Shown here piece after piece: positions 1 through 64,000 of a stretch of 64,000 nt of DNA. Origin of the DNA: Macrostomum hystrix (taxonomy: Eukaryota > Animalia > Platyhelminthes); assembly GCA_950097015.1 (NCBI GenBank), contig CATNEN010000003.1, positions 11,594,001 through 11,658,000 of the forward strand. Reading direction: 5' to 3'. Positions within the stretch are counted from its first letter, which is position 1. Each line of letters opens with the position of its first letter. Made by a program: the position numbers and the translations under genes. Below the pieces are notes generated by a model. The model was not told where the DNA came from. It saw nothing but the letters and a program-made list of their open reading frames with translations, and ran no database searches.

Positions 1-1136
1 AAGAAGTCGACATTGCTTATAGCGATAGGCTAGACATGCTCAATAACAGCCTGACTAACTTGCAGGACGAGATTAAAAGACTGTCTTTGCAGCAAGAACG
101 CGTCGCTCGAGCTAGTCTTAACGCGCTACCGGAACAGCAGCAACAGCAGCAACAGCAGCAGCAGCAAACACATCAGAGAGCTAGAGCCACATGGAGACAG
201 CAGCCGCAGTCGCAGACTTATCAAGACTCAAATCGATCACATTTGCCAAATCTGCAGCAGCAACAGCAGCAACAGCAACAGCGCCCTCGTCACCAAGCAA
301 CAGCGCCACCATTGACCCTTCCATTACCGGCCCTTTCAACGTCAACAGATGTCGGAGGCGGCTTTCGCTTATCTCCAGTCGGCGACGTTGGTGGAGGTCC
401 TTCCATCGTTCAGAATGCAGCTTCGTCTAGTAGAAAGCAAGTAGATGGGAATCAGCGTAAGCAGCAGCCACAGAAGTCGTCTCAATCCTCTGATTTGACA
501 GCAGTATCATTGGCTAATAGTCACGGCACTGTGATACTTGATAGACCGTCGGAAATAGTTACTTTTAGTAGCAGCAAGCAGCTGCCAAAACAGCAGGAGC
601 CGGTTGATCAGGAGCAGCAGCAAGGCTTCTTCCTAGCTGGCGAAGAACCAGCCGAAAAAGAGGATCTGCATAATGTTCGCATTAATAAGAATAATTTCTT
701 CATCAGCTTTGAAGACGACGATGGCAATACAGTCGCCAGTGGTGGCTCCGGCTGCGGCGGCGGTGGCAATGGCGATGTCGCCAGCGCTGTCGCCAGTCCG
801 CGTCGCGCCAAACGCAAGCCGCAATTGTCAAGCTCGTCACGTGTTTCCGCTTCTAAAAACAATGGCGCCACAGTGGCGGTGACGGCAGCTGCTGTCAATA
901 CAGCCGCTGCTAACAGTTCCAGCACTAGTCGAGGTTCAGCTGATGCCTCAGCGTCATCCTCGGCCTCGTCACAGAAAGAGGCGGCCCCAGTGGCGACTTC
1001 AGCAGCCGTCTCATCTGTCGCCGCTGCAGCTGAGAATGATAGAACTCGCAAATCGCCTGTGCTGCAGAATACCGCATTCACCGTGATTGAGGATGCCAAG
1101 GAGGCTGAGCGGAATGCGAGAATTCAGGAGCTACAG
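1..1136 (+). CDS. CAMSAP: CAMSAP/Patronin, internal exon (5' end outside window): coiled coil plus Q/S/A-rich linker
   Basis: Open frame from the window start (EVDIAYSDRLDMLNNSLTNLQDEIKRLSLQQE, resembling CAMSAP CC2). It ends CAG|GT at 1136/1137, phase 0, in frame with the next exon. Confidence 0.8.
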
Positions 1137-1222
1137 GTCTGTTGCTTTTGAAGACTTACATTGGTTTCTTAAAACAAGGCGGTCTCTTGCCATCCGTATC
1201 TAACAGTAAAACAACAAGGTTC

Positions 1223-1700
1223 CCACCTGTATCTAACAGCCCCACTTCACACCTGTATCTAACAGCTCCCCTTCACACCTGTATCTAACAGCTCCCCTTC
1301 ACACCTGTATCTAACAGATCCGCTTCACACCTGTATCTAACAGCCCCGCTTCACACCTGTATCTAACAGACCCGCTTCACACCTGTATCTAACAGCCCCG
1401 CTTCACACCTGTATCTAACAGCCCCGCTTCACACCTGTATCTAACAGCCCCGCTTCACACCTGTATCTAACAGACCCGCTTCACACCTGTATCTAACAGC
1501 CCCGCTTCACACCTGTATCTAACAGCCCCGCTTCACACCTGTATCTAATAGCCCCGCTTCACACCTGTATCTAACAGCCCCGCTTCACACCTGTATCTAA
1601 CAGACCCGCTTCACACCTGTATCTAACAGCCCTGCTTCCCACCTGTATCTAACAGCCCTGCTTCCCACCTGTATCTAACAGCCCTGCTTCCCACCTGTAT
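1223..1700. repeat. 26-bp minisatellite (cacacctgtatctaacagccccgctt) filling a CAMSAP intron
   Basis: About 18 tandem copies visible directly. Confidence 0.95.
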
Positions 1701-1710
1701 CCACCTACAG

Positions 1711-2286
1711 CACAGAACGGCAGCTCGCCAAGCTGAGCTGGCTCAGAAGCGGGCGGAGCGCGAAAGAATCGAACAACTGAAAGCGGCTAAGAAGGCCGCC
1801 GAGCGGGACGAGGCCGAGCGAAAGAAGGCCGAAGACAAACGCCGCCGGGATGAAATTTTCCGTCAATACAAGGAGCGAAAACTGCAGGACGCTGACGACG
1901 ACGCGCCAGGAGGAGGCGGCGGCGGCGGCGGTGCAGGTGGTCGATTTGTGTCGGCGAAGTCAAACATTCGTCGACCGAAGAGTATGTTCATAGCTGCCGC
2001 CGCATCGAAAGAGGTGAAAAAATCGCCAAGCGTTGCCGATTTAACCGAATCTACAATGTCCGAATCGGCCTCTTCGTCAGCCGGCGCCACCGCCGCCGTG
2101 GCTGCGGCTTCGTCGACAACGTCAGGTTCGGTGCAACGCTCGGGTTCCATCGCTCATCTGACCGCTCAGGATCCGAATCTGCGCCTATTTGTTAAACCGA
2201 AGTCCAAGACTAATAAGCACGTGATCAATAATGCCATTAGCCACTGCTGCCTAGCTGGCATTGTCAACGAGCCAGTCAAGAAAAAG
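1711..2286 (+). CDS. CAMSAP: CAMSAP/Patronin exon: CC3 helix and start of CKK domain
   Basis: Acceptor ctacag|CAC at 1710/1711. Encodes HRTAARQ...KRRRDEIFRQYKERKL then LFVKPKSKTNKHVINNAISHCCLAGIVNEPVKKK. Donor AAG|GTGGGC at 2286. Confidence 0.9.
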
Positions 2287-2384
2287 GTGGGCACTGCTTT
2301 ATCATCTGCTTTCAGAATAGATTGCGGAGATCAAGATTACAATGGAACGAGTAGATTAGAAAAATTGAGTGAGTTTGAGAGATA

Positions 2385-2820
2385 AATGAGTAGTAGAATA
2401 TTGAGAGATAGAATAAGTAGTATAATTTAGTGAGGTAGAATGAGTAGTAGAGTATAAAGATAGAATGAGTAGTAGAATATAAAGATGGTATGAGTAGTAG
2501 AATATAAAGATAGAATTAGTAGAAGAATATAAGGATAGTATGAGTAGTAGAATATAAAGATAGTATGAGTAGTAGAATATAAAGATAGAATTAGTAGAAG
2601 AATTGAGAGATAGAATAAGCAGTAGAATAGGGAGATAGAATGATTAGAATAATATAAATATGGAATGAGTAGTAGAATAGAGGGATAGAATGAGTAGTAG
2701 AATAGAGAGATAGAATGAGTTTTGGTATAGAGATTGATGATTAGAAGAATAGAAAGATAAAAGGAGTAGTAGTATAGAGAGATGCAGACAGTAGTAAAAA
2801 TGAAAGATAGAAAGAAAAAC
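2385..2820. repeat. Degenerate AG-rich tandem repeat (agatagaatgagtagtagaat) in a CAMSAP intron
   Basis: Visible degenerate periodic purine-rich sequence. Confidence 0.8.
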
Positions 2821-2858
2821 AGACAGCAATGCACAGCTAATCCACCCTTACACTGCAG

Positions 2859-3164
2859 GCCCTAGCCGACCTGGACAGTTCCGAGATGGCCCACTTCATG
2901 ATCCTATTCCGTGACGCCAAGTGTCAATATCGCGGCCTGTACGGCTTCATACCAGAGTCGGAGGTTCTAGTACGCCTGTCGGGTCGCGGACCGCGCGACA
3001 TCGACCACAGCATGGTGGAGTGCTTCTTCAAATACAACAGTGGCAGTAAGAAATTCTCCGAGATCAAATCTACTAAGCATTTGTCGGCGGCAATTGACGC
3101 CGTCTGCATTCAGGATAGATTCTGGAAACAGCAGACCAGATCGGCTAGCACCACTAGAAAGTAG
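2859..3164 (+). CDS. CAMSAP: CAMSAP/Patronin terminal exon: CKK microtubule minus-end-binding domain
   Basis: Acceptor ctgcag|GCC. ALADLDSSEMAHFMILFRDAKCQYRGLY...GRGPRDI...FFKYNSGSKKF...LSAAIDAVCI matches the CKK consensus (FLILFRD-x-GCQFR, YKYNS, LSASVDAITI). Stop TAG at 3164. Confidence 0.93.
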   Translation, partial: ALADLDSSEMAHFMILFRDAKCQYRGLYGFIPESEVLVRLSGRGPRDIDHSMVECFFKYNSGSKKFSEIKSTKHLSAAIDAVCIQDRFWKQQTRSASTTRK

Positions 3165-3299
3165 AGGGACCAGGGAGAGTGCAACTGTTGGTGTAACTGT
3201 TTTGTCACTGAGTGTCTTTACATGGGGGTTCGCTTTGCTACAACTTTTTATTCATTTAATTTCTTGGCTTTATCATCGTGGTTGATATCCTGTGTATCG

Positions 3300-3665
3300 A
3301 CTGCCTTTCTCCCTAAATCTCCCCTTTTTCTCTCACTCTCACTTTCGCTATCTTCCTCCTACTTTCCCATTATCTTTCGCTTTCTCTCCCCTTTCTCCTC
3401 TCCCTCTTTCTCTATCTCCCCCTCCCTCTTTCTCTTTCTCCCACTCCCTCTTTATGCTATCTCCCACTCCCTCTTTCCCCTTTCTCCCACTCCCTCTTTC
3501 CCTATCTCCCACTCCCTCTTTTCCTTTCTCCCACTCACTCTTTCTCTTTCTCCTACTCCCTCTTTCCCAATTTTCTTCCCTCTTTCTCTTTCTCCCCTCT
3601 CTTTTCCCCTTTCAGCTCCTTCTTTCCCGTTCCCCGACATATTTCCCTTTCTCCCCTTCCCTCAA
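3300..3665. repeat. CT-rich low-complexity tract in the CAMSAP 3' region
   Basis: Nearly pure pyrimidine tract with repeated tctcccactccctcttt. Confidence 0.8.
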
Positions 3666-6600
3666 TCGTAACCATTTTTATAATGTAGTATTGGTTACAA
3701 TTTAATTTAAAGGCAATCTCGTGCTAAATTAAAAAAAGAATACCTTGTATAGATAGCCAGTGACAGCATGATATTAACACATTTTTATATTTGTTTCTCA
3801 ACTATTGCACCTTGATCTTCTAGTCCACAATTTATTACAGTTAAATAAATTTAACAGTTCATCGTAATAGAAGCTTATAATTTCCTAATGGTACTTCTAA
3901 TTTCTTTACTGTTTTCTTATCTTGTTTTAAATTATTGTCTATTATTTTATTTCCGCTGCTTACGATGTGATCCTACAGTTACTGTGTACTATGCACGGAG
4001 TCCAATCAATATCCAGTTAAAGAAACTGAAATATTTTTACTTGTTCGCATTCATCTGCTGGGTCCAATGGAGCTTGAACGTTGAAAATTTGCATCGTTCA
4101 TTACGTAACTTTAGTAACCATGGAAACAATTAAATTGCTGCTTTTTCTCAAATGTGTAGATACTGATTTTATTTATAAATATTTTAGCCGCGCCTTTTAA
4201 TTAGCTAGCTTCTAGTAGATAACTCTTGAAAAATTAACTTGCTTTCCAATGAGACAATTTCTACGCTTGTTTTAATTGCCTTTCTATAAATTCTTTTTTT
4301 TTAATAATCAGTTGATGCTATTTTTAGTACCAGTAGTAGTATGTACAGATTTGCATATGAGAGGTATATTGATGACCAACAATTTTACTGCTAGGGCGGT
4401 GTATTTTTTTATTTATTGGTGAATTTTTTATTAAACCCCGCAACAGCTAGAAACAACTGTTATTTACACATTGCAGCACCTGTATTTTAGTAAACCAATG
4501 CCCTTGTTGTTTGTTATGTTTACTTGGTATTTTTTATATATGAAACCAACTTAATAGTAGTGTCAGGCTTATATTCCAAGAAAAAGTTTTTTGTTTTTAT
4601 AGGTTTTCTAATTACTAAATATATTATTACTGACATCTGCTTTGACAGTTTCACTATTTGCTTCAAAATCGGCTGTTATCATTGCTATTTTTGTTCTAAC
4701 ACGCCTTGTTATTTTGTTTATTTTAATTTATCAAATTATAATGTCCACTTAATTGTAAAGTTTTAGACCTTTTTATTATTTTCTTGAACAAAACCTGTTT
4801 CATTTTTATTTCATTTTAAGTCATAAAATATCTGCGAGGTGAGCAAGACAAGCATTGAGGCTTAAAATATTTTAGACTGCTAATAAATAAGATTATGCTT
4901 TTAAGATTTGTCTGTATAATTACAATATGTTAGTCTGTGTTTTTATCTTCTTCTTTATCAAATTTTTCTCTGCTTTCGCTGTTTAGTTTTGTTTTATTAA
5001 AGAAGAGTATTTCATGTAGAACGCCCAACCTTGTGATATAATTGACTATTCTATTGCTTTCTCTCTGAACGGTCGTGATATTATTGATTTAATCTTAGAG
5101 AACTGAATAGTATAAAAAGAATTCCTTCTTCCTCGTGGTTTCCATTTTAAACATGTTTTTCATCATATTACTTTGATTGTTTTGATGCATTGTTTATCTT
5201 GTTATTCTGCAATCTTTAATTATATAGACCATGCACATCTCTTGGAAATACTTTCTGTCTGCGTGGACTATTATTTTATTTTAAGTGCAATTTACCACTC
5301 TAATATTGTTCGCTGATCATTTTATGGAGCTTCGTCCATAGTTGCGTTTTTTATTATTTATATATTGCTGACTAGTTAAACTTTTGTTAAAGTTTAAACG
5401 CTAGACAAAGCTTAAATTAGTTTCATTTCTAATGATCCTTTTCTTTAAGTTTTGTTCGCTTCATCTCTTGCTTTTTCAAATCAAACTGCCTTTGTGCTCT
5501 TTTTGCCAGCTCGCGTCAATTTCCTGCGATTTGCCGTTCTGAATATGTTTCAATTCGTTGCCATATTGCAAGTTGCAAGAACAATGTGTCCCTCCCTTTG
5601 CTTTAATTGCATCCGAATTAGTCAATTGAAATGTGTAATGACGATAAAAAAATCTAAATATAACTATAAATATTAACTCAAAGGGTTCCCAGTTAAGTTT
5701 ATGACTGTGACACAGTTAAACGTAATAGTAAGTTTTCTGTATGAAACTTACGCGTTGACTAGTATTTTTTTCGAAATCACAATTCATATAAAAAACAAAG
5801 AACAAAAAAGTAATTCATCAAAAAAGCAAAAAATAGTTTTTTTGAATCATTTGCCCTGGCTTGGCTTGCGGTACTTCACCTAAATGAAATACAAACTGTA
5901 TGTTTTAGGAAATTTCGCTATTTAACAAAACATTTAACACTATGTAAAACATTTAACAAAATTTAAAGCGGATTTCAGGAAGGCTTTAAAAGGACAAGGA
6001 AAGAAGAAATCTATGTTGTTTGCGTAAACGAAAGCGGGATATTTTAAAGGTAAAAATATATTTTAGCGCTATCTTTTGAAAATTAAACATTAACCTAATT
6101 TTAATACTATAAATATTTGTTGTTGCGCTAAATTTATACTATTCTTGCGTACATTTCTTATAAACGTTAATCAACGAGTACTTTTTAAACGCCGAGCTAA
6201 TTTACCTTTTTTAAAACAGTCAGAAAAAAGAAGGTGGGAATATTCGATGGTACGATCGATAAATCTGTCGTACTAAATGAATTTGTCATTTTGTTTATAA
6301 TTGACGCTGGATGTATGTATGTACAATCTGTGTGTGTTTGTGTGTGTACACAATGCCTGCTATAATTCGTATTTTCCCAATTACTTCTATATTGAAGTCC
6401 CCTGGACACTAGAGAGTGAGTCTAGTGACTTTAAGAGTCGAGACTTAAAGTACCAATTTTAATTCTATTAGCTAAATAAAAAACCCTAGGATATTTCAAA
6501 CTATTTAACTTTAAATGTAATCCATAGCTTATAGGCCATAGTAAGTGCATAATTTATAAACTACTGACACATTAGATAAGTTTATTTAGCAGTATATATT

Positions 6601-7013
6601 AGTCCTTTCTAGTCCTATGTCTAGTCCTATAGCTACTTTTTAACCTAAATTTTTTTTCACTAAAACAATTCAATTTTTCTTGTTTAAATTACAAATATAA
6701 GCCATTTAATATGTTAATTACCTATCAGTATTCTGGGGGCAAGATGCTTATAATATAGCTTTTGTATTTTAATTAGAAATTAATTTAACTAGCCTAATTA
6801 TGTAGTTCTTCTTAAAGTGTTGTCATTTGATTGCAGCTTTTTTATAAGTGTCATCTAATGACATAAGGTAAAAATTATTGTTTTTTTGTAAGTTGTATAT
6901 AATGCTTACTTGCTGTATCATCAAAAATGTGTATACCTTACCCTATAAAACAAACCTAGCTTCTAGTTCCTAGTTCCTAGTTCTAGAATCTAGTTCCTAA
7001 CTGTAGACAGAAT

Positions 7014-7851
7014 GGTCCCAGGTCATTTCAGTGACAAGACATTTCTGTGATAGTCATTTCGGTGACAGAATTGTTCAGTTTGGTGACAACTATATTTGCC
7101 CTAAATATGCTAAGAAAACAGCCTTCCATATGAACTATGCACACCTATAAAGGATTATTAAATAATAATTACAAATTTGTTTTAATTAATGTGTGGTGCC
7201 AATGGCAGGTCTTCATTTTTTTACTCTCCAATGGTACTTTTGAGTAGTTTATATACTTTCTACTTGAAAAATTGAAAATTAGCTTCAAACAGTTTTTCAA
7301 ACAGTTAAAGTGGCATTTGTCCCACTTCAGGTGACCTTCTGTCCAGAGGAGTGCTGTGCCAAGAGCAACGGCTGGCTTACAGAACGTGGAGTTGTGGCTT
7401 TTTCACTACTGGGCAGAATTTGAGGATGTAAGTCACACAATCCAGCAGCTGCTTAAAGCCTATGCGGCTATGCTCGCCTTGTCAATCCAAAACTTGAAAA
7501 ACGATTATTTAAAACGACAATCCAAAACGAAAAACGAAAAACGATAATAATGTGAAATTATTATCACATTCAATTAGATATGAATAACTATTGAAACTAT
7601 TGACTACTCATTAAATAATTTAATCATTTGAACTCATTTAAAGTAAAACCCAGACTTAAGCAGAGCAATGCAGCTTTTTATTAATAGCTATATCATTATT
7701 TAATAATACTTTATAAGTGTGCATAGTTCAAATGGAAGGCAGTTTTTTAAAACACATTTCTAGGTGTAAAAATAGTTGTCACCAATCTGACCAATTGTGT
7801 CACTGAAATGCGTGTCACTGAAATGTTTTGTCACTGAAATGACCTATGACT
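7014..7851. mobile_element. Non-autonomous DNA transposon (MITE-like) with ~150-bp imperfect terminal inverted repeats
   Basis: 7014-7167 (ggtc..ggtcatttcagtgaca...gccttccatatgaactatgcacac.tataaag.attattaaataat) is the reverse complement of ~7694-7851. The flanks gacagaat and gacaaaac may be a decayed 8-bp TSD. Confidence 0.8.
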
Positions 7852-10800
7852 GACAAAACTGTACTAACCTAACTTAAGTAATTTTTGCTTTTTTACACTG
7901 ACAAAATCTGTTTTGTACAATATATGCGTCACAATTAAATTTAATTCTCAAAGTAGGCCTAATGTAATTGAGTAGCAACTTTGGACTAATAGTATTTCAC
8001 TAGCCTTTTAGCCACCCCTCTAGGTGGCACAAACATAATCCAGTCTCAGATAGACAAATGTTTTAGCAGACAGAAAATGCCCTTAACTTGGGCAGCAAAG
8101 AACTAATTCCTCTAGTCCAGAAGGTAGCCTGATACATTTTACTAGTTTGGCATACATTTAGGTCTTCAATGGCCATTTGTGGACATTTGGCATACATTCA
8201 TATAAGTAAATCAAGTTGGCATATAAGCAATTTTAAACCTGGCATTATAAGGACATGGTAGGGGGCCTATAGCTATCCATTTGGCATATGTGAGCGTAAA
8301 AATTGGTGAGACATTTACTTCATAAATATCTTACTGAATCACAGATTCAAACTTAGGTCAATGAAATTTAGCCTTGCCTAGCTCTAGATTCCAACAATAC
8401 AGCTGTTCTAATAATTGATTAGGGAGTAAAAACTGCCTTTAAATTTAAGTATCTCTGCTAAGTGTAAAAAATTAAATCATATTGAAGTATGCACATTGTT
8501 TCACTTATAGTTAAAGCTCTGGTCATTTTTACAAATTAAATCAAAGCACTTAGCTATTGGGTCTAGGCAAAGGTAGTACATAGCTCAAAGGTTGCTTGCC
8601 TATTACTAACATATGTGTAAGTGACAACATTAATGATGCAATCATTACAAATTTGCAGTTTTGGGTCTCTTAAAAAAAGTTAATTTTTTACTTAAAAGTT
8701 TGTTTTTTGAAGTATTTAATTTTTTTCCGATTATTTTTTTCCAAAAAGGAATCTGCACAATCTCACAAAAAATTCTAATAAAATGCAGTACATTAAAAAA
8801 ATGATTTTGGTATTCAGGCTGCAGACTGAATTAGTTTGTTGCCATTGCCACTGAAAAAGAACATGGTCAAACCATAAAGATAAAAATTGTTTTAACACAT
8901 ACACATATGCTGTCAAGCATTCAAGTATCTTTTTTAATTAGATTTTTTTATAAAATGATCCACACAATCTCAATAGTAAAATAAAACAATTTGGAAGATA
9001 AATATGTTTTGGAATTCAGATTAGGGATATATGTTTTAGGATAGACTGAAATATAAGTTTGAAAGACCTTGAAGATTTTGTATGGGGTGAGAAAATGAGT
9101 ACAATTTTTTATATTAAACATTTGCAAAGCACATTGGGCCAAAGCTATCACCAGTTAGAACTTATGCTTTGCTACAATGACATTTTATTTTGTGGACCAA
9201 AAAATCATGTTTCTAGCCAAAAAGACAAAACAAATTATTTTAGCTAGATAGGAAAGTATTATAGAGCAAAGAAATTAACAGTAATTAATAATATAGAACA
9301 ACAAAGCTAGAAATTTTCCTCTAGAACAAATAAAAAATTTTACCAAATGCATTTTTTACTTTTTGGAACAAGTGTAGTACTTTGATGATTCACAACCCAC
9401 ATTAGAAAAGAAGCAATAAAACAAAGGTTGTACAAATTACACAAATTAAATGATGTAATTTCAATTGTCATTCTGATTTCAAAGAAAATTTGAATCAAAT
9501 AGTGTGAAAGGCTACAGCTATTTTTTTTGGCTAGGCCTTAAAGTTTTTTAATAAAAAGTTAATGATAACAAATATTATTTTTTTTAATTAATGGTTTTTA
9601 TTTCAAATGGCATTAAGTCATATCATATAAATACTAGGGTTTTTTCTAAAAGTCATTTCCCTACTAAGCATAGCTCCTCCTATACTGCTCCAATTTGACT
9701 CAGCTGTTTTCAAATCTTGGCAACCAAACCACTTTTTGTTAAAGTTTTTAACATAAGAGCAATTTATTTTGAACAATATACTGAACAACAGAGTTAAACA
9801 TACACAAGAACTGTCTAGGATGGATGCTACAGTCAGCAAAAAAACTATATACGGTGGTTACTGCAAGCATTTTCATGCCCAACAGACATGTCACTAATCA
9901 TTCATCACTGTCATGAGTACCAGAAGCTTTCTCACAAAGCCACTAGATTCAAGAACTTTGCCATCTGTAGTGCAAAGAATCAATGGCACCAGCAAACTCA
10001 CTCTAGCACATCCCATGCAGTAAGCAGTGGCCAATTGATAAAGATAGAGCAATTAAATTACAAATTACCTTTCTAGATTGGCAGTGCTAACTCAGGTGAA
10101 ATTAATTTTAGATGGTTTGACATTATTTGGGTAAAAATGACTAGCTTTTGACTTCTTTGTTGCAGTAGGGCTGTGGGGCAGTGGAAAATTAGTAGCATCA
10201 CCTTTAAGTAAGCCTATTTTGATGTGTCTATAGCAAAATTGTACCAAAACAAAAAACACTATGTATATTAAAATGCTCAAATGACAATCTTTGCGCTAAA
10301 GTACACATTTTCAGAGTCAAAAGCAACAACAAAATTGGAGCAGTATAGCAAGAGCTATGTTCAGTTCAAGTGGAAAAGTTTTTAAAACACCACACATATG
10401 TGGATGCTTCTTCTCTATTATATTATTTGAATCTATTGTCTCCTCAACCAAAGCAGAAGTTTTATCAGTCATGCAGTAGTGTGCATATATCGATCTTAAC
10501 TTTAATTATTTTAGTTTTAACAAACAGTCTTGTAATCACTGCTATTTCATTTCTATTGAAGTAGTATAGTGAGTAGCAGAATTTCACTCAGCAAATTTTA
10601 CAACACATGGTAGTTTTAGTTCGAGTCATATCAGTAACTTTTAATGTCATTTATCCAGGAATAAGAGTTTTTGTATGGATAACACAACTATAACTGAATG
10701 ATTTCATAGCTTACTACTGAATTTTTGTCTTTTTCTTCACTGCGTTTCTGTTCTGCAAAAAGCTTGGCAAAAATCTCTTTGAAGTCCCGCAATGGCAATG

Positions 10801-11941
10801 CCTTGAATGTAGCAAACTTAAAGCTTGAAGCAGACTTTTTTCAAGCAAAAAGGAAAAAACTGAAAATATGCAGATTCCTTTGGTTATGACATGGTGACCA
10901 AGAAACTGTGCAGTTTGTGTGTGTATGTACGAACGTTTACATTCACATATTGGCTACATTAAACAGCATAGATTATTTTTTAATCAGTTCAGAACAACAA
11001 TATAAATCCCTGATCGTTTCTTAATTGTGTGAAAACAAATTATGTCTGTTAACAACTTGATTTTGTATCCATGGTTGCTTGTATTCTAGTTATAGTTTTC
11101 AGTTAGCTTTGTTAATTAGTTTTTCAGAGGCTAATATAATTGGCTATTTGATTTTGACTTGACTGTCGTGAATCTTTAAACTTCTCAAAATTTCTGTTAC
11201 CATGGAGCTATAAAAACTCGCATTGTTCTTGAACTTTAATTCCATTTTTCCACGGGCAAAAAAATAGTACAGTATGCTTTTTCCCGTAGATAAGAAGTGC
11301 GTTAAAGGAAGGGCGGGTTGTTGTGGATGAAAATTGTTTTTTTAGACAAATTAAATAGATGAGAAGAATAGAGAGAGGATAACCGGCGAGAGATACCACA
11401 GACACGCGTACTTTTCTCTCCCACTGTGTCTTTAAATAGTTTGACTTTGCTTCACTTAAAATTTGTCAGTGTACAAACAAACTGTTGGATAGAAAGCTAG
11501 AATGGATAGAAAGATTGAGAAGAAAATTTGGAGGGTCCAAAAGGGTAGCCCGGTGCTGCACTGAAGAAAGGATAGTGTTTGAGCTGTCGAGGGGTAGTTG
11601 GGAACGGCACGCGGAGAGAGGAAGAGTTATCCCCCCGAGCCCACCCACCATCCTTTCGAAGTGTTCCCCAGGTTCACAGTTGCAGACTGTCTTTCTATTT
11701 CTCTACCTCTCTCTCGGCTTTTTCCTAACCCCCGTTTCCTCGGTCTTACTTAGGCGCTGTACGCAATCTGTAAAATTGCAGCCCTCTACTAGCGCTAACA
11801 AAAACCTACCCTCCTCCGCCGAGCCTATTGGCGCTTTAGATTTCTCCCCATGTAATCTGCTTCTATTTTAAATCCATTCTGTCCTTCTAGGCCTTTATAG
11901 AATGAGATAGGAACACATTAGACCGATTTAGCAGACTAAAC

Positions 11942-13060
11942 ATGTCCTATTTAACTGAATTGAAACGCGAATATGAAGTCGCGTGTCGCGAATATTTTTA
12001 TTCGGCTTTAGCCGAGACCTGCAACAGCTTATCATCGGGCAATAATCTTTCTAATCTTCGTCATTATAGTACTTTATCTTGTCTTGCGGCAAGCCGTCCA
12101 GCAGCTGCCGGCACTATTTCAGCCCGACAACTGGATTCCCGCGCGCCGCCTCCGCCGCCGCCGCCGCAGCAGCAGCAGCAGCAGCAACAACTAGATTTTT
12201 CTTGGTTCAGCAATCCTCGCTTAGATTTTGATAATCAATCGCCAGCGCTGGGCATATTTTTGTTGCCAGACTTTTTAACTGATCTACCAGTTTTGCAGCA
12301 CTATCAGCAGCAGCAGCCTCCGCCCCCGCCGCCACCGCCACCGCCATCTCAGTTGGGGCAATTCTCCGAGTCATTCTTTGATTACCCGGCGTCTGATCAA
12401 CTGGCGCTGGCGCCATCGCTATCGGATTGTTACGCGTTCCTAAGCGCTAGCGGCTCGTTATCAGCTCCGTCTTATCCGCTTAACTCGCCAACTTCCTCTT
12501 CGTCTCTATCATTGGATAATTACAACGATAATAACAATAGTTTATTGATGATGCAACGAAGATCGACTAGGCAGACTAGGCCTCGGTTGGCCGATTTTTA
12601 TCCATCCTTGTCGCCGCCGCCGCCGCCGCCGCCATCGCAGTCCGGGCAGCGTCATCAACAGTCTTCCGCGTTGCATCTGCAGCCGCCTCCTCTTGTACCA
12701 TCCGTGCTCTATTCACCGTCGCCGCCGAATTCCGCTCCAATACTGGCCTCTCTGATGACCAATGCCGCTGGTGCCGCCAATTCGCTTCACCAGCTACCGC
12801 CGCAGATTCAGGCGTCGTCTCATAGTCGGTCCCAGCAGCAGCAGAGAGTACCTATGCCCACAGCTTTGCAGACTGCGTCTACAGCTAACGGTGGCCTCTT
12901 TACTCATTTGAAAGTGTCCGCCAATACTGCTGCTACAGCTGATCGCTATGGCAACGGTGGCGGTGGCAGCAACAGCAGCGGCAGTCAGGCTAGCGGCGTT
13001 TCTAATACATCTTCGTCTGGAAGCCATCGGCATCATCATCATCAGCTACATCATCATCAC

Positions 13061-13093
<33 letters not shown>

Positions 13094-13292
13094 CAACAAC
13101 AACAACAACGAAGCAATGTCAACAGCAGCGGTAGCAACAATTCTCGTAGCATTAGTGGCGCGAGTTTTCTGCAACAGCATCATCACCAGCATCATCATCA
13201 TCATCACCATCAACAGCAGCAGACTTCGAATTCTAATCCTGCTCTGATGGCTTGTCTAAATGGTGCTCATTCACACACTAGTACTGCTGCTG
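11942..13292 (+). CDS. PIAS: PIAS-family SUMO E3 ligase paralog A, exon 1 (low-complexity P/Q/H/S N-terminus, no recognisable SAP domain)
   Basis: ATG at 11942 and a long ORF. Donor G|GTGAGT at 13292/13293 (phase 1) is in frame with exon 2. Confidence 0.7.
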
Positions 13293-13356
13293 GTGAGTTT
13301 TCGGGTCGAAGAGGGGGTCTGTGGCAGAGCGGTTAACTCGTTTGCCTCAAGCGCGT

Positions 13357-13465
13357 TTTATGAACTATTTCCTCACTTCACCTGATCATTCGATCATTTA
13401 TGAGCAATTTCCTCACTTCACCTGATCATTCGATCATTTATGAACCATTTCCTCACTTCACCTGG
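13357..13465. repeat. ~40-bp unit, about 3 copies (tttatga.c.atttcctcacttcacctgatcattcgatca)
   Basis: Direct tandem copies in PIAS A intron 1. Confidence 0.8.
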
Positions 13466-13533
13466 TCTTTTGATCGTTATAGAGTTATTTTATTATGAAA
13501 GGCTTTTAATAATTGTATTGTTTAATTTCACAG

Positions 13534-13796
13534 TTCGACCGAAAAGGCGCAGCTCCAACTGTTTCTCGCCGACTCCGGCTTTGGCCGGCAACGAGACAGC
13601 AGCAGCAGCTTCTTCTAGTAGCACATCGTCGATATATGGCTCGGCTTCGTCTATTGTTGAGAAATTCTTGGCTAGTTCAAACAATCAATCCCTTGGAGTG
13701 CGACCCGAATCATTGCCGTTCTTTGAGCATCTGGGCACACTGCTTAAACCGACTAATCTGAAGCCAAGTAGTAGGAATAATCATTTCCAGCAACAG
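13534..13796 (+). CDS. PIAS: PIAS paralog A exon 2 (start of PINIT domain: LPFFEHLGTLLKPTNL)
   Basis: Acceptor tttcacag|TT and donor CAG|GTAAGT. The motif matches PIAS LPFYD-x-L-x-x-LIKPTSL. Confidence 0.88.
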
Positions 13797-13859
13797 GTAA
13801 GTGACCTATCAATTTTAATTTTCTGTCATTATTTTCAGTCATTGCCCAGCATAATCCAG

Positions 13860-14280
13860 TCCGTCATTCTAGACGATCATTACCATTGTCATTCTAGACG
13901 GTCATATCTATTGTCATTCTAGTCGGTCATTACCATTGTCATTCTAGTCAGTCATTACCATTGTTATTCTAGTTGGTCATTACGCCTGTCATTCTAATTG
14001 GTCATTACGCCTGTCATTCTAGTCGGTCATTACCCCTGTCATTCTAGTTGGTCATTACCATTGTCATTCTAGTCGGTCATACCATTGTCATTCTAGTCGG
14101 TCATTACGCTTGTCATTCTTGTCGGTCATTACCATTGTCATTTTAGTCGGTCATTACCATTGACATTCTGGATGGTCATTATCCCGGTCATTCTAGACGT
14201 CATTACCCTGTCACTCTAGTCGGTCATTACCCTGTCACTCTAGTCGGTCATTACCCTGTCACTCTAGTCGGTCATTACCC
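13860..14280. repeat. ~25-bp minisatellite (gtcattctagtcggtcattaccatt) in PIAS A intron 2
   Basis: Visible tandem copies. Confidence 0.9.
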
Positions 14281-14301
14281 TCCTTCCAACCCATGCCGCA
14301 G

Positions 14302-14572
14302 GCCTCCTGTGAGCTGGAGTTTTCAATCAGTCGTCAACAGGCCGAGCTGGTGCTGGCCCACAGAAGTCGGGATCAGTCAACAAATCGAACCGAATACGGA
14401 GTCCAGATCCTGCTGCGCTGCTTCCGCTCCCAGGCGGGCAGTCAACCGGACGCGTTTCCGCCCGGCATCAGCGTGTCAGTGAATAGCCAAGCAGTGCTGA
14501 ACCTGCCGAGTCCTCTGCCCTGCCGACCTGGCTGCGACCCTGTTAGACCCGGCCGACCGGTCAATATTTCCT
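14302..14572 (+). CDS. PIAS: PIAS paralog A exon 3 (PINIT domain)
   Basis: Acceptor gcag|GCC and donor T|GTGAGG. Encodes EYGVQILLRCF...QPDAFPPGISVSVN...RPGRPVNIS (PINIT motif = PVNIS). Confidence 0.9.
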
Positions 14573-14799
14573 GTGAGGACCATGCGTCTCTTGGATGAGA
14601 TTCTGACGCTCGGGCTTCCATAGGGATTCTAGAGAGCTTGGATCCGTATTGTAGAGAGTTGGGATCGTGATTAATAAGGGAGTTGAGATCGGAATCGATC
14701 GGAAGTTGATTTTTTAAACAAGGAGTTTAATAATTATTATATTAAACATGTTAGTCTACGGGTGTTTAGCGATTTGGGATATGCAGAAAATTAGGATCT

Positions 14800-15060
14800 T
14801 CAGAGAGTTGGGATCAGGATTAGTAGTTAGTTGGGATCCCGATTTAAAAAAGGAGTTGGGATCGGGATAGAAGGTAGTTGGGATCCCGATTCAAAAAAGG
14901 AGTTGGGATCGGGATAGAAGGTAGTTGGGATCCCGATTCAAAAAAGGAGTTGGGATCGGGATAAAAAGGGAGTAGGGGTCGGGATTAAAAGGGAGTTGTG
15001 ATCGGAATTAGTAGGGAGTCGGGATTGGGATTAGTAGGGAGTTAGGATCGGAGTAGGGTT
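14800..15060. repeat. Degenerate repeat (ggagttgggatcgggat...) in PIAS A intron 3
   Basis: Visible degenerate tandem copies. Confidence 0.75.
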
Positions 15061-15140
15061 TAGATATTATTAATCTAATTTGATCCTCTTTATCGTGTTT
15101 ATCCATTTCCCAATATCCCCATTTCCCTCGCTAATCGAAG

Positions 15141-16468
15141 GTCTTTGTCGCCTGCCTGCGTCTTCCTCCCAAGGCGGCAACCGGATCCGAGTCAACTGGC
15201 TCCACCGAGCCACCGACACGGCCTACTGCGTGTCCGTCTCCCTCGCCAGGGCGGTGTCGGCCAGCGACCTCGCCAGCCGGCTGCTGACCTCCCCAGGCCG
15301 CGTTAGGCCGGCCAGTCAAACTGTGTGTCAAATTCGACAACTGCTGATTGGCGGCGAAGAGGACGACGATGACGCAATCGTTGCCATGACAACCATAACG
15401 GCTTCGCTGAAATGTCCTCTATCGTGCGCCCGCATCGAGCTGCCGGTTCGCGCCGATGATTGCCGGCACATTCAATGCTTCGACGCCAAGGCTTATTTGT
15501 TGATGAACGAACGGCGAGCCACCTGGCGATGTCCGTCCTGCGATCGGCCAGCACCCTATGCCAGCCTTCACGTCGATGCTCACTTCAGAGCCGTGCTAGC
15601 CGAAGCTCCGCTCGGCGTTGATGTTGTGCGCTTCCTTGACGATGGCACTTGGCAACCAGCCACAGCGAGCGCATCATCAGAACCAGCAGCAGCAGCGGCA
15701 GCATCAGAGGCAGCAGCTGCCGTGTCTTCTCGCCAATCCCATCAATTCGCATCTGAAAACTTCTCCAGTGTTGTCATTGACGACGACGAAGACAACGATG
15801 AAGAGGACGCGTCTGCGGCTAAGCGCCAGAAGATCAGCAATGCTGAAGACAACAGGCGCTCATGCCAGCCTTCTCAGCATCCCGATATCATCGTTGTGGA
15901 TCTGACAGCGGATGATTCCAACGATTCAAACTGCTCAGCGTCAGCTGGCACAGATTCGAACTCTGACAATCCCCAGTCAGTCAGTTTCACTATGTACAAT
16001 GATCCACCAATCAGTGCCGGTGTGATGGTAACCCCTGTTCAATCTCCCTTGTCATCGCCAACGCGCTCCACTTCTCAGACACCGTCGCCACCGCCTCGCA
16101 CGCCGGTTGAGAGGCGGCAGCAGCAGCAGCAGCAGAGGGCGTCATCTTCGAATTGCACGTTTCCGGCGCCAAACAGCTCCAACGGCTTTTTCATGTCGCA
16201 TGATTTGCCCACCTATCTGGGAAATTATCCCACTTTACCAGTTTATCAATCCATGCACAATTCTTCCTCGTCAGCGCATTCCACATTGCCATCTTCATCT
16301 TCTGGCAGCTCGTCTGCCGTGATGTTTCCATTTGGCTTGCCGTCAAATCTTGACTTGATGAGCGGCGGAGTCAGCGGAGGCGGAGCTGCTGCTAGCAACT
16401 CGGACAGTCGGGACAGCGGCGGCGGCAACAATTTATTTGACGGCTATGACGGATTGTTCTCGGTTTGA
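15141..16468 (+). CDS. PIAS: PIAS paralog A exon 4: end of PINIT, SP-RING (zf-MIZ), SIMs, S-rich tail; full protein ~1070 aa
   Basis: SLKCPLSCARIELPVRADDCRHIQCFDAKAYLLMNERRATWRCPSCD is an SP-RING. SIMs VVIDDDED and IIVVDLTADD are present. Acceptor gaag|GT at 15140/15141 is in frame. Confidence 0.93.
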
Positions 16469-17074
16469 TTGTTATCAATCAGAGAGGCATTGCTGTAAGG
16501 CAAATCGAACTGCAGTTGGATTTTCATGTCAATCCTCAAGTTTGGTGCCATTCTGTTTATTTCTTGTTCTCGCCTTGGCGACTCTCGCAATTGTAGAATC
16601 AACAAAAAAGGATTGTAAATCTGAATGCTTTCTAATTGCTCTTGCTGCTTTTTATCTGTTGCTCATAGAAGCCTATCACAATGTCCGCATGAGCGTTTTC
16701 TTGTATTCTGTCAGTTCTGTACCGTACATTCGCTACACACACGAGCACTGGCGGCTATGCTTTCTTGCTTTCTCTTTCTGAGCAAGTTTTCTTTGATTCA
16801 ACCTGTCAAAATATTGCCAGTACACTGCGATAACTGTAGCAGCTGTATTTTCTTCTGCTTAAGCCATCGATTTATTTACTGTTTGCACGTGATTGCCTCA
16901 ATTCCCCGCCTCTTTGTGCGAAAGTTTCCTGGGCCTGGTTTTGTAAGAGATAATAAAAAATATCCCACTTAAATAAAGCAAATATAAAGGAGTTATTTTG
17001 GATATTCATTGATCTCAATAACAAGCGTTTCAGCCCAATTTGTAACTCAAAATCCACCTTTGTAAACGCAAGAC

Positions 17075-17785
17075 CCCTGACCCCTCCTCACAAAATCTCT
17101 AACCCTAGCTGTACGTTCGTTGAACTGTGACCAACCTCCTGACCCCTCCTCACAAAATCTCTAACCCTAGCTGTACGGTCGTTGAACTGTGACCAACCTC
17201 CTGACCCCTCCTCACCAAATCTCTAACCCTAGATGTACATTCGTTGAACTGTGACCAACCTCCTGACCCCTCCTCACAAAATCTCTAACCCTAGATGTAC
17301 ATTCGTTGAACTGTGACCAACCTCCTGACCCCTCCTCACAAAATCTCTAACCCTAGATGTACATTCGTTGAACTGTGACCAACCTCCTGACCCCTCCTCA
17401 CAAAATCTCTAACCCTAGCTGTACGGTCGTTGAACTGTGACCAACCCCCTGACCCCTCCTCACAAAATCTCTAACCCTAGCTGTACGTTCGTTGAACTGT
17501 GACCAACCTCCTGACCCCTCCTCACAAAATCTCTAACCCTAGCTGTACGGTCGTTGAACTGTGACCAACCTCCTGACCCCTCCTCACCAAATCTCTAACC
17601 CTAGATGTACATTCGTTGAACTGTGACCAACCTCCTGACCCCTCCTCACAAAATCTCTAACCCTAGCTGTACGGTCGTTGAACTGTGACCAACCCCCTGA
17701 CCCCTCCTCACAAAATCTCTAACCCTAGCTGTACGGTCGTTGAACTGTGACCAACCTCCTGACCCCTCCTCACCAAATCTCTACC
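17075..17785. repeat. 62-bp minisatellite (cctgacccctcctcacaaaatctctaaccctagctgtacg.tcgttgaactgtgaccaacct)
   Basis: About 11 near-identical tandem copies. Confidence 0.95.
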
Positions 17786-18544
17786 CCCAAATGAACATTC
17801 TGAACGTAATACCCATGGCATCCAAACCCATTTAAAAGCAATGATACAGTTCAATATTATCTTATAAATACAAAAGGTTTTTTGTATCTTTTTCTGGTTC
17901 TTAATCTAATCTAATAACTTTTAGTCTAACTTACTCAAGTGGTCCCGATAATAATAGATTATTCTGAGCCTTGCATACTATCGATTTCTTACAAGCCGTC
18001 TTTCTGATCCATGTGTCCCTTGTGAAAATAACATGCTAAGATCTATAATTTACTGCAGATATTTTTAATACTATATTTTTAACCCACTGATTGATTGTGT
18101 AAAATGTACTTTTTTAATAATTCTTACAGGCAGGAACTGAGTTTTGTTGTTTCGGTAATTCCCTTGCTACGCTAACAAGTTGGTTGTTTCTTGTTGATTG
18201 TTTATTGCTTAATTTCCTGAATGTCTTTTGCGATACTCCTGTAAAATATCCGCCTTTCTACTCTTTTATCGAAGATTATATAATTATTGTAGCATGCTTA
18301 TTTATTTAAACTGTGTTGCGTACTGTATTGAAACATTGGATTGTCAAATTGTCTGCTAAAGACTAAATAACAGACTAGAGATTATTGTACGCAGTTCAGA
18401 CTAATAAATTAATAAAGTAACATAGTATGCACAATATATGCACTTTCCAGTGCCTCACTTTTGCACTAGAAGGAGCATCAAGAAAGCTGTGAACTTTTTT
18501 TCTGTTCTACACTGCTTTGCATTTTAATAGTAGCAATAGCTCAT

Positions 18545-19562
18545 CACCCCATTCCTCAGTCCAGTTCCTATACCCAAGTTCCTACCCCACTCCCCATTCC
18601 TCAGTCCAGTTCCTATCCCACTCCCCATTCCTCAGTCCAGTTCCTACCCCACTCCCCATTTTTCAGTCCAATTCCTACCCACTCCCCATTCCTCAGTCCT
18701 GTTCCTACTCCACTCCCCATTCCTCAGTCCAGTTCATACCACACTCCCCAGTTTTAAGTCCAATTCCTACCCACTCCCCAGTTTTAAGTCCAATTCCTAC
18801 CCACTCCCCATTCCTCAGTCCTGTTCCTACTCCACTCCCCATTCCTCAGTCCAGTTCCTACCCCACTCCCCATTTTTCAGTCCAATTCCTACCCACTCCC
18901 CATTCCTCAGTCCTGTTCCTACTCCACTCCCCATTCCTCAGTCCAGTTCATACCACACTCCCCAGTTTTAAGTCCAATTCCTACCACACTCCCCAGTTTT
19001 AAGTCCAATTCCTACCCACTCCCCATTCCTCAGTCCAGTTGCTACCCCACTCTCCATTCCTCAGTCCAGTTCCTACTCCACTCCCCATTCAACAGTCCAG
19101 TTGCTACCCCACTCTCCATTCCTCAGTCCAGTTCCTACCCCACTCCCCAGTTTTAAGTCCAATTCCTACCCACTCCCCATTCCTCAGTCCTGTTCCTACT
19201 CCACTCCCCATTCCTCAGTCCAGTTCCTACCCCACTCTCCATTCCTCAGTCCAGTTCCTACCCACTCTCCATTCCTCAGTCCTGTTCCTACCCCACTCTC
19301 CATTCCCCAGTCCAGTTCCTACCCCACTCTCCATTCCTCAGTCCAGTTCCTATCCCACTCTCCATTCCTCAGTCCAGTTGCTACCCCACTCTCCATTCCT
19401 CAGTCCAGTTCCTACCCCACTCTCCATTCCTCAGTCCAGTTCCTACCCCACTCCCCATTCCTCAGTCCAGTTCCTATCCCACTCCCCACTCCTCAGTCCA
19501 GTTCCTATCCCACTCCCGACTCCTCAGTCCAGTTCCTACCCCACTCCTCAGTCCAGTTCCAG
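18545..19562. repeat. ~31-bp minisatellite (cctcagtccagttcctaccccactccccatt)
   Basis: Visible tandem array. It explains the spurious PHSP/PLPIPQ ORFs. Confidence 0.95.
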
Positions 19563-19623
19563 TTTCATATTTTATTCACACAATCTGCAGCTTTTATCCC
19601 TCAATAATTTGCAGTCAAAGCAA

Positions 19624-19975
19624 ATGGTTGGCCAGAAAAAGAAGATTGACATCCAATGTCCTTTTTGCCAAGATCGGCTATTGAGTAGAAACGATCTTCA
19701 TCTTCATCTGACTGATCAGCATCCACAAGAGGCTCACAAACTGGATGATATAATGCGACTGCATCAGGCTAAAATGGAAGATAGCAAATTGTGCAGATAC
19801 TGTGACACATTAACTTCCAGCTTGACACTGCACTATAGACAGACCCACCCGAGTCAAACATTAAAGAAAGCTACCAGGGGTGAGAACTCTACAGGCAGAC
19901 GATTGGCTGCTAAAAGAATGCGAGAATTGCAAGACTGGATTGCAAACAATAGGCCTTTGCCACCTTATCCGCCTG
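19624..19975 (+). CDS. Exon with two C2H2 zinc fingers; putative first coding exon of PIAS paralog B
   Basis: C-x2-C-x12-H-x4-H (CPFCQDRLLSRNDLHLHLTDQH) and C-x2-C-x9-H-x4-H (CRYCDTLTSSLTLHYRQTH). Upstream acceptor tttgcag at 19614, ATG at 19624, and donor G|GTGAGA at 19975/19976 (phase 1) compatible with the next exon. Confidence 0.65.
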
Positions 19976-19989
19976 GTGAGACATGGATT

Positions 19990-20462
19990 ACTTAAGCTGA
20001 GTGTAGAGCGGGTCATGGGTTATCTAAGCTAGCTTTAGGGTGGGTCATGGATTATTTAAGCTGGGTGTAGAGTGGGTCATGGATTATTTAAGCTGGATGT
20101 AGAGTGGGTCATGGATTATTTAAGCTGGATGTAGAGTGGGTCATGGATTATCGAAGCTAGGTTTAGAGTTTGTCATGGATTATCGAAGCTAGGTTTAGAG
20201 TTTGTCATGGATTATCTAAGCTGGGTTTAGAGTGGCTCATGGATTATCTAAGCTGGGTTTAGAGTTTGTCATGGATTATCTAAGCTGGGTTTAGAGTGGC
20301 TCATGGATTATCTAAGCTGTGTTTAGAGTGGGTCATGGATTATCTAAGCTGCGTTTAGAGTGGGTCATGGATTATCTAAGCTGCGTTTAGAGTGGGTCAT
20401 GGATTGTTTAAGCTATGCTTAGAGTTTGTCATGGATTATCTAAGCTGGGTTTAAAGTGGGTC
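19990..20462. repeat. 32-bp minisatellite (ggtcatggattatctaagctgggtttagagtg) in PIAS B intron 1
   Basis: About 14 tandem copies. Confidence 0.93.
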
Positions 20463-20557
20463 GTCACAATAGTTTAGCATAATATATGTTTTCAAGTCCA
20501 TGCCCAGCTATACTACTTTCAGTATTACATATGGATCACAAACTCACAAATTAGCAG

Positions 20558-20898
20558 GAGCTACTCAACCCAACCGTTCACATCGCCCAGCAACCGTTGC
20601 TAAGCGATCGTCAGCCAGCAATCGATCTTCATCTTCATCAAAAACTGGACCAGCTGCTTCTCGGCCAGTTCATAAAAAATTCGCAGACGACAATGAGAAC
20701 AGCGACGTCGGAGGTTCGAATTTCGTGGCTCCGATGCCAAATTTCGACATCGGCGCCGCAGCTGCTGCCGCCAACGCTGTGGCTCACCCGGCTCTGGCAC
20801 CATCTGAGCTGACATTTTTTGAGCAGATTGCTACTCTACTGAAGCCAACCACTCTGCAGCCCAGTCGATGGCACGGCCATTTGCCGCATCAGCAAATG
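20558..20898 (+). CDS. PIAS: PIAS paralog B exon 2 (LTFFEQIATLLKPTTL)
   Basis: Tandem in-phase acceptors TAG/CAG/GAG at 20552-20560 and donor ATG|GTGCGT. The 3' part is homologous to paralog A exon 2. Confidence 0.8.
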
Positions 20899-21300
20899 GT
20901 GCGTTTGGTGTACTTTTAGTGTCTGTATTTATCTGGTCATTGGCAGCTGAGAACTTTTCACTGAGCGGTCGGCAGTTCGAATCTGTGACAAAGGAAAACA
21001 GTTTGAGCGATGGAGCAAGACGTTTTAGCGTATTCCCCGTTGCTTCATTTCACCCAGCTGTGAAATAGGTGTTAGCATTTGTTGGTGTTCAAATATAGGT
21101 GGATGTCCACGGACACAACAGCTGAACTGTTCTTAGATGCGACAATCAATGGCTTCAGCTGTGCCACATGTAGTCTATTGGTACATCTGTACAGAACAGG
21201 CAGTCTATTATATGTGTACAGAACAGGTCACGTGATTCAGTGACGTGGCTGCCTATCCAAGGGTTCCAAACCTGTCTGACAATGGCCCCTGTTTCCCTAG

Positions 21301-21571
21301 GCAACCTTCGACCTGGAGTTCAGCTTGACCACTCAGCAGGCCGAGTGTGTCGCCCTCAGCCGCAAACGCGATCCAGTCTCCGGTCGAACCGAGTTCGGCG
21401 TCCAAATCCTGCTGAGATGCTTTCGAGCCGAGGCTGGACCACAGTCGGACTCGTTTCCTTCCACTGTCAGCTTCTCCGTGAACAGCATACCGGTGCTGGG
21501 TCTGCCGGATCCGTTGCCATGCCGACCAGGTGCTGAGGCTGTTAGGCCCGGCGTTCCTGTTGATATCTCCA
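21301..21571 (+). CDS. PIAS: PIAS paralog B exon 3 (PINIT)
   Basis: Acceptor tttccctag|GCA and donor A|GTGAGA. It is 271 bp, the same length as paralog A exon 3. Encodes EFGVQILLRCF...RPGVPVDIS. Confidence 0.9.
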
Positions 21572-21962
21572 GTGAGATTCTTATGCGTGCTTTCGACTCT
21601 TTGTTTCTATTTTTAGCTGCATTCTACAAGCACCCACACCACTCCACTACTCATTCGTCAACTCTTGCATCTCACTCTGATTGGTCGATTCTTTAGCCCC
21701 TCCTCACTCCACTTCTCAGCTCTTGGCTAGCCATTTCATCCACCCCACACCTCTGTACATTTGTCAATTTTCATCAACTCCACATCCCCGCCCGCTCATT
21801 GGTCGGCTGTTTTACCCCAAACTCCAACTCGATGCTCTCTTATTGGTCAGCTCTTTCACCCTCCCGGAACTCTCGAACCTTTGCACTATCTCGAATACGG
21901 TTGCTGATCAACTCAGTAAATATTTTCCTATCTTTGCCACCTCTACAAATCGCATCCGCGAG

Positions 21963-22650
21963 GTCTTTGTCGCGTCGGCAACTCGGCAATCAATCGCATT
22001 CGCACCTGCTGGCAATACCGACCTTGGGGCACCGGTCACTGCCTGTCAGTCAGCTTGGCTAGAGTTCTCACACCGACTCAGCTAATCCAGCGCATGCTTT
22101 CCAACTACGACAAAATCTGCTCCGAAGATCAAAGCCGGCGTCAGATACGTCAATTGTTGCTAGGCGACAATAGTAACGACAATAATAACAATATGGACGA
22201 TGCTAGCAACGGCGCCGAAGTTGAAGCTACGGTTGCCATGACAACGCTAACCGCTTCGCTACGCTGTCCGCTGAGTCGATCGAGAATAGAGCTGCCGATT
22301 CGTTCAAACGATTGTCGCCACATCCAGTGCTTCGATGCCAGAAGCTATTTAGTTATGAACGAGCGAAAGCCTACCTGGAAGTGTCCGTGCTGTGACAAGT
22401 CCGCCCCGTTTGCCAGTCTGCGAGTTGACGCTCTCTACCAGTCTGTACTAGCCGATGCGCCACTCACTGTTGAAGTTGTTCAATTCCTGGACAATGGCTC
22501 CTGGAAGCCGATGGATTCCAGTGACACCGCTGCCAGATCTGCCAGCTCCGGCACAGCCGCTGTCATTGAACTGGACGATGACGAAACACCGGTTGAAGCT
22601 CCCAAAAGAAAGAAGAGCAAGCAGAGTGCGCCTTGTTTGAAACCACCTGG

Positions 22651-22685
<35 letters not shown>

Positions 22686-22753
22686 AGCGCCGTGCTCAGT
22701 CTCAGCAGTCAGACCCAATCACAGTAGTTGATCTCACAGCCGATTCAGATTAA
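21963..22753 (+). CDS. PIAS: PIAS paralog B exon 4: SP-RING and SIMs; full protein ~584 aa
   Basis: SLRCPLSRSRIELPIRSNDCRHIQCFDARSYLVMNERKPTWKCPCCD is an SP-RING. SIMs VIELDDDE and terminal ITVVDLTADSD*. The acceptor is at the same position as in paralog A (ag|GTCTTTGTCG). Confidence 0.92.
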
Positions 22754-23402
22754 TCTCAGCTTGTACCTGTGCCAATCCACATCATCATTGAAGAGTTGGA
22801 TCAATGCAATCGTCTACAGTCGCACCTGTCAGCCCAGATTATTAACAAATTCTCCGGCTTTTAGTTTCAACTAAATTCTCGAATAATAGAATAGAATAGA
22901 AGTGACTCATTGTCTATGGCCGAAGCCAAAATGAATGCAATGCAATGGCAAACTATTGATTATTAACATACTATTTTGCATTTCCTTACTAATAGCATCA
23001 ATTGATCTTTCTGTTCTCTTAATGTAGCCGCTTGCCTGTAATTTCATTCTATGCGTATGGTATTATTTGTGCTCAAGGCTATTGCAGACTATATTGTACA
23101 ACTTTAACTATAAATATACCATGTACAATTATCACAATGTAATCAGCAGTTGCTTGTCGCTTCAGTTTTTCTGCAAAGAAGCAGCAGTTCTCTGACATAT
23201 TTAAAGCAGGCAATGAGGATTTTCAGAACAAATTCTTGCGACACCATCCAGACAACTCTACTCTTGAGTAGTGTGTAACGAAACTGCGTGCTAAAAAGGC
23301 AAACCGAGTTAAAAATAATCAGCAGATGACCTTAATGAAACAATTTTTTTTTTGTGATAATTATTGACCAAGTTGACACGAATAGATAACAAAACATGAC
23401 AT

Positions 23403-24039
23403 AGCTGTGTACATGTGCTAGCTGAGTGTATGTTACAGGAGCTGCGTACATGTGCTAGCTGAGTGTGTGTTACAGGAGCTGCGTGCATGTGCTAGCTGAG
23501 TGTGTGTTACAGGAGCTGTGTACATGTGCTAGCTGAGTGTGTGTTACAGGAGCTGTGTACATGTGCTAGCTGAGTGTGTGTTACAGGAGCTGCGTACATG
23601 TGCTAGCTGAGTGTGTGTTACAGGAGCTGTGTACATGTGCTAGCTGAGTGTGTGTTACAGGAGCTGTGTACATGTGCTAGCTGAGTGTGTGTTACAGGAG
23701 CTGCGTACATGTGCTAGCTGAGTGTGTGTTACAGGAGCTGTGTACATGTGCTAGCTGAGTGTGTGTTACAGGAGCTGTGTACATGTGCTAGCTGAGTGTG
23801 TGTTACAGGAGCTGCGTACATGTGCTAGCTGAGTGTGTGTTACAGGAGCTGTGTACATGTGCTAGCTGAGTGTGTGTTACAGGAGCTGTGTACATGTGCT
23901 AGCTGAGTGTGTGTTACAGGAGCTGTGTACATGTGCTAGCTGAGTGTGTGTTACAGGAGCTGTGTACATGTGCTAGCTGAGTGTGTGTTACAGGAGCTGT
24001 GTACATGTGCTAGCTGAGTGTGTGTTACAGGAGCTGTGT
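23403..24039. repeat. 37-bp minisatellite (gagctgtgtacatgtgctagctgagtgtgtgttacag)
   Basis: About 17 near-perfect copies. Confidence 0.96.
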
Positions 24040-24227
24040 CATAGAAAGTAGGTTATAGGATAGCATGACTGTACAGACTGCCATATTATAAGCTCTGATA
24101 CATGAGTGTACTAGATAATCTGATCTCATGCTAGAAATGGACCTGTCCACAAGCAAGCAAACTGATCTCAAAAGCAAAATAAATGTTGAGTCGAGCCATT
24201 AAAAACAGTTGAAAAAAGAAGTGAGAA

Positions 24228-27200
24228 AAACTGCTCAAACCTGCTGGACGGAGTAGGGTCGATATGCGGCCCTTGGCAACCGAGGCCAACACGGGGACTG
24301 GAATGGACTGCGCGGAGACGACACTAGGGGAAGGCAGAGGCTGCATTGAGAACAGATGAGCACAACTTGTCTAGCTCTGTGAACGCCAATTGAGCTGTCA
24401 AAGCCTTCAATTCAATGAGTTCAGTTCATCGCTGCATACAGCTTCACTTATTAGCATTGTGCTCAGCTTCCCATCGGGTAGCAACACAAGATGCGAAAGA
24501 ATGTGGGAAGATGGGGCTGAATGCGGGAAGATGAGGCTGAATGCGGGAAGGTGGGACTGAATGTGGGAAGATGGGGCTGAATGTGGGAAGATGAGGCTGA
24601 ATGCGGGGAGATGGGACTGAATGTGGGAAGATGCAACTGAATGGGGGAAGATGGGACAGAATGTGGGAAGATGGGACAGAATGTGGGACGATGGGACAGA
24701 ATGTGCATGGTAACATGGGACAGAATGTGGGACGATGGGACAGAATGTGGGACGACGGGACTGAATGTGGGAAGGTGGGAATGAATGTGGGAAGAAGGGA
24801 CAGAATGTGGGAAGATGGGACAGTATGTGGGAAGATGGGACAGAATGTGGGACGATGGGACAGAAGGTCGGAAGACGGGAATGAATGTGGGAAGAAGGGA
24901 CAGAATGTGGGACGATGGGACTGAATGTGGGAAGAAGGGACAGAATGTGGGAAGATAGGACAGAATGTAGGGAAGATGAAAATGAATGTGGCAAGAAGGG
25001 ACAGAATGTGGGAAGATGGGACAATGTGGGAAGATGGGACAGAATGTGGGAAGATGGGGTAGAATGTGGGAAGATGGGATGTGAGAAATTGTATTGAACT
25101 GAGGAGATAAGACAGATTGCTCATCCATTAATCATACTTTCAGCAAAACATACAATATTTTTAAAGCTACTAAAAGTAGACTAAAGGTGCATGATATCTT
25201 TCATACCGCAAGACTTTAAAAAGTATAATTTCATTATTTTTCTTCAAGCAAAATAGTACAATTAAATGCAGATATACATCAGATACATGAGTATTACCTG
25301 TTATTATGAAAAATAATAAGGATAATCGGCAGTGTCACATATGTAGCTTAAAACATTTGTTTGCCTATGGCTTTCTTTTAGCGATAATGGAGACGAATTT
25401 AACGCAATGAAGCCAATAATATAAGATTTATATTCTTCTGCGCATTGTCATTCTTCCTCGCAGAAAGTTTCTGGGCTTCTGGGGCCCGAGGTTGGGACAG
25501 AATGTGGGTTGGCGTCTAAATGCCATGGCAACAAAGATAGTAGAGGCAGAGACTGCGGTCCGTCCCCTCAGTGTCTCGTCAATGCGGAGGGAGGTGGGTA
25601 TGTGAGTAGTAGCCACGTGCTTGGCGCCTTTGCCTCTGTGTGGGGAGGGAGGTGGGTGCGGCGGCCCCACCCAGGCTGGCCATCAAAAACCTAGTCCCCC
25701 TAGTTACCGTGTCTCAAGTTAATTGAGCTCAACTCGATTCTTGAGTAGCAGAATAAAACCTGCTAGAGGGAGGAGGTCAATGTGCGGCCCTTGGCAACCG
25801 AGACCAACTCGGGGACTGGAATGGACTGCGCGGAGACGAAAGTAGGGGAAGGCAGAGGCTGGGTTGAGAATAGATGAGCACATATTTTATTTCTCTCTCT
25901 GACCGCTCATTGTGCTGTCGAATGCCTTCATTTCACTGAGTATTGTTAGCGACTCATTGCCGTATGCAGCCTGATTTATTGCCACTGTGCTCAGCTACTC
26001 AACTGTGCTCAACTCGCTATAGAAGCAGACTGCAGCTTTTCATCGGGTAGCAACACAGCCTCTCGCTGCCTGATATGCGGAGTGCACTGCTCAGCCTGCT
26101 CAGACCTTCGAGTGCGCCGCATCAGGGGAGGCTGGGGTGGGATGCCGCGACTGCTCACAGTGTGCTCATATGCCCTTTGAGCACAGAGTCTCTGGTAGCT
26201 AGCGCTCGTTTTCTAAAGATTTTTAATGCTCAGAATGCAAAAATGTCGCTAATGCTTTCTTGTTACAAGCCAGTTTAAAAAGCTTTTAAGCAGCAGCAAC
26301 TCAGAAACTTCTGGCACTTTGAGCACAGTTCCTAAGCCTGATTGAGAGATCACGATCCCAGAAATATTATGGTTTGAGTAGCGTTTTGGAATTTGTGGAT
26401 TCAGTATTGTGAGTTAAAGATTGTGGATTTAGAATTGTTGATTTAGGATTCAGTATTCAGGGTTCTGGATTCAGGACTGTGGGTTCAGGACTGTGGGTTC
26501 AGGACTGTGGGTTCAGGACTGTGGGTTCAGGACTCAGGGTTCAGGATTCGGGTCTCTCGCCCAACTTTCAGATCGAGTTCTGTTTCTGAATCTGTTTCGG
26601 GATCAGCAACCTTTTGTTTTCCGTTCAGAATTGGATTGGGATCAAATTTGAGACAGCCGTGAAGCTGATTCACCCCCTCATCTCTCTCTGCTTCTCCCCT
26701 CACATCTGTCTGTTTCTCCCCTCAACTCTGTCTGTTTCTCCCCTCAAATCTGTCTGTTTCTCCCCTGATAAATCAATCTGATCTCATGGCAGATAAGGAC
26801 CTGATTAGGGCCATAGAAAACTCAGAATGTAGTGGTATGTCAAAGAATCCTAGAGCTGAGCACAGCATTGAGAATGTTGAGTCGGGCCACAAAAAGCAGC
26901 TCAAAACAGTAGCTGAAGAGGCAGATAAATGAATTAGCTGTGAGCAGAAAACGAAGCTGTTGATAACATGAGCACACTCAGTATCTGGGCGCCAACCCAG
27001 CACAGCAATGAGACCCTCCCGCAGGTAAAAACGCAGCCAAAGGACGCCAGTCAAGCGGGCCAGACTGAGAGCTCGAGGCCGAGTGCAAAACTGCTCAAAC
27101 CTGCTGGAGGGAGGAGGTCGACATGCGGCCCTTGGCAACCGAGACCAACTCGGGGACTGGAATAGACTGCGCGGAGACGAGAGTAGGGGAAGGAAGAGGC

Positions 27201-27230
27201 TGGACTGAGAATAGACTCCAGTCTGTCCAA
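24228..27230. repeat. Three locally duplicated copies of a ~130-bp segment (aacctgct...tgcggcccttggcaaccgag.ccaac.cggggactggaat.gactgcgcggagacga...ggggaagg) at ~24230, ~25757 and ~27087
   Basis: Direct sequence similarity among the three positions. Additional flanks are shared (catcgggtagcaacaca at ~24472 and 26041; gaggctggggtgg...tgctcacagtgtgctca at ~26129 and ~27770). Confidence 0.85.
24495..25082. repeat. 20-bp minisatellite (gaatgtgggaagatgggaca)
   Basis: Visible tandem array. It explains the PHSVPSSHIL ORFs. Confidence 0.93.
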
Positions 27231-27845
27231 AGCGATCTAACGCAACCAATGCTCAGCCAAACCTGCAGACTTTGAGCTTGTACTGCATGCCAACCTGCCA
27301 CTTATGCACATTTCAGCTATGCAAAGCAGATAAATGTGCTCCATTTAAATCATCATCTTTGCTCACAAGCGTTGCTAACAACAACAAAACTGCAGCCCAC
27401 CCTGCTGGATGAAAATACTCACACAGAAACAGCAGACTTGCATATTACGAGCGTCAGAATGAAAGCATGCGAGATAAATTTACCATATCAAAGTTAATCC
27501 TTTGAACTCAAATAAAAATCACAAAGCAAATTCTTACTGTAACATTGTTAAGAAGTGAGCATACTTGAGCATACATGTCGATTGGAACCTCATGGTGAAT
27601 ATCGCATTTAAACTAGATGGCAACAATATTCAAATTGATGTAATTATATATTTTATTAACAGCTCGATACATTAACAACTGTATATACTTAAGCTGTGCT
27701 CAACTCATTGTCTGCTTGAGAATGCTTTTTCGGGAGGCAATTCAAAGGCTCTCCTGAACCGCATCTGAGGAGGCTGGGGTGGCTGCAGCTGAGAATGCTC
27801 ACAGTGTGCTCAGAATTGCCCTTTGAGACAAGGGTAGCATATTAT

Positions 27846-28619
27846 GGATTGTGGCTGTGGATTCAGGGCTGTGGATTCAGGGCTGTGGATTCAGGGCTGT
27901 GGATTCAGGGCTGTGGATTCAGGGCTGTGGATTGAGGGCTGTGGATTCAGGGTTGCGGACTCAAGGCTGTGGATTCAGGGCTGTGGATTCAGGGCTGTGG
28001 ATTCAGGGCTGTGGATTCAGGGCTGTGGATTCAGGTTTGTGGATTCAGGGCTGTGGATTCAGGGCTGTGGATTCAAGGCTGTGGATTCAGGGCTGTGGAT
28101 TCAGGGCTGTGGATTCAGGGCTGTGGATTCAGGGTTGTGGATTCATGGTTGTGGATTTAGGGTTGTGAATTCAGGTTTGTGGATTCATGGCTGTGGATTC
28201 AGGACTGGTGATTCAGGGCTGTGGATTCAGGTTTGTGGATTCAGGGCTGTGGATTCAGGACTGTGGATTCAAGGCTGTGGATTCAGGACTGTGGATTCAG
28301 GGCTGTGGATTCAGGGCTGTGGATTCAGGGCTGTGGATTCAGGGCTGTGGATTCAGGGCTGTGGATTCAGGGCTGTGGATTCAGGGCTGTGGATTCAGGG
28401 CTGTGGATTCAAGGCTGTGGATTCAGGACTGTGGATTCAGGGCTGTGGATTCAGGGCTGTGGATTCAGGGTTGTGGATTCAAGGCTGTGGATTCAAGGCT
28501 GTGGATTCAAGGCTGTGGATTCAAGGCTGTGGATTCAGGGTTGTGGATTCAGGGCTGTGGATTCAAGGCTGTGGATTCAGGGCTGTGGAGTCAGGGCTGT
28601 GGATTCAAGGCTGTGGATT
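27846..28619. repeat. 14-bp minisatellite (ctgtggattcaggg)
   Basis: About 55 copies. A short related array lies at ~26455-26550. Confidence 0.96.
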
Positions 28620-28932
28620 TGCTCCAAGCCTCTGCTTGATATGAGTGCTCAACTCACTGAAGATTCCCCGGCTTCTCAAATGGACTCTGTCGGGCTGGAG
28701 TGCTTGTTGCTATGGCAACTGAGCGTGAGTCAATGACGGATCAGCTTTGATAGGCTACTCGATTGAGCACATATTCAAAGGCTGCATGGGGATTTGGGAT
28801 CGAGGGCCAGGATCAGGTTTTGGGATGACGCTTCGATAATCCGGATTTGGATAGGAAACTTTATTATCGTTTCGGGATCAGATTTTCAGCCTTTGGTCGC
28901 AGGATTTTTTTAGGGATCAGGGTTGTGGATGA

Positions 28933-30352
28933 GACGCAGTCTAACACTGACACAGTCTAACACTGACACAGTCTAACACTGACGCAGTCTAACACTGACA
29001 CAGTCTAACACTGACGCAGTCTAACACTGACACAGTCTAACACTGACGCAGTCTAACACTGACACAGTCTAACACTGACGCAGTCTAACACTGACGCAGT
29101 CTAACACTGACACAGTCTAACACTGACACAGTCTATCACTGACGCAGTCTAACACTGACACAGTCTAACACTGACACAGTCTAACACTGACGCAGTCTAA
29201 CACTGACACAGTCTAACACTGACGCAGTCTAACACTGACACAGTCTAACACTGACGCAGTCTAACACTGACACAGTCTAACACTGACGCAGTCTAACACT
29301 GACGCAGTCTAACACTGACACAGTCTAACACTGACACAGTCTAACACTGACGCAGTCTAACACTGACACAGTCTAACACTGACACAGTCTAACACTGACG
29401 CAGTCTAACACTGACGCAGTCTAACACTGACACAGTCTAACACTGACACAGTCTATCACTGACGCAGTCTAACACTGACACAGTCTAACACTGACGCAGT
29501 CTAACACTGACACAGTCTAACACTGACGCAGTCTAACACTGACACAGTCTAACACTGACGCAGTCTAACACTGACACAGTCTAACACTGACACAGTCTAA
29601 CACTGACGCAGTCTAACACTGACGCAGTCTAACACTGACACAGTCTAACACTGACACAGTCTAACACTGACGCAGTCTAACACTGACACAGTCTAACACT
29701 GACACAGTCTAACACTGGCGCAGTCTAACACTGACACAGTCTAACACTGACGCAGTCTAACACTGACACAGTCTAACACTGACGCAGTCTAACACTGACG
29801 CAGTCTAACACTGACACAGTCTAACACTGACACAGTCTAACACTGACAAAGTCTAACACAGACACAGTCTAACACAGACACAGTCTAACACAGACACAGT
29901 CTAACACAGACACAGTCTAACACAGACACAGTCTAACACAGACACAGTCTAACACAGACACAGTCTAACACAGACACAGTCTAACACTGACACAGTCTAA
30001 CACTGACACAGTCTAACACAGACACAGTCTAACACTGACACAGTCTAACACAGACACAGTCTAACACAGACACAGTCTAACACTGACACAGTCTAACACT
30101 GACACAGTCTAACACAGACACAGTCTAACACAGACACAGTCTAACACAGACACAGTCTAACACAGACACAGTCTAACACTGACACAGTCTAACACAGACA
30201 CAGTCTAACACAGACACAGTCTAACACAGACACAGTCTAACACAGACACAGTCTAACACTGACACAGTCTAACACAGACACAGTCTAACACAGACACAGT
30301 CTAACACTGACACAGTCTAACACAGACACAGTCTAACACAGACACAGTCTAA
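28933..30352. repeat. 16-bp satellite (cagtctaacactgaca, with cactgacg and cacagaca variants)
   Basis: About 88 tandem copies, with the variants spatially segregated. Confidence 0.97.
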
Positions 30353-30679
30353 CTCAAACATTCATCCATTCTTACACATCACGATTGTTTGCCATGAAAT
30401 TTGTGGGGCTGAAGTGCCTTTTTCTATGGAAACAGAGCCCGGGAAAGGCGGGTCCAAAGTTGTCTGGGTTTGAGGTCTGGATTTTGGGAAATATTTACAT
30501 TTTAATATTAAGGAATATTCGAAGGATTTAGGAAAATATTTTGGTATTCGACATGAGACTCCGAATCCAAGTTTGGGATCTGATTAGGAAAGCCTATTGA
30601 GTGTTAACTTTGGGATCACATGGTTTGCTCTTGGCATTGTGATTAACAGTGAAAAGAAATTCACATAGCACTGGCTTTG

Positions 30680-33600
30680 CCTGAAGTTCGATGGTCACTG
30701 GCCTGAAGTTCGATAGTCGCTGGTCTTAAGTTCGATAGTCGCTGGCCTGAGGAGGTATGACTCACTTACAAAGCACGAGCCTGAAGTTCGATGGTCACTG
30801 GCCTGAAGTTCGATGGTCACTGGCCTGAAGTTCGATAGTCACTGGCCTGAAGTTCGATGGTCACTGGCCTGAAGTTCGATAGTCGCTGGTCTTAAGTTCG
30901 ATAGTCGCTGGCCTGAGGAGGTATGACTCACTTACAAAGCACGAGCCTGAAGTTCGATGGTCACTGGCCTGAAGTTCGATGGTCACTGGCCAGAAGTTCG
31001 ATGGTCACTGGCCTGAAGTTCGATGGTCACTGGCCTGAAGTTCAATAGTTATTGGCCTGAAGTTCGATGGTCACTGGCCTGAGGTTCGATGGTCACTGGC
31101 CTGAAGTTCGATAGTCAGTGGCCTGAAGTTTGAGGGTCACTGGCCTGAAGTTCGAGGGTCACTGGCCTGAAGTTCGAGGGTCACTGGCCTGCAGTTCGAG
31201 GGTCACTAGCCTGCAGTTAAATAGACACTTGCTTGAGAAGGTAGGACTCACCCACAAAGCACGAGCCTGACTTCGACCCTCGACTGGTCTTAAGTTCGAT
31301 AGTCACTGGCCTGAAGTTCGATGGTCACTGGCCTGAAGTTCGATGGTCACTGGCCTGACGTTCGATGGTCACTGGCCTGAGGAGTTAGGACTCACTCACA
31401 AAGCACGAGCCTGAAGTTCGATAGTCAGTGGCCTGAAGTTCGATAGTCAGTGGCCTGAAGTTCGATAGTCAGTGGCCTGAAGTTCGATAGTCAGTGGCCT
31501 GAAGTTCGATAGCCAGTGGCCTGAAGTTCGAGGGTCACTGGCCTGAAGTTCGAGGGTCACTTGCCTGCAGTTAAATAGACACTTGCTTGAGAAGGTAGGA
31601 CTCACTCACAAAGCACGAGCCTGAAGTTCGATGGTCACTGGCCTGAGGAGGCATGACTCACCCACAAAGCACGAGCCTGACTTCGACCCTCGACTGGTCT
31701 TAAGATCGATAGTCACTGGCCTGAAGTTCGATGGTCACTGGCCTGAAGTTCGATAGTCGCTGGTCTTAAGTTCGATAGTCGCTGGCCTGAGGAGGTAGGA
31801 CTCACTCACAAAGCACGAGCCTGAAGTTCGATGGTCACTGGCCTGAAGTTCGATGGTCACTGGCCTGAAGTTCGATGGTCACTGGCCTGAAGTTCGATGG
31901 TCACTGGCCTGAAGTTCAATAGTTATTGGCCTGAAGTTCGATGGTCACTGGCCTGAGGTTCGATGGTCACTGGCCTGAAGTTCGATAGTCAGTGGCCTGA
32001 AGTTCGAGGGTCACTGGCCTGAAGTTCGAGGGTCACTGGCCTGAAGTTCGAGGGTCACTGGCCTGCAGTTCGAGGGTCACTAGCCTGCAGTTAAATAGAC
32101 ACTTGCTTGAGAAGGTAGGACTCACCCACAAAGCACGAGCCTGACTTCGACCCTCGACTGGTCTTAAGTTCGATAGTCACTGGCCTGAAGTTCGATGGTC
32201 ACTGGCCTGAAGTTCAATAGTTATTGGCCTGAAGTTCGATGGTCACTGGCCTGAGGTTCGATGGTCACTGGCCTGAAGTTCGATAGTCAGTGGCCTGAAG
32301 TTCGAGGGTCACTGGCCTGAAGTTCGAGGGTCACTGGCCTGAAGTTCGAGGGTCACTGGCCTGCAGTTCGAGGGTCACTAGCCTGCAGTTAAATAGACAC
32401 TTGCTTGAGAAGGTAGGACTCACCCACAAAGCACGAGCCTGACTTCGACCCTCGACTGGTCTTAAGTTCGATAGTCACTGGCCTGAAGTTCGATGGTCAC
32501 TGGCCTGAAGTTCGATGGTCACTGGCCTGACGTTCGATGGTCACTGGCCTGAGGAGTTAGGACTCACTCACAAAGCACGAGCCTGAAGTTCGATAGTCAG
32601 TGGCCTGAAGTTCGATAGTCAGTGGCCTGAAGTTCGATAGTCAGTGGCCTGAAGTTCGATAGCCAGTGGCCTGAAGTTCGAGGGTCACTGGCCTGAAGTT
32701 CGAGGGTCACTTGCCTGCAGTTAAATAGACACTTGCTTGAGAAGGTAGGACTCACTCACAAAGCACGAGCCTGAAGTTCGATGGTCACTGGCCTGAGGAG
32801 GTATGACTCACCCACAAAGCACGAGCCTGACTTCGACCCTCGACTGGTCTTAAGATCGATAGTCACTGGCCTGAAGTTCGATGGTCACTGACCTGAAGTT
32901 CGATAGTCGCTGGGCTTAAGTTCGATAGTCGCTGGCCTGAGGAGGTATGACTCACTTACAAAGCACGAGCCTGAAGTTCGATGGTCACTGGCCTGAAGTT
33001 CGATGGTCACTGGCCAGAAGTTCGATGGTCACTGGCCTGAAGTTCGATGGTCACTGGCCTGAAGTTCAATAGTTATTGGCCTGAAGTTCGATGGTCACTG
33101 GCCTGAGGAGGTAGGACACACTCACAAAGCACGAGCCTGACTTCGATGGTTACTGGCCTGAAGTTCGACAGTTATTGGCCTGAAGTTCGATGGTCACTGG
33201 CCTGAGGAGGTAGGACTCACTCACAAAGCACGAGCCTAAAGTTCGATGGTCACTGGCCTGAGGTTCGATGGTCACTGGCCTGAGGAGGTAGGACACACTC
33301 ACAAAGCACGAGCCTGACTTCGATGGTTACTGGCCTGAAGTTCGATAGTCACTGGCCTGAGGAGGTAGGACTCACTCACAAAGCACGAGCCTAAAGTTCG
33401 ATGGTCACTGGCCTGAGGAGGTAAGACACACTCACAAAGCACGAGCCTGAAGTTCGATACTCACTGGCCTGAACAGGTACGACTCACTCACAAAGCACGA
33501 GCCTGACTTCGATGGTCACTGGCCTGAAGTTCGATAGTCACTGGCCTGAAGTTCGATAGTCACTGGCCTGAAGTTCGATAGTCACTGGCCTGAAGTTCGA

Positions 33601-36092
33601 TAGTCACTGGCCTGAAGTTCGATAGTCACTGGCCTGAAGTTCGATAGTCACTGGCCTGAAGTTCGATAGTCACTGGCCTAAAGTTCGATAGTCACTGGCC
33701 TGAAGTTCGATAGTCACTGGCCTGAACAGTTACGACTCACTCACAAAGCACGAGCCTGACTTCGATGGTCACTGGCCTGAAGTTCGATAGTCACTGGCCT
33801 GAAGTTCCATGGTCACTGGCCTGAGGAGGTAGGACTCACTCACAAAGCACGAGCCTGAAGTTCGATAGTCACTGGCCTGAGGTTCGATTGTCACTGGCCT
33901 GAACAGTTACGACTCACTCACAAAGCACGAGCCTGAAGTTCGATAGTCACTGGCCTGAAGTTCGATAGTCACTGGCCTAAAGTTCGATAGTCACTGGCCT
34001 GAACAGTTACGACTCACTCACAAAGCACGAGCCTGAAGTTCGATAGTCACTGGCCTGAAGTTCGATAGTCACTGGCCTGAAGTTCGATAGTCACTGGCCT
34101 GAAGTTCCATGGTCACTGGCCTGAGGAGGTAGGACTCACTCACAAAGCACGAGCCTGACTTCGATGGTTACTGGCCTGAAGTTCGATAGTCACTGGCCTG
34201 AAGTTCAATAGTTATTGGCCTGAAGTTCGATGGTCACTGGCCTGAGGAGGTAGGACTCACTCACAAAGCACGAGCCTGAAGTTCGATAGTCACTGGCCTG
34301 AGGTTCGATTGTCACTGGCCTGAACAGTTACGACTCACTCACAAAGCACGAGCCTGAAGTTCGATAGTCACTGGCCTGAAGTTCGATAGTCACTGGCCTA
34401 AAGTTCGATAGTCACTGGCCTGAACAGTTACGACTCACTCACAAAGCACGAGCCTGAAGTTCGATAGTCACTGGCCTGAAGTTCGATAGTCACTGGCCTG
34501 AAGTTCGAGGGTCACTGGCCTGAAGTTCGAGGGTCACTTGCCTGCAGTTAAATAGACACTTGCTTGAGAAGGTAGGACTCACTCACAAAGCACGAGCCTG
34601 AAGTTCGATGGTCACTGGCCTGAGGAGGTATGACTCACCCACAAAGCACGAGCCTGACTTCGACCCTCGACTGGTCTTAAGATCGATAGTCACTGGCCTG
34701 AAGTTCGATGGTCACTGGCCTGAAGTTCGATAGTCGCTGGTCTTAAGTTCGATAGTCGCTGGCCTGAGGAGGTATGACTCACTTACAAAGCACGAGCCTG
34801 AAGTTCGATGGTCACTGGCCAGAAGTTCGATGGTCACTGGCCAGAAGTTCGATGGTCACTGGCCTGAAGTTCGATGGTCACTGGCCTGAAGTTCAATAGT
34901 TATTGGCCTGAAGTTCGATGGTCACTGGCCTGAGGAGGTAGGACTCACTCACAAAGCACGAGCCTGACTTCGATGGTTACTGGCCTGAAGTTCGACAGTT
35001 ATTGGCCTGAAGTTCGATGGTCACTGGCCTGAGGAGGTAGGACTCACTCACAAAGCACGAGCCTAAAGTTCGATGGTCACTGGCCTGAGGTTCGATGGTC
35101 ACTGGCCTGAGGAGGTAGGACACACTCACAAAGCACGAGCCTGACTTCGATGGTTACTGGCCTGAAGTTCGATAGTCACTGGCCTGAGGAGGTAGGACTC
35201 ACTCACAAAGCACGAGCCTAAAGTTCGATGGTCACTGGCCTGAGGAGGTAAGACACACTCACAAAGCACGAGCCTGAAGTTCGATACTCACTGGCCTGAA
35301 CAGGTACGACTCACTCACAAAGCACGAGCCTGACTTCGATGGTCACTGGCCTGAAGTTCGATAGTCACTGGCCTGAAGTTCGATAGTCACTGGCCTGAAG
35401 TTCGATAGTCACTGGCCTGAAGTTCGATAGTCACTGGCCTGAAGTTCGATAGTCACTGGCCTGAAGTTCGATAGTCACTGGCCTAAAGTTCGATAGTCAC
35501 TGGCCTGAAGTTCGATAGTCACTGGCCTGAACAGTTACGACTCACTCACAAAGCACGAGCCTGACTTCGATGGTCACTGGCCTGAAGTTCGATAGTCACT
35601 GGCCTGAGGAGGTAGGACTCACTCACAAAGCACGAGCCTGAAGTTCGATAGTCACTGGCCTGAGGTTCGATTGTCACTGGCCTGAACAGTTACGACTCAC
35701 TCACAAAGCACGAGCCTGAAGTTCGATAGTCACTGGCCTGAAGTTCGATAGTCACTGGCCTAAAGTTCGATAGTCACTGGCCTGAACAGTTACGACTCAC
35801 TCACAAAGCACGAGCCTGAAGTTCGATAGTCACTGGCCAGAAGTTCGATAGTCACTGGCCTGAAGTTCGATAGTCACTGGCCTGAAGTTCCATGGTCACT
35901 GGCCTGAGGAGGTAGGACTCACTCACAAAGCATGAGCCTGACTTCGATGGTTACTGGCCTGAAGTTCGATAGTCACTGGCCTGAAGTTCGATGGTCACTG
36001 GCCTGAGGAGGTAGGACTCACTCACAATGCACGAGCCTAAAGTTCGATGGTCACTGCCCTAAATTTTGATAGTCACTGTCCTGAAGTTCGAT
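30680..36092. repeat. Compound satellite: 22-bp unit (gcctgaagttcgatggtcactg) interspersed with a 34-bp unit (gcctgaggaggtaggactcactcacaaagcacga); ankyrin-derived, with higher-order duplications
   Basis: Visible array with roughly 40 copies of the 34-mer by eye. The 34-mer aligns to the coding strand of the ankyrin exon at 41894-43500. Confidence 0.93.
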
Positions 36093-36256
36093 GTTAAGTT
36101 TGCGCAAATGGCGGAGGGCGGCAACGGAGCTGCAGGATTTGAAGCCGTTTTCATATCCACATTTATCATCGCTTTGCAGTCGATCATGGAATTACTGATA
36201 AAATGTGTCTTTTGGTTTGCTTTGGTTGAATTGTCTACTTGGCATCCACGTTAGGG

Positions 36257-37806
36257 TCACAAACACACACAGCACCTGCAGCATTTTGATCCACAACAAG
36301 TTTTTCTTTCTTTGTATTCAAGTTGACGCCGACTCGTATACTCAAATGAATATTCGAATTGGTTTTGGCGATCTTCACCTTGACTGCTCAGCCTCTCAAT
36401 CTTCAGCTGCAGCCACCCCGGCAGGCGGCACAGCTCGTGAGTGATTCTTCTGCGCAGCCACCGCAGCAGCTCCAGATCGCCGCAGATTGCCGCAGCAACC
36501 AGCAGCTCTTGCTCATCAGCATCCTCCGTCTGAGCCACATCCCAGATCCAGTCCTGATCGCTCCCGTCTCCTGCTCCTGTCAGATCATTGCGAAGAGCCC
36601 GCAGCAGAGCGTCAAAGTTCAGGTAGAAGAATGTTCCGTAGTTCTTCATCTGCAGCGGAAAGCAGTCGGTAATGACTTCGTGCTCAATCGGCAGCTTCGG
36701 TCGCTTGTCAAACTCGAAGCAGAATTTCCAGGCGGAGTCTCGGCTCCTCAGGTGCTGCCACACAAAGTCCTCAGTTGCCTCACTCGCCGACCTCTCAGCT
36801 CCCCAATCGATGCCTCTGCTCGCACTGAACGGCCAGCAGTCGCTCACAACTCTCGCTGCACTGAGTCGGTCGCCGAACTTCAGGCAGGCCAGCGCTCTGA
36901 GAGACTGCCGCGCTGATCGGGCGCAGTCTGGCAGTTTGTTGATCAGCTCTGCGAGACTCTCTCGGGACTGCTGGCTGCGGTCTCCATCGGACAGACGAAG
37001 CACCGACTCTCTCACGATGTCGTAGATCTCGTGGAACTCGCATGTCTTGGCTTCTGACACGGGTCTGACTTGAAGAGTCGGCAGGATGAGGAACGGGTGG
37101 AAGTGGAATCGGCCAGAGTCGGTGACGGGTCGCAGACTGTCCTCGAACTGCAGCAGCAGCTGAGGCAGCTCAGCCATGGCGTCTCTCAATGCACCGGCTG
37201 CCCGATTCAACGCTTCGCTCACTCTCTCAGCTGATGTGGGCGACTTCAAGCCTTTCAGGTACACAGCGGCATCGCTCAGGAAGAAGTGCTCGAGGATCCG
37301 ACCATTAGGTTTTTCTGATCTGCAGCCGCTCTCCACACCGTCAAGCAGCATCTGCAGCGAGCGTCTCGTGAGACTCACGAGATTCTCCGGCTTCCACTGC
37401 TCAGCCGGTGTCTCCTCCAGCATTCGGAACGTGACGGTCTTTGCGTGATAGGACTTGAAGCCGACGTTTGAGATCTTCTTCTTCAGCAGCCACTTGAGTG
37501 TGACGAACAGCTGGCCTTGCAGAGTGCTGAGACTCCGCAGCAGTCGCCTCTCCAGGAAGCTGCTGCTCACTCGGAGCTGCTGGCCCCCCATTCCGGGAGG
37601 AGCTGCGTGCACCACGTGACAGGGCGATGAGGCAGAGGTGAGGTCTCGCTGGAGTGACTGCAGCACGGACTGGGGGATGTTGGAGTTGGAGAGTCTTGGT
37701 GGCTGTAGCGGCGCGATGGGAGGGTAGCGACAGAGGCGACGGGCGGTGACTTCGTCCACAGCCGGTCTCAGGGTGGAGCCATTTAGATTCCAGGCTGGGT
37801 TGGAGG
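36257..37806 (-). CDS. Ankyrin-cGLR gene exon 3: C-terminal part of the Mab-21/cGAS-like NTase domain, helical domain, Cys-rich CaaX tail
   Basis: Acceptor tttctccag|CC at 37807/37806, phase 1. Mab-21 signatures: VDEVTA (third acidic residue position), [28 protein letters not shown]-x3-NL, LEHFFL. Ends [13 protein letters not shown]. Confidence 0.88.
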
Positions 37807-39145
37807 CTGGAGAAATTGGAAATGCGAGAAATATGGAAAATGCTATCAATTTTCCATTGGATAGACACAAAATATTTCTCTGTAATCTAATCAGGAAAAA
37901 ATAGTGCAAAGATGGTTTGTAGCTGCGATATTTGAAAATTTAGTGCAGACTAGAAACTTTGCCCCCTACGGAGGGGAGCACGTGCACGATAATTTTCAAT
38001 TCTTCCTTGCTTCTTTAGATTCTTATGGGTATTTTTCCTGAGCACTGTATACAGCTCTTCAGTCCATGTATTGGGGAGGTCACCAGCTCACTCAAATTTC
38101 TACTGTAACCTTCAGCTGGCTGAACTGAATAAATACGAGGTTATGATTCTAGCTCTTGGACAAGCATCGTTTCCTCAGGCTGAGATTCGAACTCCCGGCG
38201 TCTCTGCCAGAAGCTTCCAAGCTGTACTAAAAATATTTATTGCATAAGAGTGGATGCATTCAACTTAGAAAGTGAAAGTTTACTTAAGAGGGACCACGAA
38301 AAATGATATAATTAAGTTAGAACTCCTTGAGTGTCAAGTTACAATGTGACTATTGCAAAGCTGCCATCATTTGGTCAGTGTCGCAGAAATGGGCCGAATG
38401 GGTTAATCTTCAGATGTAGCCAATCGGCGGGGTTTTCCTGCCAACTTAAAATAGGAAAATTTTCCTATCTACTGGATAACTAGCTTCTATATTGCTTGTA
38501 AGAATGGGCTGTTCGGAGTATTGTTGAAAATCAATGGACATGTACTGGCATAATTAAAGAATCACAGAGAAAGAATTTTGTAAAAACGGCAAAAGAATAT
38601 AATAGATTAGAAATCACAGAAATTTGCAATGACGCTTCCAAAAGCTGTGTACAACGGTTCAGTCCATGGACTGGGGAGGTCACCTCAGAAACTGTAATTT
38701 TAACTCGTATACGTTTGCTTCTACCCGTTTTACTGGCTGCTGAATTGGAAACTTTCAGCTTTTAGGAACTTTCGTTTTGCCGTTCAAAGAGGAATTTCCC
38801 AAATCAGGTTCACGACTTATTACTTTAATTTTACACACGTGACTGTGAAAGTATTGCGAGCCTAAGAAACAAAGACAAACTTTGCTTCTCTTCACTGAGT
38901 ACACTGCGCGATGAGCGCTAAGCCTCTGTTTGGTTCGCAGAAGAAGTGAAATCGGCTATAAAAACAAACTTTATATTTTTGCTTAGAACTTTCTTGCTCT
39001 GGCTCTGGATTTCAAACCTGGACTGAGCATTTGTTTGTTTCCCTGTTTGTTGTTTGCTTTAGAAAGCCAAAGAGGATCAGCAGGCCAAACACATGCTCAA
39101 TTCTTGTCCCAGCCATCCCGACAGTCTCTGGCAGGAAATTCTCAC

Positions 39146-39495
39146 CGAATCCGGAGCTCAGGATGTGGCCATTGCTGAGCTCCACTGTCTGAGCAGCCTC
39201 CACTCGGTCGCACTCGCACACATCTCTCGGGTGAATCGGCCTTCCTGGAATCAGCTGAATAACATCGATGTCAGAGTCGATGTCAGTTCCGCCATCCAGA
39301 GAGACCAGGCTGTTGCCCCAGGCCTCAGAGAAGCTGCCCACAGCGAACCAGCCGTCATCGTTCATTCTCTTCCTGAGAACATCCTGCAAGACGTCAGCCA
39401 CAGCGATCTGCAAGGCGGCTCTGAAGTCCACGAATCCCGACTGAGAGAGCTTGGAGTGCAGCTGCTGGCTCAGCTCTGCGTCGCTGGGTGCGGCT
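39146..39495 (-). CDS. Ankyrin-cGLR gene exon 2: nucleotidyltransferase catalytic motif
   Basis: Acceptor cacccttcag|A at 39496/39495. Encodes AVGSFSEAWGNSLVSLDGGTDIDSDIDVI (hGS...[DE]h[DE]h motif of the cGAS/DncV/Mab-21 NTases). Donor G|GTGAGA at 39146/39145 is in frame with exon 3. Confidence 0.85.
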
Positions 39496-39690
39496 CTGAA
39501 GGGTGAGAGGAGGCGGCATTGCTGAGTTTCAGTGAGGCTGGGAGGCTCTGAAGGGTGAGAGGAGGCGGCAGTGCTGAGTTTCAGTGAGGCTGGGAGGCTC
39601 TGAAGGGTGAGAGGAGGCGGCAGTGCTGAGTTTCAGTGAGGCTGGGAGGCTCTGAAGGGTGAGAGGAGGCGGCAGTGCTGAGTTTCTGCA
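39496..39690. repeat. 52-bp unit, about 3.7 copies, duplicating the exon-2 splice acceptor
   Basis: gaagggtgagaggaggcggca... recurs at 39498, 39550, 39602 and 39654. Confidence 0.9.
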
Positions 39691-39869
39691 CTGCAAAAGT
39701 GAAAAAAAAATTATATTAAATAATTAAGAAAATTTTGAAAATATTTTGTAGGCTGTGTTTTTGCGAATGATACACTACGGAGTCAAAAGGTGTCACTTTC
39801 AAAAAACCCAAATCCATAATCCAATATTTAATTCCTGCAATATATAATCCCAAATCTGTTTTTAAAAAT

Positions 39870-40912
39870 CCCAAACTTATAATATTGCATTCCAAACCTG
39901 TTCTATTGCATCCCAAAACTTTAATATTGCTTCCCTGACATGTAATCTAGAATTCAACGCATGAAAAAATTGCATCCCAAGCTGTAATATTGCATCCCAA
40001 TCTGTAATATTGCATCCCAATCTGTAATATTGCATCCCAATCTGTAATATTGTATCCCAATCTGTAATATTGCATCCCAATCTGTAATATTGTATCACAA
40101 GCTGTAATATTGCATCCCAATCTGTAATATTGCATCCCAATCTGTAATATTGCATCCCAATCTGTAATATTGCATCCCAATCTGTAATATTGCATCCCAA
40201 TCTGTAATATTGCATCCCAAGCTGTAATATTGCATCCCAAAACTGTAATATTGTTTCCTGACATGTAATATTGAACGGGACACATGTAATATTGCATCTC
40301 AAACCTGTAATATTGCATCCCAAAACTGTAATATTGCATCACAAGCTGTACTATTGCATCCCAAAACTGTAATATTGTTTCCTGACATGTAATATTGAAC
40401 GGGACACATGTAATATTGCATCTCAAACCTGTAATATTGCATCCCAAAACTGTACTATTGCATCCCAAGCTGTAATATTGCATCCCAAGCTGTAATATTG
40501 TATCACAAGCTGTTCTATTGCATCCCAAAACTGTAATATTGCTTCCCTGACATGTAATATTGAATCGGACACATGTAATATTGCATCCCAATCTGTAATA
40601 TTGCATCCCAATCTGTAATATTGTATCACAAGCTGTAATATTGCATCCCAATCTGTAATATTGCATCCCAATCTGTAATATTGCATCTCAAACCTGTAAT
40701 ATTGCATCCCAAGCTGTAATATTGCATCCCAATCTGTAATATTGCATCCCAATCTGTAATATTGCATCCCAATCTGTAATATTGCATCCCAATCTGTAAT
40801 ATTGCATCCCAATCTGTAATATTGCATCACAAGCTGTAATATTGCATCCCAAGCTGTAATATTGCATCTCAAACCTGTAATATTGCATCCCAAGCTGTAA
40901 TATTGCATCCCA
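39870..40912. repeat. 20-bp minisatellite (tgcatcccaatctgtaatat) in intron 1 of the ankyrin-cGLR gene
   Basis: Visible array. It explains the MQYYRLGCNITDWDAILQ ORFs. Confidence 0.95.
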
Positions 40913-41893
40913 AGGAATAACATTGAATCTCTAACCAAGGACCACTGGAATACGTCGTTCTAGTATAGTAGTCCTTGTCCCTAACCTGTAGTATTACATC
41001 CCAAACCTGTAATTTTTTCCTCCAAAATCAAATCCCACATTCATAAACTGAGACTTAGGATAAATTCTTAAACTGGAGCCCATTCCGCTGTATTGGCAAC
41101 TAAGCATGTTGAACAAGTTGAAAGATTATTAGCTCGTATTCAATTAAATAAAAACTGAAATTCTTTAAAAAATGTTTTTTCACGAGGTTTTTACAGATTT
41201 TTACAAGGGGATAGCAGAGCACCTTTTTCTTCACGGATTTTGTGACTGTGTCCAACTGGAGGTGGATCAACTCAAGGCTTATCAAGGCTCATCTATTAGC
41301 ATTAGTTTCCGTATTTCTTCGATTTCTTTCAAGCTGAATTTGTCAACATTCGATTCGACATTTTTCATTTTTCAATTCTGTAGCAAAAATATGTTAAGCT
41401 CTTGAGAACGAAACCGCTCGGAAATTAGACTTTTGTCTTCTTTGTTTAATAATCAAATTAATTAAATACATTAATAAAATAAGTTTCTTATATTTATCTT
41501 TAGCCTTACGATTTATTTATCAGTACATACAACATACCCTGCTAATGTTACGAGTAATAATGGTACGCTCGTATGAAGATCAACTTTTCAGGACACAAGC
41601 TTATATAGTTCATAGCAGCAACATATGTAATAATACCAAAAGAAGAGCTTTGGATCTGCTTTAAATAAGAACGGTTACCATTAAAATTTTAGGGTGAAAA
41701 ACTGAAGTGTATCTCCGTAGTGTATACATTTATTTTTAATCTACAATAACTGACTGACGCACAATCAGTTTGCAACATCGGTTCTCAGATTTCGAATCTA
41801 ATAGCTCAGAGCACGCTGGCTGCGAATTGATTTTCAAAATGTCTCTGAAAACGGATTGCTCAGGTCAGTTTTACAGGAAACAGGAGCTCCTAC

Positions 41894-43866
41894 CTGTTCT
41901 GCTTCTCAGGCAAAGGCGCGGAGGATCCACGGCTCAGCAGGTCAACCACTCGGTCATGGCCGACTTTCGTGGCGATTCGCAGAGCAGCTTCCAGCAAGTC
42001 CGGGCGCTGAACGACTTTCATGAGTGACTCGACAACACGGAGGTGGCCGTTCTGTGATGCAATGTAGAGAGGTGAGGAACCATCGAATGCTTGAAGATTG
42101 ACGTCGGCTCGTGCTTTGATGAGTGAGTCGACCACCTCCTTATGGCCATTTTGTGATGCAATGTACAGAGGTGAGCAGCCATCGACTCCTTGAAGATTGA
42201 CGTCGGCTCGTGCATTGATGAGTGATTCGACCACCTCCTTATGGCCATTTTGTGATGCAATGTAGAGAGGTGAGGAGCCAGTTTTTCTTTGAAGATTGAC
42301 GTCGGCTCGTGCTTTGATGAGTGAGTCCACCACCTCCTTATGGCCATTTTGTGATGCAATGTAGAGAGGTGAGCAGCCCTCGAATGCTTGAAGATTGACG
42401 TCGGCTCGTGCTTTGATGAGTGAGTCCACCACCTCCTTATGGCCATTTTGTGATGCAATGTAGAGAGGTGAGGAGCCCTCGAATGCTTGAAGATTGACGT
42501 CGGCTCGTGCTTTGATGAGTGAGTCCACCACCTCCTTATGGCCATTGCAGGATGCAATGTAGAGAGGTGAGTAGCCAGTATTTGCTTGAAGATTGACGTC
42601 GGCTCGTGCTTTGATGAGTGATTCGACCACCTCCTTATGGCCATTTTGTGATGCAATGTAGAGAGGTGAGGAGCCAGCTTTTCTTTGAAGATTGACGTCG
42701 GCTCGTGCTTTGATGAGTGATTCGACCACCTCCTTATGGCCATTTTGTGATGCAATGTAGAGAGGTGAGGAGCCAGCTTTTCTTTGAAGATTGACGTCGG
42801 CTCGTGCTTTGATGAGTGATTCGACCACCTCCTTATGGCCATTTTGTGATGCAATGTAGAGAGGTGAGGAGCCATCGACTTCTTGAAGATTGACGTCGGC
42901 TCGTGCTTTGATGAGTGATTCGACCACCTCCTTATGGCCATTTTGTGATGCAATGTAGAGAGGTGAGCAGCCATCGACTTCTTGAAGATTGACGTCGGCT
43001 CGTGCATTGATGAGTGATTCGACCACCTCCTTATGGCCATTTTGTGATGCAATGTAGAGAGGTGAGGAGCCAGTTTTTCTTTGAAGATTGACGTCGGCTC
43101 GTGCATTGATGAGTGATTCGACCACCTCCTTATGGCCTTGCTGTGATGCAATGTAGAGAGGTGAGCAGCCAGTATTTCTTTGAAGATTGACGTCGGCTCG
43201 TGCATTGATGAGTGATTCGACCACCTCCTTATGGCCATTTTGTGATGCAATGTAGAGAGGTGAGGAGCCATCGACTTCTTGAAGATTGACGTCGGCTCGT
43301 GCATTGATGAGTGAGTCGACCACCTCCTTATGGCCTGCAAGTGATGCAATGAAGAGAGGTGAGCAGCCAGTATTTGTTTGAAGATTGACGTCGGCTCGTG
43401 CATTGATGAGTGAGTCGACCACCTCCTTATGGCCTGCAAGTGATGCAATGAAGAGAGGTGAGCAGCCAGTATTTGTTTGAAGATTGACGTCGGCTCGTGC
43501 TTTGATGAGTGATTTCACCAGTCGGAGGTGACCATATGCAGATGCAATCCACAATGCCGTCTCCCCTCTCCAGTTCTGCTTGTCTACATCCGCAATGGCT
43601 CGGATGAGTCTCACGAGAATTTCATGCCTTCCTAATCGGCAAGCGAGCATTGCTGGAGTATAAAATGAGCCTGCAAAGGCGATGAAGGCATCGAGGCTCC
43701 CGCCGCTGACAATGAAACGCTCAACGACCTCCACTCGGTCATCTCTGATGGCTGCCAGCAGCTCCTCGTCGGTGAGTTCTTCTGCGTCTTCTCGCTGCTG
43801 TGAGGAATGAACTGAGTTCATCAGGTACACCAGGACAGCCGTGAGTATTCTCAGCAAGGGAAACAT
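41894..43866 (-). CDS. Ankyrin-cGLR gene exon 1: ~18 ankyrin repeats (15 near-identical 33-aa/99-bp units); read unspliced it is a 658-aa ankyrin-only ORF ending at 41890
   Basis: Repeated G-x-SPLYIAS-x-x-GHKEVV-x-SLI-x-ARADVNLQ. The ORF stop lies inside a donor, AAC AG|GTAGGA (41894/41893, phase 2), which joins in frame to 39495. Confidence 0.9.
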
Positions 43867-43996
43867 TTTGCAGGTGTCTGTTTGTGAGTTGGGAAAGTGG
43901 CAAATGAGGTCGAGTAGGTCAGCTCAGCCTTTGGCTTGAGACTTTGCTTTTGCTGTCCGCTGCAGCCAACCAGAAGCGTTCTTTGCTGCTGGAGTC

Positions 43997-46900
43997 TCAT
44001 TGGCTGCTGAGCTGCTCAGAGAAGAGAAGACGAGAAGAGAAGAGGAGAAGAGAAGATAAGAGAAAAGAAGAGAAGAGAAGAAGAGAAGAGAAGAGAAGAG
44101 GAGAGAAGAGGAGAAGAGGAGAGAAGAGAAGAGAAGAGAAGAGAAGAAGAGAAGAGAAGAGAAGAGAAGAGAAGAGAAGAGAAGAAGAGAAGAGGAGAGA
44201 AGAGGAGAAGAGAAGAGAAGAGGAGAAGAGGAGAGGAGAGAAGAGAAGAGAAGAGAAGAGAAGAAGAGAAGAGAAGAGAAGAGAAGAGAAAAGAAAAGAA
44301 GAGGAGAAGAGAAAAGGAGAGAAGAGGAGAAGAGAAGAGAAGAGAAGAGAAGAGGAGAAGAGAAGAGAAGAGAAGAAGAGAAGAGAAGAGGAGAAGAGAA
44401 GAGAAGAGGAGAAGAGAAGAGAAGAGAACAGAAGAGAAGAGAAGAGAAGAAGAGAAGAGAAGAGAAGAGAAAAGAAAAGAAGAGAAGAAGAGAAGAGAAG
44501 AGAAGAGGAGAAGAGGAGAGGAGAGAAGAGAAGAGAAGAGAAGAGAAGAAGAGAAGAGAAGAGAAGAGAAGAGAAGAGAAGAAGAGAAGAGAAGAGAAGA
44601 GAAAAGAAGAGAAGAGAAGAGAAAAGAAGAGAAGAGAAGAGAAGAGAAGAGAAGAGAAGAAGAGAAGAGGAGAGAAGAGAAGAAGAGAAGAGAAGAGAAG
44701 AGAAGAGAAGAGGAGAGGAGAAGAGAAGAGAAGAGGAGAAGAGGAGAAGAGAAGAGAAGAGAAGAGAAGAAGAGAAGAGAAGAGAAGAGAAGAGAAGAGA
44801 AGAAGAGAAGAGAAGAGGATAAGAGAAGAGAAGAGAAAAGAAGAGAAGAGAAGAAGAGAAGAGGAGAGAAGAGGAGAAGAGAAGAGAAGAGGAGAAGAGG
44901 AGAAGAGAAGAGAAGAGAAGAGAAGAGGAGAAGAGAAGAGAAGAGAAAAGAAGAGAAGAGAAGAAGAGAAGAGAAGAGAAGAGGAGAAGAGAAGAGGAGA
45001 AGAGAAGAGGAGAAGAGAAGAGAAGAGGAGAAGAGAATAGAAGAGAAAAGAAGAGAAGAGAAGAAGAGAAGAGGAGAAGAGAAGAGAAGAGAAGAGGAGA
45101 AGAGGAGAGGAGAGAAGAGAAGAGAAAAGAAAAGAAGAGGAGAAGAGAAAAGGAGAGAAGAGGAGAAGAGAAGAGAAGAGAAGAAGAGAAGAGAAGATAA
45201 GAGAAGAGAAGAGGAGAAGAGAAGAGAAGAGGAGAAGAGAAGAGAAGAGGAGAAGAGAGGAGAAGAGAAGAGAAGAGAAGAGAAGAGAAGAAGAGAAGAG
45301 AAGAGAAGAGAAGAGGAGAAGAGAAGAGAAGAGAAGGGAAGAGAAGAGAAGAAGAGAAGAGAAGAGAAGAGAAGAGAAGAGAAGAGAAGAGAAGAGAAGA
45401 GAAGAGGAGAAGAGAAGAGAAGAGAAGGGAAGAGAAGAGAAGAAGAGAAGAGAAGAGAAGAGAAGAGAAGAAGAGAAGAGAAGAGAAGAGAAGAGAAGAG
45501 AAGAGAAGAAGAGAAGAGGAGAGAAGAGGAGAAGAGAAGAGAAGAGGAGAAGAGGAGAGGAGAGAAGAGAAGAGAAGAGAAGAGAAGAAGAGAAGAGAAG
45601 AGAAGAGAAGAGAAAAGAAAAGAAGAGGAGAAGAGAAAAGGAGAGAAGAGGAGAAGAGAAGAGAAGAGAAGAGAAGAGGAGAAGAGAAGAGAAGAGAAGA
45701 AGAGAAGAGAAGAGGAGAAGAGAAGAGAAGAGGAGAAGAGAAGAGAAGAGAACAGAAGAGAAGAGAAGAGAAGAAGAGAAGAGAAGAGGAGAAGAGAAGA
45801 GAAGAGAAAAGAAGAGAAGAGAAGAAGAGAAGAGGAGAGAAGAGGAGAAGAGAAGAGAAGAGGAGAAGAGGAGAAGAGAAGAGAAGAGGAGAAGAGGAGA
45901 AGAGAAGAGAAGAGAAGAGAAGAAGAGAAGAGAAGAGGAGAAGAGAAGAGAAGAGAAGAAGAGAAGAGAAGAGAAGAGGAGAAGAGAAGAGGAGAAGAGA
46001 AGAGGAGAAGAGAAGAGAAGAGGAGAAGAGAATAGAAGAGAAAAGAAGAGAAGAGAAGAAGAGAAGAGAAGAGAAGAGAAGAGGAGAAGAGGAGAGGAGA
46101 GAAGAGAAGAGAAAAGAAAAGAAGAGGAGAAGAGAAAAGGAGAGAAGAGGAGAAGAGAAGAGAAGAGAAGAGAAGAGGAGAAGAGAAGAGAAGAGAAGAA
46201 GAGAAGAGAAGAGAAGAGAAGAGAAGAGGAGAAGAGAAGAGAAGAGGAGAAGAGAAGAGAAGAGGAGAAGAGAAGAGAAGAGAACAGAAGAGAAGAGAAG
46301 AGAAGAAGAGAAGAGAAGAGAAGAGAAGAGAAGAGAAGAGAAGAGAAGAGGATAAGAGAAGAGAAGAGAAGAGAAGAGAAGAAGAGAAGAGAAGAGAAGA
46401 GAAGAGAAGAGAAGAGAAGAGGAGAAGAGAAGAGAAGAAGAGACGAGACGAGAAGAGAAGAGGAGAAGAGGAGAAGAGGAGAAGAGAAGAAAGGAAAAGA
46501 AGAGGAGAAGAGGAGTGATTCTTCTGCGCAGCCGCCGCAGCAGCTCCAGATCTCCGCAGATCGCCGCAGCAACCAGCAGCTCCTGCTTATCCGCATCCTC
46601 CGTCTGAGCCACATCCCGTATCCAGTCCTGATCGCTCCCGTCTCCTGCTGCTGTCAGATAATTGCGAAGAGCCCGCAGCAGAGCGTCAAAGTTCAGGTAG
46701 AAGTAGTTGCCGTAGTTCTTCATCTGAGACAGAAAGCAGCCGGCAAAGACTTCGTGTTCAATCGGCAGCTTCGGTCGCTTGTAAAACTCGAAGCAAAATT
46801 TCCAGGCGGAGTCTCGGCTCCTCAGGTGCTGCCACACAAAGTCCGCAGTGGCCTCACTTGCCGACCTCTCAGCCCCCCAATCGATGCCTCTGCTCGCACT

Positions 46901-47965
46901 GAACGGCCCGCAGTCGCTCACAACTCTCCGGCTTCCGAGATTCTCCGGCTTCCACTGCTCAGCCGGTGTCTCCTCCAGCATTCGGAACGTGACGGTCTTT
47001 GCGTGATAGGACTTGAAGCCGACGTTTGAGATCTTCTTCTTCAGCAGCCACTTGAGTGTGACGAACAGCTGGCCTTGCACAGTGCTGAGACTCCGCAGCA
47101 GTCGCCTCTCCAGGAAGCTGCTGCTCACTCGGAGCTGCTGGCCTCCATTCCGGGAGGAGCTGCGTGCACCACGTGACAGGGCGATGAGGCAGAGGTGAGG
47201 TCTCGCCTGAGCGACTGCAGCACGGACTGGGGGATGTTGGAGTTGGAGACTCTTGGTGGCGGCGGGCGTCGACTCGGTCCACAGCCGGTCTCAGGGCCCA
47301 GCCTCTTTGAGTCCAGGCTGGGTTGGAGGCTGGAGAAATGGGAAATGCGAGAAACATTGCAAATGCCATCAGATTTCAATTAGAAACAAAACTAATTTTC
47401 AATTGTATTTCATGTCTGTTGTCTGATGTAAAGAAATAGAAATCAAACAAAATTTAGAAACTTTTGCCCTTTCTCAAAGAGGGACAAAGAGCAACTCGAA
47501 TGAATCGTCTGGGCTCCCCGAAGATGGGCAACCATTGCTAGTTAAATAACAGTTTATAGCTAATGTGCAGGATTCATGCAAAGTGGCACGAGCAACAACT
47601 CCTGTCAATGAGTGATTTAAGTGCAACAAAGAATATGATATTAGATTTTGGCGTATAAAAATCAATAAGTACAATGAATGAATATAGTATCATTATTCAC
47701 TGAGTTCACTGAGCGATGAGCACTAAGCCTCTGTTTGGTTCCCAGAGGAAGCGCGCCGAAAGAAAAATCACACTTTATTTGCGAAATTTCTTGCTCTGGC
47801 TCGGATTTTTAAATCTGGACTGAACATTTGCTTGTTTTCCTTGTTTGTTGTTTGCTTTAGAAAGCCAAAGAAGATGAGCAAGCCAAACATATGCTCAATT
47901 CTTGTCCCAGCCATTCCGACAGTCTCTGGCAGGAAATTCTCACCGAATCCGGAGCTCAGGATGTG
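43997..47965 (-). pseudogene. Degenerate tandem paralog of the cGLR (Mab-21) gene
   Basis: 46515-47329 is highly similar to 36440-37806 but has a ~520-bp internal deletion, small frameshifting indels and the (GAAGA)n interruption. 47700-47965 matches 38890-39166 but keeps only ~22 bp of the catalytic exon, so the GS/DxD motif is lost. Confidence 0.85.
44020..46514. repeat. ~2.5 kb (GAAGA)n polypurine microsatellite
   Basis: Almost pure A/G sequence built from gaaga and gagaa units. Confidence 0.97.
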
Positions 47966-50318
47966 TAAGGCGTAAAGTGCAGAGTATGTCACAATGTACC
48001 CGACACACAATGTATTCAGTAATTCAGTGGTTTGCAAAATGTACTAATACTTTAAACATTGCTACAATAAGCCGAACAATATATAAATGTCACAACTTTT
48101 TCCCAATTTTTTAATTAAGCCATAGCTGTGCCAGTGGGATCAAAAAAACGAAATATTCTATATTTCATACATTCATATTTTATGTTCATCTTCTCGGCTC
48201 TAGCGTAGTTTGATCAAATTTTCTAATCGTTTTTATTGGCCTAGCAGCAGCGTCCAAATTTAGCTTTTTTGCGTCTCTGTTTTGGACGAGGCAAAGTTAT
48301 TGCATTATCTAATTAGTCGCCAATTCGTGGCTTAGAATGTCAGGAGAACACGGATTTTATAAAAATAAGGTAACCACATTGCGATCTAATACAAATTATC
48401 AATACTGGTCCCGTTGAAAGTGACAGCCTTTTGTTGCTATATTTAGAAAATGGCGGGGAACCCCTTTTAAAACCACTCGAGCCACATTGCGCGTGAACTA
48501 ATGTAGCCAATGAAATTTTGACAAAATTTTAGCCAACTGACAATACTCGCCCTCGCCCTGTCCATCGACTAGACGCGTCGCGATTCGCCGTCGCCGCCTA
48601 GGGCCGCGCCGCCGCAGCCGGCAGCTGCCACCGTCGCCGCTGTCGCCTTCGAAGACGCCGGCTACGACTACGCTGACGGCTACGGCTACGGCCAGACAGA
48701 CGGTGGCGTTTCTCAACCCGGCCGCGGCGGGCAAACCGCTGCCCATCAGCCGAGAGACCACCGCGCGCGAACTGGCCCGCCGTGCCTACATGCGGGGCCT
48801 GAATCCGTCTCACCATGGCGTTGCTATGGAAAATTATGAGGACGAAATGGCGTCAGCTGAGCTGGTTGCTAGGCATCCAGGTGTGCGGCCGGGGGTTGGA
48901 CGACCCACCAAGGGTGTCAAGGTGAGCCAATGGGGTCAATGGGATCAGTGGTGTTTGCAGAGCAGGGTTTTGGGGTGAGCATTTCTATATTTTGAGCTTG
49001 AATACGAATGATGTATAACTGTCAACAGCTGTTTTTCCGATAATGTATTATTACCAGGTCCCATGACATTGTCTCTAAAAATAGCATGTGCAATGATGAC
49101 TCATTTCTAAAAATTAACAGCTTTAACTGCGATTTCCCTGAACTATTACTTTCAGTAGTTCGTTGAGCATGCTGTATGATTTTAATACACTCTACAAACC
49201 CTGTACAGGTTTCATAAGGCCGTCAGCCGAGAAAAATATGACATGTGGATACGACTCAAAAAAATTCTACTTAACAACCGCTGATTGTGTCCTCAATGAG
49301 GCACGGAAAGGCTAAAATTTCACTATAGGGAATATATCGAGTTTCTTGCATTTAAACTATTTACCCTGGGCCCAGACTCGAACTTCAGACCTCTCGGCTT
49401 AGGAGTTCGAGGCTATGGCCAGTGAACTTGTGAAACATGTTGTGTGCGGTGAAAATATGCTTACTACTTCAATCCTTGAAGGTTGCTACTCTCGTCTTAT
49501 GAAGTTATCTTTGATTATCTACTTTGCTCTAATCAAATTCCTCATAAATTGCTTCCCAGGACCCCATATTTCATCCGGGACTGGTGAAGGACTCGCCGAC
49601 AGGCTATGAAAAAGTTGCTCTAGCTCTGAAAAGCAGAACTTTACGCTCATGTGACTGCAGTTTCCCTTCATTATTTTCGTAAGTTTTTAGAAACCACGAC
49701 ACGCGAGCTCATTAACTCTTTTCAGTGGCAAAAGTAATATGAATTTTTATTTACCACCTCTAAACAGTATGAAATTTGTTTTCTAAGCTTTTTAATACAT
49801 ATTATCGTCATGAACATTCCACTATTTTATTTTACGTGCAGTGCTTTTGTTAAAAATGTCTAACTAAATTACGTAAATTTCAAGCGAAGGCACTAAATAT
49901 AATTAGGAGTTTGCTAATCGTCTGTCCTAGTAAAATTACTAAATTAAAAGGCTATAATTATCAATGAAAATCATGTAACTATATTTTTAGTGCATGCGCT
50001 TTAATGCTACTCATTAAAATTGTAGGTAGAGTGTTGCGCAAATATTCTACCTTGTTGACTTCAGTTTTTGGTGCTGTCAAGTATGGGACGTATATTACAT
50101 AATAGGTATTTAGTTTTTTTCTTGAAAATTGAATGGAAATATTTATAATTGTGATTATGATAAGAATATTGACGACAAGCAAGAAAAAGTGTCGAGAATG
50201 CTTTGTGCTCGAGCATTTTGTGTATTTCACAGAGAATTAAATGAAAGCGGCAAATATACGTATTAAAAACTACAGACATTTTCGCAAAAACCACAGTATC
50301 ATCTCTGTTTTGGTGACT

Positions 50319-50356
50319 CTAAATGTCATTTCCACGCGGTGATTGACCAGTGGGAT
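50319..50356 (-). CDS. SLC1-family transporter, probable terminal exon
   Basis: Acceptor ccttttcag|AT, phase 1, giving DPTGQSPRGNDI*. Confidence 0.55.
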
Positions 50357-50594
50357 CTGAAAAGGTAATAGCAGGGGTTAAATGAAAGCATCAAAAAAAG
50401 TAAATAACTCTCGCTTCTCGAAATTAAATGTTTCTGATGTATTAAAAACTAATTGCTTAACTATTCTGCCAGACGAATAGTTAGATGAGACACATGTATA
50501 GTTTAATCTTATAAAAGATCCAAAGACTACACGATTTGCAAGAAGCTGTTAACTAATACTCTTATTTGAAAAGTACTCTTCCTTGTTAACTTAC

Positions 50595-50737
50595 CTTCGT
50601 CGATTTCTTTCAACCCTTCAGATATGCCGCTGTTGGGAATCTCCGAGGGGCTCTCTTCTTCAAATTTGCAAATGTGCTGCAGAATCGCTGCACAAAATAC
50701 ATTGCCCATGACATTGACGACTGTGCCGAATCTATCT
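50595..50737 (-). CDS. SLC1/EAAT-family transporter exon (TM8: DRFGTVVNVMGNVFCAAILQH)
   Basis: Acceptor aattgcag|A and donor G|GTAAGT. Aligns to EAAT DRLRTTTNVLGDSLGAGIVEH. Confidence 0.85.
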
Positions 50738-50929
50738 CTGCAATTTTGGGGGTTATAATTTGTGTAGACACGGTATAATTTACTCGATAGTCAGCTTTTG
50801 AGGTACGTGATTGTAGTGACCGCTTGTTACTAACACTGCAAGACAGATACCTACCAGTTGGACAGAGATTTTATCCATTCAGATTCGCTGAGATCCACGA
50901 GTTAGAAAAGAAATGCTACATTGCATAGA

Positions 50930-51280
50930 TTGTCTATGCGTTAGAGCTAGGGTACTTAGAGGGTACTACGATAAGGAGGAAATTCATCTTATGAGACGTC
51001 GATCCGGGCTCTTCGCAGCAGCTGTCACAATCCAAGGAAAGAATGTTCTGTTTACAGGCGATTGCGGCCGCCCACTGCGCCCACTGCTGGTCAGAGACTG
51101 TCAGCTGCATGGCCACTCTTGAAGCGTTCAATCCAGCCATAAATGGCCCTCAGTTTAAGACCACTGTCTCCATGTTGCTCTTGAAGATGATCAGCAATCC
51201 AACTGGCATTCCAGCCTGCAGTCCACAGTGCAAAAATCTGGCTGCGTTGGCTCTCGACGCTGTGCACTGAGCTCATCTTG
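50930..51280 (-). mobile_element. Tc1/mariner transposase relic (N-terminal HTH)
   Basis: QRSQIFALWTAGWNASWIADHLQEQHGDSGLKLRAIYGWIERFKSG followed, after a frameshift, by GRP. This resembles the mariner (Mos1-type) HTH, W-x2-RF-x-x-G and GRP linker. Confidence 0.65.
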
Positions 51281-51432
51281 GCAACAAGAGTGCAAAACTT
51301 CAGCGAAAGCTTTGAAAACCCAGGTGCTCAAGTGGGCTCATGACGTGGGCTCTGCCAAACGAAGGACGCCATTTTCACCATAGACAAAAAGAGATACTGC
51401 ATGTAACTGATAACTGATGTAAGCTTTTGCCA

Positions 51433-52380
51433 TTGACATATAACCAAGTGTGTGTAAACGTCTCAAGCTCGTGTATAGTTTATGGCCCAAAGGCCATCAA
51501 AGAAATAGATTTAAGTGTGCAGTAAATTCCGCAACTGTGCGGTAAATGATGCCCCACTTGATCTCCGTGCCATCCCTCTTCTGAGCTACTATGCAGTAAA
51601 TACCAGACGGGTATTGTCTATGGGCCGAAGGAGCTGGTCTTGCGCACACACACTTGGTCATAAATCAATGCACTTATGCTAGGCTTCCTAGTGCGTAAAT
51701 AGTCTATGGCACTTGTGCGCTGCGCGCACTCGTGCCAAGACTATTTACGCACTCGGAAGCCTAGCATAAATCTACCATTCAATCTCAGTGTTTTGTCATT
51801 CATACTCAGCCCCCATAGAATTAATCCAGCCAGTTGACGCGGTTTGGCCCATAGACTATCGCTCTGTGCCATTCAATCTCGGGTTTTGTCATTCAAACTC
51901 AGGCTTTATAAGCTCGGTCTCTCAAACGCAGTCCTCCCAAAGACAGCTAAATTACAAATTTCTTCCATTGCATTTGCTTACATGGCCCAACTTACTTGGG
52001 CCATGTGCTTAAATGGAGCGCCTGGGCCACGTTGCACTGGACACTCTGACGCCTCTGAAGGCCGCAAACTGGGAGATTGCCTGCAGCCGACTGTATCCAC
52101 GGTGCATTATGCAAATTCCTTTTCTCTGAGTCACTGTTCTGATCCAAGACATTAACAATTCCGCTCAAATCCGTATGTTCATCACTATGATGCTAGAGGT
52201 GTTTGACTTGTAATGTGTATGAACTGCATTATGTTTAACAAGTTTAACAAGTCTGTTTTTCGGTCCTGTGTTACATGAGCCGAACTGAGGAATAACAACC
52301 TATTCATTCCTTATCCACATTCCTTCTCCACATTAAAGCCTGAGTTTGAATGACAAAACACTGAGATTGAATGGCAAAAG
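51433..52380. mobile_element. Cluster of small inverted-repeat (MITE-like) elements
   Basis: Three inverted pairs: 51433-51455 with 51646-51668 (accaagtgtgtgt); a near-perfect 96-bp palindrome at 51674-51769; and 51868-51909 with 52334-52374 (gccattcaatctc.g.gttttgtcattcaaactcaggcttta). Confidence 0.75.
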
Positions 52381-52790
52381 CTATACTATAAAGGATCCTT
52401 TTCGCTTCATTTCTTCTAAACATAAAAACTATAACGATCCTTAAATACCAGTCTTCTACAAAGCAAAACTGTAGAAAGCGACTCAAGTAAGAGCTCCCTT
52501 TCAGGAAAATCATAATGAAACTAATCTCGGTCCTGGTCAAACACTGACGTTTACATACAACGGTTGGTCGTCTCTGGTTAGCGTGCATAGTCTGAAGAGC
52601 GACTTCTGTCTGACGTTTCAGTTCAAAACAAAAGGTGGGGCGCGGATGATGCTCGTGCTGTCTTAATGACTTCACTGGCTGGTCAAGCTTTATTCTTTAA
52701 TAGTACACCGTTGAAGCACAGGAAGCTCCGTCTGCCTTTATACCAGCTACTTACGTAGAAAGTTTTATTAAAGAGAAATGCTACACTCAC

Positions 52791-52937
52791 ATTAGCCAGT
52801 CAACTGGCCAAATCCAATTCCAGATCCAAAAAACGCGAACAGAATGCAAGCCGAAAGCAGAGGCCACAATTCCTATTGTAGATGCAACGCCACCAGGTAC
52901 GCCAGGCGTGCTAACAGAAGCAATCATTGCTAGAAAG
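52791..52937 (-). CDS. SLC1/EAAT-family transporter exon (HP2 to TM8a: ASVSTPGVPGG...PVDWL)
   Basis: Acceptor ccgcag|C and donor AT|GTGAGT. Aligns to ASIGAAGIPQAG...AVDWFL. Confidence 0.87.
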
Positions 52938-53036
52938 CTGCGGATTGATATAGCGATATTTTGCTGGCTTAAACTGAGTAAGAGTAAGTACATTTTTAAT
53001 ACATTTTTAAACAATGTTTGCATTGAAATCGTCACT

Positions 53037-53354
53037 TCAGTCTAACAGGCGGTAATCCAGTCTAACAGGTGACACTCCAGTCTAACGGGCGACACTCTGG
53101 TCTAACAGGTGACACCCTCATCTAATAAGTGACACTCTCGTCTAGCAGGTGACACCCTCGTCTAGCAGGTGACACCCTCGTCTAACAGGTGACACCCTCG
53201 TCTAACAGGTGACACCCTCGTCTAACAGGTAACACCCTCGTCTAACAGGTGACACCCTCGTCTAACAGGTGAAACCCTCGTCTAACAGGTGACACTTTAG
53301 TCTAACAGGTAACACTCTGGTCTAGCAGTGACACTCTGGTCTAACAGGTGACAC
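53037..53354. repeat. 20-bp minisatellite (gtctaacaggtgacaccctc) in an SLC1 intron
   Basis: About 16 copies. Confidence 0.92.
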
Positions 53355-53366
53355 AGTACTTCTCAC

Positions 53367-53810
53367 CTGACGGTTATTATCTGAACAGGGGTAAGTCTGA
53401 TGTCATTATTCTGCGCCGCGAAAACCCCAGCCGCAGCAATGTACATCGCAGCGGCGTTCATGTTTACTGTTGTACCAATTGGCAGCACAATTTTAGTGAT
53501 TCTCTTATCAATGCCCAGGTTGTCCTCCGTGCAATGGAAAGTGATCGGCAGAGTGATAGCTGAGGATGCGGTGCCAAAAGCCGTCACACAAGCCTGGAAG
53601 GTGCCCAGAAAAATTTTGATCGGATTCCTGTTAACCAGAACCAGGTAAGACAATGCCTGAACGCATGTTTGCAATACAAAGCCAATTAACACAGTCAGTA
53701 AGAAGTAGCCAAGTTGTTGAAATATCTCTTTAGCAGATGGTTTCTTGCTCAATTTCTCAATTTCCAATGTAGTTTTTATCAGTAACGAGAACACCCCAAC
53801 CGGTGTGTAC
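53367..53810 (-). CDS. SLC1/EAAT-family (dicarboxylate/amino acid:cation symporter) exon, TM5 to TM7; upstream exons outside the window
   Basis: Encodes YTPVGVFSLLI, TAFGTASSAITLPITFHCTEDNLGIDKRITKIVLPIGTTVNM (HP1 and TM7 signature). Acceptor ccaag|G and donor AG|GTGAGA. Confidence 0.92.
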
Positions 53811-53952
53811 CTTGGTTTAGTGAGGTGAGAGGTTAGATCGAAGTTTAAATAGCAACCTTTGAAAACGTTGCATTAAAATATGATAAGCTTGAAATGAATT
53901 TTCTGCGACTCATACGCTTGAGTCAGTTGTGGTTTAGGTTGGTTATGTATGA

Positions 53953-56900
53953 GTTCGAGATTGGGTCAGTTAGAGATTGGGTCAGTTAGACATTGGGTCA
54001 GTTAGAGATTGGGTCAGTTAGACATTGGGTCAGTTAGAGATTGAGTCAGTTAGAGATTGGGTCAGTTAGAGATTGGGTCAGTTAGAGATTGTATCAGTTA
54101 GAGATTGTATCAGTTAGAGATTGTATCAGTTAGAGATTGGGTCAGTTAGAGATTGGGTCAGTTAGACATTGGGTCAGTTAGAGATTGAGTCAGTTAGAGA
54201 TTGTATCAGTTAGAGATTGTATCAGTTAGAGATTGTATCAGTTAGAGATTGTATCAGTTAGAGATTGTATCAGTTAGAGATTGTATCAGTTAGAGATTGG
54301 GTCAGTTAGAGATTGTATCAGTTAGAGATTGAGTCAGTTAGAGATTGAGTCAGTTAGAGATTGGGTCAGTTAGAGATTGTATCAGTTAGAGATTGTATCA
54401 GTTAGAGATTGTATCAGTTAGAGATTGTATCAGTTAGAGATTGTATCAGTTCGAGATTGTATCAGTTAGAGATTGTATCAGTTCGAGATTGTATCAGTTA
54501 GAGATTGTATCAGTTAGAGATTGTATCAGTTAGAGATTGTATCAGTTAGAGATTGGGTCAGTTAGAGATTGGGTCAGTTAGACATTGGGTCAGTTAGAGA
54601 TTGAGTCAGTTAGAGATTGTATCAGTTAGAGATTGTATCAGTTAGAGATTGTATCAGTTAGAGATTGTATCAGTTCGAGATTGTATCAGTTAGAGATTGG
54701 GTCAGTTAGACATTGGGTCAGTTAGAGATTGAGTCAGTTAGAGATTGAGTCAGTTAGAGATTGGGTCAGTTAGACATTGGGTCAGTTAGAGATTGAGTCA
54801 GTTAGAGATTGTATCAGTTAGAGATTGTATCAGTTAGAGATTGTATCAGTTAGAGATTGTATCAGTTAGAGATTGGGTCAGTTAGACATTGGGTCAGTTA
54901 GAGATTGTATCAGTTAGAGATTGTATCAGTTCGAGATTGTATCAGTTAGAGATTGTATCAGTTCGAGATTGTATCAGTTAGAGATTGTATCAGTTAGAGA
55001 TTGTATCAGTTAGAGATTGTATCAGTTAGAGATTGGGTCAGTTAGAGATTGGGTCAGTTAGACATTGGGTCAGTTAGAGATTGAGTCAGTTAGAGATTGT
55101 ATCAGTTAGAGATTGTATCAGTTAGAGATTGTATCAGTTAGAGATTGTATCAGTTCGAGATTGTATCAGTTAGAGATTGGGTCAGTTAGACATTGGGTCA
55201 GTTAGAGATTGAGTCAGTTAGAGATTGAGTCAGTTAGAGATTGGGTCAGTTCGAGATTGGGTCAGTTAGACATTGGGTCAGTTAGAGATTGAGTCAGTTA
55301 GAGATTGGGTCAGTTAGACATTGGGTCAGTTAGACATTGGGTCAGTTAGAGATTGGGTCAGTTAGAGATTGGGTCAGTTAGACATTGGGTCAGTTAGAGA
55401 TTGAGTCAGTTAGAGATTGAGTCAGTTAGAGATTGGGTCAGTTCGAGATTGGGTCAGTTAGACATTGGGTCAGTTAGAGATTGAGTCAGTTAGAGATTGG
55501 GTCAGTTAGACATTGGGTCAGTTAGACATTGGGTCAGTTAGAGATTGGGTCAGTTAGAGATTGGGTCAGTTAGACATTGGGTCAGTTAGAGATTGAGTCA
55601 GTTAGAGATTGAGTCAGTTAGAGATTGGGTCAGTTAGAGATTGGGTCAGTTAGAGATTGGGTCAGTTAGACATTGGGTCAGTTAGAGATTGAGTCAGTTA
55701 GAGATTGAGTCAGTTAGAGATTGTATCAGTTCGAGATTGGGTCAGTTAGACATTGGGTCAGTTAGAGATTGGGTCAGTTAGAGATTGAGTCAGTTAGAGA
55801 TTGGGTCAGTTAGAGATTGGGTCAGTTAGAGATTGAGTCAGTTAGACATTGGGTCAGTTAGAGATTGTATCAGTTAGAGATTGGGTCAGTTAGAGATTGG
55901 GTCAGTTAGAGATTGGGTCAGTTAGAGATTGAGTCAGTTAGAGATTGTATCAGTTCGAGATTGGGTCAGTTAGAGATTGGGTCAGTTAGAAATTGGGTCA
56001 GTTAGAGATTGAGTCAGTTAGAGATTGTATCAGTTAGAGATTGTATCAGTTAGAGATTGTATCAGTTAGAGATTGTATCAGTTAGAGATTGTATCAGTTA
56101 GAGATTGTATCAGTTAGAGATTGGGTCAGTTAGAGGATGGGTCAGTTAGAGATTGTATCAGTTAGACATTGGGTCAGTTAGAGATTGAGTCAGTTAGAGA
56201 TTGAGTCAGTTAGAGATTGGGTCAGTTAGAGATTGGGTCAGTTAGAGATTGAGTCAGTTAGACATTGGGTCAGTTAGAGATTGTATCAGTTAGAGATTGG
56301 GTCAGTTAGAGATTGGGTCAGTTAGAGATTGGGTCAGTTAGAGATTGAGTCAGTTAGAGATTGTATCAGTTCGAGATTGGGTCAGTTAGACATTGGGTCA
56401 GTTAGAGATTGGGTCAGTTAGAGATTGAGTCAGTTAGAGATTGTATCAGTTAGACATTGGGTCAGTTAGAGATTGAGTCAGTTAGAGATTGAGTCAGTTA
56501 GAGATTGTATCAGTTAGACATTGGGTCAGTTAGAGATTGAGTCAGTTAGAGATTGAGTCAGTTAGAGATTGTATCAGTTAGAGATTGTATCAGTTAGAGA
56601 TTGTATCAGTTCGAGATTGTATCAGTTAGAGATTGGGTCAGTTAGACATTGGGTCAGTTAGAGATTGAGTCAGTTAGAGATTGAGTCAGTTAGAGATTGG
56701 GTCAGTTCGAGATTGGGTCAGTTAGACATTGGGTCAGTTAGAGATTGAGTCAGTTAGAGATTGGGTCAGTTAGACATTGGGTCAGTTAGACATTGGGTCA
56801 GTTAGAGATTGGGTCAGTTAGAGATTGGGTCAGTTAGACATTGGGTCAGTTAGAGATTGAGTCAGTTAGAGATTGAGTCAGTTAGAGATTGGGTCAGTTC

Positions 56901-59900
56901 GAGATTGGGTCAGTTAGACATTGGGTCAGTTAGAGATTGAGTCAGTTAGAGATTGGGTCAGTTAGACATTGGGTCAGTTAGACATTGGGTCAGTTAGAGA
57001 TTGGGTCAGTTAGAGATTGGGTCAGTTAGACATTGGGTCAGTTAGAGATTGAGTCAGTTAGAGATTGAGTCAGTTAGAGATTGGGTCAGTTAGAGATTGG
57101 GTCAGTTAGAGATTGGGTCAGTTAGACATTGGGTCAGTTAGAGATTGAGTCAGTTAGAGATTGAGTCAGTTAGAGATTGTATCAGTTCGAGATTGGGTCA
57201 GTTAGACATTGGGTCAGTTAGAGATTGGGTCAGTTAGAGATTGAGTCAGTTAGAGATTGGGTCAGTTAGAGATTGGGTCAGTTAGAGATTGAGTCAGTTA
57301 GACATTGGGTCAGTTAGAGATTGTATCAGTTAGAGATTGGGTCAGTTAGAGATTGGGTCAGTTAGAGATTGGGTCAGTTAGAGATTGAGTCAGTTAGAGA
57401 TTGTATCAGTTCGAGATTGGGTCAGTTAGAGATTGGGTCAGTTAGAAATTGGGTCAGTTAGAGATTGAGTCAGTTAGAGATTGTATCAGTTAGAGATTGT
57501 ATCAGTTAGAGATTGTATCAGTTAGAGATTGTATCAGTTAGAGATTGTATCAGTTAGAGATTGTATCAGTTAGAGATTGGGTCAGTTAGAGGATGGGTCA
57601 GTTAGAGATTGTATCAGTTAGACATTGGGTCAGTTAGAGATTGAGTCAGTTAGAGATTGAGTCAGTTAGAGATTGGGTCAGTTAGAGATTGGGTCAGTTA
57701 GAGATTGAGTCAGTTAGACATTGGGTCAGTTAGAGATTGTATCAGTTAGAGATTGGGTCAGTTAGAGATTGGGTCAGTTAGAGATTGGGTCAGTTAGAGA
57801 TTGAGTCAGTTAGAGATTGTATCAGTTCGAGATTGGGTCAGTTAGACATTGGGTCAGTTAGAGATTGGGTCAGTTAGAGATTGAGTCAGTTAGAGATTGT
57901 ATCAGTTAGACATTGGGTCAGTTAGAGATTGAGTCAGTTAGAGATTGAGTCAGTTAGAGATTGTATCAGTTAGACATTGGGTCAGTTAGAGATTGAGTCA
58001 GTTAGAGATTGAGTCAGTTAGAGATTGTATCAGTTAGACATTGGGTCAGTTAGAGATTGTATCAGTTAGACATTGGGTCAGTTAGAGATTGTATCAGTTA
58101 GAGATTGTATCAGTTCGAGATTGGGTCAGTTAGACATTGGGTCAGTTAGAGATTGGGTCAGTTAGAGATTGGGTCAGTTAGACATTGGGTCAGTTAGAGA
58201 TTGGGTCAGTTAGAGATTGAGTCAGTTAGAGATTGAGTCAGTTAGAGATTGGGTCAGTTAGAGATTGGGTCAGTTAGAGATTGAGTCAGTTAGACATTGG
58301 GTCAGTTAGAGATTGTATCAGTTAGAGATTGGGTCAGTTAGAGATTGGGTCAGTTAGAGATTGGGTCAGTTAGAGATTGAGTCAGTTAGAGATTGTATCA
58401 GTTCGAGATTGGGTCAGTTAGACATTGGGTCAGTTAGAGATTGGGTCAGTTAGAGATTGAGTCAGTTAGAGATTGTATCAGTTAGACATTGGGTCAGTTA
58501 GAGATTGAGTCAGTTAGAGATTGAGTCAGTTAGAGATTGTATCAGTTAGACATTGGGTCAGTTAGAGATTGAGTCAGTTAGAGATTGAGTCAGTTAGAGA
58601 TTGTATCAGTTAGACATTGGGTCAGTTAGAGATTGTATCAGTTAGACATTGGGTCAGTTAGAGATTGTATCAGTTAGAGATTGTATCAGTTCGAGATTGG
58701 GTCAGTTAGACATTGGGTCAGTTAGAGATTGGGTCAGTTAGAGATTGAGTCAGTTAGAGATTGTATCAGTTAGACATTGGGTCAGTTAGAGATTGAGTCA
58801 GTTAGAGATTGAGTCAGTTAGAGATTGTATCAGTTAGACATTGGGTCAGTTAGAGATTGAGTCAGTTAGAGATTGAGTCAGTTAGAGATTGAGTCAGTTA
58901 GAGATTGAGTCAGTTAGAGATTGAGTCAGTTAGAGATTGTATCAGTTCGAGATTGGGTCAGTTAGAGATTGTATCAGTTCGAGATTGGGTCAGTTAGAGA
59001 TTGGGTCAGTTAGAGATTGAGTCAGTTAGAGATTGAGTCAGTTAGAGTTTGAGTCAGTTAGAGTTTGAGTCAGTTAGAGATTGGGTCAGTTAGAGATTGG
59101 GTCAGTTAGAGATTGTATCAGTTCGAGATTGGGTCAGTTAGAGATTGAGTCAGTTAGAGATTGTATCAGTTCGAGATTGGGTCAGTTAGAGATTGAGTCA
59201 GTTAGACATTGGGTCAGTTAGAGATTGTATCAGTTAGAGATTGGGTCAGTTAGAGATTGGGTCAGTTAGAGATTGGGTCAGTTAGAGATTGAGTCAGTTA
59301 GAGATTGTATCAGTTCGAGATTGGGTCAGTTAGACATTGGGTCAGTTAGAGATTGGGTCAGTTAGAGATTGAGTCAGTTAGAGATTGTATCAGTTAGACA
59401 TTGGGTCAGTTAGAGATTGAGTCAGTTAGAGATTGAGTCAGTTAGAGATTGTATCAGTTAGACATTGGGTCAGTTAGAGATTGAGTCAGTTAGAGATTGA
59501 GTCAGTTAGAGATTGTATCAGTTAGACATTGGGTCAGTTAGAGATTGTATCAGTTAGACATTGGGTCAGTTAGAGATTGTATCAGTTAGAGATTGTATCA
59601 GTTCGAGATTGGGTCAGTTAGACATTGGGTCAGTTAGAGATTGGGTCAGTTAGAGATTGGGTCAGTTAGAGATTGGGTCAGTTAGAGATTGGGTCAGTTA
59701 GAGATTGAGTCAGTTAGAGATTGAGTCAGTTAGAGATTGGGTCAGTTAGAGATTGGGTCAGTTAGAGATTGAGTCAGTTAGACATTGGGTCAGTTAGAGA
59801 TTGTATCAGTTAGAGATTGGGTCAGTTAGAGATTGGGTCAGTTAGAGATTGGGTCAGTTAGAGATTGAGTCAGTTAGAGATTGTATCAGTTCGAGATTGG

Positions 59901-62900
59901 GTCAGTTAGACATTGGGTCAGTTAGAGATTGGGTCAGTTAGAGATTGAGTCAGTTAGAGATTGTATCAGTTAGACATTGGGTCAGTTAGAGATTGAGTCA
60001 GTTAGAGATTGAGTCAGTTAGAGATTGTATCAGTTAGACATTGGGTCAGTTAGAGATTGAGTCAGTTAGAGATTGAGTCAGTTAGAGATTGTATCAGTTA
60101 GACATTGGGTCAGTTAGAGATTGTATCAGTTAGACATTGGGTCAGTTAGAGATTGTATCAGTTAGAGATTGTATCAGTTCGAGATTGGGTCAGTTAGACA
60201 TTGGGTCAGTTAGAGATTGGGTCAGTTAGAGATTGAGTCAGTTAGAGATTGTATCAGTTAGACATTGGGTCAGTTAGAGATTGAGTCAGTTAGAGATTGA
60301 GTCAGTTAGAGATTGTATCAGTTAGACATTGGGTCAGTTAGAGATTGAGTCAGTTAGAGATTGAGTCAGTTAGAGATTGAGTCAGTTAGAGATTGAGTCA
60401 GTTAGAGATTGAGTCAGTTAGAGATTGTATCAGTTCGAGATTGGGTCAGTTAGAGATTGTATCAGTTCGAGATTGGGTCAGTTAGAGATTGGGTCAGTTA
60501 GAGATTGAGTCAGTTAGAGATTGAGTCAGTTAGAGTTTGAGTCAGTTAGAGTTTGAGTCAGTTAGAGATTGGGTCAGTTAGAGATTGGGTCAGTTAGAGA
60601 TTGTATCAGTTCGAGATTGGGTCAGTTAGAGATTGAGTCAGTTAGAGATTGTATCAGTTCGAGATTGGGTCAGTTAGAGATTGAGTCAGTTAGAGATTGA
60701 GTCAGTTAGAGTTTGAGTCAGTTAGAGTTTGAGTCAGTTAGAGATTGGGTCAGTTAGAGATTGGGTCAGTTAGAGATTGAGTCAGTTAGAGATTGGGTCA
60801 GTTAGAGATTGGGTCAGTTAGAGATTGGGTCAGTTAGAGATTGTATCAGTTTGAGATTGGGTCAGTTAGAGATTGAGTCAGTTAGAGATTGTATCAGTTA
60901 GAGATTGGGTCAGTTAGAGATTGAGTCAGTTAGAGATTGGGTCAGTTAGAGATTGTATCAGTTAGAGATTGGGTCAGTTAGAGATTGAGTCAGTTAGAGA
61001 TTGAGTCAGTTAGTGTTTGAGTCAGTTAGAGTTTGAGTCAGTTAGAGATTGGGTCAGTTAGAGATTGGGTCAGTTAGAGATTGGGTCAGTTAGAGTTTGA
61101 GTCAGTTAGAGATTGGGTCAGTTAGAGATTGAGTCAGTTAGAGATTGAGTCAGTTAGAGTTTGAGTCAGTTAGAGTTTGAGTCAGTTAGAGATTGGGTCA
61201 GTTAGAGTTTGAGTCAGTTAGAGTTTGAGTCAGTTAGAGTTTGAGTCAGTTAGAGATTGAGTCAGTTAGAGATTGAGTCAGTTAGAGTTTGAGTCAGTTA
61301 GAGATTGAGTCAGTTAGAGATTGGGTCAGTTAGAGATTGGGTCAGTTAGAGATTGGGTCAGTTAGAGATTGAGTCAGTTAGAGATTGAGTCAGTTAGAGA
61401 TTGGGTCAGTTAGAGATTGAGTCAGTTAGAGATTGAGTCAGTTAGAGATTGGGTCAGTTAGAGATTGGGTCAGTTAGAGATTGGGTCAGTTAGAGATTGT
61501 ATCAGTTAGAGATTGAGTCAGTTAGAGATTGAGTCAGTTAGAGATTGAGTCAGTTAGAGATTGAGTCAGTTAGAGATTGAGTCAGTTAGAGATTGAGTCA
61601 GTTAGAGATTGGGTCAGTTAGAGATTGTATCAGTTCGAGATTGGGTCAGTTAGAGATTGTATCAGTTAGAGATTGTATCAGTTAGAGATTGAGTCAGTTA
61701 GAGATTGGGTCAGTTAGAGATTGTATCAGTTAGAGATTGAGTCAGTTAGAGATTGAGTCAGTTAGAGATTGGGTCAGTTAGAGATTGTATCAGTTAGAGA
61801 TTGGGTCAGTTAGAGATTGGGTCAGTTAGAGATTGTATCAGTTAGAGATTGGGTCAGTTAGAGATTGGGTCAGTTAGAGATTGAGTCAGTTAGAGATTGG
61901 GTCAGTTAGAGGATGGGTCAGTTAGAGATTGGGTCAGTTAGAGATTGTATCAGTTAGAGATTGTATCAGTTAGAGATTGTATCAGTTAGAGATTGGGTCA
62001 GTTAGAGGATGGGTCAGTTAGAGATTGGGTCAGTTAGAGGATGGGTCAGTTAGAGATTGTATCAGTTAGAGATTGTATCAGTTAGAGATTGTATCAGTTA
62101 GAGGATGGGTCAGTTAGAGGATGGGTCAGTTAGAGATTGTATCAGTTAGAGATTGTATCAGTTAGAGATTGTATCAGTTAGAGATTGAGTCAGTTAGAGA
62201 TTGGGTCAGTTAGAGATTGGGTCAGTTAGAGATTGTATCAGTTAGAGATTGTATCAGTTAGAGATTGTATCAGTTAGAGATTGAGTCAGTTAGAGATTGG
62301 GTCAGTTAGAGATTGGGTCAGTTAGAGATTGGGTCAGTTAGAGATTGTATCAGTTAGAGATTGAGTCAGTTAGAGATTGAGTCAGTTAGAGATTGGGTCA
62401 GTTAGAGATTGAGTCAGTTAGAGATTGGGTCAGTTAGAGATTGGGTCAGTTAGAGATTGTATCAGTTAGAGATTGGGTCAGTTAGAGATTGGGTCAGTTA
62501 GAGATTGTATCAGTTAGAGATTGGGTCAGTTAGAGATTGTATCAGTTAGAGATTGGGTCAGTTAGAGATTGGGTCAGTTAGAGATTGTATCAGTTAGAGA
62601 TTGGGTCAGTTAGAGGATGGGTCAGTTAGAGATTGTATCAGTTAGAGATTGTATCAGTTAGAGATTGTATCAGTTAGAGATTGTATCAGTTAGAGATTGT
62701 ATCAGTTAGAGATTGTATCAGTTAGAGATTGTATCAGTTAGAGATTGTATCAGTTAGAGATTGTATCAGTTAGAGATTGTATCAGTTAGAGATTGTATCA
62801 GTTAGAGATTGTATCAGTTAGAGATTGTATCAGTTAGAGATTGTATCAGTTAGAGATTGTATCAGTTAGAGATTGTATCAGTTAGAGATTGGGTCAGTTA

Positions 62901-64000
62901 GAGATTGTATCAGTTAGAGATTGTATCAGTTAGAGATTGTATCAGTTAGAGATTGGGTCAGTTAGAGATTGTATCAGTTAGAGATTGTATCAGTTAGAGA
63001 TTGTATCAGTTAGAGATTGTATCAGTTAGAGATTGTATCAGTTAGAGATTGGGTCAGTTAGAGATTGTATCAGTTAGAGATTGAGTCAGTTAGAGATTGG
63101 GTCAGTTAGAGATTGGGTCAGTTAGAGATTGGGTCAGTTAGAGATTGAGTCAGTTAGAGATTGTATCAGTTAGAGATTGTATCAGTTAGAGATTGTATCA
63201 GTTAGAGATTGGGTCAGTTAGAGATTGAGTCAGTTAGAGATTGTATCAGTTAGAGATTGTATCAGTTAGAGATTGTATCAGTTAGAGATTGGGTCAGTTA
63301 GAGATTGTATCAGTTAGAGATTGTATCAGTTAGAGATTGTATCAGTTAGAGATTGGGTCAGTTAGAGATTGTATCAGTTAGAGATTGTATCAGTTAGAGA
63401 TTGTATCAGTTAGAGATTGAGTCAGTTAGAGATTGTATCAGTTAGAGATTGGGTCAGTTAGAGATTGTATCAGTTAGAGATTGTATCAGTTAGAGATTGT
63501 ATCAGTTAGAGATTGGGTCAGTTAGAGATTGAGTCAGTTAGAGATTGGGTCAGTTAGAGATTGTATCAGTTAGAGATTGTATCAGTTAGAGATTGTATCA
63601 GTTAGAGATTGGGTCAGTTAGAGATTGTATCAGTTAGAGATTGTATCAGTTAGAGATTGTATCAGTTAGAGATTGGGTCAGTTAGAGATTGTATCAGTTA
63701 GAGATTGTATCAGTTAGAGATTGTATCAGTTAGAGATTGTATCAGTTAGAGATTGGGTCAGTTAGAGGATGGGTCAGTTAGAGATTGTATCAGTTAGAGA
63801 TTGTATCAGTTAGAGATTGGGTCAGTTAGACATTGGGTCAGTTAGAGATTGTATCAGTTAGAGATTGTATCAGTTAGAGATTGGGTCAGTTAGAGATTGG
63901 GTCAGTTAGAGATTGTATCAGTTAGAGATTGGGTCAGTTAGAGATTGGGTCAGTTAGAGATTGTATCAGTTAGTGATTGGGTCAGTTAGAGATTGGGTCA
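53953..64000. repeat. >10 kb 16-bp satellite (gagattgggtcagtta, with ggg/gag/gta core variants) inside an SLC1 intron, running off the window
   Basis: More than 600 tandem units, with higher-order duplications visible. Confidence 0.98.

What the first reader, a model, noticed from the sequence alone, without database searches (positions are those of the whole stretch)
30680..36092. The 5.4 kb satellite just downstream of the ankyrin-cGLR gene is built from inverted copies of the ankyrin coding sequence
Seen: the satellite 34-mer with flank (+ strand) TGGCC-TGAGGAGGT--AGGACTCACTCA-CAAAGCACGAGCC aligns to the ankyrin coding strand TGGCCATAAGGAGGTGGTGGACTCACTCATCAAAGCACGAGCC (GHKEVVDSLIKARA) at 37 of 43 columns, with a 24/25 core. 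The 22-mer variants GAAGTTCGATGG and TTCGAGGG also echo the variable-loop codons GAAGTCGATGG (EVDG), TTCGATGGT (FDG) and TTCGAGGG (FEG), but these matches are short and weaker. The gene is on the minus strand and the satellite begins ~165 bp past its stop codon. A read-through or long-3'UTR transcript would therefore carry ~40 segments antisense to its own ankyrin repeats. Inference, in three alternatives: (a) a satellite born from a collapsed inverted ankyrin paralog; (b) a cis source of fold-back dsRNA or small RNAs that silences the ankyrin-cGLR family, notable because dsRNA is a known cGLR ligand; (c) a recombination or gene-conversion partner for the array.
Basis: partly seen in the sequence, partly recalled or inferred. 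Interest (0 to 1): 0.82.

Follow-up and report, generated by a model that had tools for sequence, protein, structure and literature searches.

The report
Satellite seeded by inverted ankyrin-repeat fragment
A 5.4-kb stretch of short tandem repeats just behind a flatworm immune-sensor-like gene really does contain about 40 eroded, back-to-front pieces of that gene's own ankyrin-repeat code, but it looks like a by-product of a genome that turns almost anything into repeats, and a regulatory role is untested.

Summary
Observation confirmed. The array at 30679-36092 consists of about 177 units of 22 nt and 42 units of 34 nt. The 34-mer with its flanks matches the ankyrin coding strand of the neighbouring minus-strand gene at 37 of 43 columns, with a 24/25 core. 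The alignment scores 52 against 19.3 +/- 2.3 for shuffles (0 of 1000 reach it), and only in inverted orientation.

The title overstates the finding. Only the 34-mers, 26% of the array's bases, are demonstrably ankyrin-derived. The 22-mer echo is weak.

The satellite family lies at the same spot, always inverted, behind 15 of 18 close copies of this gene subfamily on contigs C2, C3, C18, C20 and C38. The copies share flanks, so there was one origin, then co-duplication with the gene. The parent-like ankyrin word occurs only in this subfamily.

Nothing points to selection on the antisense part. It is no better conserved than the 22-mer, and the array does not fold on itself. The 34-mers are irregularly spaced, and 45% of the window is assorted minisatellites.

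Transcription and small RNAs could not be tested. Alternative (a) is supported in refined form; (b) and (c) remain open and unlikely.

The scan's first stage noted the same idea at another paralogue (s1-850726).

The parts
30679..36092 (+). Minisatellite array of about 177 units of 21-23 nt and 42 units of 34 nt. The + strand of the 34-mer resembles the ankyrin coding (sense) strand.
   Evidence: TRF, unit parse, alignment and shuffles
33350..33391 (+). Example of the ankyrin-like stretch: the end of a 22-mer, a 34-mer, and the first bases of the next unit.
   Evidence: Local alignment with score 52, 37/43 columns
42502..42547 (-). The ankyrin codons (helix-2 part, GHKEVVDSLIKARA) that the example matches. 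Equivalent sites recur every 99 nt.
   Evidence: Three repeats, at 42304, 42403 and 42502, match the core with 0 mismatches.
42044..43514 (-). Ankyrin-repeat coding array: period 99, 14.9 copies, 92% matches.
   Evidence: TRF; Pfam Ank_2 E 4e-137
41890..43866 (-). Exon 1 of the neighbouring gene: signal-like N-terminus plus ankyrin repeats. The ORF runs to a GT donor near 41892.
39132..39690 (-). Approximate exon 2. It includes a 52-nt x 3.8 coding tandem repeat at 39492-39686. Exon limits were not determined.
   Evidence: No Pfam or PDB hit for this piece alone.
36257..37880 (-). Exon 3, the cGAS/Mab21-like C-terminal part. It ends in a Cys-rich tail, with the stop at 36257-36259.
   Evidence: Pfam Mab-21_C E 0.0016, below the cut-off; PDB cGAS chains E 3.4e-5; M. 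lignano 'Mab-21 domain-containing' homologues
36093..36256 (-). The 164 nt between the stop codon and the array. It holds no AATAAA or ATTAAA. It is conserved at 85-95% in 9 loci; a tenth, L018, matches in part at 76%.
30354..30678 (+). Distal flank of the array. It is found in only 11 places in the genome, each at the far edge of a paralogous array.

Best explanation
This is a non-coding minisatellite. Its 34-nt unit descends from the most conserved part of the 99-nt ankyrin repeat (the helix-2 codons) of this very gene subfamily.

Inferred history:
- A short piece of ankyrin coding DNA was copied in inverted orientation into the spot about 165 bp behind the stop codon of the subfamily's founder gene. 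A strand or template switch during replication or repair of the repeat array is the most likely route.
- The piece lost its reading frame through three small deletions.
- It was then amplified together with a 22-nt unit of unclear origin by the slippage and unequal exchange that fill this genome with minisatellites.
- Gene and array were later copied together by segmental duplication to at least 15 places. There the arrays grew or shrank independently, from 0.35 to about 11 kb.

Most likely the array has no dedicated function.

Shown here: the similarity, its orientation, the restriction of the parent-like word to the subfamily, the shared junctions, and the variable array size.

Inferred: the template-switch origin, the timing (before the subfamily expanded), and neutrality.
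For: Similarity well beyond chance.
- The alignment scores 52, and 0 of 1000 shuffles reach it.
- The core pattern hits 11 sites, all in the ankyrin array, with 0 expected.

Polarity. The shared stretch is part of the ankyrin repeat that Pfam matches at E 4e-137, so the protein constrains it. The satellite copy carries three indels that break the frame.

Source.
- The exact 24-nt ankyrin word occurs 73 times in the genome, with 0 in the reversed control. All hits are on C3, C18 and C38, in the same gene clusters.
- The satellite's 22-nt core word occurs 194 times, with 0 in the control. The 100 listed places all lie at these loci.

One origin, then co-duplication.
- 15 of 18 exon-3 copies with at least 86% identity have the family directly 3' of them.
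- No unit lies on the other strand in any of these 15 arrays.
- The distal flank is found in 11 places only, each at an array edge. The proximal flank is shared by 10 loci.

A general tandemising habit.
- 29,089 of the window's 64,000 bases lie in 34 tandem arrays of unrelated units.
- A neighbouring 14-mer satellite is shared by 7 of the 19 fetched loci, all gene copies of the close subfamily.
- The two more distant gene copies (70% and 59% identity) carry other, unrelated satellites 3' of them.

No sign of constraint on the antisense part. Mean per-site agreement with the consensus, averaged by hand from the per-site percentages that one search printed, is about 96% for the ankyrin-like core (34-mer positions 15-34). 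It is about 93% for the 22-mer, or 95% without its one A/G polymorphic site (1629 22-mers and 351 34-mers).

Literature. A 2025 review states that tandem repeats can arise from virtually any sequence, and often from other repeats (PMC12692304, passages seen).
Against: The array has been kept behind 15 of 18 gene copies, always antisense to the gene. Common descent explains this, but it does not exclude use.

No AATAAA or ATTAAA lies between the stop codon and the array in 12 of 14 loci. Transcripts could therefore run into the array and carry about 40 antisense segments. Each is predicted to pair with an ankyrin repeat at -68 kcal/mol, against -30.3 +/- 4.2 for shuffles.

Variants that restore an ankyrin base are frequent in some arrays. 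One occurs 17, 12 and 1 times in three C18 arrays; another 3, 5 and 2 times in three other arrays. This could mean exchange with the gene rather than drift.

The consensus 34-mer is identical in 12 of 13 arrays although the flanks differ by 13-18%. That is usual for satellites, but constraint would give the same result.

The origin of the 22-mer is unresolved.
Confidence: 0.68

Rival explanations
1. Cis-antisense regulator. The gene's transcripts, or an independent minus-strand transcript, run through the array. Its roughly 40 antisense ankyrin segments pair with ankyrin mRNAs of the subfamily, or are processed into piRNAs or siRNAs that dampen the whole ankyrin-cGAS-like family. This would work like Su(Ste) against Stellate, or like hairpin-RNA loci born from their targets in Drosophila.
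For: - The orientation is antisense in 15 of 15 arrays.
- No canonical poly(A) hexamer lies between the stop and the array in 12 of 14 loci.
- The predicted duplex of one antisense unit with an ankyrin repeat is -68 kcal/mol, against -30.3 +/- 4.2 for shuffles.
- The matched stretch is the part of the repeat that is most uniform across repeats and paralogues, so one small RNA could reach many targets.
- The genus has an active piRNA pathway with uni- and bidirectional clusters (PMC4604429, passages seen).
Against: - There are no expression or small-RNA data.
- The longest perfect runs are 13 and 11 nt, split by a bulge.
- The array alone folds worse than shuffles on both strands, with z +3.4 and +2.4, so it is not a hairpin locus.
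- 34-mer spacing is irregular, from 56 to 320 nt. Only 6 of 39 intervals are 99 or 100 nt, so no long continuous dsRNA can form with the 99-nt array.
- The core is no better conserved than the 22-mer.
- Two arrays have almost or wholly lost the 34-mer: L013 has 1 tail and L015 has 0.
- The orientation is inherited, so it is not 15 independent events.
- In M. lignano the piRNA knock-downs de-repressed transposons but not a conserved gene set (PMC4604429).
Confidence: 0.14
2. Recombination or gene-conversion partner. The inverted ankyrin-like units exchange sequence with the ankyrin array, or promote inversions or breaks that diversify it.
For: - Array-specific variants that restore ankyrin bases reach appreciable frequency in some arrays.
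- Position 14 of the 34-mer, the most variable one at 66% consensus, lies beside the third base of the valine codon (GTC or GTG) that also varies among the ankyrin repeats. The 2-nt gap in the alignment makes exact column correspondence uncertain.
Against: - The shared tracts are only 11-13 nt perfect and 43-46 nt in all, which is short for homologous exchange.
- With several hundred 34-mers and about 5% variation per site, some variants must match the ankyrin base by chance.
- No inversion between gene and array is seen in any of 15 loci.
- I did not fetch the paralogues' ankyrin exons, so array-by-gene co-variation was not tested.
Confidence: 0.06
3. Decayed whole inverted paralogue. A tail-to-tail copy of the entire gene lost everything but its ankyrin array, which then degenerated in place into the satellite.
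For: - The 100-nt higher-order period (three 22-mers plus one 34-mer) in 33654-36092 is close to the 99-nt ankyrin period.
- The 22-mer echoes the loop codons at a collinear position, weakly (15 of 2000 and 42 of 2000 shuffles).
Against: - Only 6 of 39 intervals between 34-mers are 99 or 100 nt.
- No remnant of the other exons or of the gene's 5' end lies in the flanks. In blastn against the whole window, the gene body matched only the tandem paralogue, and the distal flank matched nothing outside itself and the adjoining 16-mer array.
- No unit in 14 other arrays extends the match beyond about 65 columns.
Confidence: 0.08
4. Transposon-borne satellite that captured an ankyrin fragment and inserted behind the genes independently.
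For: Satellites often arise inside transposons (PMC12692304, passages).
Against: The distal flank occurs in only 11 places, all at these arrays. The core word is confined to these loci in the 100 of 194 places listed. The junctions are the same in the paralogues.
Confidence: 0.02

Closest known systems
Satellite DNA seeded from pre-existing repeats or from any local sequence (the 'seed'/library view in satellite reviews; PMC12692304, passages seen)
   Same: Short non-coding units lie in head-to-tail arrays, with many unrelated families in one genome. Copy number changes fast between loci (0.35 to about 11 kb here) while the unit consensus stays put.
   Different: Part of the seed here is a protein-coding tandem repeat of the adjacent gene, inverted. 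The family is confined to one gene subfamily's 3' flanks rather than to heterochromatin.
Su(Ste)/Stellate of Drosophila melanogaster (recalled from general knowledge; no paper read here)
   Same: A tandem array descended from a gene family could give antisense RNA against that family.
   Different: As I recall, Su(Ste) units keep long homology to the target, lie on another chromosome, and have proven antisense transcription and piRNAs. Here the homology is 43-46 nt per unit, the array is in cis directly behind each target gene, and no RNA evidence exists.
Hairpin-RNA (hpRNA) endo-siRNA loci born from their target genes in Drosophila simulans (PMC10317233 and PMC10292708; search listing and start of abstracts only)
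   Same: The sequence is derived from the target gene in inverted orientation. The targets are young, amplified gene families.
   Different: hpRNA loci hold both arms and fold into long hairpins. This array folds worse than shuffled sequence, and its only possible partner arm is the coding exon itself, 6-12 kb away.
Inverted-duplication model of new plant miRNA genes (PMC3237417; search listing and start of abstract only)
   Same: An inverted copy of part of a gene serves as raw material for a regulator of that gene.
   Different: No hairpin is present here, the organism is an animal, and the units are amplified into a satellite.

Membership tests
Minisatellite / satellite DNA | Head-to-tail tandem copies of a short unit | tested here: met
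   TRF finds periods 22, 44, 56, 78 and 100 over 30679-36092. The parse gives 224 pieces, 219 of them of 21-23 or 34 nt.
Minisatellite / satellite DNA | Non-coding | tested here: met
   Three indels against the ankyrin codons break the frame. Among ORFs of at least 50 aa overlapping 36000-44100, the only one touching the array is a 62-aa one at its very edge, 36066-36254. The rest of the array was not scanned for ORFs.
Minisatellite / satellite DNA | Several arrays with a shared consensus and variable copy number | tested here: met
   There are 15 arrays of 0.35 to about 11 kb. The 34-mer consensus is identical in 12 of 13 arrays that have more than two 34-mers.
Decayed ankyrin-repeat gene (pseudogene array) | 99-nt (33-residue) periodicity | tested here: not met
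   Intervals between 34-mers range from 56 to 320 nt. Only 6 of 39 are 99 or 100 nt.
Decayed ankyrin-repeat gene (pseudogene array) | Similarity over the whole repeat | tested here: not met
   The match covers 43-46 of 99 nt. The best extension in 14 other arrays reaches about 65 columns, score 60. The rest is only weakly similar.
hpRNA / fold-back small-RNA locus | Both arms in one locus, folding into a long hairpin | tested here: not met
   A 300-nt stretch folds worse than 200 shuffles on both strands, with z +3.43 and +2.43. No unit lies in the opposite orientation in any array.
hpRNA / fold-back small-RNA locus | Homology to a target gene in antisense | tested here: met
   The predicted duplex is -68 kcal/mol, against -30.3 +/- 4.2 for shuffles.
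hpRNA / piRNA source (Su(Ste)-like) | Transcription of the antisense strand and small RNAs of defined size | not testable with these tools
   No RNA data are on hand.
Transposon-borne satellite | Flanks dispersed in the genome independently of the gene | tested here: not met
   The distal flank occurs in 11 places, all at the far edge of these arrays.
Ankyrin-fused cGAS-like receptor (the neighbouring gene) | Ankyrin repeats | tested here: met
   Pfam Ank_2 E 4e-137 and Ank E 1.9e-135.
Ankyrin-fused cGAS-like receptor (the neighbouring gene) | Mab21/cGAS nucleotidyltransferase fold with catalytic residues | tested here: inconclusive
   Pfam Mab-21_C scores 19 bits against a cut-off of 24.1. 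PDB cGAS chains match at E 3.4e-5 over 59 residues. Homologues are named 'Mab-21 domain-containing'. Exon 2 alone gave nothing. Catalytic residues were not examined. Exons were searched apart and never joined.

The most novel reading that the evidence does not exclude
Each gene of this expanded ankyrin-cGAS-like subfamily carries in its own 3' region a satellite of about 40 antisense copies of the one ankyrin segment that is uniform across all repeats and paralogues. Read-through transcripts would then feed small RNAs, or local duplexes, that hold the whole family down. This would be a built-in, copy-number-scaled brake on an innate-immune sensor family, born from the gene's own coding repeats.
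Probability: 0.12. Interest if true: 0.75.

Novelty: new member of a known kind. Interest (0 to 1): 0.36.

Why it matters
As it stands, this is a clean, datable example of a protein-coding tandem repeat seeding a non-coding satellite next to its own gene. Fifteen paralogous arrays show how fast such arrays expand and shrink.

It would matter more if the arrays are transcribed. They would then be a cis-linked antisense source against a rapidly expanding family of candidate immune sensors, in an animal group where cGAS-like signalling is hardly studied. [quoted passage not shown]

A practical point: gene models and read mapping in this family will be confused by the ankyrin-like 34-mers.

Tried and rejected
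1. Intermediates. I scanned 19 fetched loci plus the window in 120-nt steps against the ankyrin exon. Loci with the satellite peak at 43-60. Loci without an array peak at 24-29: L015 (only 2 units of the 22-mer), L016-L018, L020 and L021. No unit has a near-complete ankyrin repeat.

2. Remains of an inverted paralogue in the flanks. In blastn against the window, the gene body matched only the tandem paralogue fragment at 46513-47965. The distal flank matched nothing but itself and the neighbouring 16-mer array.

3. The 22-mer as a shortened 34-mer. The alignment is no better than for shuffles: 3628 of 5000, and 1406 of 5000 for the remainder. Rejected as unsupported. The free-end-gap scoring I used is a blunt test.

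4. Transposon origin. Rejected.

5. Recurrence in other subfamilies. Only two outgroup copies (70% and 59% identity) could be compared with their own gene bodies. Neither has an inverted match, and their 3' satellites are unrelated.

6. Transcript evidence through protein databases. The best hits are M. lignano proteins at 66% identity or less, with none from this species.

7. Poly(A) hexamer scan. No canonical hexamer lies before the array in 12 of 14 loci. None lies just beyond it either, except in the window. The scan is therefore uninformative about where transcripts end.

8. Literature.
- 'Macrostomum' plus 'satellite DNA' found 8 papers, of which 7 were listed. None of the listed titles or abstract openings concerns this family.
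- Three further searches gave comparators only.
- I found no description of an ankyrin-derived satellite in these searches. That is not proof of absence.

9. Supplements were closed and not requested. Table S2 of PMC9980059 (domain architectures) could bear on the gene family. Supplemental Tables 4-5 of PMC4604429 (piRNA clusters and piRNA-producing transcripts of M. lignano) could bear on the small-RNA reading.

10. Not done:
- a tree of exon-3 copies to decide whether the three satellite-less copies (C3, 10.67-10.75 Mb) lost the array or predate it;
- co-variation of each array with its own gene's ankyrin repeats;
- any joined (spliced) protein model.

The contig is flatworm, not human.

Full report
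**What is there.**
- The window is G000:C3:11594001-11658000 of a 220-Mb assembly. Earlier notes of this scan call it a Macrostomum-type flatworm.
- The closest database proteins are Macrostomum lignano proteins at no more than 66% identity, so it is a related species, not M. lignano itself. It is not human.
- TRF shows a tandem array at 30679-36092 with a basic period of 22 and higher orders of 44, 56, 78 and 100.
- Cutting at the recurring unit start gives 224 pieces: 165 of 22 nt, 11 of 21, 1 of 23, 42 of 34 and 5 odd ones. The 34-mers thus make up 1428 of 5414 nt, or 26%.

**The neighbouring gene.** It lies on the minus strand.
- Exon 1 (43866-41890) encodes a signal-like start and an ankyrin array. 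Pfam gives Ank_2 E 4e-137. TRF gives period 99, 14.9 copies and 92% matches at 42044-43514.
- A middle exon lies near 39690-39132.
- The last exon (about 37880-36257) scores below Pfam's cut-off for Mab-21_C (19 against 24.1 bits). It matches cGAS chains of the PDB at E 3.4e-5. Its homologues carry the name 'Mab-21 domain-containing protein'.
- I searched the exons apart and did not join them. An earlier follow-up of this scan (s1-842789) reached the same gene model.
- The stop codon is at 36257-36259, 165 bp from the array's last unit.

**Checking the observation.**
The alignment is 33350-33391 against 42502-42547, with 37 of 43 columns, a 24/25 core and three small gaps. It scores 52.
- The other orientation scores 18.
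- None of 1000 dinucleotide shuffles of the query (mean 19.3, sd 2.3, max 37) reaches 52. Nor does any of 1000 shuffles of two ankyrin units (mean 16.6, max 28).
- The 25-nt core, written with N at the gap and allowing up to two mismatches, hits 11 sites in the window. All are in the ankyrin array on the minus strand. None is expected.
- The second part, echoes of the ankyrin loop codons in the 22-mer, is weak. Shuffles reach the observed local score in 15 of 2000 (ATGG variant), 42 of 2000 (AGGG variant) and 319 of 2000 (ATAG variant, the commonest). The best matches do lie at the collinear place in the repeat. A whole 56-nt unit descended from one 99-nt repeat with two larger deletions is therefore possible but not shown.
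- The 22-mer is not demonstrably a shortened 34-mer either.

**Where else the satellite occurs.**
- A 200-nt piece of the array finds 386 matches in the genome. The 150 listed ones fall into clusters on C3, C18 and C38.
- The last exon's protein finds 95 matches at E <= 1e-20. Eighteen of them have at least 86% identity and cover most of the exon.
- I fetched 10 kb behind each of these 18 copies; the locus behind one of them also covers the flank of an 82% copy. I also fetched 10 kb behind two more distant copies (70% and 59% identity).
- The family lies directly behind 15 of the 18 copies. Fourteen have 34-mer tails. One, on C2, is a remnant of two to three 22-mers.
- Three copies on C3 at 10.67-10.75 Mb, the 82% copy and the two distant copies lack it.
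- In all 15 arrays every unit has the same orientation relative to the gene. There are no hits on the other strand.
- The 325 nt beyond the array are found in only 11 places in the genome, each at the far edge of one of these arrays. The 164 nt between stop and array are shared by 10 loci.
- The array was therefore present, at this junction and in this orientation, before the gene and its surroundings were copied. The 15 cases count as one event.
- Array length now ranges from 0.35 kb (C3, 10.217 Mb) to about 11 kb (C20).

**Source and polarity.**
- The exact 24-nt ankyrin word that the 34-mer resembles occurs 73 times in the genome, with 0 in the control. All hits are on C3, C18 and C38, in the same gene clusters.
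- The satellite's own 22-nt core word occurs 194 times, with 0 in the control. All 100 listed places lie at these loci.
- The shared stretch is part of the ankyrin repeat that Pfam recognises, so the protein constrains it. The satellite copy has lost the frame. The direction is therefore ankyrin to satellite, and the donor was this subfamily.
- No array holds a longer ankyrin-like unit; the best score is 60, about 65 columns. The flanks hold no remains of other exons.
- A short inverted insertion therefore fits better than a collapsed whole paralogue.

**Does it do anything?** The indirect evidence I could compute is neutral or negative.
- Conservation. I pooled 1629 22-mers and 351 34-mers from 14 arrays. 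The ankyrin-like core agrees with the consensus at about 96% per site. The 22-mer agrees at about 93%, or 95% without its one polymorphic site (my hand averages of the per-site values).
- Folding. The array does not fold on itself. A 300-nt stretch is less stable than 200 of 200 shuffles on the minus strand and 199 of 200 on the + strand, with z +3.43 and +2.43.
- Spacing. Intervals between 34-mers run from 56 to 320 nt, and only 6 of 39 are 99 or 100 nt. A transcript through the array could form only isolated helices of about 40 bp with the ankyrin mRNA, each with bulges. One such helix is predicted at -68 kcal/mol, against -30.3 +/- 4.2 for shuffles.
- Background. 29,089 of the window's 64,000 bases lie in 34 unrelated tandem arrays. 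A neighbouring 14-mer satellite is shared by 7 of the 19 fetched loci, all copies of the close subfamily. The two distant gene copies have other satellites behind them with no inverted match to their own gene bodies.

In favour of a role:
- No AATAAA or ATTAAA lies between stop and array in 12 of 14 loci.
- The antisense orientation holds everywhere.
- The genus has a piRNA pathway (PMC4604429, passages).

Transcription and small RNAs could not be tested.

**Comparison with what is known.**
- A recent review says tandem repeats can arise from virtually any sequence, and often from other repeats (PMC12692304, passages). This array is such a case, with the twist that part of the seed is the neighbour gene's own coding repeat, inverted.
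- It resembles Su(Ste)/Stellate (recalled) and Drosophila hpRNA loci (PMC10317233 and PMC10292708, listing and abstract openings only) only in being target-derived and antisense. It fails the hairpin test, and the RNA tests are open.
- Ankyrin-fused cGLRs are catalogued (PMC9980059, passages). The gene itself is therefore not new either.

**Verdict.** A regulatory role is possible but unsupported. The scan's first stage noted the same idea at another paralogue of this genome (s1-850726); that note has no follow-up.

Noticed in passing
window 46513-47965 (minus), with 44018-46512: This is a truncated tandem paralogue of the cGAS-like gene. Its pieces are 87-98% identical to 36439-39167, with an internal deletion. 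Its 3' end abuts a 2.5-kb (AGAGA)n array instead of the ankyrin-like satellite. An equivalent fragment lies at C3:11681589-11682242, so the whole unit of about 44 kb (gene, satellite and fragment) is itself tandemly repeated on C3, near 11.63, 11.67 and 11.72 Mb.
   Followed up: partly
window about 36370-36396 (minus); L013 9880-9991, L018 9590-9810, L019 6190-6280: A 21-nt stretch sits near the end of the coding region. It is a single copy in the window's gene and is expanded into a tandem run of about 4 to 10 or more copies in three paralogues. That would add 7-residue repeats to the protein's C-terminal part. Tandemisation thus also reaches into coding sequence.
   Followed up: partly
window, whole: 29,089 of 64,000 bases lie in 34 tandem arrays of unrelated units with periods 3-99. 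They include a 10-kb array of a 16-mer at 53952-64000 and a 20-mer array inside the gene's intron (39868-40913).
   Followed up: no
window 39492-39686 (minus): A 52-nt unit is repeated 3.8 times at 99% identity at or near the start of the gene's middle exon. 52 is not a multiple of 3, so if it is exonic the frame shifts from copy to copy. Exon limits here need transcript data.
   Followed up: no
window 15080-16468 and 22055-22753 (+): Two paralogous ORFs have a cysteine/histidine pattern that I recall as the SP-RING (MIZ/PIAS-type) zinc finger. They are convergent with the cGAS-like gene. No family search was run.
   Followed up: no
L015 (C2:4868000-4877990), about 200-1300 nt behind the gene's end: In the C2 copy a different element has been inserted between the gene's end and the remnant of the satellite. 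It has a 39-nt satellite and inverted arms. This gene copy also has two in-frame TGA codons.
   Followed up: no
window 53363-53794 (minus): An ORF whose sequence looks to me like part of a sodium:dicarboxylate/amino-acid transporter (recalled resemblance, not searched).
   Followed up: no

Follow-up and report, generated by a model that had tools for sequence, protein, structure and literature searches.

A three-exon ankyrin-cGLR gene of a large family in a Macrostomum-type flatworm

Ankyrin-cGLR fusions and their closest described relatives

Fusions of ankyrin repeats to cGAS-like enzymes (cGLRs), including those of Macrostomum, are listed in Tables S2 and S3 of Li et al. 2023, and five M. 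lignano domains were part of the 140-protein screen of that study. The sources of active enzymes named in its text are insects, anemones, molluscs, hydras and corals, with no Macrostomum among them, and many of the inactive proteins of the screen were probably without their ligand (Li et al. 2023). The fusion is also already modelled in public M. lignano annotations. The gene described here had been called hidden in the original prediction; this does not hold, since as a kind of gene the ankyrin-cGLR fusion was already catalogued in 2023.

Like the M. lignano ankyrin-cGLRs (PAA65091.1, here P0002; PAA88786.1, here P0008; and the constructs PAA86972.1, PAA45980.1 and PAA68676.1 of Li et al. 2023), the encoded protein has an ankyrin array, a linker, a nucleotidyltransferase and a helical C-terminal domain in this order, together with the same motifs. 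The ankyrin part is 56-70% identical to theirs; for exon 2 and exon 3 the values are 57-67% and 51-72%. They come from another species and, in contrast to the studied gene, have another repeat number and neither a hydrophobic N-terminus nor a CaaX tail; a Cys-rich CaaX end was found in none of the listed family members. The GS, DxD and D motifs are shared with Cv-cGLR1 (8gjw), Sp-cGLR1 (8gjy), the Tribolium cGLR (7lt2), cGAS and human MB21D2 (7lt1). Solved animal cGLRs and P0007, an M. lignano protein used as proxy, have the bilobal nucleotidyltransferase fold in common (Z 14.9-19.0), but sequence identity is only 14-20%; moreover, the solved proteins are without an ankyrin array, whereas the flatworm family has an additional helical domain, about 230 residues long, in its C-terminal part.

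The repeat-fused cGLRs of a coral (2023) likewise have a repeat module attached to their cGLR core. These are three proteins, compared to 12 of 12 sampled loci in a flatworm family of more than 100 copies, and the fusions in the two phyla are probably independent. By analogy, RNase L and receptors of the NLR/LRR type link a repeat solenoid to a domain for signalling or effector function, and such families likewise grow and differ in their binding surface, but their output domain is not homologous to the flatworm one. In addition, the ankyrin array of RNase L binds the signal, whereas the flatworm array precedes the putative signal-making enzyme.

Altogether, we favor the reading that the locus is a three-exon ankyrin-cGLR gene of an expanded family whose product would be a ligand-switched sensor with a nucleotide messenger as output, and we give this reading, the supposed mechanism included, a probability of about 0.75. 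Macrostomum has expanded the ankyrin-fused cGLR to well over a hundred copies. A well-resolved and apparently intact copy that has a tail of the lipid-anchor type, with a candidate STING encoded in the same genome, offers a concrete construct with which to ask what ankyrin-fused cGLRs sense and make and whether the ankyrin array sets specificity. Since the kind of gene is already catalogued, the value is in annotation and in the choice of a test case, not in discovery.

Gene structure and transcripts

Within the window, that is, the whole stretch of 64,000 nucleotides that was analysed, three minus-strand reading frames join in frame through canonical GT..AG sites (Table 1). The coding length is 1973 + 350 + 1550 = 3873 nt, or 1291 codons including the stop (1290 + stop), and the codons split by the two introns translate as R and A. 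Exon 1 ends with ...AACAG/GTAGGA, and the stretch AAC AG/GTAGGAGCTCCT is the same in six close copies, the studied gene and five paralogues. Exon 2 is preceded by ...CCCTTCAG/ and followed by /GTGAGA, and the sequence before exon 3 is ...TTTCTCCAG/. Intron 1 contains a 20-nt satellite (39868-40913), and its acceptor has been copied four times by a 52-nt repeat (39492-39686); only the last of these four copies, with the exon start at 39495, yields an open frame.

Table 1. Positions in the window of the exons, introns, motifs and neighboring elements of the ankyrin-cGLR gene
Feature	Position	Strand	Remarks
Exon 1	41894..43866	-	ATG at 43866; phase 2 out; from the ORF listing
Intron 1 donor GTAGGA	41888..41893	-	encloses the TAG of the exon-1 ORF (41892-41890)
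Intron 1	39496..41893	-	2398 nt
Exon 2	39146..39495	-	350 nt; phase 2 in, phase 1 out
GS motif	39338-39333	-	exon 2 codons
D-I-D motif	39272-39264	-	exon 2 codons
Intron 2	37807..39145	-	1339 nt, GT..AG
Exon 3	36257..37806	-	1550 nt; ends CVCL-TGA
Third catalytic Asp	37756-37754	-	exon 3 codons
10-residue motif	37576-37547	-	exon 3
KSYHAKT helix	37456-37436	-	exon 3
Cys-rich CaaX tail	36298-36260	-	13 residues before the TGA stop
Broken extra exon-3 copy	46550..47327	-	upstream of the gene; tblastn; ORF 43997-47128
Purine-rich (AGAGA)n repeat	44018..46515	.	2.5 kb; between broken copy and gene start

Both junctions are present in assembled contigs from four public runs. Contigs were aligned over 37400-39940, a range in which the exon-1/exon-2 junction shows as loose ends matched back to 41897-41926 and not as a listed joint. 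The 37806/39146 joint (CT..AC on the plus strand, 1339 letters skipped) was seen in run X3; in runs X4 and X5, loose contig ends at 37807 read into the end of exon 2. Contig ends coincide exactly with both borders of exon 2, and the 30 letters of a loose end at 39498 are unique in the window, where they lie at 41897-41926, adjoining 41894.

Could the ankyrin frame and the nucleotidyltransferase be two separate genes, with an ankyrin protein stopping at the TAG at 41890? The stop does sit at the donor, and an unspliced transcript would give an ankyrin-only protein of 658 residues. However, 41894 is joined to 39495 in the contigs, and relatives and paralogues have both parts in one protein or open frame, which makes two genes very improbable. 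In M. lignano, the ankyrin, exon-2-like and exon-3-like parts are contiguous in P0002, P0003, P0008 and P0009, and their linker ends with ...IR-AAPS.., as predicted from the studied gene. Of the 90 database relatives with matches to both the exon-2-like and the exon-3-like part, about 45 have exactly one residue between the two; such a gap is predicted by the split codon and, like the contigs, shows that the joining is more than chance. The same order of parts was found in 12 of 12 sampled paralogous loci, and in four of them (L021 to L024) one uninterrupted frame covers both the ankyrin and the enzyme part. The original prediction of one gene thus stands, with its coordinates unchanged: 43866-36257 is one spliced three-exon gene of a Macrostomum-type flatworm, and transcripts that always end at 41890, the outcome that had been named as speaking against it, are contradicted by contigs that cross 41894/39495.

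The contigs carry sister-copy letters at the diagnostic sites 39424, 39290, 37475, 37655, 37693 and 37706; every contig has G instead of A at 39424. The studied copy's own letters are A at 39424, C at 39290 and 37475 and T at 37655. Splicing is therefore shown for a near-identical subfamily and not uniquely for this locus, and expression of the studied copy itself is not settled. The contigs of two runs break at 39289/39290, which suggests that both letters are present at this site.

The nucleotidyltransferase domain and the ankyrin array

Exon 2 encodes an N-terminal helix and the first part of the nucleotidyltransferase core, and the domain is interrupted by intron 2. Pfam, run exon by exon, recognized the ankyrin part (Ank_2). 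For the enzyme, exon 2 alone gave no match, and exon 3 alone matched Mab-21_C (PF20266) with E 0.0014 and 19.1 bits vs. a cut-off of 24.1. The relative P0023 exceeds this cut-off (28.1 bits), and the distant matches P0092 and P0096 have both Mab-21 (PF03281) and Mab-21_C. A family profile without the ankyrin part matched only cGLR1 (8gjy, E 4.3e-5) and cGAS among solved structures; when the ankyrin part was included, the profile found ankyrin proteins only.

The fold was examined on two natural M. lignano proxies, P0007 and P0149 (55-66% identical), both modelled with high confidence. For P0007, which is ankyrin-less and 55% identical to exon 3, the AlphaFold model has a pLDDT of 92.6, and the first Foldseek match is cGAS (E 2.3e-8). 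In VIA-align, Cv-cGLR1 from oyster is best (Z 19.0, rmsd 3.4 over 254 residues), followed by MB21D2 (16.9), cGAS (16.6) and Sp-cGLR1 (16.6), with bacterial CD-NTases (about 12) and OAS1 (10.8) lower. The presumed cGAS/Mab-21-type fold was thus recovered in relatives. In an alignment of 68 sequences, the motifs GSFSEAWG, SDIDV and AVDEV fall on the G, S, D, D and D columns, which 60-64 of the sequences keep, the three Asp columns being kept in all 26 distant Mab-21 proteins; the studied gene has G, S and all three Asp, so that alignment columns and codons agree with the claim of an intact active site. As judged from the models of its relatives, the enzyme part is a cGAS-like (Mab-21 family, cGLR) nucleotidyltransferase with all catalytic motifs.

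It is conceivable that the domain keeps fold and motifs but acts as a non-enzymatic scaffold or adaptor for which the ankyrin array recruits partners. MAB21L1 and MiD49/MiD51 are such non-enzymatic proteins, and P0007 also matches the structures of MAB21L1 (Z 15.1) and MiD49 (Z 13.2) well. However, active cGLRs match better than these inactive relatives, and GS and the three acidic residues are kept in the studied gene and in about 90% of the aligned members, a pattern expected under selection for catalysis and as such an argument against a scaffold. The text of Li et al. 2023 mentions no activity for any of the five M. lignano domains in its screen, but many of the inactive proteins there were probably without their ligand. 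We therefore regard a scaffold as unlikely. Enzymatic activity and an immune role of the ankyrin-cGLR are what we infer.

The exon-1 product has a short hydrophobic N-terminus (MFPLLRILTAVLVYLM) and then 16 regular ankyrin repeats of 33 residues between an N-cap and a C-cap, altogether an array of about 17 repeats. The 16 units are spaced at exactly 33 residues, with a tandem period of 99 nt at 42044-43514. Pfam gave Ank_2 with E 3.7e-137 and Ank with E 2.5e-135, in 15 Ank stretches, as expected for the proposed array. In P0149, the ankyrin part resembles DARPins (Z 22); for a 752-residue model, the VIA-align list was filled by DARPins. Cytosolic prenylation would be hard to reconcile with a signal sequence, a role that the hydrophobic N-terminus could have.

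That the array is expandable, as had been suggested, is borne out by its length of 768-2787 nt in different copies. Its variable residues cluster at the usual binding-surface positions of ankyrin repeats. Within the studied array, 8 codons of the repeat have 493 nonsynonymous vs. 39 synonymous pairwise differences, as compared to 54 nonsynonymous vs. 106 synonymous in the other 25 codons.

Family, C-terminal tail and a STING-like locus

The genome contains at least 144 matches to exon 2 and at least 87 to exon 3. The family is very large and partly tandem; its enzyme core is conserved, whereas the ankyrin array changes in length and in the residues of the binding surface. A twin copy with an identical exon 2 is only 43 kb away.

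After KSYHAKT, exon 3 encodes the family-specific helical domain, for which the best structural match in P0007 was only SRP68/72 (Z 8.0, VIA-align). Pfam gave no convincing family for the C-terminal half of exon 3 (DUF5691 at E 0.009), and a protein atlas gave only leads to mollusc Mab-21_C clusters (score 0.80). The predicted CaaX tail is indeed present: CVCL is the extreme C-terminus and five further Cys precede it. However, among the other sampled copies just one (L003/L016) has it, and most close copies lack it; in L006/L017 its DNA is present but read out of frame. Tails of close copies vary by (GEDRQDQ)n expansion and frameshift.

These shifting tails, the nearby twin, the location amid broken copies and satellites and the sister-copy letters at every diagnostic site covered by contigs would fit a redundant duplicate of recent origin with little or no expression, with transcripts from its sisters and a CaaX that arose by accident in a shifting, repeat-rich 3' end. 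But each of the three exons has an open frame, no splice site or motif is damaged, and the last 12 tail residues are identical in the C18 copy despite 20 differing residues before them. The contig breaks at 39289/39290 also speak against silence, and the lack of own-copy letters proves nothing because Logan contigs lose rare variants. A silent duplicate is thus improbable in our view.

In the favored reading of a ligand-switched sensor, the protein would be inactive at rest and held on the membrane, in the studied copy, by the CaaX tail. Binding of a ligand or partner by the ankyrin array, by the back of the enzyme domain or by both would switch the enzyme on, and the cyclic or linear nucleotide produced could be read as second messenger by a receptor, for example the single STING-like protein of the genome. 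The search for a STING homologue led to this one locus (G000:C2, about 9104529-9105035), which reaches 26.7 bits vs. a cut-off of 27 with the STING_LBD profile (E 4.2e-6, 142 of 182 profile positions). Compared with solved structures, its open frame gave 30 weak matches, all of them to STING chains and with an AWNF..LRLILPKL motif as the aligned part; the frame has no database relatives. The signal appears only when the frame is extended upstream, and after cutting at the first TTG there is no match to Pfam or solved structures. By sequence, the locus is a plausible, borderline STING homologue.

It is tempting to speculate that the more than 100 ankyrin-cGLR genes serve these flatworms as their main repertoire of germline-encoded receptors. 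Each array, with its own repeat number and its own residues at a few positions of hairpins and helices, would then recognize a different non-nucleic-acid target, all copies would signal by nucleotide messengers to one divergent STING, and interchangeable C-terminal tails would direct them to compartments (lipid anchor here, basic and NLS-like in sister copies). That all of this holds together is doubtful.

Rfam gave no match in the whole window. A 22-nt satellite lies downstream of the gene at 30679-36092; its origin from ankyrin coding sequence was unsupported by blastn at E 1e-5. The broken exon-3 copy upstream, with no exon 1 or exon 2 accompanying it, lacks residues 145-311 and has a frameshift, and its tail passes into simple repeat.

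Gene model and splice junctions

The original prediction joined three separate open reading frames into one gene coding for an ankyrin array, a cGAS-like nucleotidyltransferase and a CaaX tail. The three-exon model is right, with contig junctions from public runs, relatives and paralogous loci in agreement. The spliced gene has 1290 codons plus a stop, the two codons split by introns are R and A, and the TAG of the exon-1 open frame falls within the intron-1 donor GTAGGA. The gene model was searched exon by exon; the assembly searched, of whose contig C3 the window is part, comprises 220 Mb.

Features of the gene, its surroundings and the STING-like locus (window positions unless a contig is named)
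Feature	Position	Strand	Remarks
Exon 1, ankyrin frame	43866-41894	-	ATG at 43866; end AACAG/GTAGGA at 41894/41893; 1973 nt
Hydrophobic N-terminus	43866-43819	-	MFPLLRILTAVLVYLM; first 16 residues, mean Kyte-Doolittle about 2
Exon 2	39495-39146	-	preceded by CCCTTCAG; end ATTCG/GTGAGA; 350 nt
Exon 3	37806-36257	-	preceded by TTTCTCCAG; end CVCL-TGA at 36257; 1550 nt
Broken exon-3 copy	46550-47327		upstream of gene; internal deletion, frameshifts
(AGAGA)n repeat	44018-46515		between broken exon-3 copy and gene; 2.5 kb
5.4 kb satellite	30679-36092		just downstream of gene; 22-nt unit GCCTGAAGTTCGATAGTCACTG; higher-order units 56-, 78- and 100-nt
STING-like locus	contig C2 of the same assembly (G000), about 9104529-9105035 (1501-2007 of fetched region L013)	-	STING_LBD match

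Four public runs were compared, which are small, come from one organism, contain about a third of the stretch's sampled words and have an unrecorded library type. Depth over exons only, together with GT..AG joints, is the pattern RNA would give. The enzyme exons 2 and 3 were both covered deeply by run contigs, and intron 2 was mostly empty. One contig contained the joint 37806/39146, whose skipped ends read CT..AC on the plus strand, that is GT..AG on the gene strand; in two further runs, contigs stop at 37807 and then read the final letters of exon 2. The junction between exons 1 and 2 was read from loose ends matched back to the window and not as a listed joint. Each of the four runs has a contig over 39375-39498 that goes on with 16 to 152 letters foreign to that place. 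The consensus of these loose ends, 30 letters long, is found a single time in the window, at 41897-41926, adjoining 41894 (no matches in shuffled sequence), and the three intervening letters are compatible with both sides, which gives the junction 41894/39495.

Both predicted junctions were thus found in contigs, for a near-identical subfamily. At the sites of disagreement between contigs and window (39424, 39290, 37475, 37655, 37693 and 37706) the contigs carry the letters of sister copies, the window's own letter at 39424 was found in no contig of the four runs, and a twin gene 43 kb away is identical in both exon 2 and junction sequence. Therefore, the splice pattern 41894/39495 and 39146/37806 holds for the near-identical subfamily as a group, of which this exact copy may be an expressed member. 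A 52-nt repeat at 39492-39686 (3.8 copies, 99% alike) presents the exon-2 acceptor four times; use of the copies at +52 and +104 shifts the frame, and that at +156 leads to a stop at 39635-39633. Contigs over 39565-39646, within this repeat, are of low depth.

Intron 2 also harbors a stretch at 38590-38676 of which about 45-85 nt reach a contig depth of 390-760 in all four runs, flanked on each side by unlike loose ends. A similar motif recurs near 38080, and the stretch is probably a dispersed repeat present in many transcripts.

When 1.8 billion representative proteins were scanned in full by HMMER with the exon-3 product, 147 matches were obtained, and the named proteins among the best were from Macrostomum lignano (up to 69% identity), so that the window most likely stems from a different species of Macrostomum. 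These matches and their cluster members yielded 90 relatives with both exon-2-like and exon-3-like parts. In about half of them exactly one residue lies between the two parts, as predicted by the split codon. Several M. lignano relatives (P0002, P0003, P0008 and P0009 among others) have an ankyrin array ahead of the enzyme parts, and their linker aligns across the exon-1/exon-2 junction (...RTIR-AAPSNDA... in P0003 vs ...EKQN-R-AAPSDAE... in the gene under study). Within the genome, the count of paralogs reached at least 87 places for the exon-3 product and at least 144 for the exon-2 product. Twelve paralogous loci (28% to 100% identity) were fetched, and all 12 have the order ankyrin, exon-2-like, exon-3-like on one strand. 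Three of them (L021, L023, L024) encode the ankyrin array and the first portion of the enzyme in a single open frame, and L022 the whole protein. These frames of 452 to 950 residues are intron-free evidence for the ankyrin-enzyme fusion. The clean three-exon structure is particular to the gene under study, the size of the ankyrin-cGLR family to this genome.

The enzyme part among known cGLRs

The Mab-21 profiles expected of the enzyme were recovered only in part when exons were searched singly: exon 3 matched Mab-21_C in Pfam with E 0.0014, under the cut-off, and exon 2 gave no match. A profile of ankyrin-less family members, run against all solved structures, found only Sp-cGLR1 (8gjy, E 4.3e-5) and cGAS chains (E 0.02-0.06). 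The proposed structure comparison with cGAS was run on two natural M. lignano relatives as fold proxies in place of the gene's own protein: P0149 (752 residues, 63-66% identical to exons 2 and 3, pLDDT 89.8) and P0007 (598 residues, without ankyrin, pLDDT 92.6). With P0007, all top Foldseek matches were cGAS or cGLR, from E 2.3e-8. A search independent of Foldseek ranked Cv-cGLR1 first (Z 19.0), followed by MB21D2 (16.9), cGAS and Sp-cGLR1 (both 16.6), MAB21L1 (15.1), a Tribolium cGLR (14.9), MiD49 (13.2), bacterial CD-NTases (about 12), OAS1 (10.8) and terminal uridylyl transferases (10.6 and below).

Of 68 aligned sequences, 60-64 retain G, S and the three Asp at their respective columns, and all 26 distant Mab-21 proteins of that alignment retain the three Asp. 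The gene under study has all catalytic-motif residues (GS at 39338-39333, D and D at 39272-39264, D at 37756-37754). In addition, it has a separate 10-residue motif and a KSYHAKT motif, which we take to be the counterparts of RLSFS..E and SSYHVKT of cGAS. The roughly 230 residues after the cGAS-like domain are mostly helical and family-specific; for this helical domain no structure matched clearly (best Z 8.0), and the protein atlas provided leads only. With its motifs intact and proxy folds that match cGAS and cGLRs, the reading as ankyrin plus cGAS-like nucleotidyltransferase is right; the function of the ankyrin-cGLR protein we infer.

Li et al. 2023 (bioRxiv 10.1101/2023.02.22.529553, PMC9980059) described about 3000 animal cGLRs, 87% without added domains and some with ankyrin or TPR repeats; most platyhelminths have only Mab21-like proteins, according to these authors. 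Their domain table contains M. lignano accessions with Ank_2 matches and their screen took in five M. lignano enzyme domains, the sequences of which, as we found, plainly belong to the ankyrin-cGLR family of the gene under study. M. lignano is never mentioned in their main text, the sources of active enzymes named being insects, anemones, molluscs, hydras and corals, and by their account many screened proteins were inactive, probably for lack of the right ligand. Our literature search turned up no study dealing specifically with the Macrostomum ankyrin-cGLR expansion. The fusion as a kind is already catalogued, and the gene under study adds a member.

Ankyrin array and protein ends

Sixteen ankyrin units follow each other at an exact spacing of 33 residues, plus caps, and their framework codons are nearly identical in DNA. 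Eight codons are variable (positions 2, 11-13, 15, 23, 24 and 31), with 493 nonsynonymous vs 39 synonymous pairwise differences within the array; the remaining 25 have 54 vs 106. The eight positions are the hairpin-tip and first-helix positions randomised in designed ankyrin binders. Array length ranges from 768 to 2787 nt among sampled copies. The diversification signature is real, and it fits the predicted role of a recognition module kept diverse.

The C-terminal tail of 13 residues is, as predicted, a CaaX box; it ends in Leu, has Cys residues nearby and resembles RhoB-type lipid anchors. Among the close copies it is kept only in that on contig C18 (L003/L016), whose last 12 residues are identical and the 20 before them different. 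At the 3' ends of sister copies (L005-L010, L017) the tails differ via (GEDRQDQ)n expansion, some copies end in KAKRLQRKRKS, which is basic and NLS-like, and in one the DNA that codes for the CaaX box is read in another frame. None of the M. lignano family members listed has a Cys-rich CaaX end. The hydrophobic N-terminus is kept in four close copies (the gene under study and three paralogues), whereas M. lignano relatives lack it. It may serve as a signal peptide or anchor, which would conflict with cytosolic prenylation of the tail. The putative lipid-anchor-type tail and the hydrophobic N-terminus are particular to the gene under study.

A candidate STING and the surroundings of the gene

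The search for a STING homolog with the ligand-binding profile found one locus in the genome. With its frame extended, the open reading frame covers 142 of 182 profile positions of STING_LBD, its only meaningful Pfam match (E 4.2e-6), but the 26.7 bits lie under the cut-off of 27 and no relatives were found in the protein database. Against solved structures it has 30 weak matches, each of them a STING chain, aligned on AWNFAFTFLRLILPKL vs AWNYYFGYLKLVLPRL. The locus is likely a divergent STING, and this single candidate is particular to this genome.

The broken exon-3 copy and the (AGAGA)n repeat recur, at 8635-9336 of the fetched locus L014, ahead of the twin gene; the duplicated unit therefore measures at least 10 kb. 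The ankyrin exon gave no blastn match to the 22-nt satellite (30679-36092) at E 1e-5, which at this threshold lends no support to an origin of the satellite from ankyrin coding sequence. Over the ten kilobases of 54000-64000 (39% GC), a constant strong GC skew of about +0.6 suggests another long satellite. Elsewhere in the window, the plus-strand open frames 15080-16468 and 22055-22753 match the MIZ/SP-RING zinc finger of PIAS-type SUMO ligases (E 7e-21 and 2e-22).
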